Assembly: GCA_963849325.1 (NCBI GenBank)
Contig: CAWKHF010000002.1
Location: 384,001-448,000, forward strand
DNA from: an uncultured Planctomycetota bacterium
GTDB lineage: Bacteria > Planctomycetota > Planctomycetia > Gemmatales > Gemmataceae
Reading direction: 5' to 3'
Length of the DNA: 64,000 nt
Made by a program: the position numbers and the translations under genes. The notes under the pieces were generated by a model that saw only the letters and a list, made by a program, of their open reading frames with translations, was not told the origin of the DNA and did not search any database. Below are positions 1 through 64,000 of the stretch, piece after piece (position 1 is the stretch's first letter; the number at the start of each line of letters is the position of its first letter).

Positions 1-234
1 CCGCTGACGCACGACCTGGTCGCCGGCGTCATCGAGAACATGGGCGGCGAACTGCGCGACATCTACATCAGCGAGCTGCGCGACCACACCTATTACGCCA
101 AGCTGCGCATCCGCCTCAACGGCGAGATGGTCGATGTCGATTGCCGGCCCAGCGACGCCATCGCCCTGGCCGTCACCGCCAGCGTGCCCATCTACGTCGC
201 CGAGGACGTGCTCGAGGAAGTGTGCGGCGAGTGA
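1..234 (+). CDS. Bifunctional nuclease family protein (DUF151), 5'-truncated by window edge
   Basis: Frame 1 is open from base 1: PLTHDL...ISELRDHTYYAKL...VDCRPSDAIALA...PIYVAEDVL, the DUF151 signature. Confidence 0.9.
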   Translation, partial: PLTHDLVAGVIENMGGELRDIYISELRDHTYYAKLRIRLNGEMVDVDCRPSDAIALAVTASVPIYVAEDVLEEVCGE

Positions 235-402
235 CAACGGATTGTCGCACGCTCGCCCCGCCCGCCGGCCCTTCCCAGATTACCTCCGCGTCCCGGTCTC
301 CACCCCGCGAGAAACTGCTCTGGCATCCGTCGGGCGGAACGCTTATAGGAGGATCGTCCCAGGCCGATGTGACCATCGCCGGAACGAAGACCGGGTGCCG
401 CC

Positions 403-1209
403 ATGCCGATCGCACAGTCCGCCCGCATTCATCCCACGGCCGTGATCGCGCCGGAAGCCGACCTTGGCGACGACGTCCAGGTCGGCCCGCACGTGGTCGT
501 TGAAGGGGAGGTCCGCGTCGGCGCCGGCTGCGTTCTGCGGCCGGGCGTCCACCTGATCGGCCCGCTGACAATGGGGTGTCACAACACCGTCTACAGCGGC
601 GCCGTGCTCGGCGAGCAGCCGCAGCACCTCAAGTACGCCGGCGAGCCGACGCGGGTGGTAATCGGCGATCACAACATCATCCGCGAGCACGTTACCATCC
701 ACCGCGGCACGACGCACTCGTGGGAGACACGCCTCGGCAGTCACAACTTCCTGATGGCCCACAGCCACGTCGCCCACGACTGCCGCATCGGCGACCGCTG
801 CATCCTCGCCAACGGCGCCCTGATGGGCGGCCACTCCGTCCTGGAGGACAACGTCTACCTGTCGGGCAACTGCGCCATCCACCAGTTCTGCCGCGTCGGC
901 CGCTTGGCCCTGCTCGGCGGCGTCTCGGCCAGCACCAAGGACATTCCACCCTTCATCATTCAGCACCGCCTGGACTGCGTCGTCGGCGTCAATGTGGTCG
1001 GCATGCGCCGGGCCGGCATTCCGCCGGCGAACATCGAGGCCGTCCGCCGCGCCTTCCGCATCCTCTATCGCAGCCACCTGGTCGTCCCCGCGGCCCTGGC
1101 GCGGATGGAACAGGAACTCGGACAGGTTCCCGAGGTGGCCGAGTTGGTCGCCTTCATCCGTGCCTCGTCGCGCGGCATCATCCTGCACACCGACCGCGCC
1201 GCCGCCTGA
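403..1209 (+). CDS. lpxA: Acyl-ACP--UDP-N-acetylglucosamine O-acyltransferase
   Basis: IHPTAVI start, hexapeptide repeats, PQHLKYAGEPT, IREHVTIHRGT, HVAHDC, IHQFCRVG, GVNVVGMRRAG. Confidence 0.93.
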   Translation: MPIAQSARIHPTAVIAPEADLGDDVQVGPHVVVEGEVRVGAGCVLRPGVHLIGPLTMGCHNTVYSGAVLGEQPQHLKYAGEPTRVVIGDHNIIREHVTIHRGTTHSWETRLGSHNFLMAHSHVAHDCRIGDRCILANGALMGGHSVLEDNVYLSGNCAIHQFCRVGRLALLGGVSASTKDIPPFIIQHRLDCVVGVNVVGMRRAGIPPANIEAVRRAFRILYRSHLVVPAALARMEQELGQVPEVAELVAFIRASSRGIILHTDRAAA

Positions 1210-1242
1210 CGCGAAGAACGCGAAGCCGCAAGCGGCCCCACG

Positions 1243-1503
1243 CTATTTCCCTCCTTCCAGCTCCTTGACGACCTGCGCCACCAGTTCCGGCTTGTCCTGC
1301 TGCTGCAGATGATCGATGCGCGGCTGCGGCACACCGAGCTTCTGCATCGCGGCGACGATCCGCGTCCATACACCCTGGCGCTTCTTGCCCGTGCTCAGGT
1401 ACAGTTCGCCGACCATCTCCGCCAGGCGCTGGAGCTGAATCGTGTCCTGGTTATCGTAATAGCGCTTGATGATCTTCTGTTGATACGGCGTGAAATCGGC
1501 CAT
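1243..1503 (-). CDS. Small conserved hypothetical protein (86 aa)
   Basis: MADFTPYQQKIIKRYYDNQD...; ATG at 1503 with GGGAGG upstream; host-like codon usage. Confidence 0.75.
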   Translation of the reverse strand: MADFTPYQQKIIKRYYDNQDTIQLQRLAEMVGELYLSTGKKRQGVWTRIVAAMQKLGVPQPRIDHLQQQDKPELVAQVVKELEGGK

Positions 1504-1525
1504 AAGTCCCTCCCGAGAAGCGAAC

Positions 1526-1581
1526 CGAGCCGCGACCGTCAGGGAGCGGGGAGAGTACCGCTCCCTGACGGTCGCGGCTCG
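1526..1581. repeat. REP-like palindrome family A, copy 1
   Basis: Arms cgagccgcgaccgtcagggagcgg / ccgctccctgacggtcgcggctcg; also at 3005, 17509 and 53784. Confidence 0.9.
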
Positions 1582-1869
1582 ATTGGGTCCGCTCGCCTTT
1601 AGCGTGATGCAAGGCGACGATTCCGTCAAGGCGGATCGACTGGCGCGGGGCCGTTTCATTTTGGCGAAATGGCCGGCTGACGCACCACCGTTCCCCCTAG
1701 GGTTCGTCCTTGATCTCAAATACGCAGTCCTCGGTGGGATGGAGCGTCTCCTTCGGATCATGGCCGCGCAGGGCAACGGAAACTACAATGACGCCGGCGA
1801 ACATACCGGACGATCCACCGGCATCCCTTCACCTACCCTCACTCGTCCTCATCCTGGAGGAATTACTCT

Positions 1870-2295
1870 GTGCCTGTCGTGTCGATTCTGTTTGGCATCC
1901 TGCTGATTGGCCTGGGCGTCTGGGGCTATTGGGGGGGCGAGCTGGGATTGTGGGCGCCGCTGGGATTGGCCCCGCCGGAGCATCTCAGCCTCACGGCCCT
2001 GATCCCCGCCTACGTGGGAGCGGCCCTGGTTGTGCTGGGCCTGCTGGCCCTCAAGGCGAGCCTGCTCAAGCACGCCATGCACGTCGCCGCCATGATCGGC
2101 TTACTCGGCCTCCTCGCCGCCGGCGGGCGGCTCGTTTCCTCCCTGGCCTCCAAGGGCAGGGCGGAGGGCGTGAGCGGCGCCAGCCTGTCGCTGATGATGC
2201 TGCTCTGCGCGGTATTTCTCGCTCTGTGCGTTAACTCGTTCATCCAGGCTCGTCGTCGCCGTCGCGCCACCGCGACTGCCGCCCCGGCGCCCTGA
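1870..2295 (+). CDS. Hypothetical membrane protein (about 4 TM segments)
   Basis: GTG start after GGAGGA; hydrophobic helices; SLTALIPA and KHAMHVAA segments. Confidence 0.75.
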   Translation: MPVVSILFGILLIGLGVWGYWGGELGLWAPLGLAPPEHLSLTALIPAYVGAALVVLGLLALKASLLKHAMHVAAMIGLLGLLAAGGRLVSSLASKGRAEGVSGASLSLMMLLCAVFLALCVNSFIQARRRRRATATAAPAP

Positions 2296-2967
2296 CGAAC
2301 CGACGGGGACGAGCCAGGCGACTTCCTCCTCTTCCTCTCCGCGATGTTCCTCGTGCGACGGCGGGATGATGAATCCGGCCATCGCCACGGCGACGCCGAG
2401 TCCGGCGGCGACCATCCCGGCGAACCAGAAGGGACGGCCTTTGGTCAAGAGCGCGATCGAGCACAGGATCAGGGCCAACTCAATGCCCAGCTCGCCCAAG
2501 TCGAAGAAGTTCGCCCGATGGTGATGCCGGTGCGCTTCCTCGGCGTACTTCTGGATCTCCTGGCTCAGTTGATGGCCTTTCATTTCGAGCTTCTTGGCAT
2601 CCGCCTTCCACTTCCGGGCGTTATCCGTCCACTTGAGGACAGCTTGCTTCGCCTTGTCCTTCGTTGTGGACGAGCCACTGGCGTCGGCGGTGAGGGCGAA
2701 CTCGTCGGCCAGCCCCTCGGCCAGCAATTGCCGATTTTTCTTGGCCTGGTAGTAGGCGAAGACGTTGGCGCGCTCGGTGATGTTGTCGTTGGATTGAATC
2801 TGGTTTTGCAAAGTCCCATTGTGGGCACGGTGGCTGAGCATGGTGACGCTGGCCAGCAGCGCGGCCACGATGGCCATGGTCAGCGCCACGCGGCGGTCGA
2901 AGGGGTTGTGGACCGCATGCTGAGCGTGTTCGGCTTCTTCGAGATGGTGTTCGGGTCCGTGTGGCAT
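2101..2967 (-). CDS. DUF4337-like membrane protein (true 3' end probably near 2300)
   Basis: His-rich N-terminus, RVALTMAIVAALLA, AYYQAKKNRQ, ELALILCSIALLTK. As read, the ORF overlaps the convergent gene by ~195 bp, so the stop is uncertain. Confidence 0.7.
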   Translation of the reverse strand: MPHGPEHHLEEAEHAQHAVHNPFDRRVALTMAIVAALLASVTMLSHRAHNGTLQNQIQSNDNITERANVFAYYQAKKNRQLLAEGLADEFALTADASGSSTTKDKAKQAVLKWTDNARKWKADAKKLEMKGHQLSQEIQKYAEEAHRHHHRANFFDLGELGIELALILCSIALLTKGRPFWFAGMVAAGLGVAVAMAGFIIPPSHEEHRGEEEEEVAWLVPVGSSGRRGGSRGGATATTSLDERVNAQSEKYRAEQHHQRQAGAAHALRPALGGQGGNEPPAGGEEAE

Positions 2968-3004
2968 ATTCGATGTCCGTGATCCAGGGGATGGCGAAAG
3001 GCTC

Positions 3005-3059
3005 CGAGCCGCGACCGTGAGGGAGTGGGATTCCCCCGCTCTCTCACGGTCGAGGCACC
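3005..3059. repeat. REP-like palindrome family A, degenerate copy 2
   Basis: cgagccgcgaccgtgagggagtggga...cccgctctctcacggtcgaggc. Confidence 0.75.
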
Positions 3060-3268
3060 GACGGATACCTTTCGTCCTGCGAGACTCCGTAAGAATCGAT
3101 TTCAATGTAGGAAGCAACGGACGAAAGGCCATTTTGCCATACTGCGAATTCCTTTCCCGAATCTCGTTGACAAACGAGACAAGCTGTCTTACCTTGTGCG
3201 AGGAATGCCCCATCTTCGGCGTGTCTGGCGGTTTCGGACGTGTCCACTCCCTGAATCGGAGACTGCAC

Positions 3269-6200
3269 ATGATCGTCTGCACTCGTACTCCCGCAAGGCT
3301 GTCGTGGCTCGGCCGGCTCGCCGTGTTGATCCTGGGCGTCGTCTTTTTGCCGCTTTTGCCCGCACCCGCCGAGCCGCAGAAGAAGACGGCCACTCCGGCT
3401 GAATCCACGTCTCCGCCGGCAACTCCTTCCCCAGCGGCGAGCCAACCGCAGCCGGAGCCGGACGAGGACGCCGAATCGTTCCTGCCTAATCCGGTGCCTC
3501 TGCAGGGCCGAATCCTCACCATCGGCTCGGTGGCGTTTTCGCCCGACGGCAAACGCCTGGCGATGGGCGCCGGCTGGGTCGATCAGCCGGTGGGCGAGCT
3601 GCGCCTGTGGGACGTGGACAAGGGCCGCAGGATCGCCACCCTCCAGACGCCGCGCAGCGTGCGCTCGGTCGCTTTTTCTCCCGACGGCAAGAACCTGGCC
3701 AGTGGCGAACTCGATGGCGCCATCCGGTTGCGCGACCCGGACACCGGCGCGGTTCGGGCCACCCTTAACGGACCTGCGGTCGGCGTCAACTCCGTCGCCT
3801 TCTCGCCGGATAGCAAGCGGCTCGCCGTCGCGGGACTGGACAACGTCGTGACGATCTGGGACGTGTCGACGGGCAAAGAGCAGGGACGCTTGCAGGGGCA
3901 CATGGACAAGGTGGTGTGCGTGGCCTTCTCCTCCGACGGCAAGACGCTGGCGTCTTCCAGCCACGACCGCAGCGCCCTCCTGTGGGACGTAGGCTCGGGC
4001 AAGGCTCGGGCCACGCTCTCCGGACATGAAGGGGTGGTGGAGTTTCTCGCCTTTTCTCCCGACGGCAAGACCGTCGCCACGGCCAGCTGGGACGGCACGG
4101 TAAAACTGTGGGACGCCGCCACCGGCACCGAGCAGAAGACACTCCCCGGCGCGGGCGACATCGTGATGTGCGTGGCCTATGCGCCGGACGGCAAGACGTT
4201 GGCCGCCTCCGGACCCAACGGTCGAATCAAGCTTTGGGACGCGGCGACCCTGGAGGAACAGGCCATCCTCGAGCATCCGCCTCAGGGCATCTGGAGCCTG
4301 GCCTTCTCCGCGGACAGCAAACGTCTGGCCACGGGCAGCCGAGATGGCACGGTGAAGTTATGGGACGTGGCGGAGCGCAAGGAATCGGCCGCCGTGCAGG
4401 AAACACAAGGACGTCTCTTCGAGCCGCAGCCGGTCCTGGCGCTGGCCTACGCGCCGGACGGCAAGACGATGGCCATCGCCGGCGAGGAGGGCGGCGTGCA
4501 GATCTGCGACCTGGCCACGGGGAGCCAGCGTTTCCTCCTCAAGGGTCATGCCGATGTCGTCACCTGCCTGGCGTTTTCGCCGGACGGCAAGCTCCTGGCC
4601 ACCGGCAGCCCCGATCAGAAGATCAAGCTGTGGGACACGACCACCGGCAAGGAAGTCCGCACCCTGGAAGGGCATACCAGCTGGGTCTACGCTTTGGCCT
4701 TCTCGGCCGACGGCCAAACACTGGCCAGCGGCAGCTACGACAAGACCGTTCGCCTCTGGGATGCCGCCACCGGGCAGAACGTCCGCGTCCTCAAGGGCCA
4801 CAAAGCCTCGGTGCGCGCGGTCGCCTTCACGGCGGACGGCAAGACCCTCGCCTCGGGCGGCGGCGATCGCGCCATCAAGTTGTGGGACGCCGGCACCGGG
4901 GCGGAGCGCGTCACCCTCAAGGGGCATGAAGGCGGCGTGCGTGCGCTGGCCTTCGCGCCCGACGGCAAGACGCTGGCCAGTGCCGGCGAAGACCAGACCG
5001 CCCGACTGTGGGACGTGGACAAGGCCAGCGAGCGGAGCATCCTCAAAGGACACAACGACGAGGTCACGGTCCTCGCCTTCTCGCCGCGCGGCCGCACGTT
5101 GGTGACGGCCAGTCTCGATACGACGATCAAGGTCTGGGATCCCGAAGAGCGGCCGTCTGCGGGCCAACTTGCCGGGACATCCCGAGGGAGCGACGGCCGT
5201 GGCCATCGCGCCGAGCGGTCGTCAACTCGCCAGCGGTGGCCGGGACAAGACGGTCAAACTGTGGTCTCCCATCCTGCCTCCGCGCGTGGTCCTCGGCCCA
5301 CGCCTGACGCTGACTGGCCACGAAAAGCAGGTCTGGTTCGCCGTGCCCTCGCCGGACGGCAAACGCCTCGTCACCGGCGGCGATGACGGCAAAATTCGCC
5401 TCTGGGATGTGCGGCCCGATTCGCTGCACACCTCCTCGGTGCTGCCTTCCGTGGGCCTGGTCGTGGCCTTCACGCCCGACGGCCAAACGCTGGTCGTATC
5501 CTGCGGCAATGGCTCCATCCATCTTCTGGATGCCGCCACCGGCAAGGCACGGAGGATCCTGACGGGCCACAGCATGCCGGTCCTCTCGCTCGCCCTCAGT
5601 CCCGACGGGAAGAAGTTGGCCTCGGCGGCGGGCCAGTGGTCGGACACCAATCGGCCCGGCGAAATCAAGCTCTGGGACATGACGACCGGCAAGGAACTGG
5701 CCTCGTTCACGGGACACGAAAGCATGGTCCATGCCGTCGCCATCTCCCCGGACGGCAAGACCCTGGCCTCCGCCGGTTTCGATCGCACCGCTCGCCTTTG
5801 GGACATGGCCACCTTCAAGGAGCGAGCCGTCCTGACAGGGCACACGGCCTCCGTCCGCACGCTGGCCTTCGCGCCCGACGGCAAGACGCTGCTGACGGGA
5901 AGCTGGAACCCGGATCGGTCCATCAAGGTCTGGGACGTAGCCGATGGCAAGGAATTAAAGACGCTGCCGACGACACTGTTCGGGATCAACGGCCTCGCCG
6001 TGTCGCCGGACGGCAAGACGGTGGTAGTGTCCGAGCAAGCGCGCGGCCGCAATGCGCCGGGTCGGTTCCAGGTCCGTGACCGGCAAACGGGGGCGATGCG
6101 GGCCGACATCCACCTCCCCGGCGGACGCGCGGTGTTTGTGGCCTTCGCGCCGGATGGGCGGATGTTGGCGGTGGCGAGTGGCCGCGACCGGCAACACGGC

Positions 6201-7151
6201 GAGGTCGGCCTTTGGGACACGTCTACCTGGCAGCTCCAGGGCCGCATGACGGGCTTCCGCTCCCTCGTCGAGGGCGTCGCCTTCAGCCCCGACAGCAAGC
6301 GACTGGCTGCCGCCGGCCTGCCGGACGCGGGTCCGAGCGTCGTGAAAGTGTGGAACCTGACTGCCGCTCGTCCCCAGGGTCTCACCTTCGCGCACACCGG
6401 CTCGGCGATGTCCGCCGCCTTCTCTCCGGACGGCAAGATCCTGACCATCGGCCTTTCCGGCGGCACGGTGCAGCTATGGGATGCCCACGGAGGCGGCCGT
6501 CTGGAGGTGCTTAGCGGCCATACCGGACAAATCCGCGGCCTGGCCTTCTCCCCCGACGGCAAAACGCTGGCGACGGCCAGCAACGACAACACCGTCCGGC
6601 TGTGGGACGTGGCCACGTCCAAGGTGAAGGCCGTCTTGAACGGCCACCGCAATCGGACGACCGGAGTGGCTTTCACCCCGGATGGCAAATCGCTCGTTTC
6701 GGTGAGTTGGGACCAGACCGCGAAAGTGTGGGACGCCGGCACCGGCGCCGAGCGCTCCAGCTTCCGGATCCAGGGTCAAGTCTGGAGCATGGCGCTATCG
6801 CCAGACGGCAAGACGTTGGCAACGGCCAGTGGCCTGGGCACGATCAAGCTGTGGGACGTGGCCTCGGGTCGAGAACGGCGTACCCTGCCGTACCCGCCGC
6901 ACGCGCGGGGCGTGGCGTTCTCCCCCGACGGCAAAATGTTGGCCGCCGGTAACCTCGGCGGCGGCGTGAAGTTGTGGGACGTAACTAGCGGGCAGGAGAT
7001 CGCTTCGCTGGAAGGGCACCGCGACCTGATCTTCTCCGTAAGTTTCTCTCCGGATGGCAAGACGCTGACCAGCGCCAGCAAGGACGAGACGGCCCGATTG
7101 TGGCAGGTGCCCGCGATCATGACCGCACCGAACGAACAAGCGAGCCGGTGA
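3269..7151 (+). CDS. Large WD40-repeat protein (28 repeats) with N-terminal signal/TM segment; one frameshift near 5140-5170
   Basis: ORFs 3017..5386 and 5169..7151 carry 13 + 15 repeats of the form xAFSPDGKxLASxxxDxxVKLWD; hydrophobic RLAVLILGVVFLPLLP precedes them. Confidence 0.9.
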
Positions 7152-7333
7152 TCCGGCGTCCACGCCCCGGTTGCCGGAACCTCCCCTTGCCCGGAATGCT
7201 AGAGTAACCTATGTGGGCTGATGGGTTCGCGTGTGGCAGCGCGATCGCCCGTGCCGCCTGGCTCTCGACATGCGCGGCCGGAAACGACGCTGTCAAGTCC
7301 TACACCCGCTTCCTTGTTTACGGAGGGCGATCC

Positions 7334-7725
7334 GTGCGCATCTGGAATTGGTTATTCGGGAAGAAAGAAAAGCCTGTCCTCTCGGCCATCAAGGAAAGGC
7401 CATTGCCTGTGGACGGCGATGGGAAACGCCGGCCCGGTGACAGTCTCGACGAGAGGACCGCGACTCCTGTCATTCGGGGAAGATGCCAAAGGTGACAGGT
7501 TCCGAGAGGCAGGCGCCGGCGAACGCGGAGGCGGAGAACCTCCGGCGGTGGCGGGAGTCCGGCGGAACGCGGACCTGGGTCGAGGAGCGCCAGGGCCGCT
7601 GGAACCACGACGATTGGCTCAACCTTCTCGACGAGCTGAAACGCTCCTCCTTCTGGCCGATGTCGGTGGATGCGGTGGGTCTGGCGTTGGAAGAGACCAA
7701 GGCGGAATGGCTCCGCCGAAATTAG
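7334..7725 (+). CDS. Hypothetical protein, probably one gene with a frameshift near 7480
   Basis: GGAGGG then GTG at 7334 (VRIWNWLFGKKEK...), continuing in ORF 7483..7725 (WVEERQGRWNHDDWLNLLDELKRSSFWPM). Confidence 0.55.
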
Positions 7726-7920
7726 GTCGTGTGGACCAAGGCGAGGTAAAGGGGGTAAAAGACAAGCCGGACTTCAAGCCACGCAGGGTCTGTCATGCGG
7801 CATCGCCATGCACTTTCGGATGCTGCTGTACGCCGCCCCACAGGGCTGGGGCCAGCTTCCACCTACGTTCGCGCTGACGGAGGCGCAGCATGACCGTGAA
7901 AGGAGTGATGCGAGAGCATT

Positions 7921-8814
7921 TCAAGGCGAGGGTCGCCGTTTACTCCGACTTCGACGCGAGGGTTGGCCGAGCAACTCCTGCCAGCTGGTCGTGGATCGCA
8001 TGCGCTGGAGCAAACCTTCCAGTTGCGCCAGATTGTCCATCCGCTCGATTACTGCGGCCGTTTGGGCATTCACGGGTCCGTAGGCGTCTTCGCCCAGCAG
8101 GCGAAGCATCCTCTTCGCCTCGGCCACGGCACCCTCCGTTCGTCCTTCTTCCAGGATGGCCTGATACGTCGAGGACTCTTTCATGGACAGCACTCCTCGG
8201 AATAACTGCGTCGCCAGGGCCGGCGAGTAACGCAGGCCCAGCAGGATGTACGCCGCCCCCCACACAACCGGGGTCAGCTTCCGTCCGCGCCGGCTGGTCA
8301 GGCGCTGTTCGATCTGCTTTATTATGCCCGGCAGTTCGGCTTCTGTCACGGCGCTGATGACCGCCAGCGGCAGCAGCCCCAAACCGCCGCTCAATAACGC
8401 TTGCGGCGGTAGTTGCCAGACGCGCACCACCCGGTAGCGAAAGATCAGGTACGCCTCCTCGCCGGGAAAGTCGCGCTGATACAGGCCCGTCAACTGAGGC
8501 GAATCGGCCTCCGGGCGCAGCAGCACGACACCGCTGCGCACGCGCAGGTCATGACGGTGCTCCAGTAAGCCGTGGCGCACCAGCATCATACTCGGCAGTG
8601 ACGCCGCATCGTGCCCGGCGACGAACTCCAGGTGCAGCAGATAGGGAGGGTCGGCCCAGACGCGCAGGACTTTGTCGGCGGCCCCGCTGACGGTGGCGAT
8701 GTCCGCGTCGATCACCGCCGTCGGCGCCTTCGGCTGTCCGAAAAAGATAGGCCACGACTCCGGCTCCGTCTCGACCAGCGCTTTGAGCGTCGGGTCATAC
8801 GGCTTGGCGCTCAT
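7921..8814 (-). CDS. Rpn/YhgA-like PD-(D/E)XK nuclease family protein (putative transposase/DUF4351-type)
   Basis: N-terminal YDPTLKALV, ADKVLRV...LLHLEF, YRVVRVWQLP, LLPLA and C-terminal MKESSTYQAILEEG motifs typical of this family. Confidence 0.75.
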   Translation of the reverse strand: MSAKPYDPTLKALVETEPESWPIFFGQPKAPTAVIDADIATVSGAADKVLRVWADPPYLLHLEFVAGHDAASLPSMMLVRHGLLEHRHDLRVRSGVVLLRPEADSPQLTGLYQRDFPGEEAYLIFRYRVVRVWQLPPQALLSGGLGLLPLAVISAVTEAELPGIIKQIEQRLTSRRGRKLTPVVWGAAYILLGLRYSPALATQLFRGVLSMKESSTYQAILEEGRTEGAVAEAKRMLRLLGEDAYGPVNAQTAAVIERMDNLAQLEGLLQRMRSTTSWQELLGQPSRRSRSKRRPSP

Positions 8815-8958
8815 TCACTTGTCGCTGTCGGTGGGGGCGGTGCGCGGCAGATCGCGTTTTTGGTCGGGACGGTTCATGCCCTTCTCCTTGTCGCTGCCGC
8901 AACCGGGCACGACCGCGAGCAGCAAGGCGGTCAGGAGCAAGTAAACCCACGATCTCAT
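8815..8958 (-). CDS. Small lipoprotein (47 aa)
   Basis: MRSWVYLLLTALLLAVVPG-C lipobox-like signal; stop directly abuts the ATG of the Rpn-like gene. Confidence 0.7.
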   Translation of the reverse strand: MRSWVYLLLTALLLAVVPGCGSDKEKGMNRPDQKRDLPRTAPTDSDK

Positions 8959-9076
8959 GGACAGGTCCGCCTCGTGAAGCCACGGATAAGGGCGAAAGAT
9001 CGAAACGCAACAGGGCCAGTCGTGCTCGCCACGACTGGCCCCGAGTGTAGCCCGAAGGCAAAGCGAACAGGTGCGC

Positions 9077-9211
9077 TTACTTGGTTCCCGTGGCGCCGGT
9101 AGCGCCGGTCCCCTTGGGGCCAACGGCGCCGCCACTGGCCGTGGTCGAGCCGCAACCAACGGCGGCGACGGAGAAAGCAGCGACGAGGAGCAATGCGATC
9201 AGCTTCTTCAC
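9077..9211 (-). CDS. Small lipoprotein (44 aa), not in the ORF track
   Basis: Manual translation: GTG-KKLIALLLVAAFSVAAVG-C-GSTTASGGAVGPKGTGATGATGTK-TAA; AAAGGA upstream. Confidence 0.75.
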   Translation of the reverse strand: MKKLIALLLVAAFSVAAVGCGSTTASGGAVGPKGTGATGATGTK

Positions 9212-9390
9212 GGTGAGACCGTCCTTTCCAGTTTGTTCAGCCGGTTCCTTCAACCCCCCTGGCCATCCAGAGGGGTAGATCGTGTGGGTTCACAGCCACA
9301 TCTGCCTCTCCCCCGTTCATGAAGGGAGTTATGCTATAGCCGGGGCCAGTGCGAGGCAAGCCTGCCACCGAACGATATCTTCAAGGAAGA

Positions 9391-9777
9391 TTACTTCTTG
9401 TCGGCTTCCTCTTCGAGCGCCTTGGCCTCCTTTTCGAGATCCTCCGCCTCCTTATTGAGCTTGGCGATCTCGTCCTTCTTCTTCTCCTTATCCAACTTCT
9501 CCGCGGCGGCCCTCTTCTCCTTGGCCTGCTCCCTCTTCGACTTGGCCTGTTCGAGCTTCGCGGCCTTGTCGGCCTTCGCGGCCTTTTCCTTTTCGGCCAT
9601 GTCCTTTTTGTCCTTGTCCTGGTTGGCCTTGTCCTTGTCCTTGTCCTTGTCGGCCTTATCCTTCGACGTGTCCTTCGGAGTCTTCGTGGTGCTGGTGGTC
9701 TTGGTGGTCGTCGGGGGGCAACCCGTGGTCAGGCCGAGCAGGCCGCCGATCACCAGCAGCGCGAGCAGTTTCTTCAT
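9391..9777 (-). CDS. Lys/Asp/Glu-rich lipoprotein (128 aa)
   Basis: MKKLLALLVIGGLLGLTTG-C signal; DK repeats and charged helical tail; AAAGGA upstream. Confidence 0.8.
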   Translation of the reverse strand: MKKLLALLVIGGLLGLTTGCPPTTTKTTSTTKTPKDTSKDKADKDKDKDKANQDKDKKDMAEKEKAAKADKAAKLEQAKSKREQAKEKRAAAEKLDKEKKKDEIAKLNKEAEDLEKEAKALEEEADKK

Positions 9778-10103
9778 GGTGTTTTCATCCTTTCCGATAC
9801 GTGGAGGGAAGCAAAACGCTTCCGCCGTGCGCCCCAGCGGCGCACGATCCATGAGTAGGATGCGCCTCGGCGGAAATTATTCCCGAAAAAATCATCGTCC
9901 GACGACGAAAGAACAAGTCCCATCCAGCGAAGGACTTTTGTGCTGGCATGACGGGGGCAATCCGCGTAAGGTGAAACACTCGCCACCCGCCGACGTCCGC
10001 CGCGGAGGAGTCCGCGGGGCGTTGCGACCCTATTCGGCGTTTTTCCGCCGCGCAGGGAATAAATCGCCCCGATGCGGGTTCATGCTACTAGAGGACATGC
10101 ATC

Positions 10104-10654
10104 ATGGGTAAGCCCGGCAGTCCACAGATGGTACAACGGCTCGTCGAGGAACACTACGCCACCCTGTACCGCTATGCCTACCGCCTATCCGGTTCGTCCG
10201 CCGATGCCGAGGATCTGACGCAGGAAGCGTTCTGCAAGGCCCAGCTCAACTTCGGCCAGCTCCGCGATCTCGCCCGCGCCCGGCCGTGGTTGTTCAGCAT
10301 CTTGCGCAACGCCTACCTGCATCGCCTCCGGGCCGAGCGGCAGCAGAACTGTGTCCCGCTCGAAGGGATCGGCGACCTGGCTGAGCCGTTGCCCGACCCG
10401 CTGCCGGACATCGACCCGGAACGCTGCAACAAGCGCTCAACGAACTGCCCGAGGCGTTTCGGACGCCGATTATCCTGTACTATTTCGAGGATTTTGGTTA
10501 TCGAGAGATTGCCGAGCAGATGGATCTGCCGATCGGAACGGTGATGTCTCGTTTGGCGCGGGCCAAGGCCCACCTCCGCGTCCGGCTGCTGGAGCCGGAG
10601 CCGCCGGTGCTGGCCAACGGCCGCGTCCCTCGGAGGGCGACCGATGGATTGTAA
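10104..10654 (+). CDS. ECF sigma-70 factor (frameshift near 10425)
   Basis: Region 2 DAEDLTQEAF...WLFSILRN; region 4 in the next frame, YFEDFGYREIAEQMDLPIGTVMSRLARAK, ending at TAA 10654. Confidence 0.9.
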
Positions 10655-11388
10655 CACCGCCCGACTGTTGCTCGACTTCGCTCGTCCCCGGCCGCGCGAG
10701 CTGGAAGCGGAGGAGGCCGGCGCCCTGGAGGGCCACCTCGACCGCTGCTCCGAGTGCCACGGCCTGGCCGACGGCCAGCGCCGACTCGACGAACGGCTCG
10801 GCCAGGCCATGCGTCAGGTCGAAGTGCCGGCCGGCTTGCACGAACAGCTGCTGGCTCGCCTGGAGTCCGAGCGCGGCGAATGGCACCGCCGCCGCTTCGC
10901 CCACACGGCTCGTATCGCTGTCGCCGCCGCCGCTGTCCTTGTGCTGGGATGGGCCGGCTGGCACTGGATGCTCGAACGCGCCTCGCACGCCCATCGACCC
11001 GGAACAGGTCGCCATCGTCCGTCAACAGTGAAGCTGCCGAAGATCCGCGCGGCAAGGTCGAGGCGGCCCTCAAGCACCTGGGCGTGGAGACGCCCCTGTC
11101 GCCCCTGCTCAATTACAACTGGCTGATCTGCGCCTCCCAGCGTGGCCGAGCTGCCCGGCTACCCCGGCCTGAAGGTGGCGATGCTGGTCTTCTCCGCGCG
11201 AGGGACGGCACGCCCGCGTCTATCTCGTCCCTGCCCAACGCCTCCCGGACGGTGCTCCCCTCGTCGTCGGCGGAGGCACCTACAAGGTGGAGGTCCTTCC
11301 TTCCCCGGATGGACCCTACACGTTCCTCGTCGTCCACGACGGCGACAATCTCGACTGGCTCCGTCCCCCCGAACCACCCGCAACGTAA
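10644..11388 (+). CDS. Zinc-binding (ZAS) transmembrane anti-sigma factor, frameshifted
   Basis: MDC...HLDRCSEC (HxxxCxxC) followed by a TM segment; overlaps the ECF stop codon. Confidence 0.8.
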
Positions 11389-11524
11389 AATCCGAAATCC
11401 GAAATCCGAAATCCGAAAGAAATCCCAAACCCCAATACCCAAACCCAAAACCCTCAGCGTCTCGGTTTCGGGATTTCGGTTTCTTCGGATTTCGGATTTC
11501 TTTCGGATTTCGGATTTCGGATTT

Positions 11525-11529
<5 letters not shown>
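11387..11529. repeat. Inverted heptamer-repeat element (AAATCCG)n ... (CGGATTT)n between convergent genes
   Basis: Tandem aaatccg units at 11387-11415 mirrored by cggattt units at about 11470-11529. Confidence 0.85.
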
Positions 11530-12399
<870 letters not shown>

Positions 12400-12461
12400 G
12401 AGGGTCAACTCTCATGTCCGATTCGTATTCGCGAGCGGCTCGGCGAGTCGCCGCGAAACTG

Positions 12462-12921
12462 CTATTCGCTCTCCCGCTTCCGCAGCAGATATTTTCGGCT
12501 CACATCGACGAGGAAATCGCCGGCCAGCGCCTCGCGGCCCAGGATCATGCGATAGCGCATGCTCGACCGATTGGTGATCGTGATGCGGATGCGCTTGTGG
12601 ACCGGGCCGATGCGCACGGCCGTCTCGACAACCGGCCGCTCCTCGCGCATCCCGCCGGTATTGCGGACGACGACCGTCCGCAACACCGGCGTGTGGATGC
12701 GCGTGAAGCGTCCGGGATGCCGGCGGTCCAGGGCCAAGCAGCAGCGTGGCCATCAGGCCGCCGCCGGCGGTCTCGTTCAGCTCGTAGCGGACCACGTCCA
12801 GCGCGGAGGTGCGCGCGCCGGTATCGACCTTGACGCGGATGCGGCGCAGGTCCCACTCGGTGAACTCCAGGTACTCCTTCCAGCCGATCCGCAGGGGCTG
12901 CGCGGATCGGCGAGGCGGCAT
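12462..12921 (-). CDS. RimK-associated putative protease (RimB/ATP-dependent zinc protease family), frameshift near 12740
   Basis: IGWKEYLEF, KVDTGARTSAL, EERPVVET, ITITNRSSMRYRMILGREAL; directly upstream of rimK. Confidence 0.8.
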
Positions 12922-12999
12922 CGTGCGGACGCGCGGACGGCTCCAGCATGTCGGCAATCTCCCTTGAGTGCCGGCCGCTCGCGGCGTCCCACACGACCG

Positions 13000-14378
13000 T
13001 CCGCGGCCGATCCCTGCGTTCGTCGCTCGCCTCTTCATCCGTCCACCGGGGCGAATAGCGAGAGCGGTCGGCGCTCTCGCCGTTGGGGACGAAAAGCTCC
13101 GTGGAGGATCGCCGCGCCTCCGCAACGATCCGCGCTTGCGCCGCCATTGCTGCCATTGCAGAACGCACAGCACGGCCACCACCACGCCGGTCAGGAAACT
13201 GACCGTGACGTGTCGCCAGTCCGGCAGCACCGTGGCCGACGGAGGCGAGCGGGGTTGCGTCAGCGCCCCGAGGGACGGTGCGCGCCTCCTGATAGGAAGC
13301 GGCGGCCATGCCGCCTAACTCATTGACGACCGGGCCGAGGCCCGGCGCCGTCAGACCGCCGCGCGGGGCCAATGCCCAAAGGATCGCCGCCTGCAAGCGC
13401 CGATTCTCCCCGCCCAGCGACGGATCGTTGAACAGCTTCTCGTAGACGGGCACGGCCTCGCGGAGAATGAGATGATGTCGCCGCAACTCGCGGTTGCCCA
13501 GCTTGAGTTGTTCGGCCAGATAGCCCAGCACCGAGAAGGCCCAATCGACCTGGCCGCGAGCATTGAGCAGTTCGCCGTACAGCCAGTAAAGCCGGTTATC
13601 CAGCGGACGCCACAGCAGGAGCTGCAGAACCACCTTCTCGGCATCGGCCGGCAAGCGATTTGCTTGCTCGAAGGCGATGCCGCCGGCCTCGTACTCGCCC
13701 TCGCGGCCGATGAACTGCACTTTCGGAAAGAGGTCGTAGAAGCGCGGAAACTCGACCGCCGGTCGTACCTGGTTGCGGATCACTTCGCGCTGACGCATCT
13801 GCATCACCGTCAAAGCGTACTCCTCGGCGTGATGATACCAGCCATTTTCCCAGCGATTCCATCCGGCCCACAAGGCCGGCCAGGCCCGCAACGCCTCCCG
13901 TTGTGTATCAATGGCCCGCTGCAGCAAGTCATCCTGTTCCTGGTAGGCACTGGCCAGGTTGAGCAACAAGAGAAAACGTATCGGATCGTCCGTCGGGACG
14001 ACGCTTCGAGATTCTTCGAGTGTCCCTTGGGCCTGGGTGTACCGCCCCAGCCGGATCAAGCACGCGCCGAGATTGACGCGGTCGAGGGGGCTGAGGGTGC
14101 CGGTTCGCTGTTTCTCTTCGAGGTCGGCGAGCTGCTTCAAATAGGCGACGCGCAGCGAATCCCGTCCGGCGGGGAACTGCGGATTGACAGAGCGGTCATC
14201 GATGGCGCGAAGCTCGGCCAGGTGGATCATGACCTGCTTGACCGGGTCGAGGTTCTGGATCTGCGCGAAATCGACGGGGAACTTGCGCGGCGCGTCGAGG
14301 TTGTAGACGCCGGCGCAATGGCGCGATGTCCGTCGAAACGCCCGCCAGGACCGCCAGGCTCAGCAACACGCGACGCAT
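13000..14378 (-). CDS. Secreted/membrane TPR-like protein, frameshifted (3' end approximate)
   Basis: Signal-like MRRVLLSLAVLAG; helical repeats NLGACLIRLGRY and LYWLYGELLNARG; C-terminal TM (VTVSFLTGVVVAVLCVLQW) in another frame. Confidence 0.55.
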
Positions 14379-14390
14379 GGTCTACCCTCG

Positions 14391-14708
14391 TCACTCGTCC
14401 TTCACGGATGGACCCCAGCGCTGTTGTTCCTCCGCCGTGATCCGCCGTCCGCCCGACAGGTTGGTCCAGAGCACCAGTGGGGTGTAGATCAATCCCCAGG
14501 GGATGCACCACCAGCCGAGCAAGAGAGACAGGATCGCATACGGAAGACCCTTCCGCCATCCGCGTTGTCCGGGCGCAGATCGCACCAGAGGGCTGGGACG
14601 ACGCAAACTGAAGAATACCAGGGAGATACAATATTCGTAGAAGACCAGACGCTCGCCGCCGGCGGCCGAATCCACAGGGGGCCGGTCGTCCTGTCCCGCA
14701 AGCCGCAT
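14391..14708 (-). CDS. Conserved hypothetical membrane protein
   Basis: YEYCISLVFFSLRRPS and KGLPYAILSLLLGWWCIPWGLIYTP motifs. Confidence 0.7.
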   Translation of the reverse strand: MRLAGQDDRPPVDSAAGGERLVFYEYCISLVFFSLRRPSPLVRSAPGQRGWRKGLPYAILSLLLGWWCIPWGLIYTPLVLWTNLSGGRRITAEEQQRWGPSVKDE

Positions 14709-14845
14709 GGTCGTGTCGTCCTGGTTGGCACTCGATGGGTCAACGTTGTCCTGCTCGTTGCCGAGTTTATTATAGCAAAGGGGGTGCGAAGTGTCGGCCC
14801 CTGGGAAGTAACGACCAGCCCGGAGCATTCGCGACCGGGCTTCCG

Positions 14846-16616
14846 TCACGGTCCCAGGAGTTTCTTGCCTTCCATGAAAAATTCGAGCTTCTTGGTCAGA
14901 TCCTTGGCGAGGTTGGCTCGTTTGAGGAACAGCAGGGCGAAACAGGTGTCCGTGATGGGTGAGGAACCGGGATAGCCGGCGGCCGTCCAGGAACCGTCCT
15001 CACGCTGATGATCCAGGAGCAACTCGATGCCCCAGGAATACCAGTCCTTGCCGTCGATGTGCCGGCGCTGAAAGAGCACGCCGACTCGTTCGGTCGCCCA
15101 CAGGAAATACAGGTTGATCTGTGTACGGTTTTTGGCGCGCGGCTTCTTCCAGCCAAGCGGTTTGCCGATGAAGCCAGCGAGGGCTTTGAAACCCTTCTCG
15201 ACGGCGGGATCTTCGATGCGTCCGCCGTCGCGGGGACGCGAGGCGTGATCGGCGGCCAGGCCCAGACCGACGGCCAGGCCGAGCAGACCAACGCCGGTCA
15301 TGGAGGACGTGACGGCCCCATTCGGCGTGGGGAGGGCATAGCGATAGCCCCAGCCTCCGCTGGCCGCCGCGCTCTTGCGGAAGCGCTGCGCCAGCAGGGC
15401 GAGCGGCCGTTGCAGTGGCAGATCGTGCCGGCTGGCGGCCCACAGCCCGAGGATGGCGAAGTGCGTGTTGGAATTGTCCGCCGCGTCGCTTCGGGGCAGG
15501 TTGTGCGCCTTCGCCGGCGGTTGCAGCGCCGGCAGTTTGCGCAGGTTCGCCGGGAGTCGATCCAGGGCTTTCTGGTACGTCTTCGGATCGATCGGCTTCT
15601 TCGTTATCGGTGTGCTGTCCCGCGGGCTAGTGCTGTCATCGGGGAGCAGCTTGGAATCGATGGATCCGTCCGAGGTGGTTTTGCCGAGGGAACTTTGCGG
15701 ACCCTGGGCGATCAAGCCGGGAGGTGAGGTGCCGTCCGATCCCTGCACAAACAGGTCCAGCGCCGAAGTCGGCCGAGTCTGTTGAAGGAAGGTCAGCAGC
15801 TTTTTCTCCTCTTCCGCCGTCAGGATCGGACAGACATAAACCCAACCGCCGCCCGGAGATTGACCGGCCACCAACCGCAGTGCGCAAGTCTGAATCAGCT
15901 TCTTGTCGCGGGGATCTCCCAGACGATCCAGAAACAGGATCGCCAGGGACAGGTCGTAGGTTTTATCGAGGCGCGGGATGACCTGGCGGACGTGGCGAAC
16001 CGCTTTCTGAACGCGGCTGTCGTCAGCGGGGACGCCGCATTCGAGGAGAGTCAGTCCCGGCAACGCGCACAAACCCAGGCGCAGCCCCCAGCTGCCGGCA
16101 TGATTCTGGTTTTTTTCCAGGTAAGCTATGCCCTTCTCGATGGCTTTGTTGACCTTCTCCTGCTCCTCCGGAGGCAGCCAGGCGGCTGGCTCCGCCTCCG
16201 GCCGCGATGAGGGCGGGTCGGGCCGCGTCGCCGAGGGATCCGACGGCGGAGGCTCGACAGGGTAAGTCTCTTCCTCGGAGGAGGTCGCGGTCGCAGCCTG
16301 CTCCGACGGGACCGACGGGTCTTTGCGGCTGACGAAATAAACCACCAGACCGGCGGTCGCGGTCATAACGAGCAACAGACCGCCGAGGACGAGGCCGATC
16401 CACCATCTTCGCCGATTTCCGGCCGGCGGCGGTGCCGGTCTCACGTTCGGCGCGGTCTGGACGTGCGCGGCGTGTTTGGCGTCGTTGCCAGCCTCCGCGG
16501 GGACGGCGAAAGAATGACCGCAGCGCGAACAGAGGACGCGATGTCCCACCGTCAGCGGTTTCGACGTTTCTGAGGCGCCGGGCACAGTGCGGGCAGATGA
16601 CCTTGGCAGCGAGCAT
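14846..16616 (-). CDS. Prenyltransferase/squalene-oxidase-repeat membrane protein with N-terminal zinc ribbon (frameshift near 16570)
   Basis: CPHC and CSRC pairs, TM helix, AIEKGIAYLEKNQ, GQSPGGGWVY, DNSNTHFAILGLWAA, HQREDGSW, DTCFALLFLKRANL. Confidence 0.8.
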
Positions 16617-16752
16617 GATGGCTCTTTCGACTGGCGAAAACTCGACTCCGGCAAGGGAGTGTCTTCAGCCCTTACTTTAGCCGCCAAGCGCAAGGAGGAG
16701 CAAGGAAAAACGCGGATCGTGTATCGAGAAGGACCTGATCTCCATTCACGAG

Positions 16753-17496
16753 TCACGAGGTCTGCACAGTCTGAAATAGGTCCGCCATCTTCAAACCCAG
16801 GCCGAGCGAGATGCGATACAGCGTCTCGATGGACGCCGAGTTTTTGCCCAACTCGATTTGCGACAGATATCCCAAAGACACGCCGGTGCGCTGGGCCATC
16901 TGGGCGAGGGTCAGACCGAGACCCTTGCGGCGTTCGCGGATGATGGAGCCGAGCGATTCGCGCAGGGCCTCCTCCGACATTCGCAGCAGGCCACGGCTTT
17001 CCAAACAGCGATTGACGACGCGCTGGAGGTGAGAGACCTGGAACGGCTTGGTCAGGTAATCGTAGGTGCGCGCCCGCAGACAGCTCAGGGCGCTGTCGAT
17101 GGACGGATACGCCGTCACCACGATGACGCTGGCGTCCGCCTGCGTTTCCCTGACCCAGTCGAGGACCTGGTCCGATTCCAGGCCGGGCAGCACATAGTCG
17201 AGAATGACCACGTGGTACATTTGGCCGTGCAGCACCTCGCGCATGCGCGCTGGATCGAAGACCGTATCCACCTTGAACGCACTGGAGCTTAGCGCCGCCT
17301 GAATCATGCGACAGATGGAGGGATCGTCGTCCAGGACCAGGATGCGGACTTCACTGGCGCAATATAGGCCGTTGCTCTCGCGGCAGATGGACGGACCCGG
17401 CGTGCCGGCATCGCCGGCATCGCCGGCAGCGTCGCCGACCGAGGAAGAGGGAGCAAGGGGACCGAGCCGTGTACGGATCACGGAGAGTTCCTCCAT
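16753..17496 (-). CDS. Response regulator: REC domain plus C-terminal XRE-type HTH
   Basis: ILVLDDD, VILDYVLPG, VVTAY, YLTKPF; then RERRKGLGLTLAQMAQRTGVSLGYLSQIELGK. Confidence 0.9.
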   Translation of the reverse strand: MEELSVIRTRLGPLAPSSSVGDAAGDAGDAGTPGPSICRESNGLYCASEVRILVLDDDPSICRMIQAALSSSAFKVDTVFDPARMREVLHGQMYHVVILDYVLPGLESDQVLDWVRETQADASVIVVTAYPSIDSALSCLRARTYDYLTKPFQVSHLQRVVNRCLESRGLLRMSEEALRESLGSIIRERRKGLGLTLAQMAQRTGVSLGYLSQIELGKNSASIETLYRISLGLGLKMADLFQTVQTS

Positions 17497-17508
17497 CTAG
17501 GATGCTAT

Positions 17509-17573
17509 CCGAGCCGCGACCGTCAGGGAGCGGTATTGGCCGTTACCCCCGCTCCCTGACGGTCGCGGCTCGG
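17509..17573. repeat. REP-like palindrome family A, copy 3 (contains the histidine kinase stop codon)
   Basis: ccgagccgcgaccgtcagggagcgg...ccgctccctgacggtcgcggctcgg. Confidence 0.9.
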
Positions 17574-18854
17574 TTGGGTCCACTAGCGGCGGCGGCCGAC
17601 GCCCGAGACGGCGCGACGGCGGCCGGAGCGGCGGCCACCGGGACGACGAGACGGACGAGGGTGCCGCCCTCGGTCCGCGGCAGCAAGTCCAACCCGCCGC
17701 GATGGGCGGCGAGGATGCCGTAAGCGACCGCCAGACCGAAGCCGCGCTTCCGCGGTTTCGTCGAAAAGAACGGCTCCCGGAACAACTGCCGCCAGGCGTC
17801 GGGGGTCAGTCCGGCCCCGCTGTCCGCCACCGTGATTTCCACGTGAGCCCCCGGCCGGACGTCGCCGAATAGATCGCGTGCCTCAGACGCACTCAGTTGC
17901 ATCGGACGGGCCGCGACCATGATGGCACCGGTCCCAGCGATGGCTTCGCGCGCATTGTCCAGCACGATGGCGAGCACCTGGCGAAGATGTTCGCCGTCCA
18001 CGGCGAGGACCGGCAGGTCCGTCGGCAGATCGATGCGGAGGCGGACGTCGGTCCCCAGCGCCGGCCGCAGCCGTTTTTCTTCCTCGGCCAGCGCGGCGGA
18101 CAGGTTCCCGGAGCGATTGCCGCTCGTCTGTCGCCGCGCGAACAGGCGGAGCTGGTTGGTGTACTGGGCGCCGTTCTGGGCGCCGCGATAGACCTCGGTG
18201 AGGTAAGCGTGCAAGGGCGTTCCGGCGGGGAGGTGCTGGGCCAGCGCCAACTCACTGAATCCGAGGATGCCCGTGAGGACGTTGCCGAAATCGTGCGCCA
18301 GACGGCGTACCAGATGGGCCGCCGACTCCAATCGCTGCTGGCGGACAGCACGGTCCAGCTGCTCCGCCCAGCGCGGCGGCGCATCCGCGCTGGTCAGCGG
18401 AGGGGCCAGGACTTGTCCGGCCAGCAGCAGGGCCGAGGCTTCCCTCTCCGTCCAGTCCGTGCGACCGGCATCCTGCAACCACAGCAGCCAGGCGCCTCGT
18501 TCCGGCGTGCCCAGCAAGGTACACAACCAGCTCCCGCCGTTGGCGATAGGTACGCGTCAGCGCGGTGGCAGCGCGGCGAAGTCGCTCCACGAGGTCGGGG
18601 TGCTCGCGCCAGGGCAGAGAAACCTCGGCGAGCGATGACTCGGCGACAGCGGGATACACGCTCAGCGGCATCCCATCAGGGTAGCTCGCCAAGCCCGCTC
18701 CGGAGGCAGCGAAGGAGGCGGCCAGATCGCCCAGCAAGCCGTCCAGGTCCGGCTGTCGGGCGTGCGGAGTCGCCAGCAGGCGATGAACGAACTCCAGAGC
18801 GGATCGACTCGAATCGACCGGCGCGGCCTCCGGCGCTGCGACTGTGCCAAGCAT
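17543..18854 (-). CDS. Cytoplasmic sensor histidine kinase (frameshift near 18550)
   Basis: H-box AHDFGNVLTGI, N-box LDNAREA, G1 DSGAG, F-box FFSTK, G2 GFGLA; GAF-like N-terminus in ORF 18252..18854. Confidence 0.85.
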
Positions 18855-18982
18855 GGGGGAACTCCGTGAGGATCCCTGACCCGATTGAGGGCTGCCAGGA
18901 ATTTCAACCCGACGGGAAACTTTAGAACAGGAATGGACGTCCCGTCAAATCGCCGGAGCAAGATTTTTCGCGCGGAGGGGAA

Positions 18983-19026
18983 GCTGCTTGCGGCTTAGCA
19001 CGAACGTATGCGAAGCCGCAAGCGGC
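18983..19026. repeat. Palindrome/terminator-like repeat (half copy at 1220-1238)
   Basis: gctgcttgcggcttagca...tgcgaagccgcaagcggc; gcgaagccgcaagcggccc also follows lpxA. Confidence 0.7.
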
Positions 19027-19029
19027 CCT

Positions 19030-20208
19030 CTATTCGGACGAGCCCTGAAGTTTCTTGAGCGCGACCTGGGCGGCCTCGCGGACGGCCTTTTGCGGATCGC
19101 GCGTGGCTTCGGTGAGGCGATTGGTGACGGTCTTGGCTTGCTCGCCCAGGGCGTCCGCCGCGCCGAGATTGCCCAGCGCCTCGATGGCGGCGACGCGGAC
19201 CTCCAGGACGTTGTCGTCCATGCACGCCAGGACGCCGAGGAGGGCGGCCTTATGCTCGTCCCCCAACTCCTTGCCCATACGGCTGATGGCGTGCAGGGAC
19301 AGCGAGCGGACGAACTGGTCGTCGTCTTTGAGGGCGGCCCGCAAGGCGGGCAAGGCGGGGCGAGCATCTGCTTCCATCTGATCGAGGGCTTCGGCGCAGG
19401 CCCGACGCAGGGGGACGTCGGCGTCGCGTGCCGTCAAGACGACGCCGAGGGTCGGCGCGACATTGGCGGCATCTTTGCCCATCTCGCCCAGCGCCTGCGC
19501 ACATGCCTTACGCAACTCCGCGTCATTCTTGACGTTGGCAAGGACTTCCTTGAGCGCCGGCACGGCCGGCAGAGCGTCGGGGGGACCGATGCGTCCGAGG
19601 GCGAGGGCGCAGTAGACTCGCGTCAGGCGTTCGAGCTTGGCGTCCTTGAGGGCGGTCTGCAATTCGGCCAGCGCCTCGTCGGCGTCCTTGCCGAGCTTGC
19701 GCAGCGCGTTGGCGGCGGCGGTGCGCGTGCCGGCGTGAGGGTCTTTCAGGGCGACGGCCAGAACGCCCGCTGAGCCGTGGGCCTTGCCCTTCATGTCGCC
19801 CAGCGCTCGGGCGGATGCTTCGCGGACGTGCTCCGCCTTGTCCGTGCGCAGCGCCGCGGCCAGGGCGTCGCGCACCTTATCGAGAGGGATGTCGTCGTCC
19901 TCGCGGGCCTTGGCGGCGATGTTGCCCAGAGCGGAGGCGGCGCCAGCACGGATCTTCGCTTCCGTGTTTTCGCGCAGGGCGGCGAGCAGCGCTGGGGTAA
20001 TCTTGCGGCTCTTGCGCGGGCCGATCAGCTGCACAGCCAACAATCCCGCCCGGCGCTCCTCGTAGTTCTTTCCATTTTGCAGCAGGTCCACCCACTCGGA
20101 CAACTTCTTGCCTCGGAAGGGAGGATCGTCCTCTTCGGCGCGGATGGTCGAAAGCCCGGCAAGCAGAGCGAGGAGCGGTACAGCCATCAGCGAACGGCAA
20201 AGCGACAT
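19030..20208 (-). CDS. Secreted HEAT-repeat protein
   Basis: Signal peptide; repeated VRxxAAxALGxxG units. Confidence 0.88.
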   Translation of the reverse strand: MSLCRSLMAVPLLALLAGLSTIRAEEDDPPFRGKKLSEWVDLLQNGKNYEERRAGLLAVQLIGPRKSRKITPALLAALRENTEAKIRAGAASALGNIAAKAREDDDIPLDKVRDALAAALRTDKAEHVREASARALGDMKGKAHGSAGVLAVALKDPHAGTRTAAANALRKLGKDADEALAELQTALKDAKLERLTRVYCALALGRIGPPDALPAVPALKEVLANVKNDAELRKACAQALGEMGKDAANVAPTLGVVLTARDADVPLRRACAEALDQMEADARPALPALRAALKDDDQFVRSLSLHAISRMGKELGDEHKAALLGVLACMDDNVLEVRVAAIEALGNLGAADALGEQAKTVTNRLTEATRDPQKAVREAAQVALKKLQGSSE

Positions 20209-20436
20209 GGCGAGGACCTCCCGTGAGTCGGAGGGATAGAAGTCCGTGTGGAAAAGCCGGCCACTCCCTGAACATATCCGTCCGCGGCGCCCTTCGCAAG
20301 CTGTCGGCCGGGCCGGAGGGGATTACCCTTGACGGTCTAGCAGAGGGCCGCTAGAAAGACGAACAGTCCCTTATTCCGTAACGTCTTGTGGCAGCCTGCG
20401 GTCAACCGGCCTCAGGCATTTTTTATGAATGTTGTT

Positions 20437-20493
20437 ATCCGAGCCTGAAGCGTCAGCGAAGGGGTGCCCTTCGCTGACGCTTCAGGCTCGGAT
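20437..20493. repeat. REP-like palindrome family B, copy 1
   Basis: atccgagcctgaagcgtcagcgaaggg / cccttcgctgacgcttcaggctcggat; also at 26495, 30556 and 41516. Confidence 0.9.
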
Positions 20494-20514
20494 GAGGTTG
20501 ATAGGTGGAGTTTC

Positions 20515-21801
20515 ATGCCCTGTACCTGTGTCGTCGGTTTGCAATGGGGCGACGAGGCCAAGGGGAAGATCGTCGATCTGCTTACCGAAGGCCACGCCTT
20601 CGTGGTCCGTTACAACGGCGGGGCCAACGCCGGACACACCGTCGTCAGCGGCGGTCAGACGTTCAAACTGTCGCTGCTGCCGACCGGCGTGCTTCGTCCC
20701 AACGTCCGGGCCGTGATCGGCAACGGCGTCGTCGTCTACCCGCCGCGCTTCCTGGAGGAAGTTGACAACCTGCGCCAGGCCGGCATCGCCATCGGTGACA
20801 ATCTTGTTGTCAGCGATCACGCGCACGTCATTTTCCCCTATCACATGGAGGAAGAGCGCCTCAACGAGTGCGGCGCCGGCGAGGCCATCGGCACCACCGG
20901 CCGCGGCATCGGTCCCTGTTACCAGGATAAGGTCGGCCGGCAATTCGCCGTCCGCCTCGGCGAATTGCTGCACCCCGAACACCTGCGCAAGCGCCTTGTT
21001 CCCATTGTCGAGAGGAAAAATCGTCTTTTTCGTGCCCTCGACGCCGGCGCCCGCCAATTCGACGCCGACACGATCTGCCGTGACTATCTCCAGTGCATGG
21101 AGCGAATCCGCCCGCACGTCGCCGATACGACGCGACTCTTGCACGAGGCGCTGAGGAAGAAGCAGTACATCCTCTTCGAGGCGGCCCAGGGCAGTCTGCT
21201 CGACGTCGATCATGGCACCTATCCTTACGTGACCAGCTCCAACAGCTCGACGGCGGGCGTCTGGAGCGGCTCGGGCGTGCCGGCCCGCACGATCGAGCGC
21301 GTCGTCGGCGTCATCAAGGCGTATTCCACGCGCGTCGGTCGCGGTCCCTTCCCCACCGAGTTGGACGACGGACCCGACGGCATCGGCGAACGCATCCGCC
21401 GGATCGGCCGGGAGTACGGCACCGTCACCGGCCGGCCGCGCCGTTGTGGCTGGTTCGATGCCGTCGCCGCGCGCTACACCGCCGTCCTCAACGGCGCCGA
21501 CGAGTTGGCCGTCATGCTCCTCGACGTCCTCAGCGGGTTGGACGAACTGCGCATCGCCGTCGCCTACGAGGAAGACGGCTACCGCCTCGACCACTTCCCG
21601 ACGGACGCCTTCCGGCTGGAGCGCTGCCGGCCGGTCTACGAAACGCTGCCGGGTTGGCGGAAGGACCTATCCGGTGCCCGCGACCTCGCCGACCTGCCCG
21701 CCGCCGCACGCCGCTACGTCGATCGCCTCGGCGAATTGCTCGGCGTGCCGGTGAAAACCATCTCGGTGGGACCGGATCGAGAACAGACGATCTTTACGTA
21801 A
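20515..21801 (+). CDS. purA: Adenylosuccinate synthetase
   Basis: GLQWGDEAKGK, RYNGGANAGHT, GTTGRGIGPCY, GTYPYVTSS, EYGTVTGRPRRCGWFD. Confidence 0.97.
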   Translation: MPCTCVVGLQWGDEAKGKIVDLLTEGHAFVVRYNGGANAGHTVVSGGQTFKLSLLPTGVLRPNVRAVIGNGVVVYPPRFLEEVDNLRQAGIAIGDNLVVSDHAHVIFPYHMEEERLNECGAGEAIGTTGRGIGPCYQDKVGRQFAVRLGELLHPEHLRKRLVPIVERKNRLFRALDAGARQFDADTICRDYLQCMERIRPHVADTTRLLHEALRKKQYILFEAAQGSLLDVDHGTYPYVTSSNSSTAGVWSGSGVPARTIERVVGVIKAYSTRVGRGPFPTELDDGPDGIGERIRRIGREYGTVTGRPRRCGWFDAVAARYTAVLNGADELAVMLLDVLSGLDELRIAVAYEEDGYRLDHFPTDAFRLERCRPVYETLPGWRKDLSGARDLADLPAAARRYVDRLGELLGVPVKTISVGPDREQTIFT

Positions 21802-21810
21802 TTCAGAGGT

Positions 21811-22599
21811 ATGATCTTGCCCGCCCCTCCCCTGAAGACGAAGACCCCGGACACGCTGCGGCGTCTGTCGGAGGCTGGATTGAAGCCGGAACGCTTGCCC
21901 GACCACGTCGCCATCATCATGGACGGCAACGGCCGCTGGGCGCGGCAGCGCGGTTTGCCGCGCATCGAGGGCCACGCCCGCGGTGCCCACAGCGTCCGCG
22001 CCACCGTCGAGGAGTGCTGTCGCCTGGGTGTCGGGCAGCTGACCCTTTACTGTCTGAGCAGCGAGAATTGGAAGCGTCCGCGGACCGAACTCGATTTCCT
22101 TATGACGCTGCTCGAACACTACCTCATTGAGGAGCGCCGCGAGATCCTGGACCAGAACATCCGATTCCACATCATCGGCCGGCGCAGCGGTCTGCCGGAC
22201 AACGTGCTGCGCGAGATCGACGAGAACATCCGGCTCAGTCAGGACAACACCGGCATGGCCCTGTGCCTGGCCATCAACTACGGCGGCCGCACCGAGTTGA
22301 TCGACGCCGTGCGCAACGTGGCCCGTCAGGTGAATGAGGGCACCTTGTCGGTGGACGCGATTGATGAGGCGGTCCTGAGCAACGCCCTGTACACGGCGGG
22401 CATGCCCGACCCGGACTTGCTGATCCGCACGGCCGGCGAGATGCGCGTCAGCAACTTCCTGTTGTGGCAGATCTCCTATGCCGAACTGTGGGTGACGGAC
22501 CTGTGTTGGCCGGACTTCGATCGGACGGTGCTGCACCAGGCGCTGCGCGACTACGCCGCCCGCGAACGGCGCTTCGGCGGCATCCTCACGGACGAATAG
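21811..22599 (+). CDS. uppS: Undecaprenyl diphosphate synthase (isoprenyl transferase)
   Basis: HVAIIMDGNGRWA, SSENWKRP, NYGGR, DPDLLIRTAGEMRVSNFLLWQISYAE. Confidence 0.96.
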   Translation: MILPAPPLKTKTPDTLRRLSEAGLKPERLPDHVAIIMDGNGRWARQRGLPRIEGHARGAHSVRATVEECCRLGVGQLTLYCLSSENWKRPRTELDFLMTLLEHYLIEERREILDQNIRFHIIGRRSGLPDNVLREIDENIRLSQDNTGMALCLAINYGGRTELIDAVRNVARQVNEGTLSVDAIDEAVLSNALYTAGMPDPDLLIRTAGEMRVSNFLLWQISYAELWVTDLCWPDFDRTVLHQALRDYAARERRFGGILTDE

Positions 22600-22613
22600 C
22601 CGGGGTCGTTTCC

Positions 22614-23537
22614 ATGCTGCGAACTCGGCTGTGGATGGGAAGCCTCCTCATCGCGCTGGTGACGTGTCTCCTCCTGTTCGATCCGGCCCCGTGGTATCCG
22701 TTCCTGCTGCTGCTGGTCCTCTTTCTCGCCACGCTCGGCAGCGTGGAGATGCATCATCTTCTCGGCGCCGCCCACGGTCTGCCGTCCTGGCTGATCGGCG
22801 GCGCCGTGCTGGCCGTGCTGCTGGCCAATTGGCCGGCGCACCTGTGGCCGGAGCTTTTCGGCCGCGACCCCTGGGCGGTCGTCCTCGGCGCCTTCACGTC
22901 GGTCGTGCTGATCGCTTTCCTTGGGGAGATGGCCCGATTTCGCCCCTCCATGCCGGCCGCCGAGACTTCCTCCTCGGCGATGGCGGTGCCGCCGAGTGGG
23001 GGCGTGGTGATCCGCATGGCCTTGCTGGTGTGGATGACCGCCTACATGGGTTTATTGCCCAGCTTCCTCGCCCAGCTCCGCTGGCCTCCGCCGTCATCGG
23101 GGGGGGAGGGTACAGCAGCGTATAATCCCGTGGCGGCGCTGGCCCTGGCCATCTTCATTCCGAAATGCTGTGACATCGGCGCGTACTTCACGGGCCGGAT
23201 GCTCGGCCGTCATCCGATGTCGCCGGTGCTCAGTCCCAAGAAGACCTGGGAGGGGTTGACCGGCGGATTGATCTTGTCAGGAGCAGCGGCGGTCGCTATC
23301 AACCGCCTCCTGTCCGTGCCCGCGTCCGCGCTGCCAGGGAGCGACCTGTCCGCGGCCGGCTTCGGCGTGGTCGTCGGCGGCGTCGGCGCCCTGGGCGACC
23401 TGGCCGAGTCCCTGGTCAAACGCGACTGCCGTCGCAAGGATGCCTCGCAGGTGGTGCCCGGTTTCGGCGGCGTGCTCGACGTGATCGATTCCATCGTCTT
23501 CGCCGCGCCGCTGGCCTATTGCTGGCTGCGCGGGTGA
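22614..23537 (+). CDS. cdsA: Phosphatidate cytidylyltransferase
   Basis: DIGAYFTGR, SPKKTWEG, GDLAESLVKRD...KD...PGFGGVLDVIDS; follows uppS. Confidence 0.93.
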   Translation: MLRTRLWMGSLLIALVTCLLLFDPAPWYPFLLLLVLFLATLGSVEMHHLLGAAHGLPSWLIGGAVLAVLLANWPAHLWPELFGRDPWAVVLGAFTSVVLIAFLGEMARFRPSMPAAETSSSAMAVPPSGGVVIRMALLVWMTAYMGLLPSFLAQLRWPPPSSGGEGTAAYNPVAALALAIFIPKCCDIGAYFTGRMLGRHPMSPVLSPKKTWEGLTGGLILSGAAAVAINRLLSVPASALPGSDLSAAGFGVVVGGVGALGDLAESLVKRDCRRKDASQVVPGFGGVLDVIDSIVFAAPLAYCWLRG

Positions 23538-23598
23538 ACTCGCCCGAGGCTTCTGTGTCGATTGGATGTACGTCCTTGCTTGTACCCCGGACCCGGAG

Positions 23599-24558
23599 AT
23601 GAGCGAAGCAACCATCACCCTGGACAGCCGCGATGAGGCGTTGCTGCTGTTTGGCAGCCGCGATCAATATCTGCGCGAGATCCGCACGCAGTTGGGCATG
23701 CAGCAATTGGTCGGCCGCGGCGATCAGGTGCTGCTCAAGGGCACCGACGAGCAGTTGTCACTGGCCGAGCGCGTCTTCGGCCAGCTGCGGCAGATGCTGC
23801 GCCAGCAAGGCAGTCTCTCCAGCGAGGACGTCAAGACCGTGCTCGAAGTGGTCCTGCAGGGCGGCGAGCGCATCGGGCCGCAGACGGACAAGCTCGCCGA
23901 GGGCGGCAGCCGCTACGTCCGTCCGCGCACCGACGGCCAGGCCCGTTACGCCCGCGCCATGCGCGAACACGACCTGACCGTCTGCGTGGGGCCGGCCGGC
24001 ACCGGCAAGACGTTTCTCGCAGTCGGCATGGCCGTCAGCCTGTTGCGCCAGGCGTCGGTCAAGAAGATCGTCCTGGTGCGTCCAGCCGTCGAGGCTGGCG
24101 AGCGACTGGGCTTCTTGCCCGGCGACCTCATCGCCAAGGTCAACCCCTATCTGCGTCCGCTCTTCGACGCCCTCAACGACATGATGGAGCCGGAGCAGGT
24201 CAAGCGCTACATGGAAAATGATATTATCGAGATCGTTCCACTCGCATATATGAGGGGAAGGACCTTGAACCAGGCCGTCATCATTCTCGACGAGGGCCAG
24301 AACACGACCGTCCCGCAGATGAAGATGTTCCTGACGCGCATGGGCAACGGCTCCAAGATCATCGTCACCGGCGACATCACTCAGATCGACCTGCCCAAGC
24401 AGACGCGCAGCGGTTTGACCGACGCGGTCCATCGTCTGCGCAACATCGATCGCATCGCCATCGTCTACCTCGACGAGCACGACATCGTCCGCAACCCGTT
24501 AGTTCAGCAAATCCTGCGGGCCTACGAGGAAGAACGGCCCCGCAAAAAAAAGGAGTAG
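23599..24558 (+). CDS. phoH: PhoH-like ATPase
   Basis: GPAGTGKT, RPAVEAGERLGFLPGD, PLAYMRGRTL, DEGQN, GDITQIDL. Confidence 0.95.
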   Translation: MSEATITLDSRDEALLLFGSRDQYLREIRTQLGMQQLVGRGDQVLLKGTDEQLSLAERVFGQLRQMLRQQGSLSSEDVKTVLEVVLQGGERIGPQTDKLAEGGSRYVRPRTDGQARYARAMREHDLTVCVGPAGTGKTFLAVGMAVSLLRQASVKKIVLVRPAVEAGERLGFLPGDLIAKVNPYLRPLFDALNDMMEPEQVKRYMENDIIEIVPLAYMRGRTLNQAVIILDEGQNTTVPQMKMFLTRMGNGSKIIVTGDITQIDLPKQTRSGLTDAVHRLRNIDRIAIVYLDEHDIVRNPLVQQILRAYEEERPRKKKE

Positions 24559-24559
24559 A

Positions 24560-24683
24560 AGCGATCAGCGATCAGCGATCAGCGATCAGCCAGACAGGAA
24601 TGCACTCCGTTGTTTTCTGTTGGGTTGACGGGCACGGGATAGATATTGTCTGGCTGATCGCTGATCGCTGATCGCTGATCGCT
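24560..24683. repeat. Inverted heptamer-repeat element (AGCGATC)4-AGCCAGACA ... TGTCTGGCT-(GATCGCT)4
   Basis: Perfect 37-bp inverted arms at 24560-24596 and 24647-24683 between phoH and the HD gene. Confidence 0.9.
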
Positions 24684-24690
24684 CGAAAGT

Positions 24691-26490
24691 ATGTTTGGTC
24701 CTTTCAAGAAGTCCTCGCGGTTGAGCCAATGGGATGGCCGCCGTCGCTCTTCGCGCAGCGACGACTCGGTTGTCTTACCGTACCTGCTTCAGCGTGCGGT
24801 ACTGCTCCGGCTGGGAGCGGTGCTGGCGACCGTGCTCGGTGCGACCTACCTGGCCCACGACTGGGGCGGGCTGATGTCCTACCGCGTCGGCGAAGTGCGG
24901 CCCTACGATCTGCGTGCCCGCGTTTATTTCGAGGTCGAGGACGAGGAAGAGACGGCCCGCAAGCGCGACGAGGCCGTGCAGGCGCTGCCCATCGAGCAGC
25001 AGCGCGACCACCACGTCTGCGAGACGGTGCGCAAGGCCGTGCCGCAAGTGAAAAAACCATTTCCGCCCGGCACGCTGTTGGTCGAACGCAATTTCGCCAT
25101 CACCGATAGCCAATATGACTTGTTGCAGGCGGAGACCAAGGCGTTCTGGCTGACGCAGGGACACGCCCGTCGCGTCAGCCGCGGCGTGGCCATCTTCCTG
25201 GTGTTGACGCTGCTGGCGCTGCTCGTCGTCCTGTATGTGGTCCGCTTTCAGCACGGGTTGGCCTCCAGCCTGCACAAGATCGTCGGCGTTTGCGCCCTGG
25301 TGCTGTTGACGCTGGTGCTGGGCCTTTTGCTGTGCCAGGTCTGCTGGCACGCGGTCCTCGTGCCGCTGACCGTCACCGCTCTCATTCTGACTATCGCCTA
25401 CAATCCGCCGTTCGCCCTGCTGATGTCGTTGAGCCTGACGCTGGCCCTGATCGTCACGCTGGGCGGCTCGCTGAGCGACCTGCTCGTCGCCATGGGCGGC
25501 CAGGCGACGGCCATCCTCACCCTGCGCAGCGTCCGCACGCGCACGCGCCTGGTCGAGGTGGGCATCGTCGCCGGCGTGGCGTACCTGGCGATGACCGTCG
25601 CCACCGAGTTATACTCCGGCCAGACGTGGAGCCTGATCGTGACCGATTCGGCCTGGGCGCTGGCCTGGGGGACGCTGGCCGGCTTCCTGGTCAGCGGTCT
25701 GTTGCCACTGGTTGAACGCTGCTTCGCCATCGTCACCGACGTCAGCCTGGTGGAACTGGGCGACGGCTCGCATCCACTCTTGCAAGAGTTGGTACGCCGT
25801 GCCCCCGGCACCTACACGCACAGCATGACGGTGGCAACCCTGGCCGAGCCGTGTGCCGAGGCCATCGGCGCCAACCCGCTGCTGGCCCGCGTCGGCAGTT
25901 ATTTCCACGACATCGGCAAGATGCTCAAGCCGCAGTATTTCATCGAGAACCAGACCGGCGAGAATCGCCATGACGCCCTGGAGCCGGCCCTGAGCACGCT
26001 CATCATCATCGGCCACGTCAAGGACGGCGTCGCCCTGGCCGAGCAGTACCGCTTGCCGCGGCCGATCATCGACTTCATTCAGCAGCACCACGGCACGACG
26101 TTGGTGGAGTATTTCTACCGCGAAGCGCTGCGCATCCATGAGAGCCAGACCAACACGGCGGCACGTTGCGACGGCCAACCGCATCCGCTCGAACCGACCT
26201 TCCGCTATCCCGGCCCCAAGCCGCAGAGCCGCGAGAACGGCATCGTCATGCTCTCCGACGCCGTCGAAAGCTCCAGCCGTGCCCTGTCCGTGCCGACACC
26301 CGGCAGCCTGCGCAAGCTCGTCCACGATTTGCTCATGAAGCGCCTGCTCGACGGCCAATTCGAGGAGAGCGGCCTGACGCTGACGGAACTGCACGTCATC
26401 GAGGAGACGCTGTGCAAGGGGCTGATCGCGCTGTATCACTCGCGCATCAAATACCCGGAGCCGGCGACCAGCGAACGCAAGGCATCGTGA
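24691..26490 (+). CDS. 7TM-HD (HDIG) phosphohydrolase, PgpH/YqfF-like
   Basis: Multiple TM helices, APGTYTHS, YFHDIGKM, HVKDG, QHHGT, FRYPGPKP, DAVES; follows phoH. Confidence 0.92.
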   Translation: MFGPFKKSSRLSQWDGRRRSSRSDDSVVLPYLLQRAVLLRLGAVLATVLGATYLAHDWGGLMSYRVGEVRPYDLRARVYFEVEDEEETARKRDEAVQALPIEQQRDHHVCETVRKAVPQVKKPFPPGTLLVERNFAITDSQYDLLQAETKAFWLTQGHARRVSRGVAIFLVLTLLALLVVLYVVRFQHGLASSLHKIVGVCALVLLTLVLGLLLCQVCWHAVLVPLTVTALILTIAYNPPFALLMSLSLTLALIVTLGGSLSDLLVAMGGQATAILTLRSVRTRTRLVEVGIVAGVAYLAMTVATELYSGQTWSLIVTDSAWALAWGTLAGFLVSGLLPLVERCFAIVTDVSLVELGDGSHPLLQELVRRAPGTYTHSMTVATLAEPCAEAIGANPLLARVGSYFHDIGKMLKPQYFIENQTGENRHDALEPALSTLIIIGHVKDGVALAEQYRLPRPIIDFIQQHHGTTLVEYFYREALRIHESQTNTAARCDGQPHPLEPTFRYPGPKPQSRENGIVMLSDAVESSSRALSVPTPGSLRKLVHDLLMKRLLDGQFEESGLTLTELHVIEETLCKGLIALYHSRIKYPEPATSERKAS

Positions 26491-26494
26491 CGGA

Positions 26495-26560
26495 ATCCGA
26501 GTAAGCGAAGACACGGCAACCTTCGGTTGCCGTGTCTTCGCTTACGCTTCAGGCTCGGAT
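26495..26560. repeat. REP-like palindrome family B, copy 2 (left arm partly deleted; holds the glgX stop)
   Basis: atccgag-taagcgaagacacggcaacc / ggttgccgtgtcttcgcttacgcttcaggctcggat. Confidence 0.85.
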
Positions 26561-28605
26561 ATGAGCACCACCGTCGAAAATGGCACGACCGGATAGGTTG
26601 TCCCAACCTCGATTCGCGGTCCCTCATCCGGCTCGACGATGTCCAACGGCGACACCAGGGCCGTATCGACGGCGCGGCGCCATGGTCGGCCTTGCGGCGC
26701 CGGCGGAATGCGGAAGGGCAACGTCTCGATCCAGGCGTTGAAGGCCATGTAGACGTCGCGACCCGGCTCTCGGCCGGTACGCCGGCCATCGAGGGCCAGG
26801 GCGAGACTGCGACTCCAGGGCGAGAAGTCCGGTTTATACGGCACGACACCGTGCCAGATGACGTCCGATCCCCACAAAAAGCCGCGACGGCGCAGGGCGG
26901 GATGACGCTTGCGCAGGGCGATCATCTCGCGCACGAAGCGCAGGAAGCCGGCGTTGCGCTCGGCCAGCGACCAATCGAGCCACGAAATGGCATTGTCCTG
27001 GCACCAGGCGTTGTTGTTGCCGCCCTGCGTGCGCAGGAACTCGTCGCCGGCCAGCAGCATCGGCACGCCCTGCGACAGCATCAGCGTGGCGATCAAGTTG
27101 CGGGCCTGGCGCTGTCGCAGGGCGAGGACGTTCCGATCGGTCGTCGGTCCCTCGACGCCGCAGTTCCAGCTGAAATTGTCGTTGCTGCCGTCGCGCTCAT
27201 CCTCGCCGTTGGCCCGGTTGTGCTTGTCGTTGTAGGAGACAAGATCCCAGAGCGTGAAGCCGTCGTGACAGGTGACGAAATTGACCGAATGATGCGGCTG
27301 CCGGCCGGAGCGTTCGTAGAGGTCGGAGCTGCCGCACAACCGCGTCGCCAGATGGCCGACCAGGCCCGGCTCGCCTCGCCAGAAACGGCGAACGTGATCG
27401 CGGTACAGCCCGTTCCACTCCGACCAGCGCCGGCCGAATGGGAAGTGGCCCACCTGGTACAACCCCGCCGCATCCCACGGCTCGGCGATGAGCTTGGTAT
27501 CGGTCAGCACGCTCTCCTCGGCGATCATTTCGACCACCGGCGGCTCGACCAGGACGCGCCCCAGGTAATCGCGGCCCATGACCGAGGCCAGGTCGAAGCG
27601 CAAGCCATCGACGTGCATGTCGGCCACCCAGAAGCGCAGGCAGTTCATCAGCAGATTGCGGACGACCGGATGGTTGCAGTTGACCGTGTTGCCGCAGCCG
27701 GAGAAGTTCAGGTAACGCCCTTCCGGGCTGAGCATGTAGTACAGCTGGTTGTCCAGGCCGCGGAACGAGTAGGTCCGGCCGCGCTCGTCGCCCTCGCCGG
27801 TGTGGTTGAAGACGACGTCGAGGTAGACCTCGATGCCGGCGGCATGGAAGGCGCGCACCATCTCGCGGAACTCAGTCAACTGGCCGTGTTCCGTCCCCGT
27901 ACTAGCGTAGGCCGACTTGACCGCCGCGAAGGCAATGCTGTTGTAACCCCAGAAGTTGCGTAGCCGCTCTCCCGTATCCGGGTTGCGAAAGATGCAATCG
28001 CCCTCATCGAACTCGTGAATGGGCAATAGTTCGACGGCCGTGACGCCGAGCGCGTGCAGGTAGGGAATTTTCTCGACCAGCCCGGCAAAGGTGCCGGGGT
28101 GAGCGACCATCGACGACGGATGGCAGGTGAAGCCGCGCACGTGCAGCTCGTAGATGACGGTGTCTTCCAACGGCGTCAGGGGCGGGGCGTCCTCGCGCCA
28201 GCGGAATGGGCGGCGCAGGTACAGGCTGCGGCGCGACGAGAAGCGCTGGTCCGGCGGCTCGTGTACCTGGCCCCAGCGGGCGCCGTTGGACAGGGCAGTG
28301 GCCGAAGGGTCGAACAGGACAACGGACGGATCGAAGTGATGGCCGCGACCGCGAGGGCCATCGACGCGCCAGCCGTAGGCGAAGGCAGGAGGCAGGCCGG
28401 CGAGGAGGATGTGCCAGTGGTCGCCGGTGCGGTTGCGCCGCGGATGCAGCGGGACCTCGGCGAGCGGCTCGGTTCCATCCAGCGGGCAGATCACCAGGGT
28501 GACGGCCGTGCCGTTGCGGCACAACAGGGCGAAGTTGACGCCGTCGGGCAAGGCCGAGGCGCCCAGGGGCAAACACTTTCCGCGCGCGATTCGCAGGGTG
28601 AGCAT
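26542..28605 (-). CDS. glgX: Glycogen debranching enzyme (isoamylase, GH13)
   Basis: PLGA...GVNFAL, IYELHVRGFT, NFWGYNS, DVVFNHTGEG, DGLRFDLAS, AEPWD, CHDGFTL, TQGGNNNAWCQDN. Confidence 0.95.
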   Translation of the reverse strand: MLTLRIARGKCLPLGASALPDGVNFALLCRNGTAVTLVICPLDGTEPLAEVPLHPRRNRTGDHWHILLAGLPPAFAYGWRVDGPRGRGHHFDPSVVLFDPSATALSNGARWGQVHEPPDQRFSSRRSLYLRRPFRWREDAPPLTPLEDTVIYELHVRGFTCHPSSMVAHPGTFAGLVEKIPYLHALGVTAVELLPIHEFDEGDCIFRNPDTGERLRNFWGYNSIAFAAVKSAYASTGTEHGQLTEFREMVRAFHAAGIEVYLDVVFNHTGEGDERGRTYSFRGLDNQLYYMLSPEGRYLNFSGCGNTVNCNHPVVRNLLMNCLRFWVADMHVDGLRFDLASVMGRDYLGRVLVEPPVVEMIAEESVLTDTKLIAEPWDAAGLYQVGHFPFGRRWSEWNGLYRDHVRRFWRGEPGLVGHLATRLCGSSDLYERSGRQPHHSVNFVTCHDGFTLWDLVSYNDKHNRANGEDERDGSNDNFSWNCGVEGPTTDRNVLALRQRQARNLIATLMLSQGVPMLLAGDEFLRTQGGNNNAWCQDNAISWLDWSLAERNAGFLRFVREMIALRKRHPALRRRGFLWGSDVIWHGVVPYKPDFSPWSRSLALALDGRRTGREPGRDVYMAFNAWIETLPFRIPPAPQGRPWRRAVDTALVSPLDIVEPDEGPRIEVGTTYPVVPFSTVVLISEPEA

Positions 28606-28620
28606 GGTTCCATCTTTCGA

Positions 28621-28705
28621 TCGAAACCCTCGTTTAGCCGCGACGCGCAGCGGAGCGCGAGGCTCCCGCGCTCCGCTGCGCGTCGCGGCTAAACGAGGAT
28701 TTCGA
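28621..28705. repeat. Long near-perfect palindrome (REP-like family C) just upstream of glgX
   Basis: tcgaaaccctcgtttagccgcgacgcgcagcggagcgcg / cgcgctccgctgcgcgtcgcggctaaacgaggatttcga. Confidence 0.85.
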
Positions 28706-29120
28706 CAGAGCAAAGCCGCTTCCAAGCCGCCACTGGCCGAATCCCGAGAATAGACCAGATGCAGGAAAGTTGGCAAGATCGATCCTCGGCGACGGTGGCG
28801 CCGATTTTCTGGAGAACTTTTCTCAAGTACGACTGGAAATTATCGCGGGGCTTGCTAGAATATTGTCGCAGGGAGAGTTGGACGCCCTCGCCTCTCTGTC
28901 CGCAGGCTTCACTTTTTTCCGCCGTCCTCTGGTGAGGATGGTCCCATTGAAGTCCGCAACTTTACTCGCATTCGCAAGGTTTACCATACGACGTGACATT
29001 GCGGAGTGCATGATCCGGAGGAGCAGGCCGCCTGCACCGCAGCGCGGGCCGTGAATCGTTGTCGTGCCTTCTTCTCCTGGCCCTGATTTTCCAAACTTGT
29101 ACGACCGGAGGACACCCATC

Positions 29121-30518
29121 ATGGCCGTCGCTCGCAGCGACGATGGATCGGGCAACTTGACCCGCCGACGCATTGTTCGCAAACCCACTGACACCGCGGT
29201 GCCAGCCCCTCAACCCGCCGCTTCCGCAAGTCCCGCTCCGGCGCGAGTCAACGCCGCCCTGCGGCTGGACGACCTGTATCGGCTGCCGATGCCCAAGCTG
29301 TTCGCCCTGGCCGAGCGCGAGGGCATCGCCGAACACACCGGTATGAACCGCGCCCAGCTGATCGTGGCCGTGGTCCGCCGCCAGGTTGAACGCGGCGAGA
29401 TCGTCCGCGGCTCCGGCACCCTCGAAGTGCTGCCCGACGGGTATGGCTTCCTGCGCAGCGCCGCCCACAATTACCTGGCCTCGCCGGAAGACATCTACGT
29501 CTCGCCCAGCCAGATCCGCCGCCTGGGCCTACGCACCGGCCTCGTTGTCGAGGGGCCGATCCGTTTGCCCATCGAGGGCCAGGAAAACTTCGCTTTGATG
29601 CAGGTCGAGGCCGTCAACGGCCATCCGCCGGAGGAGAAATCGCGGCCAACCGTCTTCGAGGACCTGACGCCGTTGCACCCTAACGGCCGGCTCGTCCTGG
29701 AGACCACTGCGGAAGAGATGTCTACCCGGATCATCGATCTGGTCACGCCGATCGGCAAGGGGCAGCGCGGCCTGATCGTCTCGCCTCCGCGCGCCGGCAA
29801 GACCGTGTTACTGCAAAAGATCGCCCTGGCCCTGAAAAAAAACCATCCCGACTGCTACCTGATCGTGCTGCTTATCGATGAGCGCCCGGAAGAAGTGACC
29901 GACATGGTACGCACTGTGGCCGGGCCGAGCGCGGAAGTCGTGGCCAGTACGTTCGATGAACCCTCTTCGGAACACGTCCACGTCAGCGACATCGCCCTGG
30001 AGAAGGCCAAGCGTCTGGTCGAAGACGGCCGCGACGTCGTCCTCCTGCTCGACTCGATCACGCGCCTGGCCCGCGCCCACAACACCGAGGCGCCCTCCGG
30101 CGGCAAGCTGCTCAGCGGCGGTCTCGATTCCAACGCCATGCAGAAGCCGAAACGTTTCTTCGGAGCGGCGCGCAACATCGAGGAGGGCGGCTCGCTGACC
30201 ATCCTGGCGACGGCGTTGATCGACACCGGCAGCCGCATGGACGAAGTCATCTTCGAGGAGTTCAAGGGCACCGGCAACATGGAGCTGCACCTGGACCGCC
30301 GACTCGTCGATAAGCGCGTCTGGCCGGCCATCGACATCAACCGCTCCGGCACGCGCAAGGAAGAGCTGCTCATGCACCCCGACGAGGTGGATCGCGTCCG
30401 CGCTCTTCGCCGTGTGCTGGCCGACATGCACCCCGTCGAGGCGATGGAGCTGGTCGTCAACCGCATGCGCAAAACGAAGTCGAATGCGGAATTTCTGCTG
30501 AGCATGAACATGAGCTGA
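29121..30518 (+). CDS. rho: Transcription termination factor Rho
   Basis: [62 protein letters not shown]. Confidence 0.97.
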
Positions 30519-30555
30519 TTCCTTCTCGTTCAGACCTAGTGCGCGAACAAGCGAT

Positions 30556-30622
30556 TTCCTTTCCGAACCTGAAGCGTAAGCGAAGAGTTTCCCTTCGCTT
30601 ACGCTTCAGGTTCGGAAAGGAA
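30556..30622. repeat. REP-like palindrome family B, copy 3 (downstream of rho)
   Basis: ttcctttccgaacctgaagcgtaagcgaag / cttcgcttacgcttcaggttcggaaaggaa. Confidence 0.88.
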
Positions 30623-30658
30623 GATGGCCTTTGGAGCTTGCACTCGGAACTCGCCAAT

Positions 30659-32174
30659 ATGGATCACGGGTCGGCCTACACCGAACTGCTCCGCCGCGTG
30701 CGCGAAGGCGCTCTTCTCGAATCCTGCGCCGGCGTCCTCGGCTGGGACGAACGCACCTACATGCCGCGCAGGGCTCCGCTCATCGCGCCGAGCAGATGGC
30801 CCTCCTCGCCCGCCTGACGCATGAAATGCTGACGGATCCCGTCATCGGCGAACTGCTGGCGGCCGTCGAGGCGTCACCGCTGGTCCAGGATGCGGACAGC
30901 GACGCCGCCGCCAACGTCCGCGAGATTCGCCGCACAGTACGATCGCGCGGTGAAGCTGCCGAAAGAGCTGGTCGAGGAACTGGCCCGCGTGACGACGCGC
31001 GCTCAGCAAGTCTGGCAGGAAGCTCGGCAGGCCAACGACTTCGCCGCCTTTCAGCCGTGGCTCGGAAAAGTCGTCGCCCTGCTGCGACAGAAGGCGCAGG
31101 CCGTCGGCTACAAGGCCGTGCCTTACGACGCCCTGCTCGACGAATACGAACCGGGCGCGAACACGGCGGAAATCACGACGCTGTTCGCCGCCCTGCGCGC
31201 AGACCTTGTGCCGCTGGTGTCGGCCATCGCGGCGTCGGGCCGCCGGCCCCGGCGCGACATTCTCGAACGCGAGTATCCGGTCGAGCGGCAGAAAGAGTTC
31301 GGCCGCGGCGGCGGCCGCCAATCGGCTTCGACTTCGACGCCGGCCGGCTCGACGTGACGACGCACCCGTTTTGCAGCGGCATCGGCCCCGGCGATTGCCG
31401 CATCACCACGCGCTACAACGTCGCACCACTTCAACGAATCGTTCTTCGGCATCCTGCACGAGGCCGGCCACGGCATCTACGAGCAGGGGCTGCCCGCCGA
31501 ACATTACGGCACGCCGCTCGGCACCGCCGCGTCGCTGGGCATCCACGAATCGCAATCGCGCTTGTGGGAGAACCAGGTCGGCCGCAGGCCGGCCGTTCTG
31601 GGAACACTTCTTTCCCGCGGCGCGCCAGCTCTTCCCCGACCGCGCTGCGCGACGTGGCGCTCGACGATTTTCTCTTCGCCATCAACGACGTGCGGCCGTC
31701 GTTCATCCGCGTCGAGGCGGACGAGGCGACGTACAACATGCACATCATTTTGCGCTTCGAGCTGGAGCAGGCGTTGGTCAGCGGCGACCTGAAACCGGCC
31801 GACGTGCCCGGGGCGTGGAACGAGAAGTTCACACCAGTTCTTCGGCCTGACGCCGCCGAACGACGCCGCAGGGCTGCTTGCAGGACATCCACTGGAGCAT
31901 CGGCGGCATCGGCTATTTCCCGACTTATACGCTCGGCAATCTCTACGCCGCCCAGTTCATGGAGCAGGCCCGCCGCGACTTGGCCGACCTCGACGCCGAT
32001 TTCCGCGATGGCGGTTCGCCCGGCTTGAAGGGCTGGCTCAACGAGAAGGTCCACCGCGCTGGCCAGCGCTATCGAGCCGGCGAACTGTGCCGGCGCATCA
32101 CCGGCCGACCGCTTAGCCATCAACCGCTGATGACTTATCTGCACGGCAAGTACGCGCCGCTGTATCGTCTGTGA
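30659..32174 (+). CDS. M32 family carboxypeptidase (carboxypeptidase Taq), several frameshifts
   Basis: [69 protein letters not shown] spread over frames. Confidence 0.9.
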
Positions 32175-32204
32175 ATCGCCGCGTCCAATCGGCCTCAGTG
32201 ACCA

Positions 32205-35200
32205 TCACTTCGCGTAATCGATCCACATCGGCGAGCCCACGCCAGTTGCCCGTCCTTCTGCCGCACGCGGACGTAATAGTAATGCACGCCGGCCTCCGGC
32301 TTGGGGTCCGTCCCACTCGCCCTTGTACTCCGAACTCCCCGCGTCCTCCGGTCGCAGAACCTCGACCACTTCGCTGTCCTTGAGAACGTCGATGCCGGCG
32401 AGGGGCGCGGTGCCGACGACGTGGACGTTCAGCGACCGGCGCCGCCTTCGTCTGGAACTCGTCGCCCATCAGGTGACTCGCCGCTGCGGACGTCGAGGAT
32501 GATGTTGTCGGTCGCCGCGTAGCAGTGCCGCTGCTTGAGGGCGTCGAGGATGCCGGCGCGGTCGTGCTTCTCGGCCAGGGCCACGCAGTAGGAAATGTGC
32601 GTGGACCAGTGATCGCTGGACGACTGGAAGCCGAGACGATAGCCCTTGGCCAGGGCGAGGTTGACGTAGCCCTTGGGATACCAGCCGGCGATGTTGGCCG
32701 GCTTCTTGCCGCTCTTGGGATCGTAGCCGGCGCGCGGCGCTTCCTCCTTCTCGTAGGAATTGCGATCGCCCTGGTAGATCTCGACGATCGGCTCGACCTT
32801 CGGATCGTTGTCGCGCCAGTCGGTGCCCATGCCGGTGGCGCTGGTGTGCGAGGCGCAGATGCCGTCGAATTCTTTCAGGTAGCGATAGAGCATCTTGGTA
32901 TCGTCGGCGTGGATGCCGGCCACGCGCTTGTCCGGCTCCGGCTCGGCCAGGCGCGGCAGCGTGCGGACGCCGCGCTGCGCGAACAGGCAATTGCGATGGC
33001 CGTGCGGATAGGAGACGCTGCGCTCGTAGCAGAACAGCGGCGTGAAGTGGTCCTGGACGTGGTAGGCGTCGGTGAGCTTCTGCGTCAGCCACCAGGTGTA
33101 TTCGCGGCCGGCGCCGTTGTCGTGATCGCCGTTGCCGATCCAGTCCAGCGCCGCCGCGTCGATGGCGTAGCGGAACATGTCCTCCAGCGAGCCGTCGGGC
33201 CCGCCGTCCCAGGAAATCTCCGTGTGCCGATGGAACTCGCCGCGCAGCAGCTGATACTTCTTGCCGCCCGCCTCGAGGCGATAGGCGCGGATGCGCTTCA
33301 CGTCCTCGCGCTCTTTCTGGCCGGCCTTGGCGTCCTTCCTGCCCGCGTTCGTGCGGCACCAGTTTCGGCTCGACCGGCTCGCCGGGCAGATCGAGGTAGC
33401 TGGTGTAGAGGCGATTCTGGATGTCGTTCCGGCGTGGTATAGCGGCCGTCGGTATTGTGGACGATGAGCAGTCCGCCGCTCGCGTGCGGCAGCAGCACCG
33501 GCCGCGAATCGAGCAGGCCGTCGGAGTGATGCACCTCGATCGGTTCGGTCCAGTGGTCGCCGTCGAGCCGGCGGGCGAAGGTCAGCCAGTACGAGCCGGG
33601 ATGGCTGCTGTAGCGGCTGCCGAACTTCTCGCGGTAGGTCAGCCAGAGCCGGCCCTTGCCGTCGAGGCCGAGGCGCGGATAGGCGTAGCGCTGGCCTTCT
33701 CGAAGCCTTGTGTCGTCTGCGTCGCCGGCGATGGGCGCTTTCACCTTCGAGGTCGGCAACTCGGCGACCGGCTTCATCAGCTTGCCGTCCTGCAAGACAG
33801 ACGACGCGGACCGAGCGGCTGCTGTACAAGCGGGTCGCCGCCCTTGGCGAGAGCGCCGTAGTCCTGGCCCCATTTCTCCGGACCTTCCTCGTAGGCGATC
33901 CACAGGCGGCCCTTGGCGTCGTAGCAGATGGAGGGACGGGCCTCGAAGCGAGCAGAAGCAGCAATGCTCGTATTCGGGACAGACTGACCCTTCTCCGGAT
34001 CTCAGCTTTGCTCGTCAACACTTTGATATCGTAATCGCCGCTATCATAAACGTCACTGCTATAGCGACGCGGCCATCTGGTCCAGCTGCGATGCGCCGGA
34101 TGCCACGATTTCCGCTCCTTTTCCGTGGGGAACAATCGAAACTTCCCTGTTCGTCGAAACAGAGGACAACCGATTCCGGAAAAGAACCGATTCCCACGAC
34201 CGTTCTCGATCGAGAGGCTTTCTTCCGGCGTAATCGTCTTGGCAAGCGAGATAGACGCTCCCCTTTTGGTCCGTACTCCATCACCGGGTTGAGCTGAGAC
34301 CCTTCTTCGAATAGGGCGGTCTCCGGCCCAACACGATATTCGGCGTTCTCACGATGGAATCGAAGCGTTCGGGACATTATTTTGTGTCCCTTGCGATTAG
34401 CGGAATAGGCCACTCGTACCACCCCATTGCCTTCGACCGCGATGGCACAGCGCACCAGATCCTCTGTTCGGCCCCGTGATCGCCAGCGGCTCGCTCCATT
34501 TGCCGTCCTTGTAATACTTGACGAACAGCTGATCGGCGAATTCGGGAGTATACAGACGCCTTGAAATCGCGTCGGCTGCTCCGTCAACTGCTTCTGCTCG
34601 ACGCGCGCGGCCCTCGTCGCGGACCTTGTAGCTGATGTACGCCACCCAGAGCGTGCCGTCGGGACCGTAGGCGGCGGCGGGGAAATCGTCCTCCGTCTTG
34701 CCCGTCGGTCAGCGGCGTCGCCGTCGTCACCAGCCGCACCCGCGCCTTGCCTTCCCACAGCTCGCGCGTCCGTCCCGCCAGCACGTCCTTGAGGGAGACG
34801 GCGGCTTTCTCGACGCCTTCCTTCGCCGGTTCGATGCTCAGGCTGGCGTCGTCCTGGATGTCGCTCAGATGCAGGACGACGCCGACGGTGGCGATGCCCT
34901 CCATGCGCGCGACGGCGGGATTGCGCGGCGGCACGCGCAGGCCGCGATGCGAGGACGCCTCCCAGCGATCCTTCTCGATGCAGCTTGTCGTCGGGACGAA
35001 AGCGATAGCCCTCCCGATGCACGACCTTCGCTCCGGTGACGACCGCTCGCCCGGACCATTTCTCCGGCGTCTTGTCCTTCAGGCCGAATTCGATGAGTAT
35101 GGCGGCTGGCGGACGCTCCTTCGAGCCGCGATTGGCCCAGTCGAGCAAGAAAAGGTTGGACTTCTTCGGTTCCGACAGGGCGGCGACCGCGATCATCGCC

Positions 35201-35241
35201 GCCACGGCCGAGAGGACGAGCAGAAGGTTCCTGGCACGCAT
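32205..35241 (-). CDS. Large secreted protein: beta-propeller-like region plus PHP-like metallohydrolase (DUF3604/CehA-McbA-like), several frameshifts
   Basis: Signal MRARNLLLVLSAVAAMIAVAA; LLRGEFHRHTEISWDG, GDHD, SHTS, SSSDHWSTH; C-terminus YYYVRVRQKDGQLAWASPMWIDYAK-TGA at 32205. Confidence 0.75.
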
Positions 35242-35499
35242 GACTGACTCCCGCAGCAAAGAGAGGCGAACGGCCGACCGCATGGCCGGACGCATCCGAA
35301 GGTGAACGCCGATTAGCGCCCGGTACGTCCCCGCCTGTCAAGCGAATTCCCCAGAAAAAACTCGCCGCCAACTCAGCCGCGGTGGATGGCCGTGATCGGC
35401 TGTCGAGTTTCTCTCGCCGTGGACTCCTTCAGCGGATAAGATCCTCTGAATAGAAGAGACTTGTGGGCCGTCTACGAATTCGGGAGACATCGCCACACC

Positions 35500-36093
35500 A
35501 TGGCCACCCTCACCGCACCTTGCCCGCACGGCGCCAGCGACGAGCAGCTGCTCGCCTGCCACGCCGCCGGACATCGGGAGGCGCTGGACGAGCTGTTCCG
35601 CCGTTATCGGCAGCCGGCTTATCGGGTGGCGTATCGCTTGCTGGGCCACGAAGCGGACGCCTTGGATGCGGTCCAGGAAGGCTTCATCAAGGCCCTGACC
35701 CATCTGCACGGCTTTCAAGGACGCAGCTCGTTCAAGACCTGGCTGTTGCGGGTGGTCAGCAACGCCGCCCTCGACCTCGGCCGTCAGCGCGGCCGCCGTG
35801 AGTCGGTCAGCCTCGACGTCCCGCAAAACGGCGACGTGGTGCATCCGCACCTGCTCACCGAGGACGAGTCCGGCCGAGGACTGGAACGAGCCGACCTGCG
35901 CCGCCAACTCGATCAAGCCCTGGCGACGCTGTCGGAGGTGCAGCGGCAGACGTTTGTGCTTTACGCCGACGGCGAACTCAGTTATCGAGAGGTCGCCGAG
36001 GCGACGGGCACGTCGATCGGCACAGTGATGAGTCGATTGTTTTACGCCCGACAGAAATTGCGAACGTATTGGAACGAACGGAACCCGTTATGA
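35500..36093 (+). CDS. ECF sigma-70 factor
   Basis: DALDAVQEGF, SSFKTWLLRVVSN, LSYREVAEATGTSIGTVMSRLFYARQKL. Confidence 0.92.
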   Translation: MATLTAPCPHGASDEQLLACHAAGHREALDELFRRYRQPAYRVAYRLLGHEADALDAVQEGFIKALTHLHGFQGRSSFKTWLLRVVSNAALDLGRQRGRRESVSLDVPQNGDVVHPHLLTEDESGRGLERADLRRQLDQALATLSEVQRQTFVLYADGELSYREVAEATGTSIGTVMSRLFYARQKLRTYWNERNPL

Positions 36094-36705
36094 GTCGTGA
36101 CCGGAACAGCCCGGATCGCCGGCGAAGCGCGGCGACGTCCCCGAGCAACCATCCGAGGACCAGGACATCGAGGAGTGGTTGGCCGCGCACCCCGAGACGA
36201 AAGACGAGTTGGCCGACCTCCCCCGCTTGCGGGATCTGTATCAGTCGGCGGCCCCACTCGACCCGGACGAGGCAGCCTGGACGGCCGCGCTGACGCGCAT
36301 TCGTGACGGCATCCCCACGGAGCGCCTCCGCGACAAAGGTCCGTCCCGCTCGCGGTGGTCGGTCGTGAGTTTGGGTGCGGCGGCGGCCGTGTTGGCGGCG
36401 GTCCTGCTGGCGCGATCGTGGCGAACGCCTCAACCTCTCCCGCAACCGGGACCGGCCGAAGAACCGTTCCCCGTTGTCGAGGCGGACGACGTCACCATCA
36501 TCCGCATGGATGGCGCGACGTTGCCGCCCTGGTAGTGGGCGAACCGCCTGTCCTGGGCGACCTGGAATTCGCCCGATCCGAAGACGTTCGCGTCATCCAG
36601 TGTACGCGCTGCCCTCACAGCGGCAACGTTCCACGACTGGAGCAGGGGGAAGTGCCGATGTTCGTGACATCGGTCGCTCGCGCCGGCGAGAATGGCGACG
36701 AGTGA
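36090..36705 (+). CDS. Putative transmembrane anti-sigma factor, frameshifted
   Basis: ATGA overlap with the ECF stop; EEWLAAHPE, TM GAAAAVLAAVLLA, periplasmic tail. Confidence 0.65.
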
Positions 36706-36732
36706 ACCGGGACATCTTCGCGGAGGGTTTTC

Positions 36733-37212
36733 ATGTCGCCTGGCGCGGTTCGGTCTTGTGGCACGGGTTTGATGGTCCTGACGCTCTTGGGTGCCGCGCC
36801 CTTGAGGGACAAGGGCGGAGACAAGGAAACCGTGCAGGTGTCCGTCATCGTCATTCTCGCCACCGAACGCAACAACCAGGTCGATCCCAAGCTCGCCAAC
36901 GTCGCGCGCGAGGTCCACAAGACACACGAGAAACTGACCGGCTTCCGGATTGTCACCCTGGCGAGCAAGTCGCTGACCATCGGCGCCAAGGACACCTTTG
37001 AACTGGTTGAAGATCAGAAGGCGGCCGTCACGGTTGAGCGCGCCGCCGACGCCAAGAACCGCGTCCAGGTTCGCGTTGCGCCGCCGCGCATGGGCGAAAT
37101 TACTTACGACACCTGCTGCGGCAAGTTCCTGCCCATCGTCACCCCCTTCCGCACGGCCAACAACGAACTGCTCATCCTCGCCGTGCGCGTGCAGCCCTGT
37201 CACGAGAAGTAA
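36733..37212 (+). CDS. Secreted hypothetical protein
   Basis: GGAGGG RBS, hydrophobic N-terminus, host-like codons, operonic position. Confidence 0.7.
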   Translation: MSPGAVRSCGTGLMVLTLLGAAPLRDKGGDKETVQVSVIVILATERNNQVDPKLANVAREVHKTHEKLTGFRIVTLASKSLTIGAKDTFELVEDQKAAVTVERAADAKNRVQVRVAPPRMGEITYDTCCGKFLPIVTPFRTANNELLILAVRVQPCHEK

Positions 37213-37338
37213 TCGGGGTTACGTACCCGAAGCGGCCCACTCGGCAGCCCGCGTTTCCGGCTTTCGTCATTGCTCTGACTTCCCCTTCGGTGGTATCCTG
37301 AGAGATGGGGAAGCTCCCATGTTTCAAAGGGGAACGTC

Positions 37339-38631
37339 ATGTCTTCCAGAACCCTTCTCGCCGCCCTGTGCCTGCTCTGCCTGGCGCTGCCACTCCGCGC
37401 CGAAAACCGCAAGGACAATCCGTCCAGCCGCTCCAGCGACAGCCAATATGACCCCCAGACCGGCGACCCCACGATGTCGTCGATCCCTCGTGAAATCGGC
37501 GGCAAGACCTACGAGCAGTGGGTGAAGGACTTGTCCCATCCCGACCCCAGCGTCCGCGCCAATGCCATCACCGTCATCCCCGGCTTCCGCGAGAAGGCCA
37601 TGGATGCGATTCCGCGGTTGGTCGAACTGACCCACGATCGAGATGCCAGCCCGCGCGTCAAGGCGGTGCTCGCCTTCAAAATCATGGGCTTTCACGGCAC
37701 CGACATCCCGCGGGTGGTGAAGGCGCTCGGCGAGCGCATCTCCACGGATACGCAGGCCATCGTACGTTACGAGGCGGTGCAGGCCCTGGGTCGCTTCCAG
37801 CCGGCCGACGTCCGGGAAGTCGTGGCCGACCTGGTTCGCGGCGTCGGCGACAGCAGCACCTGGGAGCTTCGCCAGGCCTGTATCAGCGCCATCCGCCTGG
37901 CGGGGCCGGACCCGAAGAAGGGACCGGACGAGCGCGTCACCGACGCTTTGCTGGGGCGCCTCAATTCGTTCTACGAACCCGTTCGACTGGTGCGCCTGGA
38001 GGCCATCATCACCCTGGGAGGCCTGGGCCGGCCGCAGAACCCGAACAAGCTGGCCCAGGTGGTCCGGGCCCTCAAGACGAACCAGCAGAGTCACGACAAG
38101 GTCATCAAAATTTGGTCGCACGTCAGCCTCATGGCCCTGGAAGACAAGGTTGATGAGAAGTACATGCCGGTCATCGTCGCCTACCTCAACGATCACGAAC
38201 GCGATATCCGCATTCAGGCCCTGGCGGCCCTCGGGGCGCTACAGGAGCGGGCCCATCCCTACCTAGCCGATATCATCAAGTTAATGCGACGAGAGAAGGA
38301 CCCGATCGTCCTGACCAGCGCCTGCACGTCGCTGGGCCGAATGGGCGACAAAAGCGACCAGGCCATCGGCGTCTTGCTCGAGGTGATGGAAAGGGATGAT
38401 GCCGAGTCCACCAATGCGGTCCTGGCGGCGTGTAACGCCCTCGCTCAGATCGGCGTCGCCAGCCCGGAAGTCCTGAAGGCCATGAACAAGCTCCTCGACC
38501 GCAAGGACTTCAAGGAACAGACGAAGGACATCGTGCGCAAGGCCATCAAAGAGGTTCAAACGCCCCGCAAGGACGCGATCAAAGCGAAACGCGAGTCCCC
38601 CAAGGGCGAAATCATCCGAAAACCTCGATAA
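37339..38631 (+). CDS. Secreted HEAT-repeat protein
   Basis: Signal peptide MSSRTLLAALCLLCLALPLRA; VRxxAxxAL repeats. Confidence 0.85.
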   Translation: MSSRTLLAALCLLCLALPLRAENRKDNPSSRSSDSQYDPQTGDPTMSSIPREIGGKTYEQWVKDLSHPDPSVRANAITVIPGFREKAMDAIPRLVELTHDRDASPRVKAVLAFKIMGFHGTDIPRVVKALGERISTDTQAIVRYEAVQALGRFQPADVREVVADLVRGVGDSSTWELRQACISAIRLAGPDPKKGPDERVTDALLGRLNSFYEPVRLVRLEAIITLGGLGRPQNPNKLAQVVRALKTNQQSHDKVIKIWSHVSLMALEDKVDEKYMPVIVAYLNDHERDIRIQALAALGALQERAHPYLADIIKLMRREKDPIVLTSACTSLGRMGDKSDQAIGVLLEVMERDDAESTNAVLAACNALAQIGVASPEVLKAMNKLLDRKDFKEQTKDIVRKAIKEVQTPRKDAIKAKRESPKGEIIRKPR

Positions 38632-38705
38632 CCTTCTCAATCCGCGGAGCGCTCCGTTCGGGCGCTCCGCCTTTTCCACTCGCACTTCCAACCTTGGACC
38701 GCACC

Positions 38706-40363
38706 ATGAGCCGTCTTCCTCTCGCCTTCGCGGCGTGTCTGCTCGGCTTGACCCTCACGAGCACGGTGTACGCTCGAACGCCGTTCTTTCTGGGCAAATC
38801 GGTGGACCAGTGGCGGCGCGGGCTGAACGATTCGGATGCCAAGACTGCGCCGCAGTGCCGCCTTCGCGCTGGGCCGCATCGGCGACGACGCCCTCCCCGC
38901 GGTGCCGGCGTTGATACGGCGATTGCGCGACGACAGCGACGCCGGAGTGCGCGACATGGCGGCGTCGGCGATCGGCGACATCGCCCGAGCTTCCAAAGGC
39001 GGCGCGCGCGAGATGTGGACCGAGGTTGTCCGCCCGCTCCTCCACGCACTGAAAACCGATACGGACGCTCATGTCCGTCGTAGTGCGGCGTATGCCCTGG
39101 GCGCATTCGGTTCGCTGGCCGCCGGCGCCGTGGATGTGCTCAGCGCGGCGCTGCGCGATGAAGCTCCGTCGGTGCGGCAGAATGCCGCCTGGGCGCTGGG
39201 CCAGATCGGTCGAACAGGCCGGTGAATCGGTGACGGCCCTGTGTACATGCCTGAACGACAAGGACGTCCTAGTGCGCCGGGATGCCGCCGGGGCGCTCGG
39301 CTCGCTGGGGAAGGCCGGAGCGGCGGGGGCGGAGGCGTTATTGCAGCTGGTCAAGGTGGAAACGGACGACGTGGTGAAAAAAACGGCCATCGATGCGTTG
39401 GGCCACCTGGCCGGTCCCGAACATCGTCCCTACGCCCAGGCACTGCAGCCGCTTCTGGAGAATAAAGACCCCGAATTGGCGATGAGCGCGGCGCTCGTCC
39501 TGGCCCGCATCGGCGGAGAGGAAGGGGCCAGCGCTCTGCCCGTGTTGCGGAAGGGGCTGAAGGATCCCGATGCCCACGTGCAAGAGATGGCCGCGGCGGC
39601 GCTGAGCAATCTCGGCCCGAAGGCCGAACCCGCCATGTACGACCTGGCCGAGGTGCTGACCAACGGTCGCAATTCCACCTTCGTGCGCCGCTACGCCGCC
39701 CTGGCCCTGTCCCACATCGGCCCGGCGGCGAAACCCGTCGTGCCGTCGATCGTGCAAGCTCTGCGGCCGGCTGAACCAGTGAAAGTACGACAATACGCCG
39801 CCGAGGTCCTGGCCCAGATGAAATATCCGGCCAACGAGAAGGCCGTGCCCGCCATCCTGGAAACCATCGAAAAGGACACCGATCCCGTGGTCCGCCAGAA
39901 ATGCGTCTGGTCGCTGTTCCGCATGAATAACGTCGAGGAGTTCAAACGGAGCGGCGCCGAGAAGACCCTGACCAAGGTGCTCGACGACCAGTCCGAAAAG
40001 ATGACCCTGGTGCGCTACGATGCCGCCCGCAAGCTGGCTTATATGCTGGGTGCCGATGCCCCGGACAAGACGGTGGACGTTCTACTTAACATGCTCAACA
40101 ACAAGAGGTTGAATGTCTACAACCGCACGGACGCCAAGGTCGAAGGGACCGGCAACGAAGCGACGGCCGGGCGGGCCAACGTGAAGGAGAATCTCGGCGG
40201 CGACGCGCGTTACATGGCCGTCGAAGCGCTCGGCTGGCTCGGTCCCACCAAGGTGAAAGCACGGGACGATGTTGTCAAGGCGCTCAAGCAAGCCGCCCGC
40301 GACGAGGATGCGACCCTCCGCGCCGCCGCCAAGAAAGCCCTGACCGAACTAGGCATCGAGTGA
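38706..40363 (+). CDS. Secreted HEAT-repeat protein, frameshifts near 38850 and 39215
   Basis: Signal MSRLPLAFAACLLGLTL...; RRSAAFALGRIG, VRRDAAGALGSLG repeats across three ORFs. Confidence 0.85.
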
Positions 40364-40435
40364 CGGCCGTCTCCTGGCGAAGAACACACGGATTTTTGCT
40401 TGCTCCGCTCGGCAGACATCGCTACCCTGCCGAGT

Positions 40436-41533
40436 ATGAAAATCTCTCAGCTTCACGCCCTGCGCGTGCGCATCCCGCAGAAACCGCCGATCGCTCCCTA
40501 TCAGTCGCGCTACCGGGCCACCTCCGCCAAGGAGGCGCTGCTCGGTGCGCCTGGAGACCGATACCGGCCTCGTCGGTTGGGGCGAGACGCCGGAAGACTG
40601 GCTCAACCATTCGTTCCAGGGCGCGCCCGAGGAACGACTGCGCCAGCAGGTACTCGGCCGCGATCCGTTCGACCTCGAAGCCTGGTACGCCGAGAACACG
40701 CTGGGCAGCTATCTCGCCAGCGGCTGTCGAGATGGCGATGTGGGACCTCCTCGGCCAGGCGACGCGCCAACCGCTGTACAAGCTCCTCGGCGGTGCGGTG
40801 CGGAAGAAAATCGAGTTGGCCGCCTGCATGGGCATCCGTCCGTATGAGGAGGCCAAGGCCATTGCCCGCCAATATCTCGACCGTGGCTTCCGCACCCTGA
40901 AGACGAAAGCCGGCCGCGATCCGCAAGAAGACCTCGAACATGGTGCGCGGCATCCGCGATGGAGTCGGGCGATCGACTGAAGCTGCGCATCGACCCCAAC
41001 ATGGGCTATGCTCCCGACGTCGCCCTGCGCCCTGGCGCGCGACCTGGAGTCCTATCACCTGGAATACTTCGAGCAGCCGATGCCGTTCAGCTGCATCGGC
41101 GAGTCGGCCCGGCACCGGCATCTCACGCGGACGCCGCTCGCCCTGAACGAATCGGTGACGACCACCGAGATCGTGATGCAAATCCTTCAGCTGCGCGCGG
41201 CGGACGTGCTGCTGCCGGACACGTATCAGTGCGGCGGCATCCTGGCGGTGAAAAAAGTGGCGGCGCTGTGCGAGGCGGCGCGGCGTGCCGTGCGTCTTCC
41301 ATTGCGCCCACGACCTCGGCCTGAAGACGGCGGCGATGCTGCACGTCGTCGCCAGCACGCCCGCTTTCACGCTCGCCAACGACTGCACCTACTACGGTCT
41401 GGAAGATGACATCATCACGCCGTTGCACCGGATCGAGGGCGGGTGCATGGACGTGCCCGAGGGGCCGGGCCTGGGCGTTTATGTCGATGAAAACAAGTTG
41501 GCGAAATATCGTTTGTCCGAGCCTGAAGCGTAA
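40436..41533 (+). CDS. Mandelate racemase/muconate lactonizing enzyme family (enolase superfamily), frameshifted
   Basis: GLVGWGE, EMAMWDLLG...PLYKLLGG, GFRTLKTKAG (KxK), LRIDPN, YFEQP, LNES, PEGPGLG. Confidence 0.85.
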
Positions 41534-41588
41534 GCGAAGAGACGACAACCGACGGTTGTCGTCTCTTCGCTTACGCTTCAGGCTCGGA
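41516..41588. repeat. REP-like palindrome family B, copy 4 (supplies stop codons for both flanking convergent genes)
   Basis: tccgagcctgaagcgtaagcgaagagacgacaacc / ggttgtcgtctcttcgcttacgcttcaggctcgga. Confidence 0.9.
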
Positions 41589-43527
41589 TGACGATAACTT
41601 GGCGTTGATGCGTTCGCGGACGAGGCGAACGAGCAAGTCTTCCGCCTGGCCGCGCGTCAGGTGATCGGCGAGGCGCAGGGGCAACAGGTCGAGTGCCTGC
41701 TCGGCTTGCGGGTCGGTGCAGCCGCGCTGGGTGCGGAGCAGGCCGGTCAGCCAGGCGCGGGCCGGCAGGGGGAAGCTGAGTACGTCCACGGCGAAGGCGG
41801 CCGAACATGGTTGGCGTCGCAGCAAGCGCTCCAAATCATTCAGGGCGATGATGCCGACCAGCCGGTCGCCGGCGGATAGACGCCCGGCCAGAAGCGGACG
41901 CGGCGGCGGTCCCTCCGCCGGCAGCAGGGCCACGGCCTGCAAGTGGTAATCGACCGACATCGCCCGCACGGAATGGCTCACGAACGGATCGTTCGCCTGG
42001 ATGAGCAAATCGATCACGGCGAACAGGCGTTCGCGCACCTGGAAGACGCTCAGAACGCGATCGCCGAACAAGCTGGCCAGGAAGGCCGGAGCGGCCAGCA
42101 TGGGCACCGACAGGGCGTAGCGGACGTCGGCCGCCTCGCGCAGCATCTTGGCCAACTCCGGATCGGCCAGGAGCAGGACGACGCGATGGCGCGGCGTGCA
42201 ATTCGCGGACGAGCAGGGCGATGGCCAGGTTGGTCAGGTCGTCGTCGGTGGCGGCGATGACCGCCCGCGACGTGGCGGCGTGGGCCTCGCGCAGCACCTC
42301 GCGGACGCCGGCGTCGCCGATGATGACCGGCGCCCCCAGACGCCGCACCGCTCGCACGAAGCGATTGCCCGGGTCGCGCTCGATGACCACCACCTGTTCG
42401 CCGTAGCGCAGCAATTCCTCGACGACGCGGAAGCCGATGGCGCCCAGGCCGCAGATGATGACGTGTCCGCTATCGGGGATGCGCCGCACTTCAAGCGCGC
42501 CGCCCAGGCGGGCGCGCAGCAAATAATTCGTGACGATGGCCGTGAACGCCGCCGTCAGCGCCGCGCCCAGGATGCGCAGCGTGGCCACGAACACCTTCAT
42601 GGCCGGCGAATACTCCAGATGTTCTTCCTGCATGCTGGCGCCGGTGGCCATGACGCTGACGGTGCGGAAGAGGGCGTCGATGACCTTGTACTTCTCCACG
42701 CCCAGGCACAACACCAGCGTGCTGGTGAGGATCACGGCGAACAGGACCACGGTGCAAATCAGGACGGCCCGATCGATCTCAGCCAGCGTGCGGTGGATAA
42801 CGCGGCCCATGCGGCGCGGCCAACGCCGCCCACAACAGATGCGGCGCGTCGGCGTCGTCCATCTCGGACAACAGCGAGGCCAGGGAGCGCGGCGGCGCAC
42901 ACAGGACGAGGCGGTCGCCGGCCTGGAGACGAGTTTCCAGATCGACGTCGAGCAGGAATCGCTCCGGTCCCTCCTGCGGCAAGTGGGCAAGCGGCACCGC
43001 TTCGCGGTACGTCGTCACTTCGCCAATGGTACGGCCGCGCATCGACGAGCCGGCACTGACTTGCAGCTCGACGACCTGGCGCTGGTCCTGGCCGTCCAGC
43101 TCGAAAGCGGCGAGTCCCTGACCGCCCACGGCCGTCATCGCCAGCACCGGCGCCGTCAGCAGCGAGGTGCTCAGGGCGAAGACGTTGTGCAGCGTTCGAC
43201 TCGAGCCGAATGAGCAAGTTCTGGTTGAACATGCGCAGGACCACGCGAACCTCGAGGGTTGATGGCCCGGACCATCAAGGTGGTGGAGATGTTGACGAGA
43301 TCGTCGTTGGTGAGGATGAGCACGCCGCGAGCGTTGGCCACGTCCGCGGCTTCCAGCACGGCACGCTGCCGGCAGTCGCCGCAAACCAGACGCGTGCCTT
43401 GCAGGCGCGGATCGTCGGCCTGGCAACGATTATCGACGACGACCACCGGAAGGCCGGCGGCATGCAGGTATTCCAGGATGCGCGTGCCCATGCGGCCCAG
43501 GCCGCACAGGACGATGGGGCGCTCCAC
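41571..43527 (-). CDS. TrkA-N/RCK-domain potassium channel family protein, frameshifted
   Basis: Two Rossmann motifs (VLCGLGRMG, IICGLGAIG), central TM/pore-like segment DALFRTVSVMAT. Confidence 0.82.
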
Positions 43528-43628
43528 GCGGAGGTCTCCTTGGCTGGAGGTGCTTGCAGTCCTGAAAACAGGGTAATCGGCGGGAGGGAGGAAAGCAATC
43601 CGCGCTCGCGGTCGCCCGGTTGACTCGA

Positions 43629-45014
43629 TCAGAAAAAGTTCGAGTAGTCTTCCTCGACGCGCTTGTGCGAGAGGGAAGTGAAGAAATGGGCGTAGCAGAG
43701 CCAGGCAGCCAGGGCGTGCAGGTTGGCGAAGGGAGGCGGGACGTAGCGCGGCGGCACGAGCAACCCCTCGTCGGCGAGCAGCGCCAGCGTCTTGATGTCG
43801 TCGAGGTTCGTCTTGCCGCAGAACAGCAGCGGCACGCGCCGCGCCATGCCGTGCGTCACCGCCTGCCGCATGAAGTTGTACAGCAGGACGAAGCCCTTAC
43901 TGTAGCAAAGGTCTTTGGTGAAGGGACCGCAGCCCGCCGGCAGACTGCCGCGGAACAGACGCATCGTGTGCTGATAACTCTCGCGCGGATGGTAGCCTTC
44001 TTCGAGGAAGAAGCGATACACGTCGAGGAAATCGGCGCCCGACTCGGCCAGGGCGACGCCTTCGATGCGATGCGTCAAGCGGCGGACACGGGCGGGGTAC
44101 GAGGCGAACGACAGCACTTCGGTCAACACCGCCAGCCCTTCCTGCGTGGTCGTCGCGGACGGCGGACCTTTGCTGAGGAACGTGCAGATCGGTTGGCGTT
44201 GTCCGTTGAGCGTCGTGCCCAGGTGGACCCAGCCTTCATGGACTTCCAGCAAGCGGACCTCGCGCAGCGTGAATGAGGCGTCGTCGCGCAGCTTGATGTA
44301 GTCGCTGCCGGCCGCCGCGTCGGCGACGATGCCGTCGGACAGGCGCACGCGCACCGCCGACGGCATCTGGAAGAAGCCGGTGAGCCGTTCGGACAGCACG
44401 CACACCGCCTCGGCCGAGTCCAGGATCGGCTCGACCGGGGCGAGCGCCTTGTCGTGAGAGAGATTATCCAGCGTCCCAGCCAGCATCCGTCCGAGGTCGG
44501 CGAGGCTGGGGTCGCCGGCGTGGAAGCTATCGCGGGAGCTGCCGTACAGGCGCTCCGACAGCGCGGCGAAGGCGGGCGTACCGCGATGGACGAGCAGATC
44601 GAGGACTTGCCGATACTCCTCGCAGATGCGCGACATGATCTGGCCGGCGGCGTTGTATTTACCCAGCCGTTGCCGGATGTCGCGCTCGATGCCCAGGAAA
44701 TCTTGCCGTTTTTGCTCGGCGTCGAAGGGCAGGGGGCGCGAGAGGTAATAGTCTCGGCGAACCGGCGGCAGTTCGCGGCAGCCGGCGGCGAAGAAGGCGC
44801 GTTCGACGTCGTCGTCCCATTTGATGGCGTCGAGAATGCGGATGGGCCGCTGCGCCTCGACGAGACGGTCGCTCAGCGAGCGGATCAGCGCCTCATAAGT
44901 CGAGAGCGGACGGCCGGCTAAACCAGGCGGCTCGCCGTTGTCCTCCGCACAGATCGTCAAGGAGGGCGGGGCGCCCTCTCGTGTTCCGTTGGCCAGGTTG
45001 GGTTTGCCCATCAT
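43629..45014 (-). CDS. QEGLA-motif protein (DUF1704/MATCAP-like metallopeptidase); start uncertain
   Basis: EVHEGWVH (HExxxH), TTTQEGLA, FTKDLCYSKG, LFCGK. Confidence 0.88.
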   Translation of the reverse strand: MMGKPNLANGTREGAPPSLTICAEDNGEPPGLAGRPLSTYEALIRSLSDRLVEAQRPIRILDAIKWDDDVERAFFAAGCRELPPVRRDYYLSRPLPFDAEQKRQDFLGIERDIRQRLGKYNAAGQIMSRICEEYRQVLDLLVHRGTPAFAALSERLYGSSRDSFHAGDPSLADLGRMLAGTLDNLSHDKALAPVEPILDSAEAVCVLSERLTGFFQMPSAVRVRLSDGIVADAAAGSDYIKLRDDASFTLREVRLLEVHEGWVHLGTTLNGQRQPICTFLSKGPPSATTTQEGLAVLTEVLSFASYPARVRRLTHRIEGVALAESGADFLDVYRFFLEEGYHPRESYQHTMRLFRGSLPAGCGPFTKDLCYSKGFVLLYNFMRQAVTHGMARRVPLLFCGKTNLDDIKTLALLADEGLLVPPRYVPPPFANLHALAAWLCYAHFFTSLSHKRVEEDYSNFF

Positions 45015-45237
45015 CTCGCGTATCGACCGACGCACCGTCCGTTTCCTGCCACGAGGTGAGGCGCCTCCACTCACCTGGGCGCACGCGCACGGCCGTCCTC
45101 TTCGGGTTCCGTCCGCCATCCATCGCAAGCGTCCCTTCGCTCGCGTCCTGGAGTGTCCCTCGGCGAGCCGGGGCCACGTTGCCCCTTGTAGCCTGCCGAG
45201 TCGGATACGTCCAGAGCAGCCCTTGCCCAATTGTATC

Positions 45238-46047
45238 CTATTCGACCAGCAAGCGCCGCAGAGATTCCAGACCGAGTTCCGCCATCTGCGACGTTTTCAC
45301 CTGCCACAGCGTCGGGTTGAACAATTCCAGCGACACCCAACCCTCGTAGCCGATGGCGCGCAGTTGCTCGAGGATCGGCCGAAGGCGGAAGTCGCCCTCG
45401 CCCGGCAGAATGCGGTCGGCGTCGGTGGCCAACTGCGCGGCACACCGAGGACGTCGGACAGTTGCACGAAGGCGAGGTTGGCCGGCGACAGCAGACCGAG
45501 ATCGTCGAATTTACTTGGGCCGGTGTAGTAATGGAAAACGTCGAGGTTGACGCCGACGTTCGGCTCGCCGCACTGATCGACCAGGGCCACGGCCGTATCG
45601 AGGCTGGCGCAGAACGAGGCGGAACCGCGAAACTCCAGGGCGAGCCGAACGTCGAAGGCGGAGGCCCAGCTGCGCCGCCTGTGTCAGCGACACGACGGCC
45701 CGCTCCAGGCCCATCGCATCGACCTGGTCCACGAAATCGGCGGCGATCAAGAGGATCGGGATGCCGAAGCTCTGACACAGATCGAGCCGACGTTTGAAGT
45801 GATCGTAATGGGCCTGGCGCTGCTCTCCCTGCGACAGCAGCAGTCCGCCCTGGTAGGCGGCGGCGGCCAGCGTCATCTGGCGGTCTTCGAGCAGCTTGCG
45901 GGTATCGGCGACGGAGTGCTTTTCCAGGTGCGACTCCAGCTTGGTCAGCCACACCTCCAGGGCGTGACAGCCGCCGTCGGCGTAGCCGTTGACGTCCTCG
46001 GCGAAGGTGCTCGATAGCGTGGTGGCCTCGCTGATGCACGGTCTCAT
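45238..46047 (-). CDS. Sugar phosphate isomerase/epimerase (xylose-isomerase-like TIM barrel), frameshifted
   Basis: LALEF, NVGVNLDVFHYY, FVQLSD, DRILPGEG, GYEGWVSLELFN. Confidence 0.85.
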
Positions 46048-46420
46048 GTTCCCATGCTAACGCCACGGGGCGCGAAGTCCAACGGCTTGTCGCGGGAAAC
46101 TTTTCGAGGAAAAACGCGATTACCCTCTTGCAATCGGGCCGCTCGCCTGGCACACTCACGGCTTGAAGGCAATTGCTCGGGAACAAGGGGAGGTTCGGAT
46201 CGCTGCGTGCGAAGCCGGAAACGGTTTTCGAGAGGAGAGTCCTCACGAAACCATCCGCGCCGCTGGCCCCCTTGCGGGCGCGGCCCTGGAGTGGAGTTTT
46301 CTTCCTCTCCTTCCGCTCTCGATCTATAGTTTGTAAGATGGACGAAGGACCGTTCGGTCCATGCGCGTCTTGCAGGTCCTTCGCGGCGCCAGGCGGATTC
46401 GCGGCAACAGAAGGGAACCG

Positions 46421-48808
46421 ATGCCGTCGCCAGCCACTATCGACGAATTCCTGGAGTCTGGTGCGCAAAAGCGGGGTCGTCGATGACACCCGACTCGCAG
46501 CGTATCTGGACAAGGTGCGCGCCGCCGGGGTACTTCCCGCCGATCCGCCGCGGTTGGCCGGCCTGCTGGTGCGCGACGGTTGGCTGACGCACTTCCAGGC
46601 GGAGCAGTTCCTGCAAGGCAAATGGCGTCGCTTCACCATCGGCAAATACAAGGTGCTCGAACGCCTCGGTGCCGGCGGCATGGGGCAACGTTTACTTGTG
46701 CGAACACAAGTTGATGCGTCGCCGCGTGGCCGTCAAGGTGCTGCCGACGGCCAAGGCCGACGATGCCTCGTCGCTGGAACGATTCTATCGCGAGGCCCGC
46801 GCCGTCGCCGCCCTGGATCACCCCAACATCGTCCGCGCCTACGACATCGACCAGGACGACAAATTGCACTTCCTGGTCATGGAGCACGTGGACGGCGCCA
46901 GCCTGCAGGAGATCGTCAAGAAGACCGGCCCGATGGACGTGCTACGGGCCTGTCACTACATTCGTCAAGCCGCCCTGGGCTTGCAGCACGCGCATGAGAC
47001 TGCCGGGATCGTCCACCGCGACATCAAACCAGGCAACATCCTGGTGGACCGCAACGGTATCGTCAAAGTCCTCGACATGGGACTGGCGCTTCTTCCATGA
47101 CGAGGACGACGTCCTGACGAAGAAATACGAGGAAAATGTCCTGGGGACGGCCGATTACCTGGCCCCGGAGCAAGCGCTGGACAGTCATTCGGTAGACATT
47201 CGGGCGGACATTTACAGTCTCGGAGCGACGTTTTATTTCTGTCTGACGGGGCGGACGCCGTTCGCGGAAGGGACGGTGGCGCAGAAACTCATCTGGCACC
47301 AGACGCGGCAGCCCAAGCCCTTGCGGCAGCTGCGGCCGGAAGTGCCGGAAGAGGTGGCGGCCCTGCTCGACAAGATGATGGCGAAGGACGCGGCGGCGGC
47401 GTTTCCCGACGCCGGCGGCGGTGGCCGACGCGCTGGCGGCGTGGACGCAGACGCCGATCCCTCCGCCTCCCGAGAACGAGATGCCGCAGTTCAGCCTGGC
47501 CGCGATGGGTAGTAGCGCGGCCGAAACCACCCTCGCCGCGGGGCCGCGGACGCCCGGAAGCAGCGGCGAGTTGTCGCCGACGCCGCGAAAGCTGTGGCAG
47601 GTTTCTTCGCGGACCACGCCTCCGCCATCCAGTCCTCCTCCCCAATCGAATCCGCCCGCGTCAGCCCCGCCGCAAGACGAATCCACCTCCGTCGCTCGAC
47701 CTTGCCGCCGCGGACACCCAGTCCGGCCGTGACGCCGGCATCGGGTACACGTGCTCCGGTCCCTGCTCCCGTGACACCGCCGATCCGCGCCGCCGTCTCC
47801 GCTCCGGTGCCGGTGAGCCGTGCGCTCGCCGCCAATGGCGCCCCGCAAGCGGCTTCGGCCCCGGTGATGCCTGCGCCGGTGACGGAGACGGCGCAGCCCG
47901 AGGAAGCGATTTCCTGGGGAGCGCTGGTTGCGGAGAATGGGGCGACTTCGCTCCCGAGCGATCCACCCCATCGAGCCGCGCGCAAAGGGCCGGTTTCCTC
48001 GACCCTCCGTGTCGGAGGTCTGCCGCCGGCACCCGCTCAGAATTACGGATTGGCCTGGATCGTCGGCATCGCCTCCGGCATCGTCCTGGTTCTTGTCGTC
48101 CTCGGCGGCATCCTCGCCTGGGCCTTGGGCAAAAAAACGGAGACAGGGGAAGCGGACAGGACCGGACCCCTCGTCCTGTTCGTCAACCGCCTCGGTACCA
48201 ACGATTCCTTCTCTTCCATCGCTGCCGCCGTGGCGAAGGTCCGTGGCCGGGGCAAACACCCGGCACACATCGTCGTCCAGGAGGATCTGGCCGAAAGCGG
48301 CGTCCTGGTTGACCTTCCCAACCTGAGTATCGAAGCGGAAGCCGGTAAGGCCATTCACTGGAAGCCGTCGTCGAAGTCGGGAGCCTCGAGCCTGCTGACG
48401 GTTTACAAGGCGGAAGGGTTCCACCTGAAAGGCTTCACGCTCGACGGCGACAACCGCATCGATAAGCTGGTCTACCTCGGACATCACTGTCCCGGCGTCA
48501 GACTGGAAGACCTTACCTTGCAGGGGTTCAAGAAGTACGGCATCCAGATCAGCAGTTGCGAGGGGGGTCCCAGTCCCGAAAAGCACGTCGTACTCCAGCG
48601 ATTGACGTTCGTAACAGATCGCCAAGCCCAGACCGATCTTTTTTTCAGCATTGAGGATTTCCACAAAGACGCCATCCCCACGAACAAATATTTCATCGTC
48701 CGGGACTGCACGTTTGAGGGTCCTGGGACGAAAGTGAAAACACCCGATCGCACCACTCTCGATCACATCGAGTTCCCTCCCGGCATTCAGCCGGTGCAAG
48801 GGCCGTGA
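46421..48808 (+). CDS. Membrane Ser/Thr protein kinase with Pro-rich linker and C-terminal extracytoplasmic domain, frameshifted
   Basis: LGAGGMG, VAVKVL, HRDIKPGN, KVLDMG, GTADYLAPE, DIYSLG; TM WIVGIASGIVLVLVVLGGILAWAL. Confidence 0.88.
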
Positions 48809-48855
48809 ACTCCGCCTCGACGGCTCGCCACCTCGCCCTCGACAGGACTGCACTC

Positions 48856-49833
48856 ATGCCGTACCCGCTGTTCGATCGTTCCCGCTTGCGCCTTCAACCG
48901 CTTTCCCAGCGACAGCACGACCTCGACCTTTCGGTCCTACTGCCGTTGGATGCGCCGTTGCCGATCTTCGAGCACCCGGCGCTCCCGCTCTTCGGCCGGC
49001 GCCTGACCGATGCCCGCCACAACGGCCGCGCCCGCATCCTGGTCATGGGTGCCCACGTGATCCGCGCCGGCGTATCGCGCTATCTCATCGACCTGATGGA
49101 GCGCGGCCTGATCGACCACCTCGCCATGAACGGGGCTGGCCCCATCCACGACTGGGAATTGGCCCTCATCGGCGCCACGACCGAGAGCGTGGCCCGCTAC
49201 ATCCGCAGCGGCGAATTCGGCCTGTGGAATGAGACGGGACGGATGAACGACGTCATCCGCGACGGCGCCCGGCGCGGCCTGGGTCTGGGCGAAGCGCTGG
49301 GCCTGACTATCCGCGACGAGAAGTTTCCCCACGCCGACATCAGCGTCCTCGCCGCCGGCGTCCGCCTCGGCGTGCCGGTGACGGTCCACCCCGGCATCGG
49401 TTACGACATCCTCCACGAACATCCCAACTGCGACGGCGCCGCCCTCGGCGAGACGAGTTATCGTGATTTCCTGGCCTTCGCCCAGACCGTGACGCGCCTG
49501 GAAGGCGGCGTGATGCTGAACTTCGGCTCGGCCGTCATGGGGCCGGAAGTGTACCTCAAGGCGTTGGCGATGGCGCGGAACGTCGCCCATCAGGAAGGCC
49601 GTGTCATCCGCCATTTCACGACCGGCGTGTTCGATCTGGCCCCTCTGGAGGGCGACACGCGGCAACAAGCTCCCAAGAGCGATCCGCGCTATTACTATCG
49701 GCCGTGGAAGACCATCCTCGTGCGCACCGTGGCCGACGGCGGCGAGAGCTTCTACGTCCAGGGCGATCATCGTGTCACCGTGCCGCATCTCCATCATGCC
49801 GCCGTGCAGGCCATGCGGCACACGCAGGGGTAG
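48856..49833 (+). CDS. Conserved protein, deoxyhypusine-synthase-like fold
   Basis: MGAHVIRAG, AMNGAGPIHDWE, VPVTVHPGIGYDI, GSAVMGPEVYLKAL. Confidence 0.7.
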   Translation: MPYPLFDRSRLRLQPLSQRQHDLDLSVLLPLDAPLPIFEHPALPLFGRRLTDARHNGRARILVMGAHVIRAGVSRYLIDLMERGLIDHLAMNGAGPIHDWELALIGATTESVARYIRSGEFGLWNETGRMNDVIRDGARRGLGLGEALGLTIRDEKFPHADISVLAAGVRLGVPVTVHPGIGYDILHEHPNCDGAALGETSYRDFLAFAQTVTRLEGGVMLNFGSAVMGPEVYLKALAMARNVAHQEGRVIRHFTTGVFDLAPLEGDTRQQAPKSDPRYYYRPWKTILVRTVADGGESFYVQGDHRVTVPHLHHAAVQAMRHTQG

Positions 49834-49845
49834 GAGGGTCGCATC

Positions 49846-50890
49846 ATGGCCGGTCCTCGTCCGCTGGATACGGAGAGCCTGGAAGCGATTTTGCAGCGCC
49901 TCCCCCATCTGACGATCGGGGTCGTGGGCGATCTATTTCTCGATCGCTATCTCGATCTGGATGCTGCCTTGACCGAGCCGTCCCTGGAGACGGGACGGGA
50001 CGCCTATCAGGTCGTGAGCGTTCGCTCCCGTCCCGGCGCCGCCGGGACGGTGATCAACAACCTCGTCGCCCTGGGCGTCGGCCGAATTTGTCCGATCGCG
50101 GTCCTCGGCGACGACGGCGAGGGCTACGAGCTACGGCAAGCGCTCGACCGGCAAGCGGCCATCGATCCGAACGGTCTCATCCTGGCCCCGGATCGCCGCA
50201 CGCCGACTTACACCAAGCCGATGCTGCACGAGAAGGGATCGCCGCCTTGCGAACTGAACCGGCTCGACATCAAGAACCGCCGGCCGATGTCGTCGTCCCT
50301 CGAAGCGCAAATCGAGAAGAAACTGGCGGACGCCTGGCCGCAACTGGATGGCCTGGTAGCGCTCGATCAGGTGAGCGAGGCGGACTGCGGCGTCATCACG
50401 GCGCGCGTGCGCGGACGGCTCGCGGACCTGGCCGCGCGGGAGCCGGACAAGTTCGTCCTGGCGGACAGTCGAGAACGGATCGGCTTGTTTCGTGGCTTGT
50501 GTCTGAAACCGAATCGTCCGGAAGCCCTACGCGCGGCGGGTTGCCCGGCCGAGGGAGGAGACGCGATCCTGGATCGCGCCGCCTCCCAGCTGGCGCGGCA
50601 GTCGGGTCGGGACGTATTCTGCACGGATGGAGCGCGTGGCATCTTGATCGCCTCGCCGGATGGCATCTCGAACGCGCATCCCCGCCTATCCCGTCCGCGG
50701 CCCCATCGACATTGTTGGCGCCGGCGACAGCACGAGCGCCGCCCTCGTCGCCGCCAGGGCGAGCGGGGCCATCGCCGAGATGGCCACCGCCTTCGGCAAC
50801 TTGGTGGCGTCGATCACTATCCGGCAGCTGGGCACGACGGGCACGGCCACGCCAGCGCAGGTTCGGGAACGCTGGCGGGAAGTGCATTGA
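49846..50890 (+). CDS. PfkB-family carbohydrate kinase (HldE/RfaE domain-I-like), frameshift near 50670
   Basis: VVGDLFLDRY, PGAAGTVINNL, LKPNRPE, DIVGAGDS. Confidence 0.85.
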
Positions 50891-50898
50891 CACGCTAG

Positions 50899-50946
50899 CA
50901 GCCCGCAGCGCGAGCAAGGCTCGCCCACTGGCGGCGCTGCGGGCTG
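50899..50946. repeat. Palindrome/REP-like hairpin between convergent genes
   Basis: cagcccgcagcgc...gcgctgcgggctg. Confidence 0.7.
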
Positions 50947-50956
50947 GATCGTCGCC

Positions 50957-51670
50957 TCACGCGGCGGAGCAGGCGGCCGCCGCCTTCTTCGCCCAGCGCT
51001 CGCTACAGGCATTGACCAAACCGCGGAACAATTGAATGTCCAGGCCGGAGGCGGTGGCGGAAGCGGGGTGCCACTGTACGCCGAGAGCGAACCAGTCGCC
51101 GTCCGCCTCGATGGCCTCGACCACGCCGTCCAGGGCTTGCGCACACATGCGGAAGCCGCGGGACACGCGCTGCACGGCGCGGCGGTGTTCACTGTTGACC
51201 ACCACTTCGCCCTCGCCATACAGGCCGGCCAGCATCGTATCGGGCAGGACGTTGATGGCGTGGCGCAGACCGCGCTCGGGCGGATGGCGATGCTGCAACG
51301 CCTCGGGCTGATCGCGTGGCAAATCGAGATAGACGGTGCCGCCGTGAGCCGTGTTGAGGACGTGCAGACCGTGATCGATCCCCAGCAGCGGGAAGCGCCG
51401 GTTGTTGCACCACAGGCACAACTCTTCGGATTCCGCCGTGGGACGCCGCCCGTCGACGTCGTGGCCGGAAAGGACGACGCCGTGCAGGCCGTCGAAGACC
51501 TCGTCCCAGGAACGGTCGCCGACTTCCGTCACCAGGACCGGCTCGGCTTCCGCAGCCGTGAGGCAGGCGGCGATGCCGGCCGGCCATAGTCCGCAGCCGT
51601 GCCGCTCGTTGCCGATGACGTTGTCCTGGCCGTAGATCCCGATGCGAATAGAGGGAGCGCGACTCGACAT
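50957..51670 (-). CDS. Peptidase C26/PuuD-like glutamine amidotransferase homolog lacking the catalytic Cys
   Basis: LHGVVLSG, PLLGIDHGLHVLNTAHGGT, VNSEHRRAV, DGVVEAIE, GVQWHP. Confidence 0.82.
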   Translation of the reverse strand: MSSRAPSIRIGIYGQDNVIGNERHGCGLWPAGIAACLTAAEAEPVLVTEVGDRSWDEVFDGLHGVVLSGHDVDGRRPTAESEELCLWCNNRRFPLLGIDHGLHVLNTAHGGTVYLDLPRDQPEALQHRHPPERGLRHAINVLPDTMLAGLYGEGEVVVNSEHRRAVQRVSRGFRMCAQALDGVVEAIEADGDWFALGVQWHPASATASGLDIQLFRGLVNACSERWAKKAAAACSAA

Positions 51671-51902
51671 GGAGGACTCCTTTCCTCGATACGGAGTGAA
51701 TGCGGTGAAGCCGTTGTTCCTCGGCTCTGTCGAGAAGAGATTGTAACCGAAATGGCGGCGATGACCAGCGGAAAATGGAAAAAAAAGACACGGGAGTGCC
51801 GTAGCGGTTTTGGACAGAAATAGACACAATTCATCTCGGCAACTGCTTTTTCTTTTCGCGTAGCCGTTGATCGAGACGGCGTTCCCGGAAGGAGACAAGA
51901 TC

Positions 51903-52169
51903 ATGAACCGAATGGTGGTGAAAGCGCGGGTGAGCAGTGACGGCAGTCTGCGCCTGGATCTTCCCTTGGGGATGGAAGAGGCGGACAAGGAGGTGCAGGT
52001 GACGGTGGAGCCGGTGCCGCCTGCCGGAAAACAGCGAACGATGAGCGCATCCGATCTTCTTCATTCCGGCTTGGTCGGAATGTGGGCCGACCGCGCGGAC
52101 ATCGGCGACAGCAAGGAATTCGCCCGCCGTCTGCGGGTGCAGGCGCAGAACCGGAGACGTGACCCATGA
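51903..52169 (+). CDS. Antitoxin-like small protein (88 aa)
   Basis: GGAG RBS; AbrB-like N-terminus (ARVSSDGSLRLDLP...EVQVTVEP) and GMWADRADIGDSKEFARRLR tail; ATGA-coupled to a PIN-like start. Confidence 0.7.
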   Translation: MNRMVVKARVSSDGSLRLDLPLGMEEADKEVQVTVEPVPPAGKQRTMSASDLLHSGLVGMWADRADIGDSKEFARRLRVQAQNRRRDP

Positions 52170-52195
52170 TCCTGCTCGACACGAACGTTGCCGAT
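52166..52195 (+). pseudogene. PIN/VapC toxin stub
   Basis: MILLDTNV is a canonical PIN start; similarity ends after about 8 codons. Confidence 0.6.
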
Positions 52196-52219
52196 CTCAC
52201 GAAGACCCTGGAAAGAGAC

Positions 52220-52250
52220 GGGCCGCGTCTCGAAAGGAGAAACGCGGCCC
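52220..52250. terminator. GC-rich hairpin between convergent genes
   Basis: gggccgcgt...acgcggccc stem; no clear U-tract. Confidence 0.45.
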
Positions 52251-52285
52251 GAAAGAGGTTTCGCAGGCGTTCGGAAAGCAGTGTC

Positions 52286-53295
52286 TCAGCCGAGCAGCAA
52301 GCTCGGCTCCCAGCCGACGCGCTCGGCGGAGGCCCGCAGCTTTTCGAGGGCGCGGTTCTGGATCTGCCGCACGCGCTCCTTGCTGATGCGCAGCAGGTGG
52401 CCGATCTGCCGCAGGCTGTGCGTGCCGTTGCCGGTCAGCCCGAAGCGCAGATCGAGGACCTTCCGCTCGCGCGGCCGCAGGTTTTCCATGAGGAAGTGCA
52501 GGGCTTCCTGGCGCTCGGAGTTCTGCCGCAGCGTGGTGCTCTCGTTGTCCGGCATCGCCTCGGTGAGCTTGAAATCGCTGTCGTCGTCGAGGACGGCATT
52601 GAGCGAGACCGGCGTGCGCGTGGCGGTTTGCAGATGGGTCAGATGTTCGAGGCTGCTGCCGGTGCGCGAGGCCAACTCCTGCGGGCTGGGCAGGTGCTTG
52701 CCGCCGTGGGCCAGCGCCTCGGACTCCTGCTGGAGCAGGCCGAGTTCCTGCAAGTGGTGCGGCGACAGGCTGACCAGGTGGCTCTGGCGGGCGACGGCGA
52801 TTTGCAGCGTCTGGCGAATCCACCAGGTCGCGTAGGTCGCCAGGCGGGTGCCGTGGCTGACGTCGAAGCGGTCGATGGCCTGCATCAGGCCGCAGACGGC
52901 TTCCTGCAGCAGGTCGGCGTAGCTGAGGGCGTGGTGGCGGAAGCGCTTGGCGACGTGGGCGGCCAGGCGGATGTTGGCCGAGGCCAGGCGATGCTTGAAG
53001 TGGATGTAGCGGTCGTGCAGGCGGCGAACCGCGACGACGGCTGCGGGCGTCGTTGTCGCAGTGGTCGCGGATGAACTGAGCCATGGGCCACGGCTCCAGG
53101 GCGGGGCGGTGCTGGCGGAGGCGGGAGAAATTGCGGATCAGCACCCGAACCAACTCGCTCTTGGTTTCCCAGAAGTCGGCGAGCAACTCGCGCTCTTCCT
53201 CGGGAGTCAGGAGGTCGGAAGAGAAAATCGTGGTCGGCGCCACAGGAGCGCTTCTCTTCGGTAACCGGCTGGCGCTTCCGACGTCGCGTCTTCAT
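52286..53295 (-). CDS. Sigma-70 family factor (RpoD/SigA-like regions 1.2-4, no region 1.1), frameshifted
   Basis: LLTPEEERE, ANIRLAAHVAKRF, DLLQEA, AIDRFD...RLATYATWWIRQ, SLRQIGHLLRISKERVRQIQNRALEKLR. Confidence 0.88.
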
Positions 53296-53783
53296 GGCCG
53301 TCTTTCCCTACATCTAGAGGCTATTCAACTCTCGTCCCAACAACAATTTGCCGCCGTTCGGCCTTGAGCGACGACAACAAACAACCCGCGTGCCCCGACA
53401 CGGATTAGCCAGCAACGGTTGCCCGCGCTGGCAACAGGTGACGGGGCCGGCTTGCGGTGGCACGGTCTTCTCTGTCAGTGCGGCGAGACAAAAACACGCC
53501 GCTCGACCGAACCGCGTCGATCCCTGGACTTCAGCAACTCATCCGTGAGAGATCGCGGCTCAGCTCGGGTCGGCGTCCGGGGCATACGGTCGCGGACTCT
53601 GCTGCCAGGGAGGAAAGGCCACCTTACCAGGTTCGCAATCCTTTGGAACCGTATGCGGACGAAAGGGTTCTCCCTGTTCTTCCTAACGTGCGGGCTTATT
53701 GTAAAGTGCCGCCGCGCCCATATCAAGATTTATTATCGAAAAGTCATCAAGGTCTTTTCGGAAGGCATTGCCCGATGCTATCG

Positions 53784-53833
53784 GAGCCGCGACCGTAAGG
53801 GAGTGGATCCCCGCTCCCTCGCGGTCGCGGCTC
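53784..53833. repeat. REP-like palindrome family A, copy 4
   Basis: gagccgcgaccgtaagggag...ctccctcgcggtcgcggctc, preceded by gatgctatc as in copy 3. Confidence 0.85.
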
Positions 53834-54022
53834 GGTTCTTTCTCCCGTACTCTCCACTCGCAACTTTCGTACCCCTCGCGGAAACGGAGTCTTTGGACTT
53901 CCCGACGGCGTGAGCTAAAATAGCTCGTCCGATCGTTCGTCCTCTCGCTGCCGACGCTTGAGTAGCTGTCCGATCGGGGTTCGGTGGGCCGAGCGGCGAG
54001 AGTAGGCGCCGGGAGTGCGCGG

Positions 54023-55051
54023 GTGAAGGCACCGAAATGTTCGCTGTTGCTGGTCGATGACGAGCCGTACATCCTTCCGAGCCTGGCTGCCTTGCTGGAG
54101 CCGGAATTCGAGGTGGTCACGGCGGACGGCGTCGAGTCCGCCCGCGACGTCCTCGCCCGGCAAGCATTCGATGTCATCCTGACTGACCAGAAGATGCCGC
54201 GGCAGACCGGCATTCAACTGCTCGAATGGGTCCGCGAACATCATCCGCGCACCGTCCGGCTGCTGATGACCGGCTACGCCGACCTGGAAGACGCCGTCGA
54301 TGCGATCAACCGTGGCCAGGTTTACCACTACTTGCTCAAACCCTGGCGGACGGAGGAGCTTCTGCAAGTCCTCCGCAACGCGGCCGAGAAGTGCATGCTC
54401 GAACGCAGCCGCGACGAACTTCTCGAACAATTGCGGCAGCTCAACAGCGAGTTGGAACGGCGCGTGGCCGAACGGACGCGGGCGCTGGAAGAAGCCAATC
54501 ATCTGCTCGAACAGCGGGCCCAGGAGTTGGAACGGCTGGCCTTGACCGACCCGCTGACGGGCCTGTTCAACCGCCGGGCGATGGAGGAGCTGGCTCGCTT
54601 CGAGCTGAAGCGACACGCGCGCTATCCCAGTCCGCTGACGATCGGACTGATCGACATCGATCGCTTCAAGGAGATCAATACACGCTTTTTGTTGCCGGGC
54701 GGCGACGAGGCCTTGAGGGGTCTGGTGCGCATCCTGACGAGTTCGCTCCGCGAGGTTGACTCGGTCGGCCGCATCGGCGGCGACGAGTTTCTGATCATCG
54801 CACCGGCGACGAATGAGGAAGGGGCTACCCGACTGGCCGAGCGTATTCGAGCCACGGTGGCCGCGACAACCATCCCTTACCAGGACCAATCGATCCGGAT
54901 CTCGGTCAGTGTCAGTTTCGCCGTGGCCGAGGTTGGCGCGGCGAGCGATTTCGATTTGATGTACCGGCAGGCGGCCAGCGCCATCAAGGACGCCAAGGAC
55001 AAAGGCCGGAATTGCTTCGCCGTCTGCCGCATTCCCGCGCCGCCCTCCTGA
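54023..55051 (+). CDS. Response regulator-diguanylate cyclase (REC, coiled coil, GGDEF)
   Basis: LLVDDE, LTDQKMP, LKPW; TDPLTGLFNRR, DIDRFK, REVD I-site, GGDEF. Confidence 0.92.
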   Translation: MKAPKCSLLLVDDEPYILPSLAALLEPEFEVVTADGVESARDVLARQAFDVILTDQKMPRQTGIQLLEWVREHHPRTVRLLMTGYADLEDAVDAINRGQVYHYLLKPWRTEELLQVLRNAAEKCMLERSRDELLEQLRQLNSELERRVAERTRALEEANHLLEQRAQELERLALTDPLTGLFNRRAMEELARFELKRHARYPSPLTIGLIDIDRFKEINTRFLLPGGDEALRGLVRILTSSLREVDSVGRIGGDEFLIIAPATNEEGATRLAERIRATVAATTIPYQDQSIRISVSVSFAVAEVGAASDFDLMYRQAASAIKDAKDKGRNCFAVCRIPAPPS

Positions 55052-55068
55052 CCGGCCGTTTACTTCGG

Positions 55069-55824
55069 CTATCTGTCCAGAAGGGAGAGGACCGAGCTGA
55101 GGGCCAGCAGTTGCTTGGCCGCCCCGCGCGTCTGTCCGGCCAAACGCCACAACTCCGCCAGGAGCGCGGGATGCCGGAACACGGCCCCCGCCAATCGCAC
55201 GGGCGAAACGCGGCCCCGGCGCAGCAGGTCCACCAGATGAGGTGACAATGACGTGTTCAGGTCATCCGAGATGACGCGCACGCAGGCGAAGGGAATGCCG
55301 TGTTCGTGGCACAGGTGGGCGACGACGGCGGTTTCCATGTCCACGGCGAGCGCCTGATACTCCCATCCGAGCCGCTGCTTCCACTGTGGATCGCCGATCA
55401 ATTCTGACGCGGTCAACAAGCGGCCGCTGCTGAACGAGGGGCCGTCAGCGAAAGCCGCTGCCGGAGCAACAGGCCAGCAATTCCCGCGTTGATCGAGGAT
55501 TTCCGTCGCCAGGATGAGGTCGCCGACACGCTGTTCCGGCCGTAACGCTCCCGAGAAGCCAGCAGACAAAACCAGGCGAGGACGATACGGAACGTCGCCG
55601 AAGCGTGGCGTCGCGAGACACCAGCGCAGGGCGTTCTCCATCGCCCGTGCCCCGAGTCCGGTCTCCAGCATCAACACCGTCTGGGATGGGGGACCGCGAA
55701 ACTCGGCGCGGCAGGGCGCGCCGGAGAAAGATTGCTGATAGGGGTAGGCGCGCCGGAAGTACATCGACTCCCGGCGCAAGGCGAAGACGAGACAAGGATC
55801 GGTAATCGCGCTGTCCGCGGTCAT
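55069..55824 (-). CDS. hpnG: Hopanoid-associated nucleoside phosphorylase (HpnG-like)
   Basis: ETGLG, SAGFSGAL, AVDMETA, CVRVISD; TGATG-coupled to hpnH. Confidence 0.75.
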   Translation of the reverse strand: MTADSAITDPCLVFALRRESMYFRRAYPYQQSFSGAPCRAEFRGPPSQTVLMLETGLGARAMENALRWCLATPRFGDVPYRPRLVLSAGFSGALRPEQRVGDLILATEILDQRGNCWPVAPAAAFADGPSFSSGRLLTASELIGDPQWKQRLGWEYQALAVDMETAVVAHLCHEHGIPFACVRVISDDLNTSLSPHLVDLLRRGRVSPVRLAGAVFRHPALLAELWRLAGQTRGAAKQLLALSSVLSLLDR

Positions 55825-56846
55825 CAGGTCAGTTGCCACATCAGCATTTTGAGGCTGTCGGCCAACTTCGCGTTGACGCCGAGAGCGGCGGAGGTCTCGA
55901 AGCCGCAGTGCATCATGCAGTGCTCGCAGCGCGGATCCTTGCCGTGGCCGTACTTCTCCCAGTTGGTGTTCTCCATCAGGTCGGCGAAGCTGTCGTGGTG
56001 CTCGTCGGTGATGAGATAGCACGGCCCCTTCCAGCCCTTGACGTTCCGCGTCGGATTGCCCCAGGCCGTGCAGCTCAGCTCGCGTTTGCCGCTGAGAAAC
56101 TCCAGGTAGATCGGCGAAGACATCATGCGGTACTTGACGAGCAGCTTTTCGGCCTCCTGGAACTTGGCGCGGATGTCGTCGCGCGTCAGGAAAATCTCGG
56201 CCGCGCCCTTGGGGTTGGTCTTCTGGACCGCCGTGTAGCCGTAGGCCGGCGACAGCATGAAGCCATCGACGCTTCAGCGACTTCAGGTAGGCGAACAGCT
56301 GGTCGATCTCGTCGAGGTTGGTTTCCTTGTAGATGGTCGTGTTGGTGCAGACCAGGAAGCCGGCCTTCTTGGCGGCGACGATGCCCTCGACGGCGGCCTG
56401 GAAAACGCCCGGACGCTCGACGGCCAGGTCGTGCGTCTGCTCCAGGCCGTCGAGGTGGACGTTGAAGAAGAAGCGGCTGGTCGGCCGAAACTCGTGCAGC
56501 CGCTTGCGGATGAACATGCCGTTGGTGCAGAGGTAAATGTGCTTGCGCCGGCGGAGGATGCCGCGCACCAGGGCGCCGATCTCCGGGTAGATCATCGGCT
56601 CGCCGCCGCAGATGCTGACGATGGGCGCGCCGGCCTCATCGACCGCTGCAAGGCACTCGCGCGACGGTCAGTTTTTCCTTGATCGTCTGCGAGTATTCGC
56701 GGATGCGGCCGCAGCCGGTGCAGGTCAGGTTGCAGGCGTGCAGCGGCTCGAGCATCAGCACCAGGGGATAGCGCTTCGCGCCGCGACAGCTTCTTGCGGG
56801 CCATGTAGCCCACCATGGTCGTCGTCAGACTCAGCGGGAAACGCAT
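55824..56846 (-). CDS. hpnH: Adenosyl-hopene transferase, radical SAM; frameshifted
   Basis: MLEPLHACNLTCTGCGRI (CxxxCxxC), GGEP, YLCTNG, CTAWGNPTRN, PCYL, DPRCEHCMMHCGFE. Confidence 0.9.
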
Positions 56847-56870
56847 GGACAAAACCTCCGAACGGATCGC

Positions 56871-56977
56871 AACCGTCAAGACGCCAAGCAAAGACGGAGG
56901 ATCAAGTGTAGTACGAGGGGGATGAGAGATTCCGTAGCTCTCTTTCTTCTCTTGGCGTCCTTGGCGTCTTGGCGGTT
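56871..56977. repeat. Imperfect inverted repeat (AACCGCCAAGACGCCAAG type) between shc and hpnH
   Basis: aaccgtcaagacgccaag ... cttggcgtccttggcgtcttggcggtt. Confidence 0.7.
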
Positions 56978-58927
56978 CGATCATAGCGAGCCAGGGCCAT
57001 GAGCGGGAAGTACAGGCGGTAAAGGTGATATTTCAGGTAGAAGACCTTGGGGAAGCCGGTGCCGGTGAACGGTCTTCGCGCCAGTTGCCGTCCTCGTCCT
57101 GCGTGGTCAGTAGGTAATCGATGCCACCGCGGACCGCGTCGCTGTCGTGCCTCGCCGGCGGCCATCAGGGCGAGCAGCGCCCAGGCGGTCTGCGACGCCG
57201 TCGGCGTCCCCTGTGCCGGCCAGCGTGGGGTCGTCGTAGCTGCGGCAGGTTTCGCCCCAGCCGCCGCCGGCTGCTGCACTTGCTCGCAGCCAGGCCACGG
57301 CGCGGCGCACCATCGGGTCTTGCATGTCGAAGCCGATGCTGCGCAGGCCGCACAGCACCTGCCAGGTGCCGTAGATGTAATTGACGCCCCAGCGGCCGAT
57401 CCAGCAGCCGGACTCCTCCTGCGTTTTCCGCAGAAAGACGAGGGCGCGGCGCACCTGCGGATGATCGCATGCCGAAGCCGTAATGGCCCAGCGCTTCCAG
57501 GACGCGGGCGGTGATGTCGGGACAGCTCGGGTCGAGCATGGCGTTGTGGTCGGCGAACGGCACGTGCGTCAGGACTTCGCGGTTGATGTCGCGGTCGAAG
57601 GCCGCCCAGCCGCCGTCGCGGTTCTGCATGCCCAACAGCCAGCGCAGGCCGCGCTCGGCGGCCGGGCCGGCCGTCGGTCGTGTTCGCCTGCCCCGTCTTC
57701 GCCAGCGCCATCAGCACCATCGCCGTGTCGTCGGTGTCGGGGTAGAAGGCGTTGCGGTACTCGAAGAACCAGCCGCCCGGCTCCAGTGCCGGGTTGGTCA
57801 GGCTCCAGTCGCCCTGCTGACGCACTTCGCTTGGCAAGCAGCCAGCGGGCGGCCTGCTGGATGGCGGGGTGCTCGCGCGGACAGCCCAGCATCGGCCAGG
57901 GCGTTGAGGCTCAGGGCCGTGTCCCACACCGGCGAGAAGCACGGCTGCAAGCGCAGCGTGTCGTCTTCCTCGATCATCAGGTCTTCGAGCTGCTTCAGGG
58001 CCCAGCGCATCTCGGGAGCATCGTCGGGGACGCCCAGGCAGCGCAGGGCGACGACGGTGTAGATCATCGGCGGGAAGATGGCGCCGAGGCCGTCGCTGTC
58101 GTCGAGGTGCTCGCGCATCCAGGCGGCGGCTCGGCGGAGGGCGAGGCGACGAATCGGCCCCAGCCACGGCTCGACCTTCTTGTAGAGGCCGTCGACGCCG
58201 AGGAAGAAGTTGGTCCAGCTCAGCCAGCGCCGCGCGGGCTGCGCCGGCCAGAGCGAGCGTCTGCGGCGGCCGCAGGAACAGTTCGCGATGCCTTTTTCGG
58301 CGGGCAGTTGCCGCACCGGCTTGCACGCCGAGAAGATGCTGAGCGGCACGACGATGGTGCGCGTCCAGCTCGACATGGCGTAGAGGTTGACGTAGACCCA
58401 GCGCGGCAGCAGCACCATCTCCGGCGGCACCGAGGCGCAGTTGCCGTAGGGGAACTGGCCCAGCAGGGCGAGGTAGAACTTCGTGAAGCTGTTGCAGCCG
58501 GCGGCGCCGCCGAGGGCGCGGATGACCTGCGCGGGCCCGACGCATGTACGGCGCGTCGGGGTCGTGGCCGGTCAGCTTGAGGGCGAAGTAGGCCTTGACC
58601 GAGACGCTCAGGTCGGCCGGGCCGCCGGGGTAGTTGCTCCAGCCGCCCTCCGCCATCTGCTGCCGTAGGACGTAGCGGGCGGCCTTGCGGCAGACCTCCG
58701 CTGTCCTCGCGGCCGAGGAAGGCCATGAGCAGGACGTATTCGGATTCGAGGATGGTGTCGCCCTGCAGCTCGCCGACCCAGTGGCCGTCGTCCTGCTGCT
58801 GGTCCAGCAGGCAGCGGCGAGCGGCGTCGATGCCGCGACGCAGAGGAGAGGAGGGGGCGGAATCGTGGCGGCGTCCGGCATCCGGCCGTCGCGGCATCGG
58901 CCGCGTCTGCGACTGTGAGCCTTTCAC
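56902..58927 (-). CDS. shc: Squalene-hopene cyclase, multiple frameshifts (ends approximate)
   Basis: QQDDGHWVGELQGD, KAYFALKL, SPVWDT, YPDTDDT (DxDD), MQNRDGGWAAFD, WGVNYIYGT, FTGTGFPKVFYLKYHLY. Confidence 0.92.
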
Positions 58928-59092
58928 GGGAATCCTTTCCGCTTCCTTCGACTATTCTCCCTCGACCCGGAGGGTCCGCGTAATGTACCCGCTCGCCGCG
59001 AAACGCCGCAAGATGAACTCGCCGCTCTTGCCGATGCCTGTTCTGGTCCCCACGACGCGCCGGCTGATACAATCGGGGACGGGAGGTCCATC

Positions 59093-59436
59093 GTGAACGC
59101 ATCCGCATCCGCAAGCACATTGACTCGGACACGCCGTATCTGCCGGAACTCCGGCCACTGATCGGCAAGACCGTTGAGATCATCGTTCTCGATGAAACGG
59201 TCGGCCCAGAAGGCAAGCAGTTGGAGACGGAAGAAACCTTCTTTGGTCTGGCCCCGCCGCCGCCGACGCCGGAAGAGCAAACGGCGTACTTGGCGAAGTT
59301 CCGCGCCATGCGCGACAATCCGGCCTATACGAAACTATGGCCTTACCTTGATCTGCTCCTGACGGGGCAACTCGATATCGACGTAGACGAGGTAGTTCAA
59401 GCCCGTGGAATGACCGCCCATGATTCTGACCGATAG
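59093..59436 (+). CDS. Antitoxin-like protein (1-nt frameshift right after the GTG start)
   Basis: GGAGG, GTG AAC GC then IRIRKHIDSDTPYLPELRPLIGKTVEIIVLDE, in frame with ORF 59221..59436; overlaps a PIN-like start. Confidence 0.65.
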
Positions 59437-59449
59437 TTCCATCCTGATC
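59420..59449 (+). pseudogene. PIN/VapC toxin stub
   Basis: MILTDSSILI, then similarity stops. Confidence 0.6.
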
Positions 59450-59450
59450 C

Positions 59451-59546
59451 GTCAGATTGGACGACCAGGACCGGGAAGGGTTTCGTCGTTTCCAAGTTGG
59501 AATTGGGGGACAATGCCAGGAGAACTTCTCCGCGTTCATACGTCAT
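59451..59546 (-). pseudogene. MazF/PemK toxin N-terminal fragment
   Basis: Manual translation MTYERGEVLLALSPNSNLETTKPFPVLVVQSD matches the PemK pattern RGDVxLxxFP..K.RPxLVVQxD. Confidence 0.7.
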
Positions 59547-59766
59547 TGTAAACATCCATTTCCGGTCGATCCCAGTCCTCCGCAGCCGCTCCCCAGCGCG
59601 ACCGTAGTTCCGCAGTCTCCGCCTCGTCGATGCCGTGCGCCCGCAAGTCGATGCTTCCTTCGATGGGAAGGAACGTCACCACGACACGCGCCTCTTTCAC
59701 GTCCGGCGGCGTTTCCAACAGTTCGATTTTGCCGTGCCGATAAATGCCCTCAACCGCTTTCAGCAT
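59536..59766 (-). CDS. Antitoxin-like protein (76 aa)
   Basis: GGAGG RBS; MLKAVEGIYRHGKIELLETP...VVVTFL and acidic tail AEDWDRPEMDVYND; overlaps the MazF-like start. Confidence 0.75.
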   Translation of the reverse strand: MLKAVEGIYRHGKIELLETPPDVKEARVVVTFLPIEGSIDLRAHGIDEAETAELRSRWGAAAEDWDRPEMDVYNDV

Positions 59767-60079
59767 GTACGTTTCCTCCAGCAAAGTTTGAGACCCCTTG
59801 TGCGGGATCGTTTGCGTTCTACTGATCGGTGCGCAAAGGACGCTGGGCTGGAATTGTGGACCTAAGATGCGCATTTCGCCGCGATGGCCGCCCTATTGTC
59901 CGGCTTGAGGCTGTTTCACGAGCCGCCGTGAGGAAGGCTTCGAGATACGAGGGCAAGGGAAGGCGCTAAGAACCTTTTTGCATAGCAAAAGTATTAAAAT
60001 GGTTCCTGATATCTTTTTTCCCCCAAATGCCGCGATCTCTGCCAGTCACAACCGCGATTGGTCATCGGACATGCATCGC

Positions 60080-63000
60080 TTACCCCTTCTTTCTCCCCTT
60101 CTTCGAGCCGATCTCGTTGCCGAAGAGGTCCGTGGGGATGGCGTTGCCGAACAGGTCTGCAGGCCGATCCTTCACCGACTTCTCTGGGGGCGACAGCGCT
60201 TCCGCCTTCTCCTCGTCGGTCAGCTTCTGGGATTCTGGAGCCGGTTTCATCGGCCGACCAAGCACCTGATAGGCCCGCGCCGTCGCCATCCGGCCACGCC
60301 GCGTCCGCACGATGAATTGCTCCCGCAGCAGGTACGGCTCGATCTCGTCGCTGAGGGTATCAACCGGCAGGCTCATGCTGGCCGCCAGGGATTCGACACC
60401 GACCGGCCCGCCGCCGTGTACGCCGACCAGTATTTCCAGATAACGGCGGTCCTGTTTATCCAGTCCATCGCGATCGACCTCGGCCATGTCCAGGGCGGCG
60501 CGGGCGATGTCGAAGGTGATGCGGCCATCGTCCTCGCTGGCGGCAAAGCTCCGCGCCCACCACAGCCGGGCGTTGGCGAGGCGCGGCGTGCCGCGACTGC
60601 GCCGCGCCAGCTCAAGGGCCGCATCGTCGGTGATCGAGGTTTGCAGCTTGCAGGCATTGATGCGCACGATCTCGGCCAACTCCTCAACGGTGTAATACTC
60701 AAGGTGCTCGTGCATCTTGAAGCGATCGCGCAGCGGTCCAGACATCATTCCGCTGCGGGTGGTCGCCCCGATCAGCGTGAACGGTTTCAGACGCAGGTTG
60801 ATTGTCCGCGCATTCATGCCTTCGCCGAGTACAATATCGAAGCGGAAATCCTTCATTGCTGGATAGATCAACTCCTCGACAAGACGCGGCATCCGGTGGA
60901 TTTCGTCGATGAACAGCACCGAGCCTTCCTCGACGTTGGTGAGAAAGGTCAACAGATCGGCCGGCTTAGTTAGCGCCGAGCCGCTGGTCATTTGGATCGA
61001 CGTGCCCAGTTCGTTGGCCAGTGCGTTAGCGAAGGTGGTCTTGCCCATTCCCGGCGGGCCGTCGAACAAGATGTGCGATAGCGGCTCCTTGAGTTTTTTA
61101 CAGGCGTTCAGGACGATGCTCAGGCGCTGGACGATCGCTTGTTGGCCGATGATTTCGCGCAGCCATCGCGGCCGCAGCGACGCATCGCGCCGCCGCGATT
61201 CCTCGTCGCCGCCAGATTGCACGATGGCTTGAGGTGCCGTGTAGGAGCCTCGCACGTCTTCCACCTGTTTGAGAGATTCAACCCAGGAAGGGATAGTGCC
61301 GATCGAGTACTTCCGAATTATCGACTGAGCTTCCTGTTTAAGAGATTCAACCACGGAAGGGATGGGGGCGGCAGGGGCCGGTAGCACTGCTGGGGCGGGG
61401 CTGGGAGCCGCAGCGGGGAACAAGCCCTTGACGGAGTTGGCCGGCACCCATTCCAACATGCCGTACTGCCAGACAAAATCGGTCGGTTTCAACTGTCCGG
61501 AAGCCGCCAGTTGCTTGAGTTGAGTGGCCGTGATGGGCGCGATGGCTTGCTGGCCGTTGAGCGTGTAATGCCATTCATTCGCCGCCTTGGCGGAGACGGG
61601 GGGAAGGACGGCCGAATCGCCGAGGCTCTTGCCGGAAGGACTTCTATAAGGGGTTGCTAGATAATGCCAAGGGGGCACGACGGCCGAATCGCCGAGAGTC
61701 TTGCCGGCGGGGGGGAACAATCCTTTGATGGCGCCAGCGGGTACCCATTCGACCATGCCTTCCTGCCAAACGAGGTCGGTCGGCTTCAGCTGCCCGGAGG
61801 CCGCCAATTGCTTGAGTTGGGTGGCGCTGATGGGCGAAGCGGCGGGTTGGCCGTGGATCGTATAATGCCATTCATTCCGCATCAGGTCGGGCAGTGCAAG
61901 GCCGGAGGGAATGGCCTGATCGACCTGGAGGCCGGGTGCTGCTTGTATTTCGCTAATCCGCCGTGCCAACTCAGCCGCGTCTGTCGGGCGTTTTTCCGCT
62001 CGTGATGCCAGGCAGGATGCCAGTAAAGCGAGAAAGTCTTCACTCACTCCGCGTGAACGTACTTCATCCTGCCAATCAGCCGGCAAAGACACACTATTCA
62101 TGTCGCCGGTGAGGAGTTGATACCAGATGACACCGAGGGCGTGGACATCGTCGCGCGGGTCTGGCGGCTCCCCGTCCTTTTGTTGCGGTGAGGCGTAAAA
62201 GGGCGTGTGGGCACCTCGCAACACCGTCGGAAGCAAGTTACAGCCCACACGACTACGTTTCGCCGCCGCCAGCGCCTGACCAGCTACGACACCGCCGATG
62301 CCGAAGTCAGCTACGCGGGGAGCGTACCCTCCCTTATCGGTTCGGTTCAGGAGGATGTTCGCTGGCTTGAGATCACGATGCACGATGGGCGGATTAAGCT
62401 TGTGTGCATACGCTACAATCTCCGCTAGTCTGTATACCAATTTTGTAGCTTTTTCGACCGTGCATGCTGAAGGCGAGCGGTGCCATTGGGCGATCACTTT
62501 AGTCAAATCACCCCCAGCCACGTACTCGTACTCCAGACAGGGCGTCTCGGCGTTGAGATAGGTGTGCAAGAGTTTCACGATGCCCAGATGTTTCCCTTCG
62601 CACATGACACGGCCCAGCAAGGCTGCCTCGTTGCGGAGCACTTTGGCCGCCGTCGCATCGGTGCAGAACTTGAGAGCTGCTACCGTGTGGGGAAGGTGGG
62701 GGTTGCATGCCATCCAGACTTCCCCGAAGCCACCTACGCCGAGCAGTTCCTGTAACTCCCAATCTCCGATACCGGGCGGACGGTCTCCGGGCCGAAACCG
62801 GGGCATCTTACTGGGAAGGAGGAGGAGTAGGTCTTCGGCGCGTTGCAAGGAAAGTTCAGAAGAGAGCGATCGTCCACTCGAATCTCCGCGGCAGCGCTGG
62901 GACTGACGGATGGCGTTCGGTACGAGAGCTACATAGTCCGCTACCGCTTGGCAGACAGTCTCCAGATGTCCAGCGCCTTCCACCTGCGCAGCCAATTTGG

Positions 63001-63217
63001 CGTAGCCCTTTGTTTCGGCGACCGACAGTCGGGCTACCGCTTGCAGCTCCGCTCGCAATTGATCTTCTGGCCGGCCTCTGTTCCACCACTTCCAAACGTC
63101 TTTCGCCATGTCTGGCAAGACATCGACAGCAAAATCCCCTAATACGCCGCCTCCGGCGATGTTCAAGGCGGCTCTGGCAATGAACCGCAAGAGGGCGGGC
63201 GGCGTGTGCATGGCCAT
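60080..63217 (-). CDS. Fusion protein: N-terminal helical domain, Ser/Thr kinase, two GYF_2 (DUF4339)-like domains, full-length RuvB-like ATPase
   Basis: Kinase LGVGGFGEVW, ALKF, HRDLKPAN, DFG, YASPQQ, DVHALG; two WHY..GQ...QLKQLAASGQLKPTD.VW..GM.EWVPA units; RuvB SLRP, GPPGMGKTT, FIDEIHR, GATTR, PLRDRF, RGTPR, IEPYLL. Confidence 0.9.
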   Translation of the reverse strand: MAMHTPPALLRFIARAALNIAGGGVLGDFAVDVLPDMAKDVWKWWNRGRPEDQLRAELQAVARLSVAETKGYAKLAAQVEGAGHLETVCQAVADYVALVPNAIRQSQRCRGDSSGRSLSSELSLQRAEDLLLLLPSKMPRFRPGDRPPGIGDWELQELLGVGGFGEVWMACNPHLPHTVAALKFCTDATAAKVLRNEAALLGRVMCEGKHLGIVKLLHTYLNAETPCLEYEYVAGGDLTKVIAQWHRSPSACTVEKATKLVYRLAEIVAYAHKLNPPIVHRDLKPANILLNRTDKGGYAPRVADFGIGGVVAGQALAAAKRSRVGCNLLPTVLRGAHTPFYASPQQKDGEPPDPRDDVHALGVIWYQLLTGDMNSVSLPADWQDEVRSRGVSEDFLALLASCLASRAEKRPTDAAELARRISEIQAAPGLQVDQAIPSGLALPDLMRNEWHYTIHGQPAASPISATQLKQLAASGQLKPTDLVWQEGMVEWVPAGAIKGLFPPAGKTLGDSAVVPPWHYLATPYRSPSGKSLGDSAVLPPVSAKAANEWHYTLNGQQAIAPITATQLKQLAASGQLKPTDFVWQYGMLEWVPANSVKGLFPAAAPSPAPAVLPAPAAPIPSVVESLKQEAQSIIRKYSIGTIPSWVESLKQVEDVRGSYTAPQAIVQSGGDEESRRRDASLRPRWLREIIGQQAIVQRLSIVLNACKKLKEPLSHILFDGPPGMGKTTFANALANELGTSIQMTSGSALTKPADLLTFLTNVEEGSVLFIDEIHRMPRLVEELIYPAMKDFRFDIVLGEGMNARTINLRLKPFTLIGATTRSGMMSGPLRDRFKMHEHLEYYTVEELAEIVRINACKLQTSITDDAALELARRSRGTPRLANARLWWARSFAASEDDGRITFDIARAALDMAEVDRDGLDKQDRRYLEILVGVHGGGPVGVESLAASMSLPVDTLSDEIEPYLLREQFIVRTRRGRMATARAYQVLGRPMKPAPESQKLTDEEKAEALSPPEKSVKDRPADLFGNAIPTDLFGNEIGSKKGRKKG

Positions 63218-63368
63218 TCCACTCCGGCGAATTCAGGCGAATCGAGGTGTGGGTTATTGTCTGCCGAGCGGAGGTCCGTTTCAACCAAAAATATCTCGCC
63301 AAGGTTTTGGGTGCCACGCCTCCATTCCTCCATTTGGCTTGCTCTTCGATTGTGTCAGCAAAGACAAC

Positions 63369-64000
63369 TCAATCCTTGTTGGCGCCGCGGGTTGGTGAAT
63401 CGAGCCATCCCATCGTGCGAAACCACGCCACGGTCTCGGCGAGCGTCTCGGCCACCGGACGCGGCCGCAGTCCGAGTTCGGCGAGGCTGCGCCGCGCGTC
63501 GAAGTGCATGAGGCGGCGCGTCAGCTTGACTCCGGTGACGGTCGCGGCCGGCGCCCTATGGGTAATGACATCAGCGACGAATTCGCTGGCATACGCTGCC
63601 GCCAGGGCGACAGGGTAGGGCACGCGCCAGCGTGGCTCCGGCAGGCCGGTCAAGCGAGCGAGCATCTGAAACACGGTGAGGATCGACAGGTTTTCGTGTC
63701 CCAACAAATAGCGCCGGCCGGGGCGACCGCGCTCCATGGTGCGGACCATGCCCTCGGCCACATCGCGGACGTTGATGAGGTTGAGGTTGGCGTCGAGGTA
63801 TTCGCGGCGTTTGCCCTGGCAGAAATCGAGCATCATCTGCGTCGGCGGCGTCCGGCCGAAGTCGCCGGGACCGACCGGCAACGTCGGGTTGACCACGACC
63901 ACCGGAGCGCCGGCGCGGCCCAGGCGCAAGGCGTGCCGTTCGGCCAGGTATTTCGACCGACAGTAAGGTCCGATGACATCCTCGTAAGTGATGGGCTGCT
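63369..64000 (-). CDS. hpnA: Hopanoid-associated NAD-dependent epimerase/dehydratase (HpnA-like), 5'-truncated by window edge
   Basis: GPYCRSKYLAE (YxxxK), VVVNPTLPVGPGD...TPP, NVRDVAEG, GRRYLLG; same strand as shc. Confidence 0.8.
   Translation of the reverse strand, partial: QPITYEDVIGPYCRSKYLAERHALRLGRAGAPVVVVNPTLPVGPGDFGRTPPTQMMLDFCQGKRREYLDANLNLINVRDVAEGMVRTMERGRPGRRYLLGHENLSILTVFQMLARLTGLPEPRWRVPYPVALAAAYASEFVADVITHRAPAATVTGVKLTRRLMHFDARRSLAELGLRPRPVAETLAETVAWFRTMGWLDSPTRGANKD

Follow-up and report, generated by a model that had tools for sequence, protein, structure and literature searches.

What is a complete RuvB doing at the end of a Ser/Thr protein kinase? Few DNA motors are understood as well as RuvB, which nearly always occurs as a free-standing subunit of RuvAB. 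In the 64,000-nt stretch of DNA analyzed here (the window), it follows a Hanks-type kinase and a pair of GYF domains in one open frame. The locus therefore raises the questions of whether the fusion is real, where its RuvB part came from, and what the attachment to a kinase may achieve. The host is a soil-type Gemmataceae planctomycete, and the fusion is genuine, rare, and lineage-restricted.

Architecture of the fusion gene

The first-pass annotation described a single 1045-aa ORF with the architecture kinase-GYF_2-GYF_2-RuvB. The Pfam and NCBIfam matches bear this out, and its domain coordinates agree with ours (kinase about 61976-62758, GYF pair 61406-61870, RuvB 60260-61177). The complete domain order is a helical N-terminal domain, a Hanks-type kinase, two GYF_2 domains, a complete RuvB, and a 45-residue tail:

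60080..63217, minus strand: whole fusion ORF, one open frame of 1045 aa plus stop
63256..63284, minus strand: weak sigma-70-like promoter match, some 40 nt before the start
62813..63217, minus strand: all-helical N-terminal domain, residues 1-135, conserved throughout the kinase family of Gemmataceae
61976..62758, minus strand: Hanks-type Ser/Thr kinase domain, residues 154-414 (Pfam Pkinase, 90.1 bits, cut-off 31.7)
61718..61870, minus strand: GYF_2 domain 1, residues 450-500, best Pfam GYF_2 stretch
61406..61579, minus strand: GYF_2 domain 2, residues 547-604, second Pfam GYF_2 stretch, tandem duplicate of domain 1
61264..61370, minus strand: linker IPSxVESLKQ, doubled by a 69-nt in-frame duplication (repeat family D3, protein alignment)
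61238..61251, minus strand: relic of a stand-alone ruvB translation start (DNA alignment with six stand-alone ruvB loci)
60218..61240, minus strand: complete RuvB moiety, residues 660-1000 (NCBIfam equivalogs; end-to-end alignment to the PDB RuvB 9dx3_A)
60083..60217, minus strand: C-terminal tail, 45 residues (comparison of C-termini)

The true start is probably the second ATG (63211), giving a protein of 1043 aa, because P0002, the database copy of the fusion protein (P0001), begins there with MHTPP, and the family consensus opens with MxTPxALL. The promoter search upstream of the ORF returned two sites against 1.3 expected from shuffled sequences, which is not above chance.

The N-terminal domain has no match in Pfam or Atlas, and none of the 76 listed PDB matches reaches E <= 0.001. 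Its AlphaFold model consists of six helices (pLDDT 81.8), and the residues that are nearly invariant in 69 aligned proteins include G22, G24, G27, W45, Y95, P100, R104, R108, and D112. The adjacent domain belongs to the Hanks-type kinases by its Pkinase score and by its catalytic residues: the Gly-rich loop (160-168), K183, HRD (280-282), N287, and DFG (304-306) are all present, and K183, D282, N287, and D304 are invariant in the 69-protein kinase family alignment. The model of residues 1-440 has a pLDDT of 89.4, and the best PDB matches of the kinase fold are PknB, PknA, and PknI, with TM-scores (target) of 0.67-0.79.

This N-terminal module is common in the family. Among the 120 best listed matches to the fusion protein, 118 align over residues 1 to about 430 only. 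These are Gemmataceae multidomain kinases (P0003 and P0005-P0121) with the same helical N-terminal domain and Hanks kinase, followed by a variable block. The kinase module is 81% identical to that of P0003 and 46-62% identical to those of the other 117 listed kinase-only matches. The variable block of these proteins contains FGE-sulfatase, TPR, WD40, beta-helix, or SEL1 domains, whereas that of the window protein consists of two GYF domains and a DNA motor ATPase. Hundreds of architectures have been described for the Gemmataceae kinases (PMC11032199); in the main text of that paper, neither RuvB nor GYF is mentioned. No description of the kinase-GYF-RuvB architecture was found in print, in agreement with the first-pass annotation, which knew of no described kinase-RuvB fusion.

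The GYF pair scores 93.9 bits against GYF_2 (PF14237; cut-off 25.8), in two stretches, and belongs to this family. The units arose as a 171-nt tandem duplication (family D1), the copies of which (61707-61877 and 61410-61580) lie 297 nt apart and are 78% identical in DNA and 77% in protein. Local duplications of 297, 72, and 69 nt are seen in the linker region, each a multiple of three.

The RuvB moiety contains the full three-domain set, all above the Pfam cut-offs: RuvB_N (681-839, 209.5 bits), AAA_lid_4 (842-915), and RuvB_C (918-986). It also passes the NCBIfam equivalog models NF000868 and TIGR00635 (418.9 bits versus 282 and 377.5 versus 299.05, respectively; residues 672-989). The alignment to 9dx3_A scores 315 bits, with GPPGxGKT, DEIH, PLRDRF, and RTxRGR retained. 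Specifically, we observe Walker A GPPGMGKT (720-727, with K726), in which Met replaces the usual Leu (L724M); Walker B DEIH (770-773, with D770 and E771) within VLFIDEIHR (767-775); LIGATTR (815-821); PLRDRF with the arginine finger R832; RGTPR (875-879); and the C-domain arginines R971, R974, and R976. The roles of the arginine finger (R174 in the Escherichia coli protein) and of the DNA-binding C-domain arginines (R314, R317, and R319 in Pseudomonas aeruginosa) are documented in PMC10071043. Judging by these motifs, the RuvB part keeps every element for ATP binding, ring formation, and DNA grip.

The moiety thus shares with the canonical RuvB of the RuvAB(C) branch-migration machine the three domains, Walker A and B, the arginine finger, and the DNA-contacting arginines. 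It differs in some 660 additional N-terminal residues, in ACG at the position of the start codon, in not adjoining ruvA, and in its tail. A stand-alone ruvB encodes about 345 aa, has a start of its own, and in most cases directly follows ruvA; the RuvB of the fusion is not such a gene. The tail has two DLFGN motifs and a basic end, GSKKGRKKG, and stands where stand-alone RuvBs have ...QPGLFD; it is common to the window protein and P0242 only.

Validity of the open frame and relatives of the fusion

The assembly contains many broken genes. The first-pass annotation had noticed frameshifts in the neighboring genes, and the following two cases, together with a split radical-SAM/DUF3463 gene and, further from the fusion ORF, split genes for RimK, an M32 peptidase, and TrkA, agree with it:

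56905-58951: squalene-hopene cyclase gene, frame-broken, at least five frame pieces
46588-47509: second kinase gene, split

An unbroken 3.1-kb ORF is not improbable in itself: with ten or more frame breaks over 64 kb and about 20 other recognized genes intact, the Poisson estimate for zero breaks is about 0.6. The frame breaks do not track homopolymer density: runs of five or more are denser in the intact fusion ORF (3.19 per kb) than in the broken cyclase gene (1.47 per kb).

The many frame breaks, together with repeated GYF units that could mislead an assembler, might suggest an artefact, either a chimeric assembly or an indel error joining separate kinase, GYF, and ruvB genes. We consider this hardly credible. 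Since P0360, a protein from an unrelated metagenome, has identical kinase-GYF-RuvB junctions, the ORF is not an artefact of this assembly. Both junctions recur in independent data, P0360 and, on another contig, P0004, and the loss of the internal start codon is common to the window protein and P0360. In addition, the GYF copies are only 78% identical in DNA and therefore are not collapsible repeats. With high confidence, kinase-GYF-RuvB is a real fusion gene.

Homologues of the fusion thus exist. P0360 is a 467-aa kinase-GYF-RuvB fragment on a 5.5-kb contig from a different source, 85% identical to P0001. Its kinase joins GYF, and its GYF joins RuvB, just as in the window protein, and Thr likewise stands where the start Met used to be. 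The linker between kinase and GYF is longer, and only one GYF is present, which aligns with GYF_2 domain 2. As called, the fragment opens within the kinase, and a one-base shift at Walker A takes it out of the RuvB frame; being broken, the gene may be decaying in that population. P0004 (621 aa, on a separate contig) combines two GYF domains, a linker as in the window protein, and RuvB. Unlike the window protein, it has a 110-residue N-terminal domain instead of the kinase, keeps the internal Met, and is without the tail. The linker motif VESLKQVED is common to all three proteins. P0004 also has His at the arginine-finger position (R449H); the equivalent Ala mutant of the P. aeruginosa RuvB has no branch-migration activity (PMC10071043). 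By analogy with this mutant, the RuvB of this family looks dispensable as a motor.

Origin of the RuvB part

No RuvA was found by tblastn in the whole 64-kb window, and neither RuvA nor RuvC has a Pfam match among the open frames scanned (59 frames of 100 aa or more from position 45 kb onwards and, before it, 106 frames of 130 aa or more whose GC3 exceeds 0.66), as the first-pass annotation had stated for the vicinity of the ORF. Among 80 related ruvB loci, 70, the nearest relatives L001-L004 included, have ruvA upstream on the same strand, within 200 nt in 51 cases, at 201-1000 nt in 16, and further away in three. In six others, 1.8 kb or more of sequence precedes ruvB and contains no ruvA.

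Traces of a former stand-alone gene are observed at the GYF-RuvB junction. In the alignment with six stand-alone ruvB loci, a Shine-Dalgarno-like GAGG (61248-61251) is invariant, and no homology is seen upstream of it. The ATG present in all six loci is ACG in the window (Thr660, 61238-61240), and the full N-terminus of stand-alone RuvB is retained in the fusion. Translation of RuvB from its own internal start, which had been considered in the first-pass annotation, is unlikely, given that the window has ACG instead of the ancestral ATG and that P0360 likewise has Thr at this position.

In the trees, the RuvB part is nested among stand-alone 345-aa Gemmataceae RuvBs, to which it is 83-90% identical; the protein database contains no stand-alone RuvB more than 90% identical to it. 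The tree alone does not distinguish a paralogue from a sister-species orthologue. A clade of P0001, P0242, and P0004 is absent from the best tree, yet it is not rejected (AU p = 0.325). Pairwise dN/dS of the RuvB part is 0.115-0.163, versus 0.053-0.148 among stand-alone pairs. The RuvB part is thus under purifying selection, the lack of which the first-pass annotation had named as a ground for refutation. The branch dN is 0.055-0.070, about three times higher than the 0.012-0.030 of L001 and L002, whereas branch dS is 0.25-0.44 versus 0.19-0.44; as the assembly is error-prone, the branch may appear longer than it is. At 194 nearly invariant columns, the window RuvB has 12 changes, with a median of 0 among 122 RuvBs; the most changed proteins are P0004 (19), the window protein (12), and P0242 (9). 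GC3 is 0.62-0.63 in the N-terminal domain and kinase and 0.77 in RuvB, with 0.823 +/- 0.038 in 18 other genes of the window.

Two explanations of these data have to be weighed. The fusion may carry the only, housekeeping RuvB of the genome, which drives branch migration with RuvA, the kinase-GYF part being a regulatory or localizing appendage that, for example, phosphorylates RuvB, RuvA, or RecA. The full equivalog scores, the retention of all catalytic and DNA-contacting residues, the low dN/dS, the position among orthologous stand-alone RuvBs, and the lack of a closer stand-alone RuvB in the protein database are all consistent with this explanation. The loss of the internal start would fit as well, had the fusion replaced the original gene, and the six loci without an upstream ruvA provide precedents. 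However, the gene is detached from ruvA, unlike 70 of its 80 relatives; its dN is elevated, and changes have accumulated at nearly invariant sites; the arginine finger is lost in the sister form P0004; and GC3 of the N-terminal two thirds looks foreign. We therefore regard an only RuvB as possible but doubtful, and the window ruvB is somewhat more plausibly an accessory copy. The suggestion of a captured ruvB copy in the first-pass annotation fits the detachment from ruvA, the lost start codon, and the faster evolution relative to stand-alone orthologues.

A plausible order of events can be proposed for an accessory copy. A ruvB gene, most likely an extra copy, would have been excised from a ruvA-ruvB operon just upstream of its ribosome-binding site and joined in frame behind a GYF adaptor module. 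The GYF-RuvB unit would then have been placed behind the promiscuous helical N-terminal domain and Hanks kinase module of Gemmataceae, and the ruvB start codon subsequently lost. That loss would leave no RuvB product from this gene other than the C-terminal third of the kinase protein.

Possible roles of the fusion protein

The explanation that we put forward, with about even confidence, is a lineage-restricted Gemmataceae fusion with an accessory, neofunctionalized ruvB, the product of which would control or target the kinase by assembling into rings in an ATP- and DNA-dependent manner. The data suggest reuse of a DNA-repair motor as part of a signaling protein. Rings of the RuvB part may form on branched or on duplex DNA in an ATP-dependent way, perhaps still with the help of RuvA. 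Such a ring would gather up to six kinase domains, leading to their mutual phosphorylation and then to that of local targets, and proline-rich partners could be recruited by the GYF domains. The protein would thereby couple recombination or fork intermediates to Ser/Thr phospho-signaling. This mechanism of oligomerization or targeting is offered tentatively.

A more specific version is a checkpoint-type kinase that senses DNA junctions. RuvB rings, with or without RuvA, would cluster the kinases on Holliday junctions or reversed forks; the kinases would be switched on by trans-autophosphorylation, and the targets would be recombination, replication, or division proteins brought by GYF. We consider this version unlikely. 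If true, it would mean that an AAA+ branch-migration motor is reused as a sensor, with a logic akin to that of eukaryotic DNA-damage kinases. To our knowledge, kinase-based DNA-damage signaling in bacteria is poorly known beyond cases such as YabT. In this Hanks kinase of Bacillus subtilis, a DNA-binding motif is needed for trans-autophosphorylation, and RecA is among the substrates (PMC3708118, PMC6333020). The likeness to the proposed mechanism consists in a Hanks-type kinase tied to a DNA-binding element and to recombination proteins. On the other hand, YabT as described there has a short basic juxtamembrane motif and a transmembrane helix, with no AAA+ motor and no accessory domain in common with the window protein. 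The resemblance thus concerns a possible way of working, not family membership.

A catalytically intact RuvB that is tied covalently to an intact Hanks kinase, and is no longer produced separately, would be a natural experiment on how motor assembly on DNA can be wired to protein phosphorylation in bacteria. It also illustrates how even enzymes of core housekeeping are drawn, as accessory domains, into the expanded kinase repertoire of Gemmataceae.

Another scenario, raised in the first-pass annotation, is an anti-phage or conflict module, in which a phage protein or phage recombination intermediates would be lured by the RuvB copy, a bait or decoy, and the kinase would raise the alarm or act as effector. 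The kinase module stands where paralogues carry sensor-type repeats (TPR, WD40, FGE-sulfatase), the gene is rare, patchy, and atypical in GC3, and the kinase domain resembles defense kinases (PADLOC mad6, 131.8 bits, and also PD-T4-6, MkoA, and PglW). However, these matches span the generic kinase fold only and do not extend to full-length membership; the NCBIfam defense models score far under their cut-offs (MADS6, 74.9 versus 460; PglW, 52.1 versus 990); and PADLOC gives no defense match in the seven flanking open frames. The surroundings are an ordinary chromosome, with hopanoid genes, sigma factors, purA, and rho recognized by Pfam and no signs of a mobile element or defense island seen around the fusion. 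The defense or decoy idea is thus unsupported, and we regard it as remote.

Finally, the gene may be a neutral or decaying accident of domain shuffling, a short-lived product of the active reassortment of kinase modules in Gemmataceae. The large number of kinase architectures in this family agrees with such an origin, as does extreme rarity: among the best 150 of 1.84 billion cluster representatives, P0360 is the only other kinase-GYF-RuvB protein, and it is frame-broken. The related forms P0002, P0004, P0242, and P0360 are all singletons, each a one-member cluster. At the same time, the 3.1-kb frame is open though many genes in the assembly are broken, all catalytic motifs are intact, dN/dS of RuvB (0.12-0.16) is well below 1, every linker duplication is in frame, and the fusion has survived while P0001 and P0360 diverged by about 15% in protein sequence. 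A mere accident therefore seems improbable. With two kinase-bearing examples known, one of them broken, the fusion may still be a local evolutionary experiment and not a widespread system.

In another set of 120 listed proteins, only one besides the window protein combines RuvB with Pkinase, the metagenomic P0128 (1165 aa), with the architecture RuvB-TM/TPR-kinase. Compared with the window protein, its order is reversed (RuvB 1-330, kinase 907-1157), GYF is absent, and RuvB is 46% identical. As a single observation, it may represent two adjacent genes read through.

Architecture and occurrence of the fusion

The minus-strand ORF at 60080-63217 contains 1045 open codons and encodes P0001, the kinase-GYF-GYF-RuvB protein. 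An HMM search placed Pkinase, two GYF_2 domains, and a full RuvB on this one ORF, and the Pfam and NCBIfam placements agree with the domain coordinates read from the sequence in the first-pass annotation. Two NCBIfam RuvB equivalog models pass their curated cut-offs in P0001 (418.9 vs 282 bits and 377.5 vs 299 bits). The true start is probably the second ATG, at 63211, where the database copy P0002 begins and which also fits the family consensus. A promoter and terminator scan around the gene gave no site exceeding chance.

Features of the kinase-GYF-RuvB gene
62813-63217 (-), N-terminal helical domain (first 135 residues), all-helical, conserved
residues 154-414 (-), Pkinase (Pfam)
residues 450-500 (-), GYF_2 domain 1 (Pfam)
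residues about 547-604 (-), GYF_2 domain 2 (Pfam)
residues 681-839 (-), RuvB_N (Pfam)
residues 842-915 (-), AAA_lid_4 (Pfam)
residues 918-986 (-), RuvB_C (Pfam)
GYF/linker region, duplication 1, 171 nt, spacing 297 nt
GYF/linker region, duplication 2, 37 nt, spacing 72 nt
GYF/linker region, duplication 3, 38 nt, spacing 69 nt

Each part of the fusion comes from a known family, and the combination is undescribed: no protein joining RuvB to a kinase or to GYF was described in the searchable literature, as the first-pass annotation had held for the kinase. Here, a core DNA motor has apparently become a domain of a signaling protein. The significance of this is tempered by rarity, and the functional role of the fusion is one that we infer.

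Among the best 150 of 1.84 billion cluster representatives, kinase, GYF, and RuvB occur together in exactly one protein, P0360, a 467-aa fragment from another source than the window, on a 5.5-kb contig. It is 85% identical to P0001 and shares with it the kinase-to-GYF junction, the linker VESLKQVED, and the RuvB start, while having one GYF domain. P0360 is broken as called: its called start falls within the kinase, and its final 18 residues are the exact +1 frame of the window's RuvB sequence past GPPGM, so its RuvB goes on, one base out of frame. In the second relative, P0004 (621 aa), an unassigned N-domain precedes two GYF_2 domains, which the linker found in P0001 joins to RuvB. Among 120 long RuvB-bearing proteins listed, GYF_2 and RuvB are combined only in P0001 and P0004, and the only one besides P0001 with both Pkinase and RuvB is the metagenomic P0128, in reversed order and 46% identical, which may represent two genes read through. 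In the 80 related ruvB loci, ruvB is never joined to GYF or kinase; apparent N-terminal extensions with GYF matches at three of them (L014, L024, and L027) were rejected, as the alignments cross a stop codon into ruvA. The known set comprises two kinase-bearing examples (one broken) and two related RuvB forms, and P0002, P0360, P0004, and the RuvB relative P0242 each represent singleton clusters. Judging from these shared junctions, the fusion is very probably real, and the architecture is extremely rare in sequence space.

The N-terminal domain preceding the kinase is undescribed. It has no Pfam match and no usable ESM Atlas match, and although its AlphaFold model is good, no fold in the PDB matched the model at E <= 0.001. 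It is strongly kept across the Gemmataceae kinase family (P0003-P0121), with G22, G24, G27, W45, Y95, and P100 among the conserved residues. The GYF/linker region, 61264-61877 (-), contains the three separate local duplications listed, all in frame, which suggests that slippage or recombination has acted repeatedly while preserving the frame.

Origin of the kinase and RuvB parts

Residues 1 to ~430 are a module from a large Gemmataceae family, and 118 of the 120 best listed matches cover this part alone. The kinase relative P0003 is 81% identical to the module, and the remaining kinase-only matches are 46-62% identical. In the relatives, the module is followed by FGE-sulfatase, TPR, WD40, beta-helix, or SEL1 domains. 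This spread agrees with the reported expansion of modular kinases in Gemmataceae, where each genome has 98-140 kinases and the dataset as a whole 307 architectures (PMC11032199); RuvB and GYF are both absent from the main text of that paper.

The RuvB part has a different set of relatives. The 80 related loci come from Gemmataceae and Planctomycetota assemblies, nearly all MAGs, with a few under other record labels, and the source genome is not among them; their RuvBs are 65-86% identical to P0001. In trees of 126 and 72 rows, the RuvB part is nested among the relatives' stand-alone 345-aa RuvBs, which are at most 90% identical to it, and it contains the whole N-terminus of these proteins. In the DNA alignment, a GAGG element and its spacing are conserved, and the window has ACG where all six stand-alone genes have ATG; homology with stand-alone ruvB ends just 5' of GAGG. 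The former start position is also Thr in P0360 and is still Met in P0004. Seventy of the 80 loci have a same-strand ruvA upstream, at a distance of <=200 nt in 51 loci, 201-1000 nt in 16, and beyond that in 3. Of the ten loci lacking it, three or four have no upstream sequence and six have at least 1.8 kb. The window itself contains no ruvA, which bears out the earlier reading that none is nearby. The nesting, the GAGG/ACG relic, and the upstream ruvA in relatives but not in the window together indicate that ruvB was probably excised from a ruvAB operon inside the short spacer and fused in frame after GYF, its own start being lost later.

Catalytic state and changed constraint

The first-pass annotation described intact kinase motifs and a complete RuvB, and its reading stands. 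Across 69 aligned family members, the kinase Gly-rich loop, K183, D282, N287, and D304 do not vary. AlphaFold models residues 1-440 with confidence (pLDDT 89.4), and the closest structural matches to this model are the Hanks kinases PknB, PknA, and PknI. Completeness of the RuvB follows from the equivalog scores, the three Pfam domains, and a gapless alignment to the solved RuvB 9dx3_A (315 bits), in which GPPGxGKT, DEIH, LIGATTR, PLRDRF, RGTPR, and three C-domain arginines are retained. Among the retained residues are the Arg finger (EcR174) and the DNA contacts (Pa R314, R317, and R319), and mutation of these abolishes branch migration (PMC10071043). By these motifs and models, the kinase and RuvB of P0001 both look active.

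The RuvB part has diverged from its stand-alone relatives. Pairwise dN/dS against stand-alone genes is 0.115-0.163, vs 0.053-0.148 for stand-alone pairs. In three-point estimates, the window RuvB branch has a dN of 0.055-0.070, vs 0.012-0.030 for L001 and L002, two of the nearest stand-alone relatives, whereas branch dS overlaps (0.25-0.44 and 0.19-0.44, respectively). At 194 nearly invariant columns in 122 RuvBs, the three highest numbers of changes are those of P0004 (19), P0001 (12), and P0242 (9), against a median of 0. The Arg-finger position in P0004 is His, which argues that P0004, at least, does not drive branch migration in its cell. Composition differs as well: the N-domain and kinase have a GC3 of 0.62-0.63, the GYF region 0.69, and RuvB 0.77, compared with 0.823 +/- 0.038 for another 18 genes in the window. 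Raised dN, invariant-site changes, the P0004 Arg finger, and GC3 together favor an accessory, diverging ruvB copy, the reading to which we incline, over the cell's sole housekeeping RuvB, which on the same evidence seems rather unlikely.

The GC3 step points either to a separate history for the kinase and GYF or to gene conversion in the RuvB part. Along the gene, GC3 climbs through 0.63, 0.62, 0.69, 0.77, and 0.87, and over the N-terminal two thirds it is >5 standard deviations below that of the window's other genes.

P0242 is the sister of the window RuvB in both trees (SH-aLRT 98; bootstrap/SH-aLRT 100/99); it begins with Met and is possibly not a fusion. The best tree does not group P0001, P0242, and P0004 in one clade, but the AU test does not reject such a grouping (p = 0.325). 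In stand-alone Gemmataceae RuvBs, the C-terminus is always QPGLFD. Only in P0001 and P0242 is this end replaced by a 45-residue tail, 60083-60217 (-), that contains the DLFGN motif twice and finishes with the basic GSKKGRKKG; the conserved terminal LF motif may be a docking peptide. Another divergent RuvB, P0363 from outside the window (417 aa, 65% identical), carries an unannotated 98-residue N-extension, Ser at the Arg finger, DEID for DEIH, and the Glu-to-Lys change in AMEDF found in P0001 (E789K). Degenerate RuvB paralogues may recur in this group.

Possible function and genomic surroundings

Hanks kinases are typically activated by proximity and trans-autophosphorylation, and the RuvB part has kept the elements that it would need to assemble into rings on DNA with ATP. 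RuvB rings forming on branched or duplex DNA could cluster and activate the kinase, or target it there, while the GYF domains would serve as adaptors for proline-rich partners. Such control by ring assembly is the most economical model that we can offer. By its logic, P0001 may be likened to YabT of Bacillus subtilis, a precedent for a DNA-dependent switch in which DNA binding can turn a Hanks kinase on and recombination proteins can be targets (PMC3708118, PMC6333020). Alternatively, the kinase might regulate in cis a still-canonical RuvB, or the fusion might be a product of shuffling that has no function. The first-pass annotation had suggested another alternative, in which the RuvB copy is the bait or decoy of a conflict system. 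This idea found no specific support, since the PADLOC and NCBIfam defense-kinase matches are generic, at the kinase-domain level only, and no partner genes turned up nearby, with seven flanking open frames giving no PADLOC match.

The other genes of the window are those of an ordinary chromosome (lpxA, purA, uppS, cdsA, phoH, and rho), together with sigma factors, WD40 and HEAT proteins, and a hopanoid cluster. Comparison of 50001-64000 with the related loci by tblastx found RuvB alone in common; the flanks are not conserved. Genes split between frames include squalene-hopene cyclase and radical-SAM/DUF3463, together with RimK at 11162-12404 (-), the M32 carboxypeptidase at 30833-31789 (+), TrkA at 41839-43429 (-), and a second Ser/Thr kinase at 46588-47509 (+). 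The fusion ORF is indeed intact amid frameshifted genes, as noted earlier, but this is not improbable: given that the 64 kb contain ten or more breaks, an intact 3.1-kb ORF is by our estimate unremarkable. Homopolymers were rejected as the cause, because the breaks are not correlated with homopolymer density.

The hopanoid-type cluster at 55072-58951 (-) is heavily frame-broken and includes squalene-hopene cyclase, a DUF3463-bearing radical-SAM gene (HpnH-like), and a fragment of PNP_UDP_1. The cyclase lies in at least five frame pieces, though homopolymer runs are few in the region; the breaks in this cluster could be a local assembly error or true gene decay. Very large WD40-repeat ORFs of 820 and 681 aa at 2924-7148 (+) overlap by ~280 nt in different frames and may be one frame-broken gene or two tandem paralogues. 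An intact 555-aa protein at 43632-45296 (-) matches MATCAP (microtubule-associated tyrosine carboxypeptidase, PF08014; 408.9 bits), a eukaryote-named family found here in a planctomycete.

Follow-up and report, generated by a model that had tools for sequence, protein, structure and literature searches.

Glu128, Asp129 and Arg171 (S. thermophilus numbering) take part in hydrolysis by the RuvB motor, and mutation at the Glu128 site causes a growth defect (Wald et al. 2022, PMC9477746). Set against the motor as described there (PDB 7PBL), the RuvB at the end of the protein reported here aligns in its three domains, Walker A/B, Arg21, Arg171, Arg218, presensor-1 hairpin and winged helix; it differs in standing behind a kinase, in being a second copy outside the ruv operon, in having Lys in place of Glu128, and in the loss of its native start and end. 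Planctomycete kinases shuffle freely (105 accessory domains and 307 architectures; PMC11032199), and the multidomain Ser/Thr kinases described from Gemmataceae and Planctomycetota also join a Hanks-type kinase to a variable C-terminus (TPR, WD40, FGE-sulfatase and others; PMC11032199, PMC8567305). What differs here is that a complete housekeeping enzyme forms the accessory part; RuvB and GYF are absent from the main text and one supplement of PMC11032199.

Inactive host modules have been proposed as decoys in conflict systems of other kinds found in planctomycetes (PMC7159879). The sequence here would fit the kind of module described for the MoxR-vWA/GTPase systems (Kaur et al. 2020, PMC7159879), an inactive copy of an enzyme that is active in the same cell; unlike those systems, it has no MoxR, vWA or GTPase core adjoining, the carrier being a stand-alone kinase, and RuvB is mentioned nowhere in the text or two supplements of that paper. 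Plant NLRs with integrated decoy domains likewise mount a swappable copy of a host protein on a signalling chassis; the likeness is an analogy only, and the fusion, unlike the NLRs, is without an NB-ARC or STAND core. Profiles of the defence kinases PD-T4-6, MADS6 and BREX PglW match the fusion in its kinase domain only, and their partner genes are absent here. Stk2 is a defence kinase grouped with these for comparison. The literature searched, together with two supplement sets, yielded no kinase-RuvB fusion and no pseudo-RuvB domain (the bioRxiv supplements and most subscription papers lay outside its scope).

A kinase joined to a whole RuvB

The features of the locus are given in the coordinates of the window, that is, of the whole stretch of 64,000 nucleotides that was analysed:

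59020..63368, no strand: insert of about 4.35 kb, GC 0.56-0.62, between epimerase and cyclase genes
59397..59766, minus strand: small gene (76 aa) and, after it, 49 aa of a PemK-like remnant (below the Pfam cut-off at E 0.046), in the same insert as the fusion
60080..63217, minus strand: whole fusion gene, an open reading frame of 1045 aa (P0001)
62798..63217, minus strand: N-terminal all-helical domain, about aa 1-140, common to the kinase family, without Pfam family or fold match
61976..62758, minus strand: Hanks-type Ser/Thr kinase, aa 154-414 (Pfam and family alignment)
61718..61870, minus strand: GYF_2 repeat 1, aa 450-500 (Pfam)
61421..61573, minus strand: GYF_2 repeat 2, about aa 549-599 (Pfam)
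61252..61420, minus strand: Pro-rich linker with a duplicated IPSxVESLKQ unit (61363-61333, 61294-61264), a motif also present in P0003 and P0243
60248..61251, minus strand: captured ruvB (Pfam, NCBIfam, alignment)
60851..60853, minus strand: codon 789, AAG (Lys), replacing Glu128, the trans-acting residue of the RuvB signature motif (alignment)
60083..60247, minus strand: new 55-aa tail with two DLF motifs, in place of the native QPGLFD end (sequence comparison)

The first-pass annotation had read a single 1045-aa kinase-GYF_2-GYF_2-RuvB frame with intact kinase motifs and a complete RuvB, and no ruvA or ruvC nearby. The frame and its coordinates are right: one open frame (63217-60080, minus strand) runs from an unnamed helical domain through a Ser/Thr kinase and a pair of GYF_2 domains to a whole RuvB. 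Pfam places Pkinase at aa 154-414 (E 2e-25), GYF_2 over two stretches (the best, aa 450-500, at E 5e-27), RuvB_N at 681-839, the RuvB lid at 842-915 and RuvB_C at 918-986, and both NCBIfam ruvB models score above cut-off (418.9 vs 282; 377.5 vs 299). The kinase is as claimed: Gly loop, Lys-Glu pair, HRDxKxxN, DFG and helix-F Asp are all there, and residues K183, E197, H280, D282, K284, N287, D304, G306 and D357 are invariant across 106 aligned family members. It is modelled at pLDDT 89, and by its motifs it is of Hanks type, with a predicted phosphotransfer activity. ruvC and ruvA do lie elsewhere, in a ruvC-ruvA-ruvB operon on contig C5 of the same genome. The claim for RuvB held in part: the copy is full length (AAA+ large domain, lid and winged helix all present) and its motifs align, yet it is not intact, because the trans-acting Glu128 is Lys789, which had been overlooked.

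Ahead of the kinase, about 140 aa form a conserved helical domain that had gone unremarked. It has no Pfam match, whether to an effector-associated (EAD or death-like) adaptor domain such as the MoxR-vWA/GTPase systems use or to any other family; Foldseek against the PDB and viral sets gave 0 matches at E<=0.001, the VIA fold search a best Z of 4.8, and the ESM Atlas nothing usable (the N-terminal domain of P0003 leads there to unnamed clusters). For a pair of front modules (helical domain with kinase), complex prediction scored 0.21, short of the 0.42 mark, and is not used as evidence.

The fusion is solitary, with a housekeeping gene to either side: an epimerase gene, which we take to be hpnA-like, and a cyclase gene, presumably for squalene-hopene cyclase, the two being only 138 nt apart in the genus-mate G002. 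The suggestion of a defence module was not borne out: no defence genes flank the fusion (its surroundings are the epimerase, small ORFs and the cyclase), PADLOC matches are generic kinase matches confined to the kinase part, and a literature search found no phage protein directed at RuvB. Defence-kinase NCBIfam scores are far below cut-off (MAD6 74.9 bits vs 460, PglW 52.1 vs 990). One sigma70-like site lies upstream, at 63284-63256; such sites are about as frequent as chance predicts (2 found vs 1.4 expected).

The junction, its relatives and its rarity

Is the junction genuine? Its being false had been set beforehand as a possible refutation, and the assembly does contain indel errors, one of them in the C5 ruvB; several long RuvB proteins in the databases resemble read-throughs of just this kind. 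An assembly chimera, or two genes joined by sequencing error, is nonetheless refuted, and almost certainly wrong, because P0243, an independent kinase-GYF-RuvB protein, and P0003, in which GYF-GYF-RuvB follows another front domain, share linker and junction with P0001, and because contigs of runs X1 and X3, from two other studies, continue from RuvB into the linker. Also against it, the fused ruvB shares no more than 83.5% identity with the C5 gene, and where the native ATG stood it has ACG (at 61240); this copy, with ruvCAB on C5, is not the genome's only ruvB read from an internal start, a further possibility raised at the outset. Homologues under constraint had been looked for as well: relatives exist, and the RuvB part evolves slower than neutral (see below). 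The GYF-linker-RuvB cassette recurs with a different front domain, and close relatives of the gene are present in runs from 4/4 studies. In contigs of other runs seven indels are listed within the ORF, and each of them, alone or together with a second, leaves the frame intact; the 55-aa tail is found in contigs of runs X3 and X4 (in X3 with 3- and 12-nt deletions). The frame of P0243 is broken in Walker A, through error or decay.

The fusion occurs very seldom. A search of 252 family genomes lists 150 matches, with 79 more beyond the listing, and of those listed G000 alone covers the GYF-linker part; a DNA pattern of the linker gave 0 matches in genome contigs and 15 in metagenome contigs, of which 0/15 were related by tblastn; and the fusion was absent among 39 other genomes with at least two RuvB_C matches, re-searched out of 401 genomes of the class. 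Sorted by identity and frame length, the extra RuvB_C matches in those 39 are a distant stand-alone RuvB-like family (26-36%) or, in G553, redundant strain contigs; G444 and G466 gave one match each. Several candidates were set aside: nine long open frames that span ruvB in genomes of the family (9/9 ordinary genes with their own Met), a longer match in G233 that is the canonical operon, and P0010, a single-member RuvB-TPR-kinase with RuvB first and motifs intact, which was read as a read-through of neighbours and left uncounted.

Damage and constraint in the captured RuvB

The captured RuvB came in its entirety from a congeneric ruvB: the copy begins 11-14 nt upstream of the native start, runs to near the native end, and is 85% identical in its product to the host RuvB. 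Transfer from a G005-like donor is only suggested, because the AU test does not reject descent from the host's own ruvB (p=0.115). The copy keeps Walker A/B, Arg finger, sensor 2, RuvA-binding hairpin and wing arginines. Its cis ATP pocket is complete (R684, K726, T727, D771, E772 and R879, corresponding to Arg21, Walker A Lys/Thr, Walker B Asp/Glu and sensor-2 Arg), and D790 and R832 (Asp129, Arg171) are retained; Lys789 stands at the position that is Glu in 240/241 other RuvB sequences, and changes fall at 9/145 near-invariant columns. A canonical RuvB has all three trans-acting residues and is the cell's motor, a stand-alone gene working with ruvA; the fused copy has Lys at the first of the three, has lost its ATG and shares its genome with ruvCAB. 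To judge from its residues, it is probably disabled, or hydrolysis-crippled.

The damage is repeated elsewhere. The four fused RuvBs (P0001, P0003, P0122 of G232, and P0124) have each lost at least one triad residue, 7/12 sites in all (permutation P=4e-4; Glu128 and the triad were chosen as test sites after the change had been seen in two copies), and six columns are changed in at least three of the four (P=6e-4). Cis sites changed no more than background (4/25, P=0.65), and invariant columns changed less than variable ones in every fused copy (binomial P 0.02 to 2e-7), these two tests covering five copies with P0254, which was included after its motif was seen and is not in the triad and column tests; P0261 was excluded from the canonical set in all four. 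Changes concentrate at a subunit contact face (24/52 sites). The fused copies of G000 and G232 have separate origins (AU p=4e-5, tested without P0124). Thus fused copies of at least two origins have lost the same neighbour-activating face, with ATP pocket and DNA wing mostly kept. The Glu-to-Lys change may merely detoxify a spare copy, because L089, a decayed tandem ruvB beside an intact one, has it too; a search for the pattern gave two matches in the genome collection (L089, and L088, taken as the G232 locus) and 0 in viral contigs.

dN/dS is 0.23 on the fused-RuvB branch vs 0.035 on the canonical branch (about 7 times; Fisher p=7e-5). The fused part evolves slower than neutral, but 0.23 could be the sum of a long canonical period and a short neutral one.

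A kinase family with an exchangeable C-terminus

The front module defines a family of kinases in which the C-terminal part is exchangeable. Copies of host proteins (RuvB, Hsp70, PilM, ABC ATPase, sigma70/alpha-CTD) occur in 5/130 family kinases scanned: the Hsp70, PilM, sigma70 and alpha-CTD copies of the sister kinases stand at 49-61%, with counterparts in this genome, and one sister kinase carries a worn ABC ATPase. Since the copies of other host proteins in related kinases are worn, copies of this kind may serve as baits or sensors. Our preferred explanation, which we put just short of an even chance, is a cytoplasmic Ser/Thr kinase of modular build, with a captured RuvB, crippled in hydrolysis, occupying its C-terminal slot as bait or sensor. 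The fused RuvB would no longer be a branch-migration motor and would bind what RuvB binds; binding would gather the kinase domains or free them, the GYF domains would recruit proline-rich partners, and the signal would be passed on by phosphorylation. An invader protein aimed at RuvB is a conceivable though unlikely ligand; RuvA on persistent four-way junctions is a candidate of lower probability still. The first-pass annotation had proposed sensor, oligomerisation scaffold or decoy: sensor and decoy gain because the trans-catalytic face has been lost repeatedly, and also from the worn host proteins of the sister kinases, while the scaffold is weakened because the damaged face is a ring-forming one.

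Might the fusion be "merely" tolerated? A spare ruvB could have been inserted in frame after a promiscuous kinase or GYF gene as a by-product of domain shuffling, selection only disabling the trans face and so sparing the host ring, the rest drifting. Its rarity, the frame break of P0243, the same Glu-to-Lys change in decayed L089, the raised dN/dS of RuvB beside a kinase part low in GC3 (0.62, where six relatives have 0.69-0.82) and the free shuffling reported for planctomycete kinases (PMC11032199) give this, the main rival, a substantial minority chance; it remains on balance unlikely, for the RuvB frames of P0003, P0122 and P0124 are still open, with invariant sites spared, after 53 to 131 amino-acid changes, the cassette has survived exchange of its front domain, relatives in the runs of all four studies keep frame through their indels, and GYF repeats 1 and 2 have diverged at dN/dS 0.17. 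If this neutral account is true, the gene is still a clear case of planctomycetes building new multidomain proteins.

It is quite improbable that the fusion is an address label or brake on host RuvAB, its crippled subunit entering host rings by the intact cis face and stalling them, or bringing the kinase to repair proteins, for the good of the cell or of a mobile element that gains from stalled junctions: changes crowd a contact face and may prevent assembly, and a brake has no use for a kinase, although cis pocket, hairpin and wing are retained, identity to the host RuvB is high, and the G232 RuvB-AAA fusion is cargo adjoining integrase and primase-like genes. Arg-finger mutants of RuvB behave as dominant negatives, which counts for such a role. 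A functional second motor, controlled by its own kinase, would agree with the full length, the two NCBIfam scores and the small number of near-invariant columns changed; it is highly improbable when Glu128, a site with a growth defect on mutation (PMC9477746), is Lys, when relatives have lost more of the same face and when no ruvA adjoins.

To return to the bait or sensor kinase, a wider version of it is rather doubtful: Gemmataceae-type "integrated-decoy" kinase receptors, in which a helical-domain-kinase chassis would capture whole host proteins (RuvB, recruited more than once, Hsp70, PilM, sigma70/alpha-CTD, ABC ATPase), disable their catalytic or DNA-reading residues and bait invader proteins with them. 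If true, the baits would list host proteins attacked by phages or rival cells, RuvB included. The family offers a compact test of the 2020 decoy proposal (inactive copies of own enzymes), with one chassis, several host copies and one read-out, and the repeated loss of one RuvB face supplies natural mutants that separate binding from motor action. As to the GYF domains, repeat 2 has 82% nucleotide identity with the GYF domain that a gene of contig C6 encodes.

A single frame from kinase to RuvB

The frame that the first-pass annotation had read as one kinase-GYF_2-GYF_2-RuvB protein is indeed open throughout its 1045 residues (63217-60080, minus strand). By Pfam the kinase occupies residues 154-414, GYF_2 follows in two stretches, and residues 681-986 hold all three RuvB domains; the protein also passes both cut-offs of the NCBIfam ruvB models. 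Alignment shows the catalytic residues of the kinase all retained, and the 140-residue domain in front of it has a confidently predicted fold (pLDDT 89) that fold searches matched to no other. The RuvB had been called complete: this holds for its three domains and fails for the trans-acting Glu128, whose place is taken by Lys789.

Might the join be a chimera of assembly? That is ruled out by two proteins and by junction-spanning contigs, and an artefact of any kind is now exceedingly improbable. P0243, the top match among 1.84 billion representatives, has the same kinase-GYF-linker-RuvB order (kinase 93% identical, start of RuvB 90%); in P0003 (621 aa) a different front domain precedes a pair of GYF domains, a linker with the shared motif, and a RuvB that is 79% identical to that of the fusion. 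Contigs of four public sequencing runs (four studies) cover the kinase region with matches of about 94-97%, and one contig each from runs X1 and X3 extends from RuvB to 61290 and 61293, past 61252, where ruvB homology starts. The six indel rows within the frame, all from X3 (60213, 60218, 61540/61544, 61835/61837), comprise deletions of 3 and of 12 bases and two pairs whose members compensate, with none unpaired. The architecture is real, rare and apparently undescribed: the literature searched yielded no description of a kinase-RuvB fusion. No Pfam family covers the front domain of P0003 (residues 1-110); its Atlas matches, at 0.91-0.92, are to unnamed clusters, and it was not found in the source genome.

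Assembly of the gene and its kin

The fused ruvB is not the sole copy: a separate ruvC-ruvA-ruvB operon lies on C5, one of the 14 contigs of the source genome. Its ruvB (L011, near C5:396196), 83.5% identical in DNA to the fused one, carries a one-base insertion that is most likely an assembly error, as elsewhere in this genome. The closest stand-alone RuvB proteins bearing an organism name are labelled Gemmataceae, and the host is accordingly taken for a planctomycete of this family. Trees place the fused RuvB, together with the RuvB of P0003, within the genus (support 100/99), adjoining the canonical gene of another genome, G005; descent from the host's own ruvB is not rejected (AU p=0.115).

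The native start codon has become ACG (at 61240), and homology to ruvB reaches 11-14 bases further upstream. At the other end, the native QPGLFD (of 86 close RuvBs at full length, 77 end in a Q..LF motif) has given way to a tail of 55 residues that contains two DLF motifs, which may resemble a sliding-clamp motif. A gene on contig C6 has a GYF domain that shares 79-82% identity with the two repeats, and a paralogue of the front module (helical domain plus kinase) on C12 ends in an FGE-sulfatase-like part instead of GYF-RuvB. The gene sits inside an insert of about 4.35 kb whose flanking genes are only 138 bases apart in the genus-mate G002; at the 8 remaining genus loci inspected, the upstream flanking gene is followed by other genes. 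The insert and its neighbourhood hold:

60080-63217, minus strand: the fusion gene
59397-59766, minus strand, same insert: 76-aa gene, then a truncated PemK-like frame
59068-59436, plus strand, same insert: 122-aa frame, no family
55069-58951, minus strand: presumed squalene-hopene cyclase and radical-SAM-like genes, many frameshifts

Over 1388 bases, the cyclase of G002 aligns at 82%.

Kinases account for 138 of the 150 best representative matches, the majority with the same front module; RuvB occurs in one. When 130 family kinases were scanned against Pfam (best five families per protein), at least 22 had an FGE-sulfatase tail, others had TPR, WD40, Sel1, LRR or beta-helix repeats, and at least 5 carried copies of host proteins: RuvB, Hsp70, PilM, ABC ATPase, and sigma70 pieces with alpha-CTD. 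In the Hsp70 copy (57% to its counterpart in the source genome) the Glu of DEPTAAAL is Ser, in the sigma70 copy (54%) TRERVRQ reads ASEQVSQ, and the ABC copy is without a recognisable Walker A, though its best match in the source genome is atypical too; we presume the altered residues to be catalytic or DNA-reading. The sister kinases P0339, P0348, P0350 and P0370 end, between them, in worn copies of Hsp70, ABC ATPase, PilM, and sigma70 pieces with RNA polymerase alpha-CTD. Kinase shuffling in Planctomycetota is already published (PMC11032199, PMC8567305); the passages and one supplement of the former, and the passages of the latter, contain no RuvB fusion.

Loss of the RuvB trans face

Lys789 aligns with Glu128 of PDB 7PBL (S. 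thermophilus numbering). Glu128, Asp129 and Arg171 of one RuvB subunit are described as promoting, in trans, the neighbour's ATP hydrolysis, and mutating Glu128 as causing a growth defect (passages of PMC9477746). Among 241 other RuvB sequences, 240 have Glu at this position and all 241 the Arg finger. G232 carries a second RuvB, in this case fused to a different AAA+ ATPase (P0122), with an integrase adjacent; P0124 is a distant relative of that fusion.

Losses from the trans-acting triad in other fused RuvBs
P0003: Asp129, Arg171
P0122 (G232): Glu128 (again to Lys), Arg171
P0124: Glu128, Arg171

Over the four fused copies 7 of 12 triad sites are altered (P=4e-4 for random placement among near-invariant columns), the triad having been chosen after the change was noticed, and ours and P0003, of one shared origin, counting as two copies. 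The two trans helices are altered at 24 of 52 sites (0 of 100,000 permutations, which take all columns as equally mutable). With an extended RuvB, P0254, added as a fifth copy, columns 789, 823, 828 and 832 are each altered in 4 of 5 (P=3e-5), while ATP-pocket residues acting in cis are altered at the background rate (4/25). For the source-genome and G232 copies, the AU test rejects a single origin (p=4e-5). Judged by its residues, the RuvB copy is probably crippled on one face; this repeated loss of the trans-catalytic face is unexpected.

In G232 (L076:9451-11571, contig C11), as in P0124, RuvB precedes an AAA+ ATPase of the AAA_lid_6 type and a Cys-rich end; the two are 53% identical, RuvB is degenerate in both, and the G232 gene is cargo next to integrase and primase-like genes.

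What the RuvB copy may do

The reading we favour, tentatively and at somewhat under even odds, is that the copy serves as bait or sensor: it keeps its ATP, RuvA and DNA surfaces and has dropped the one that drives the ring, and a ligand, whether an invader protein or RuvA sitting at stalled junctions, would cluster the kinase or set it free. Binding of a proline-rich partner by a bacterial GYF domain (passages of PMC11135422) fits an adaptor role for the GYF domains here. A second working RuvB motor is very improbable; an address label or brake acting on the host RuvAB is unlikely, if less so.

A more serious contender, still the less probable, is a tolerated product of shuffling, its trans face disabled solely to spare the host ring. 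Two observations count against function of the fused RuvB: the frame of P0243 is broken in Walker A, its last 18 residues matching the fusion's own DNA translated in the shifted frame; and a decayed tandem ruvB adjoining an intact one (L089) has the same Glu-to-Lys, this locus having been found by searching for that very change. As for purifying selection, which the first-pass annotation had asked about, the fused branch (47 silent and 36 replacement changes) has a dN/dS of 0.23, far below neutral (P=1e-9), as against 0.035 on the G005 branch; the same figure would result if the gene had long been a normal ruvB and then, for a short time, evolved neutrally. In each of the five odd copies change is scarcer at invariant than at variable columns, in a test that includes changes on the canonical side. 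At L089 (5203-7398) the decayed ruvB lies directly upstream of the intact one, and its frame continues into a RuvA-like C-terminus.

The fusion is not a canonical RuvB and lies outside all named defence systems. It is likest the inactive host-derived modules that passages of PMC7159879 propose to act as decoys in the conflict systems multicellular bacteria carry; the NTPase cores of those systems are absent here.

Other unusual RuvB-like proteins were met. Many long ones (P0014-P0120) have Pfam PF14890/PF14528 inserts close to Walker A, presumably intein and homing endonuclease. A distant stand-alone family (26-36% identity) occurs in about one class genome in ten, at L075/L078 (G232:C5:561758-565216), G002:C3, G003:C91 and in most of 39 genomes re-searched; the one locus inspected has mobile-element-like genes around it.
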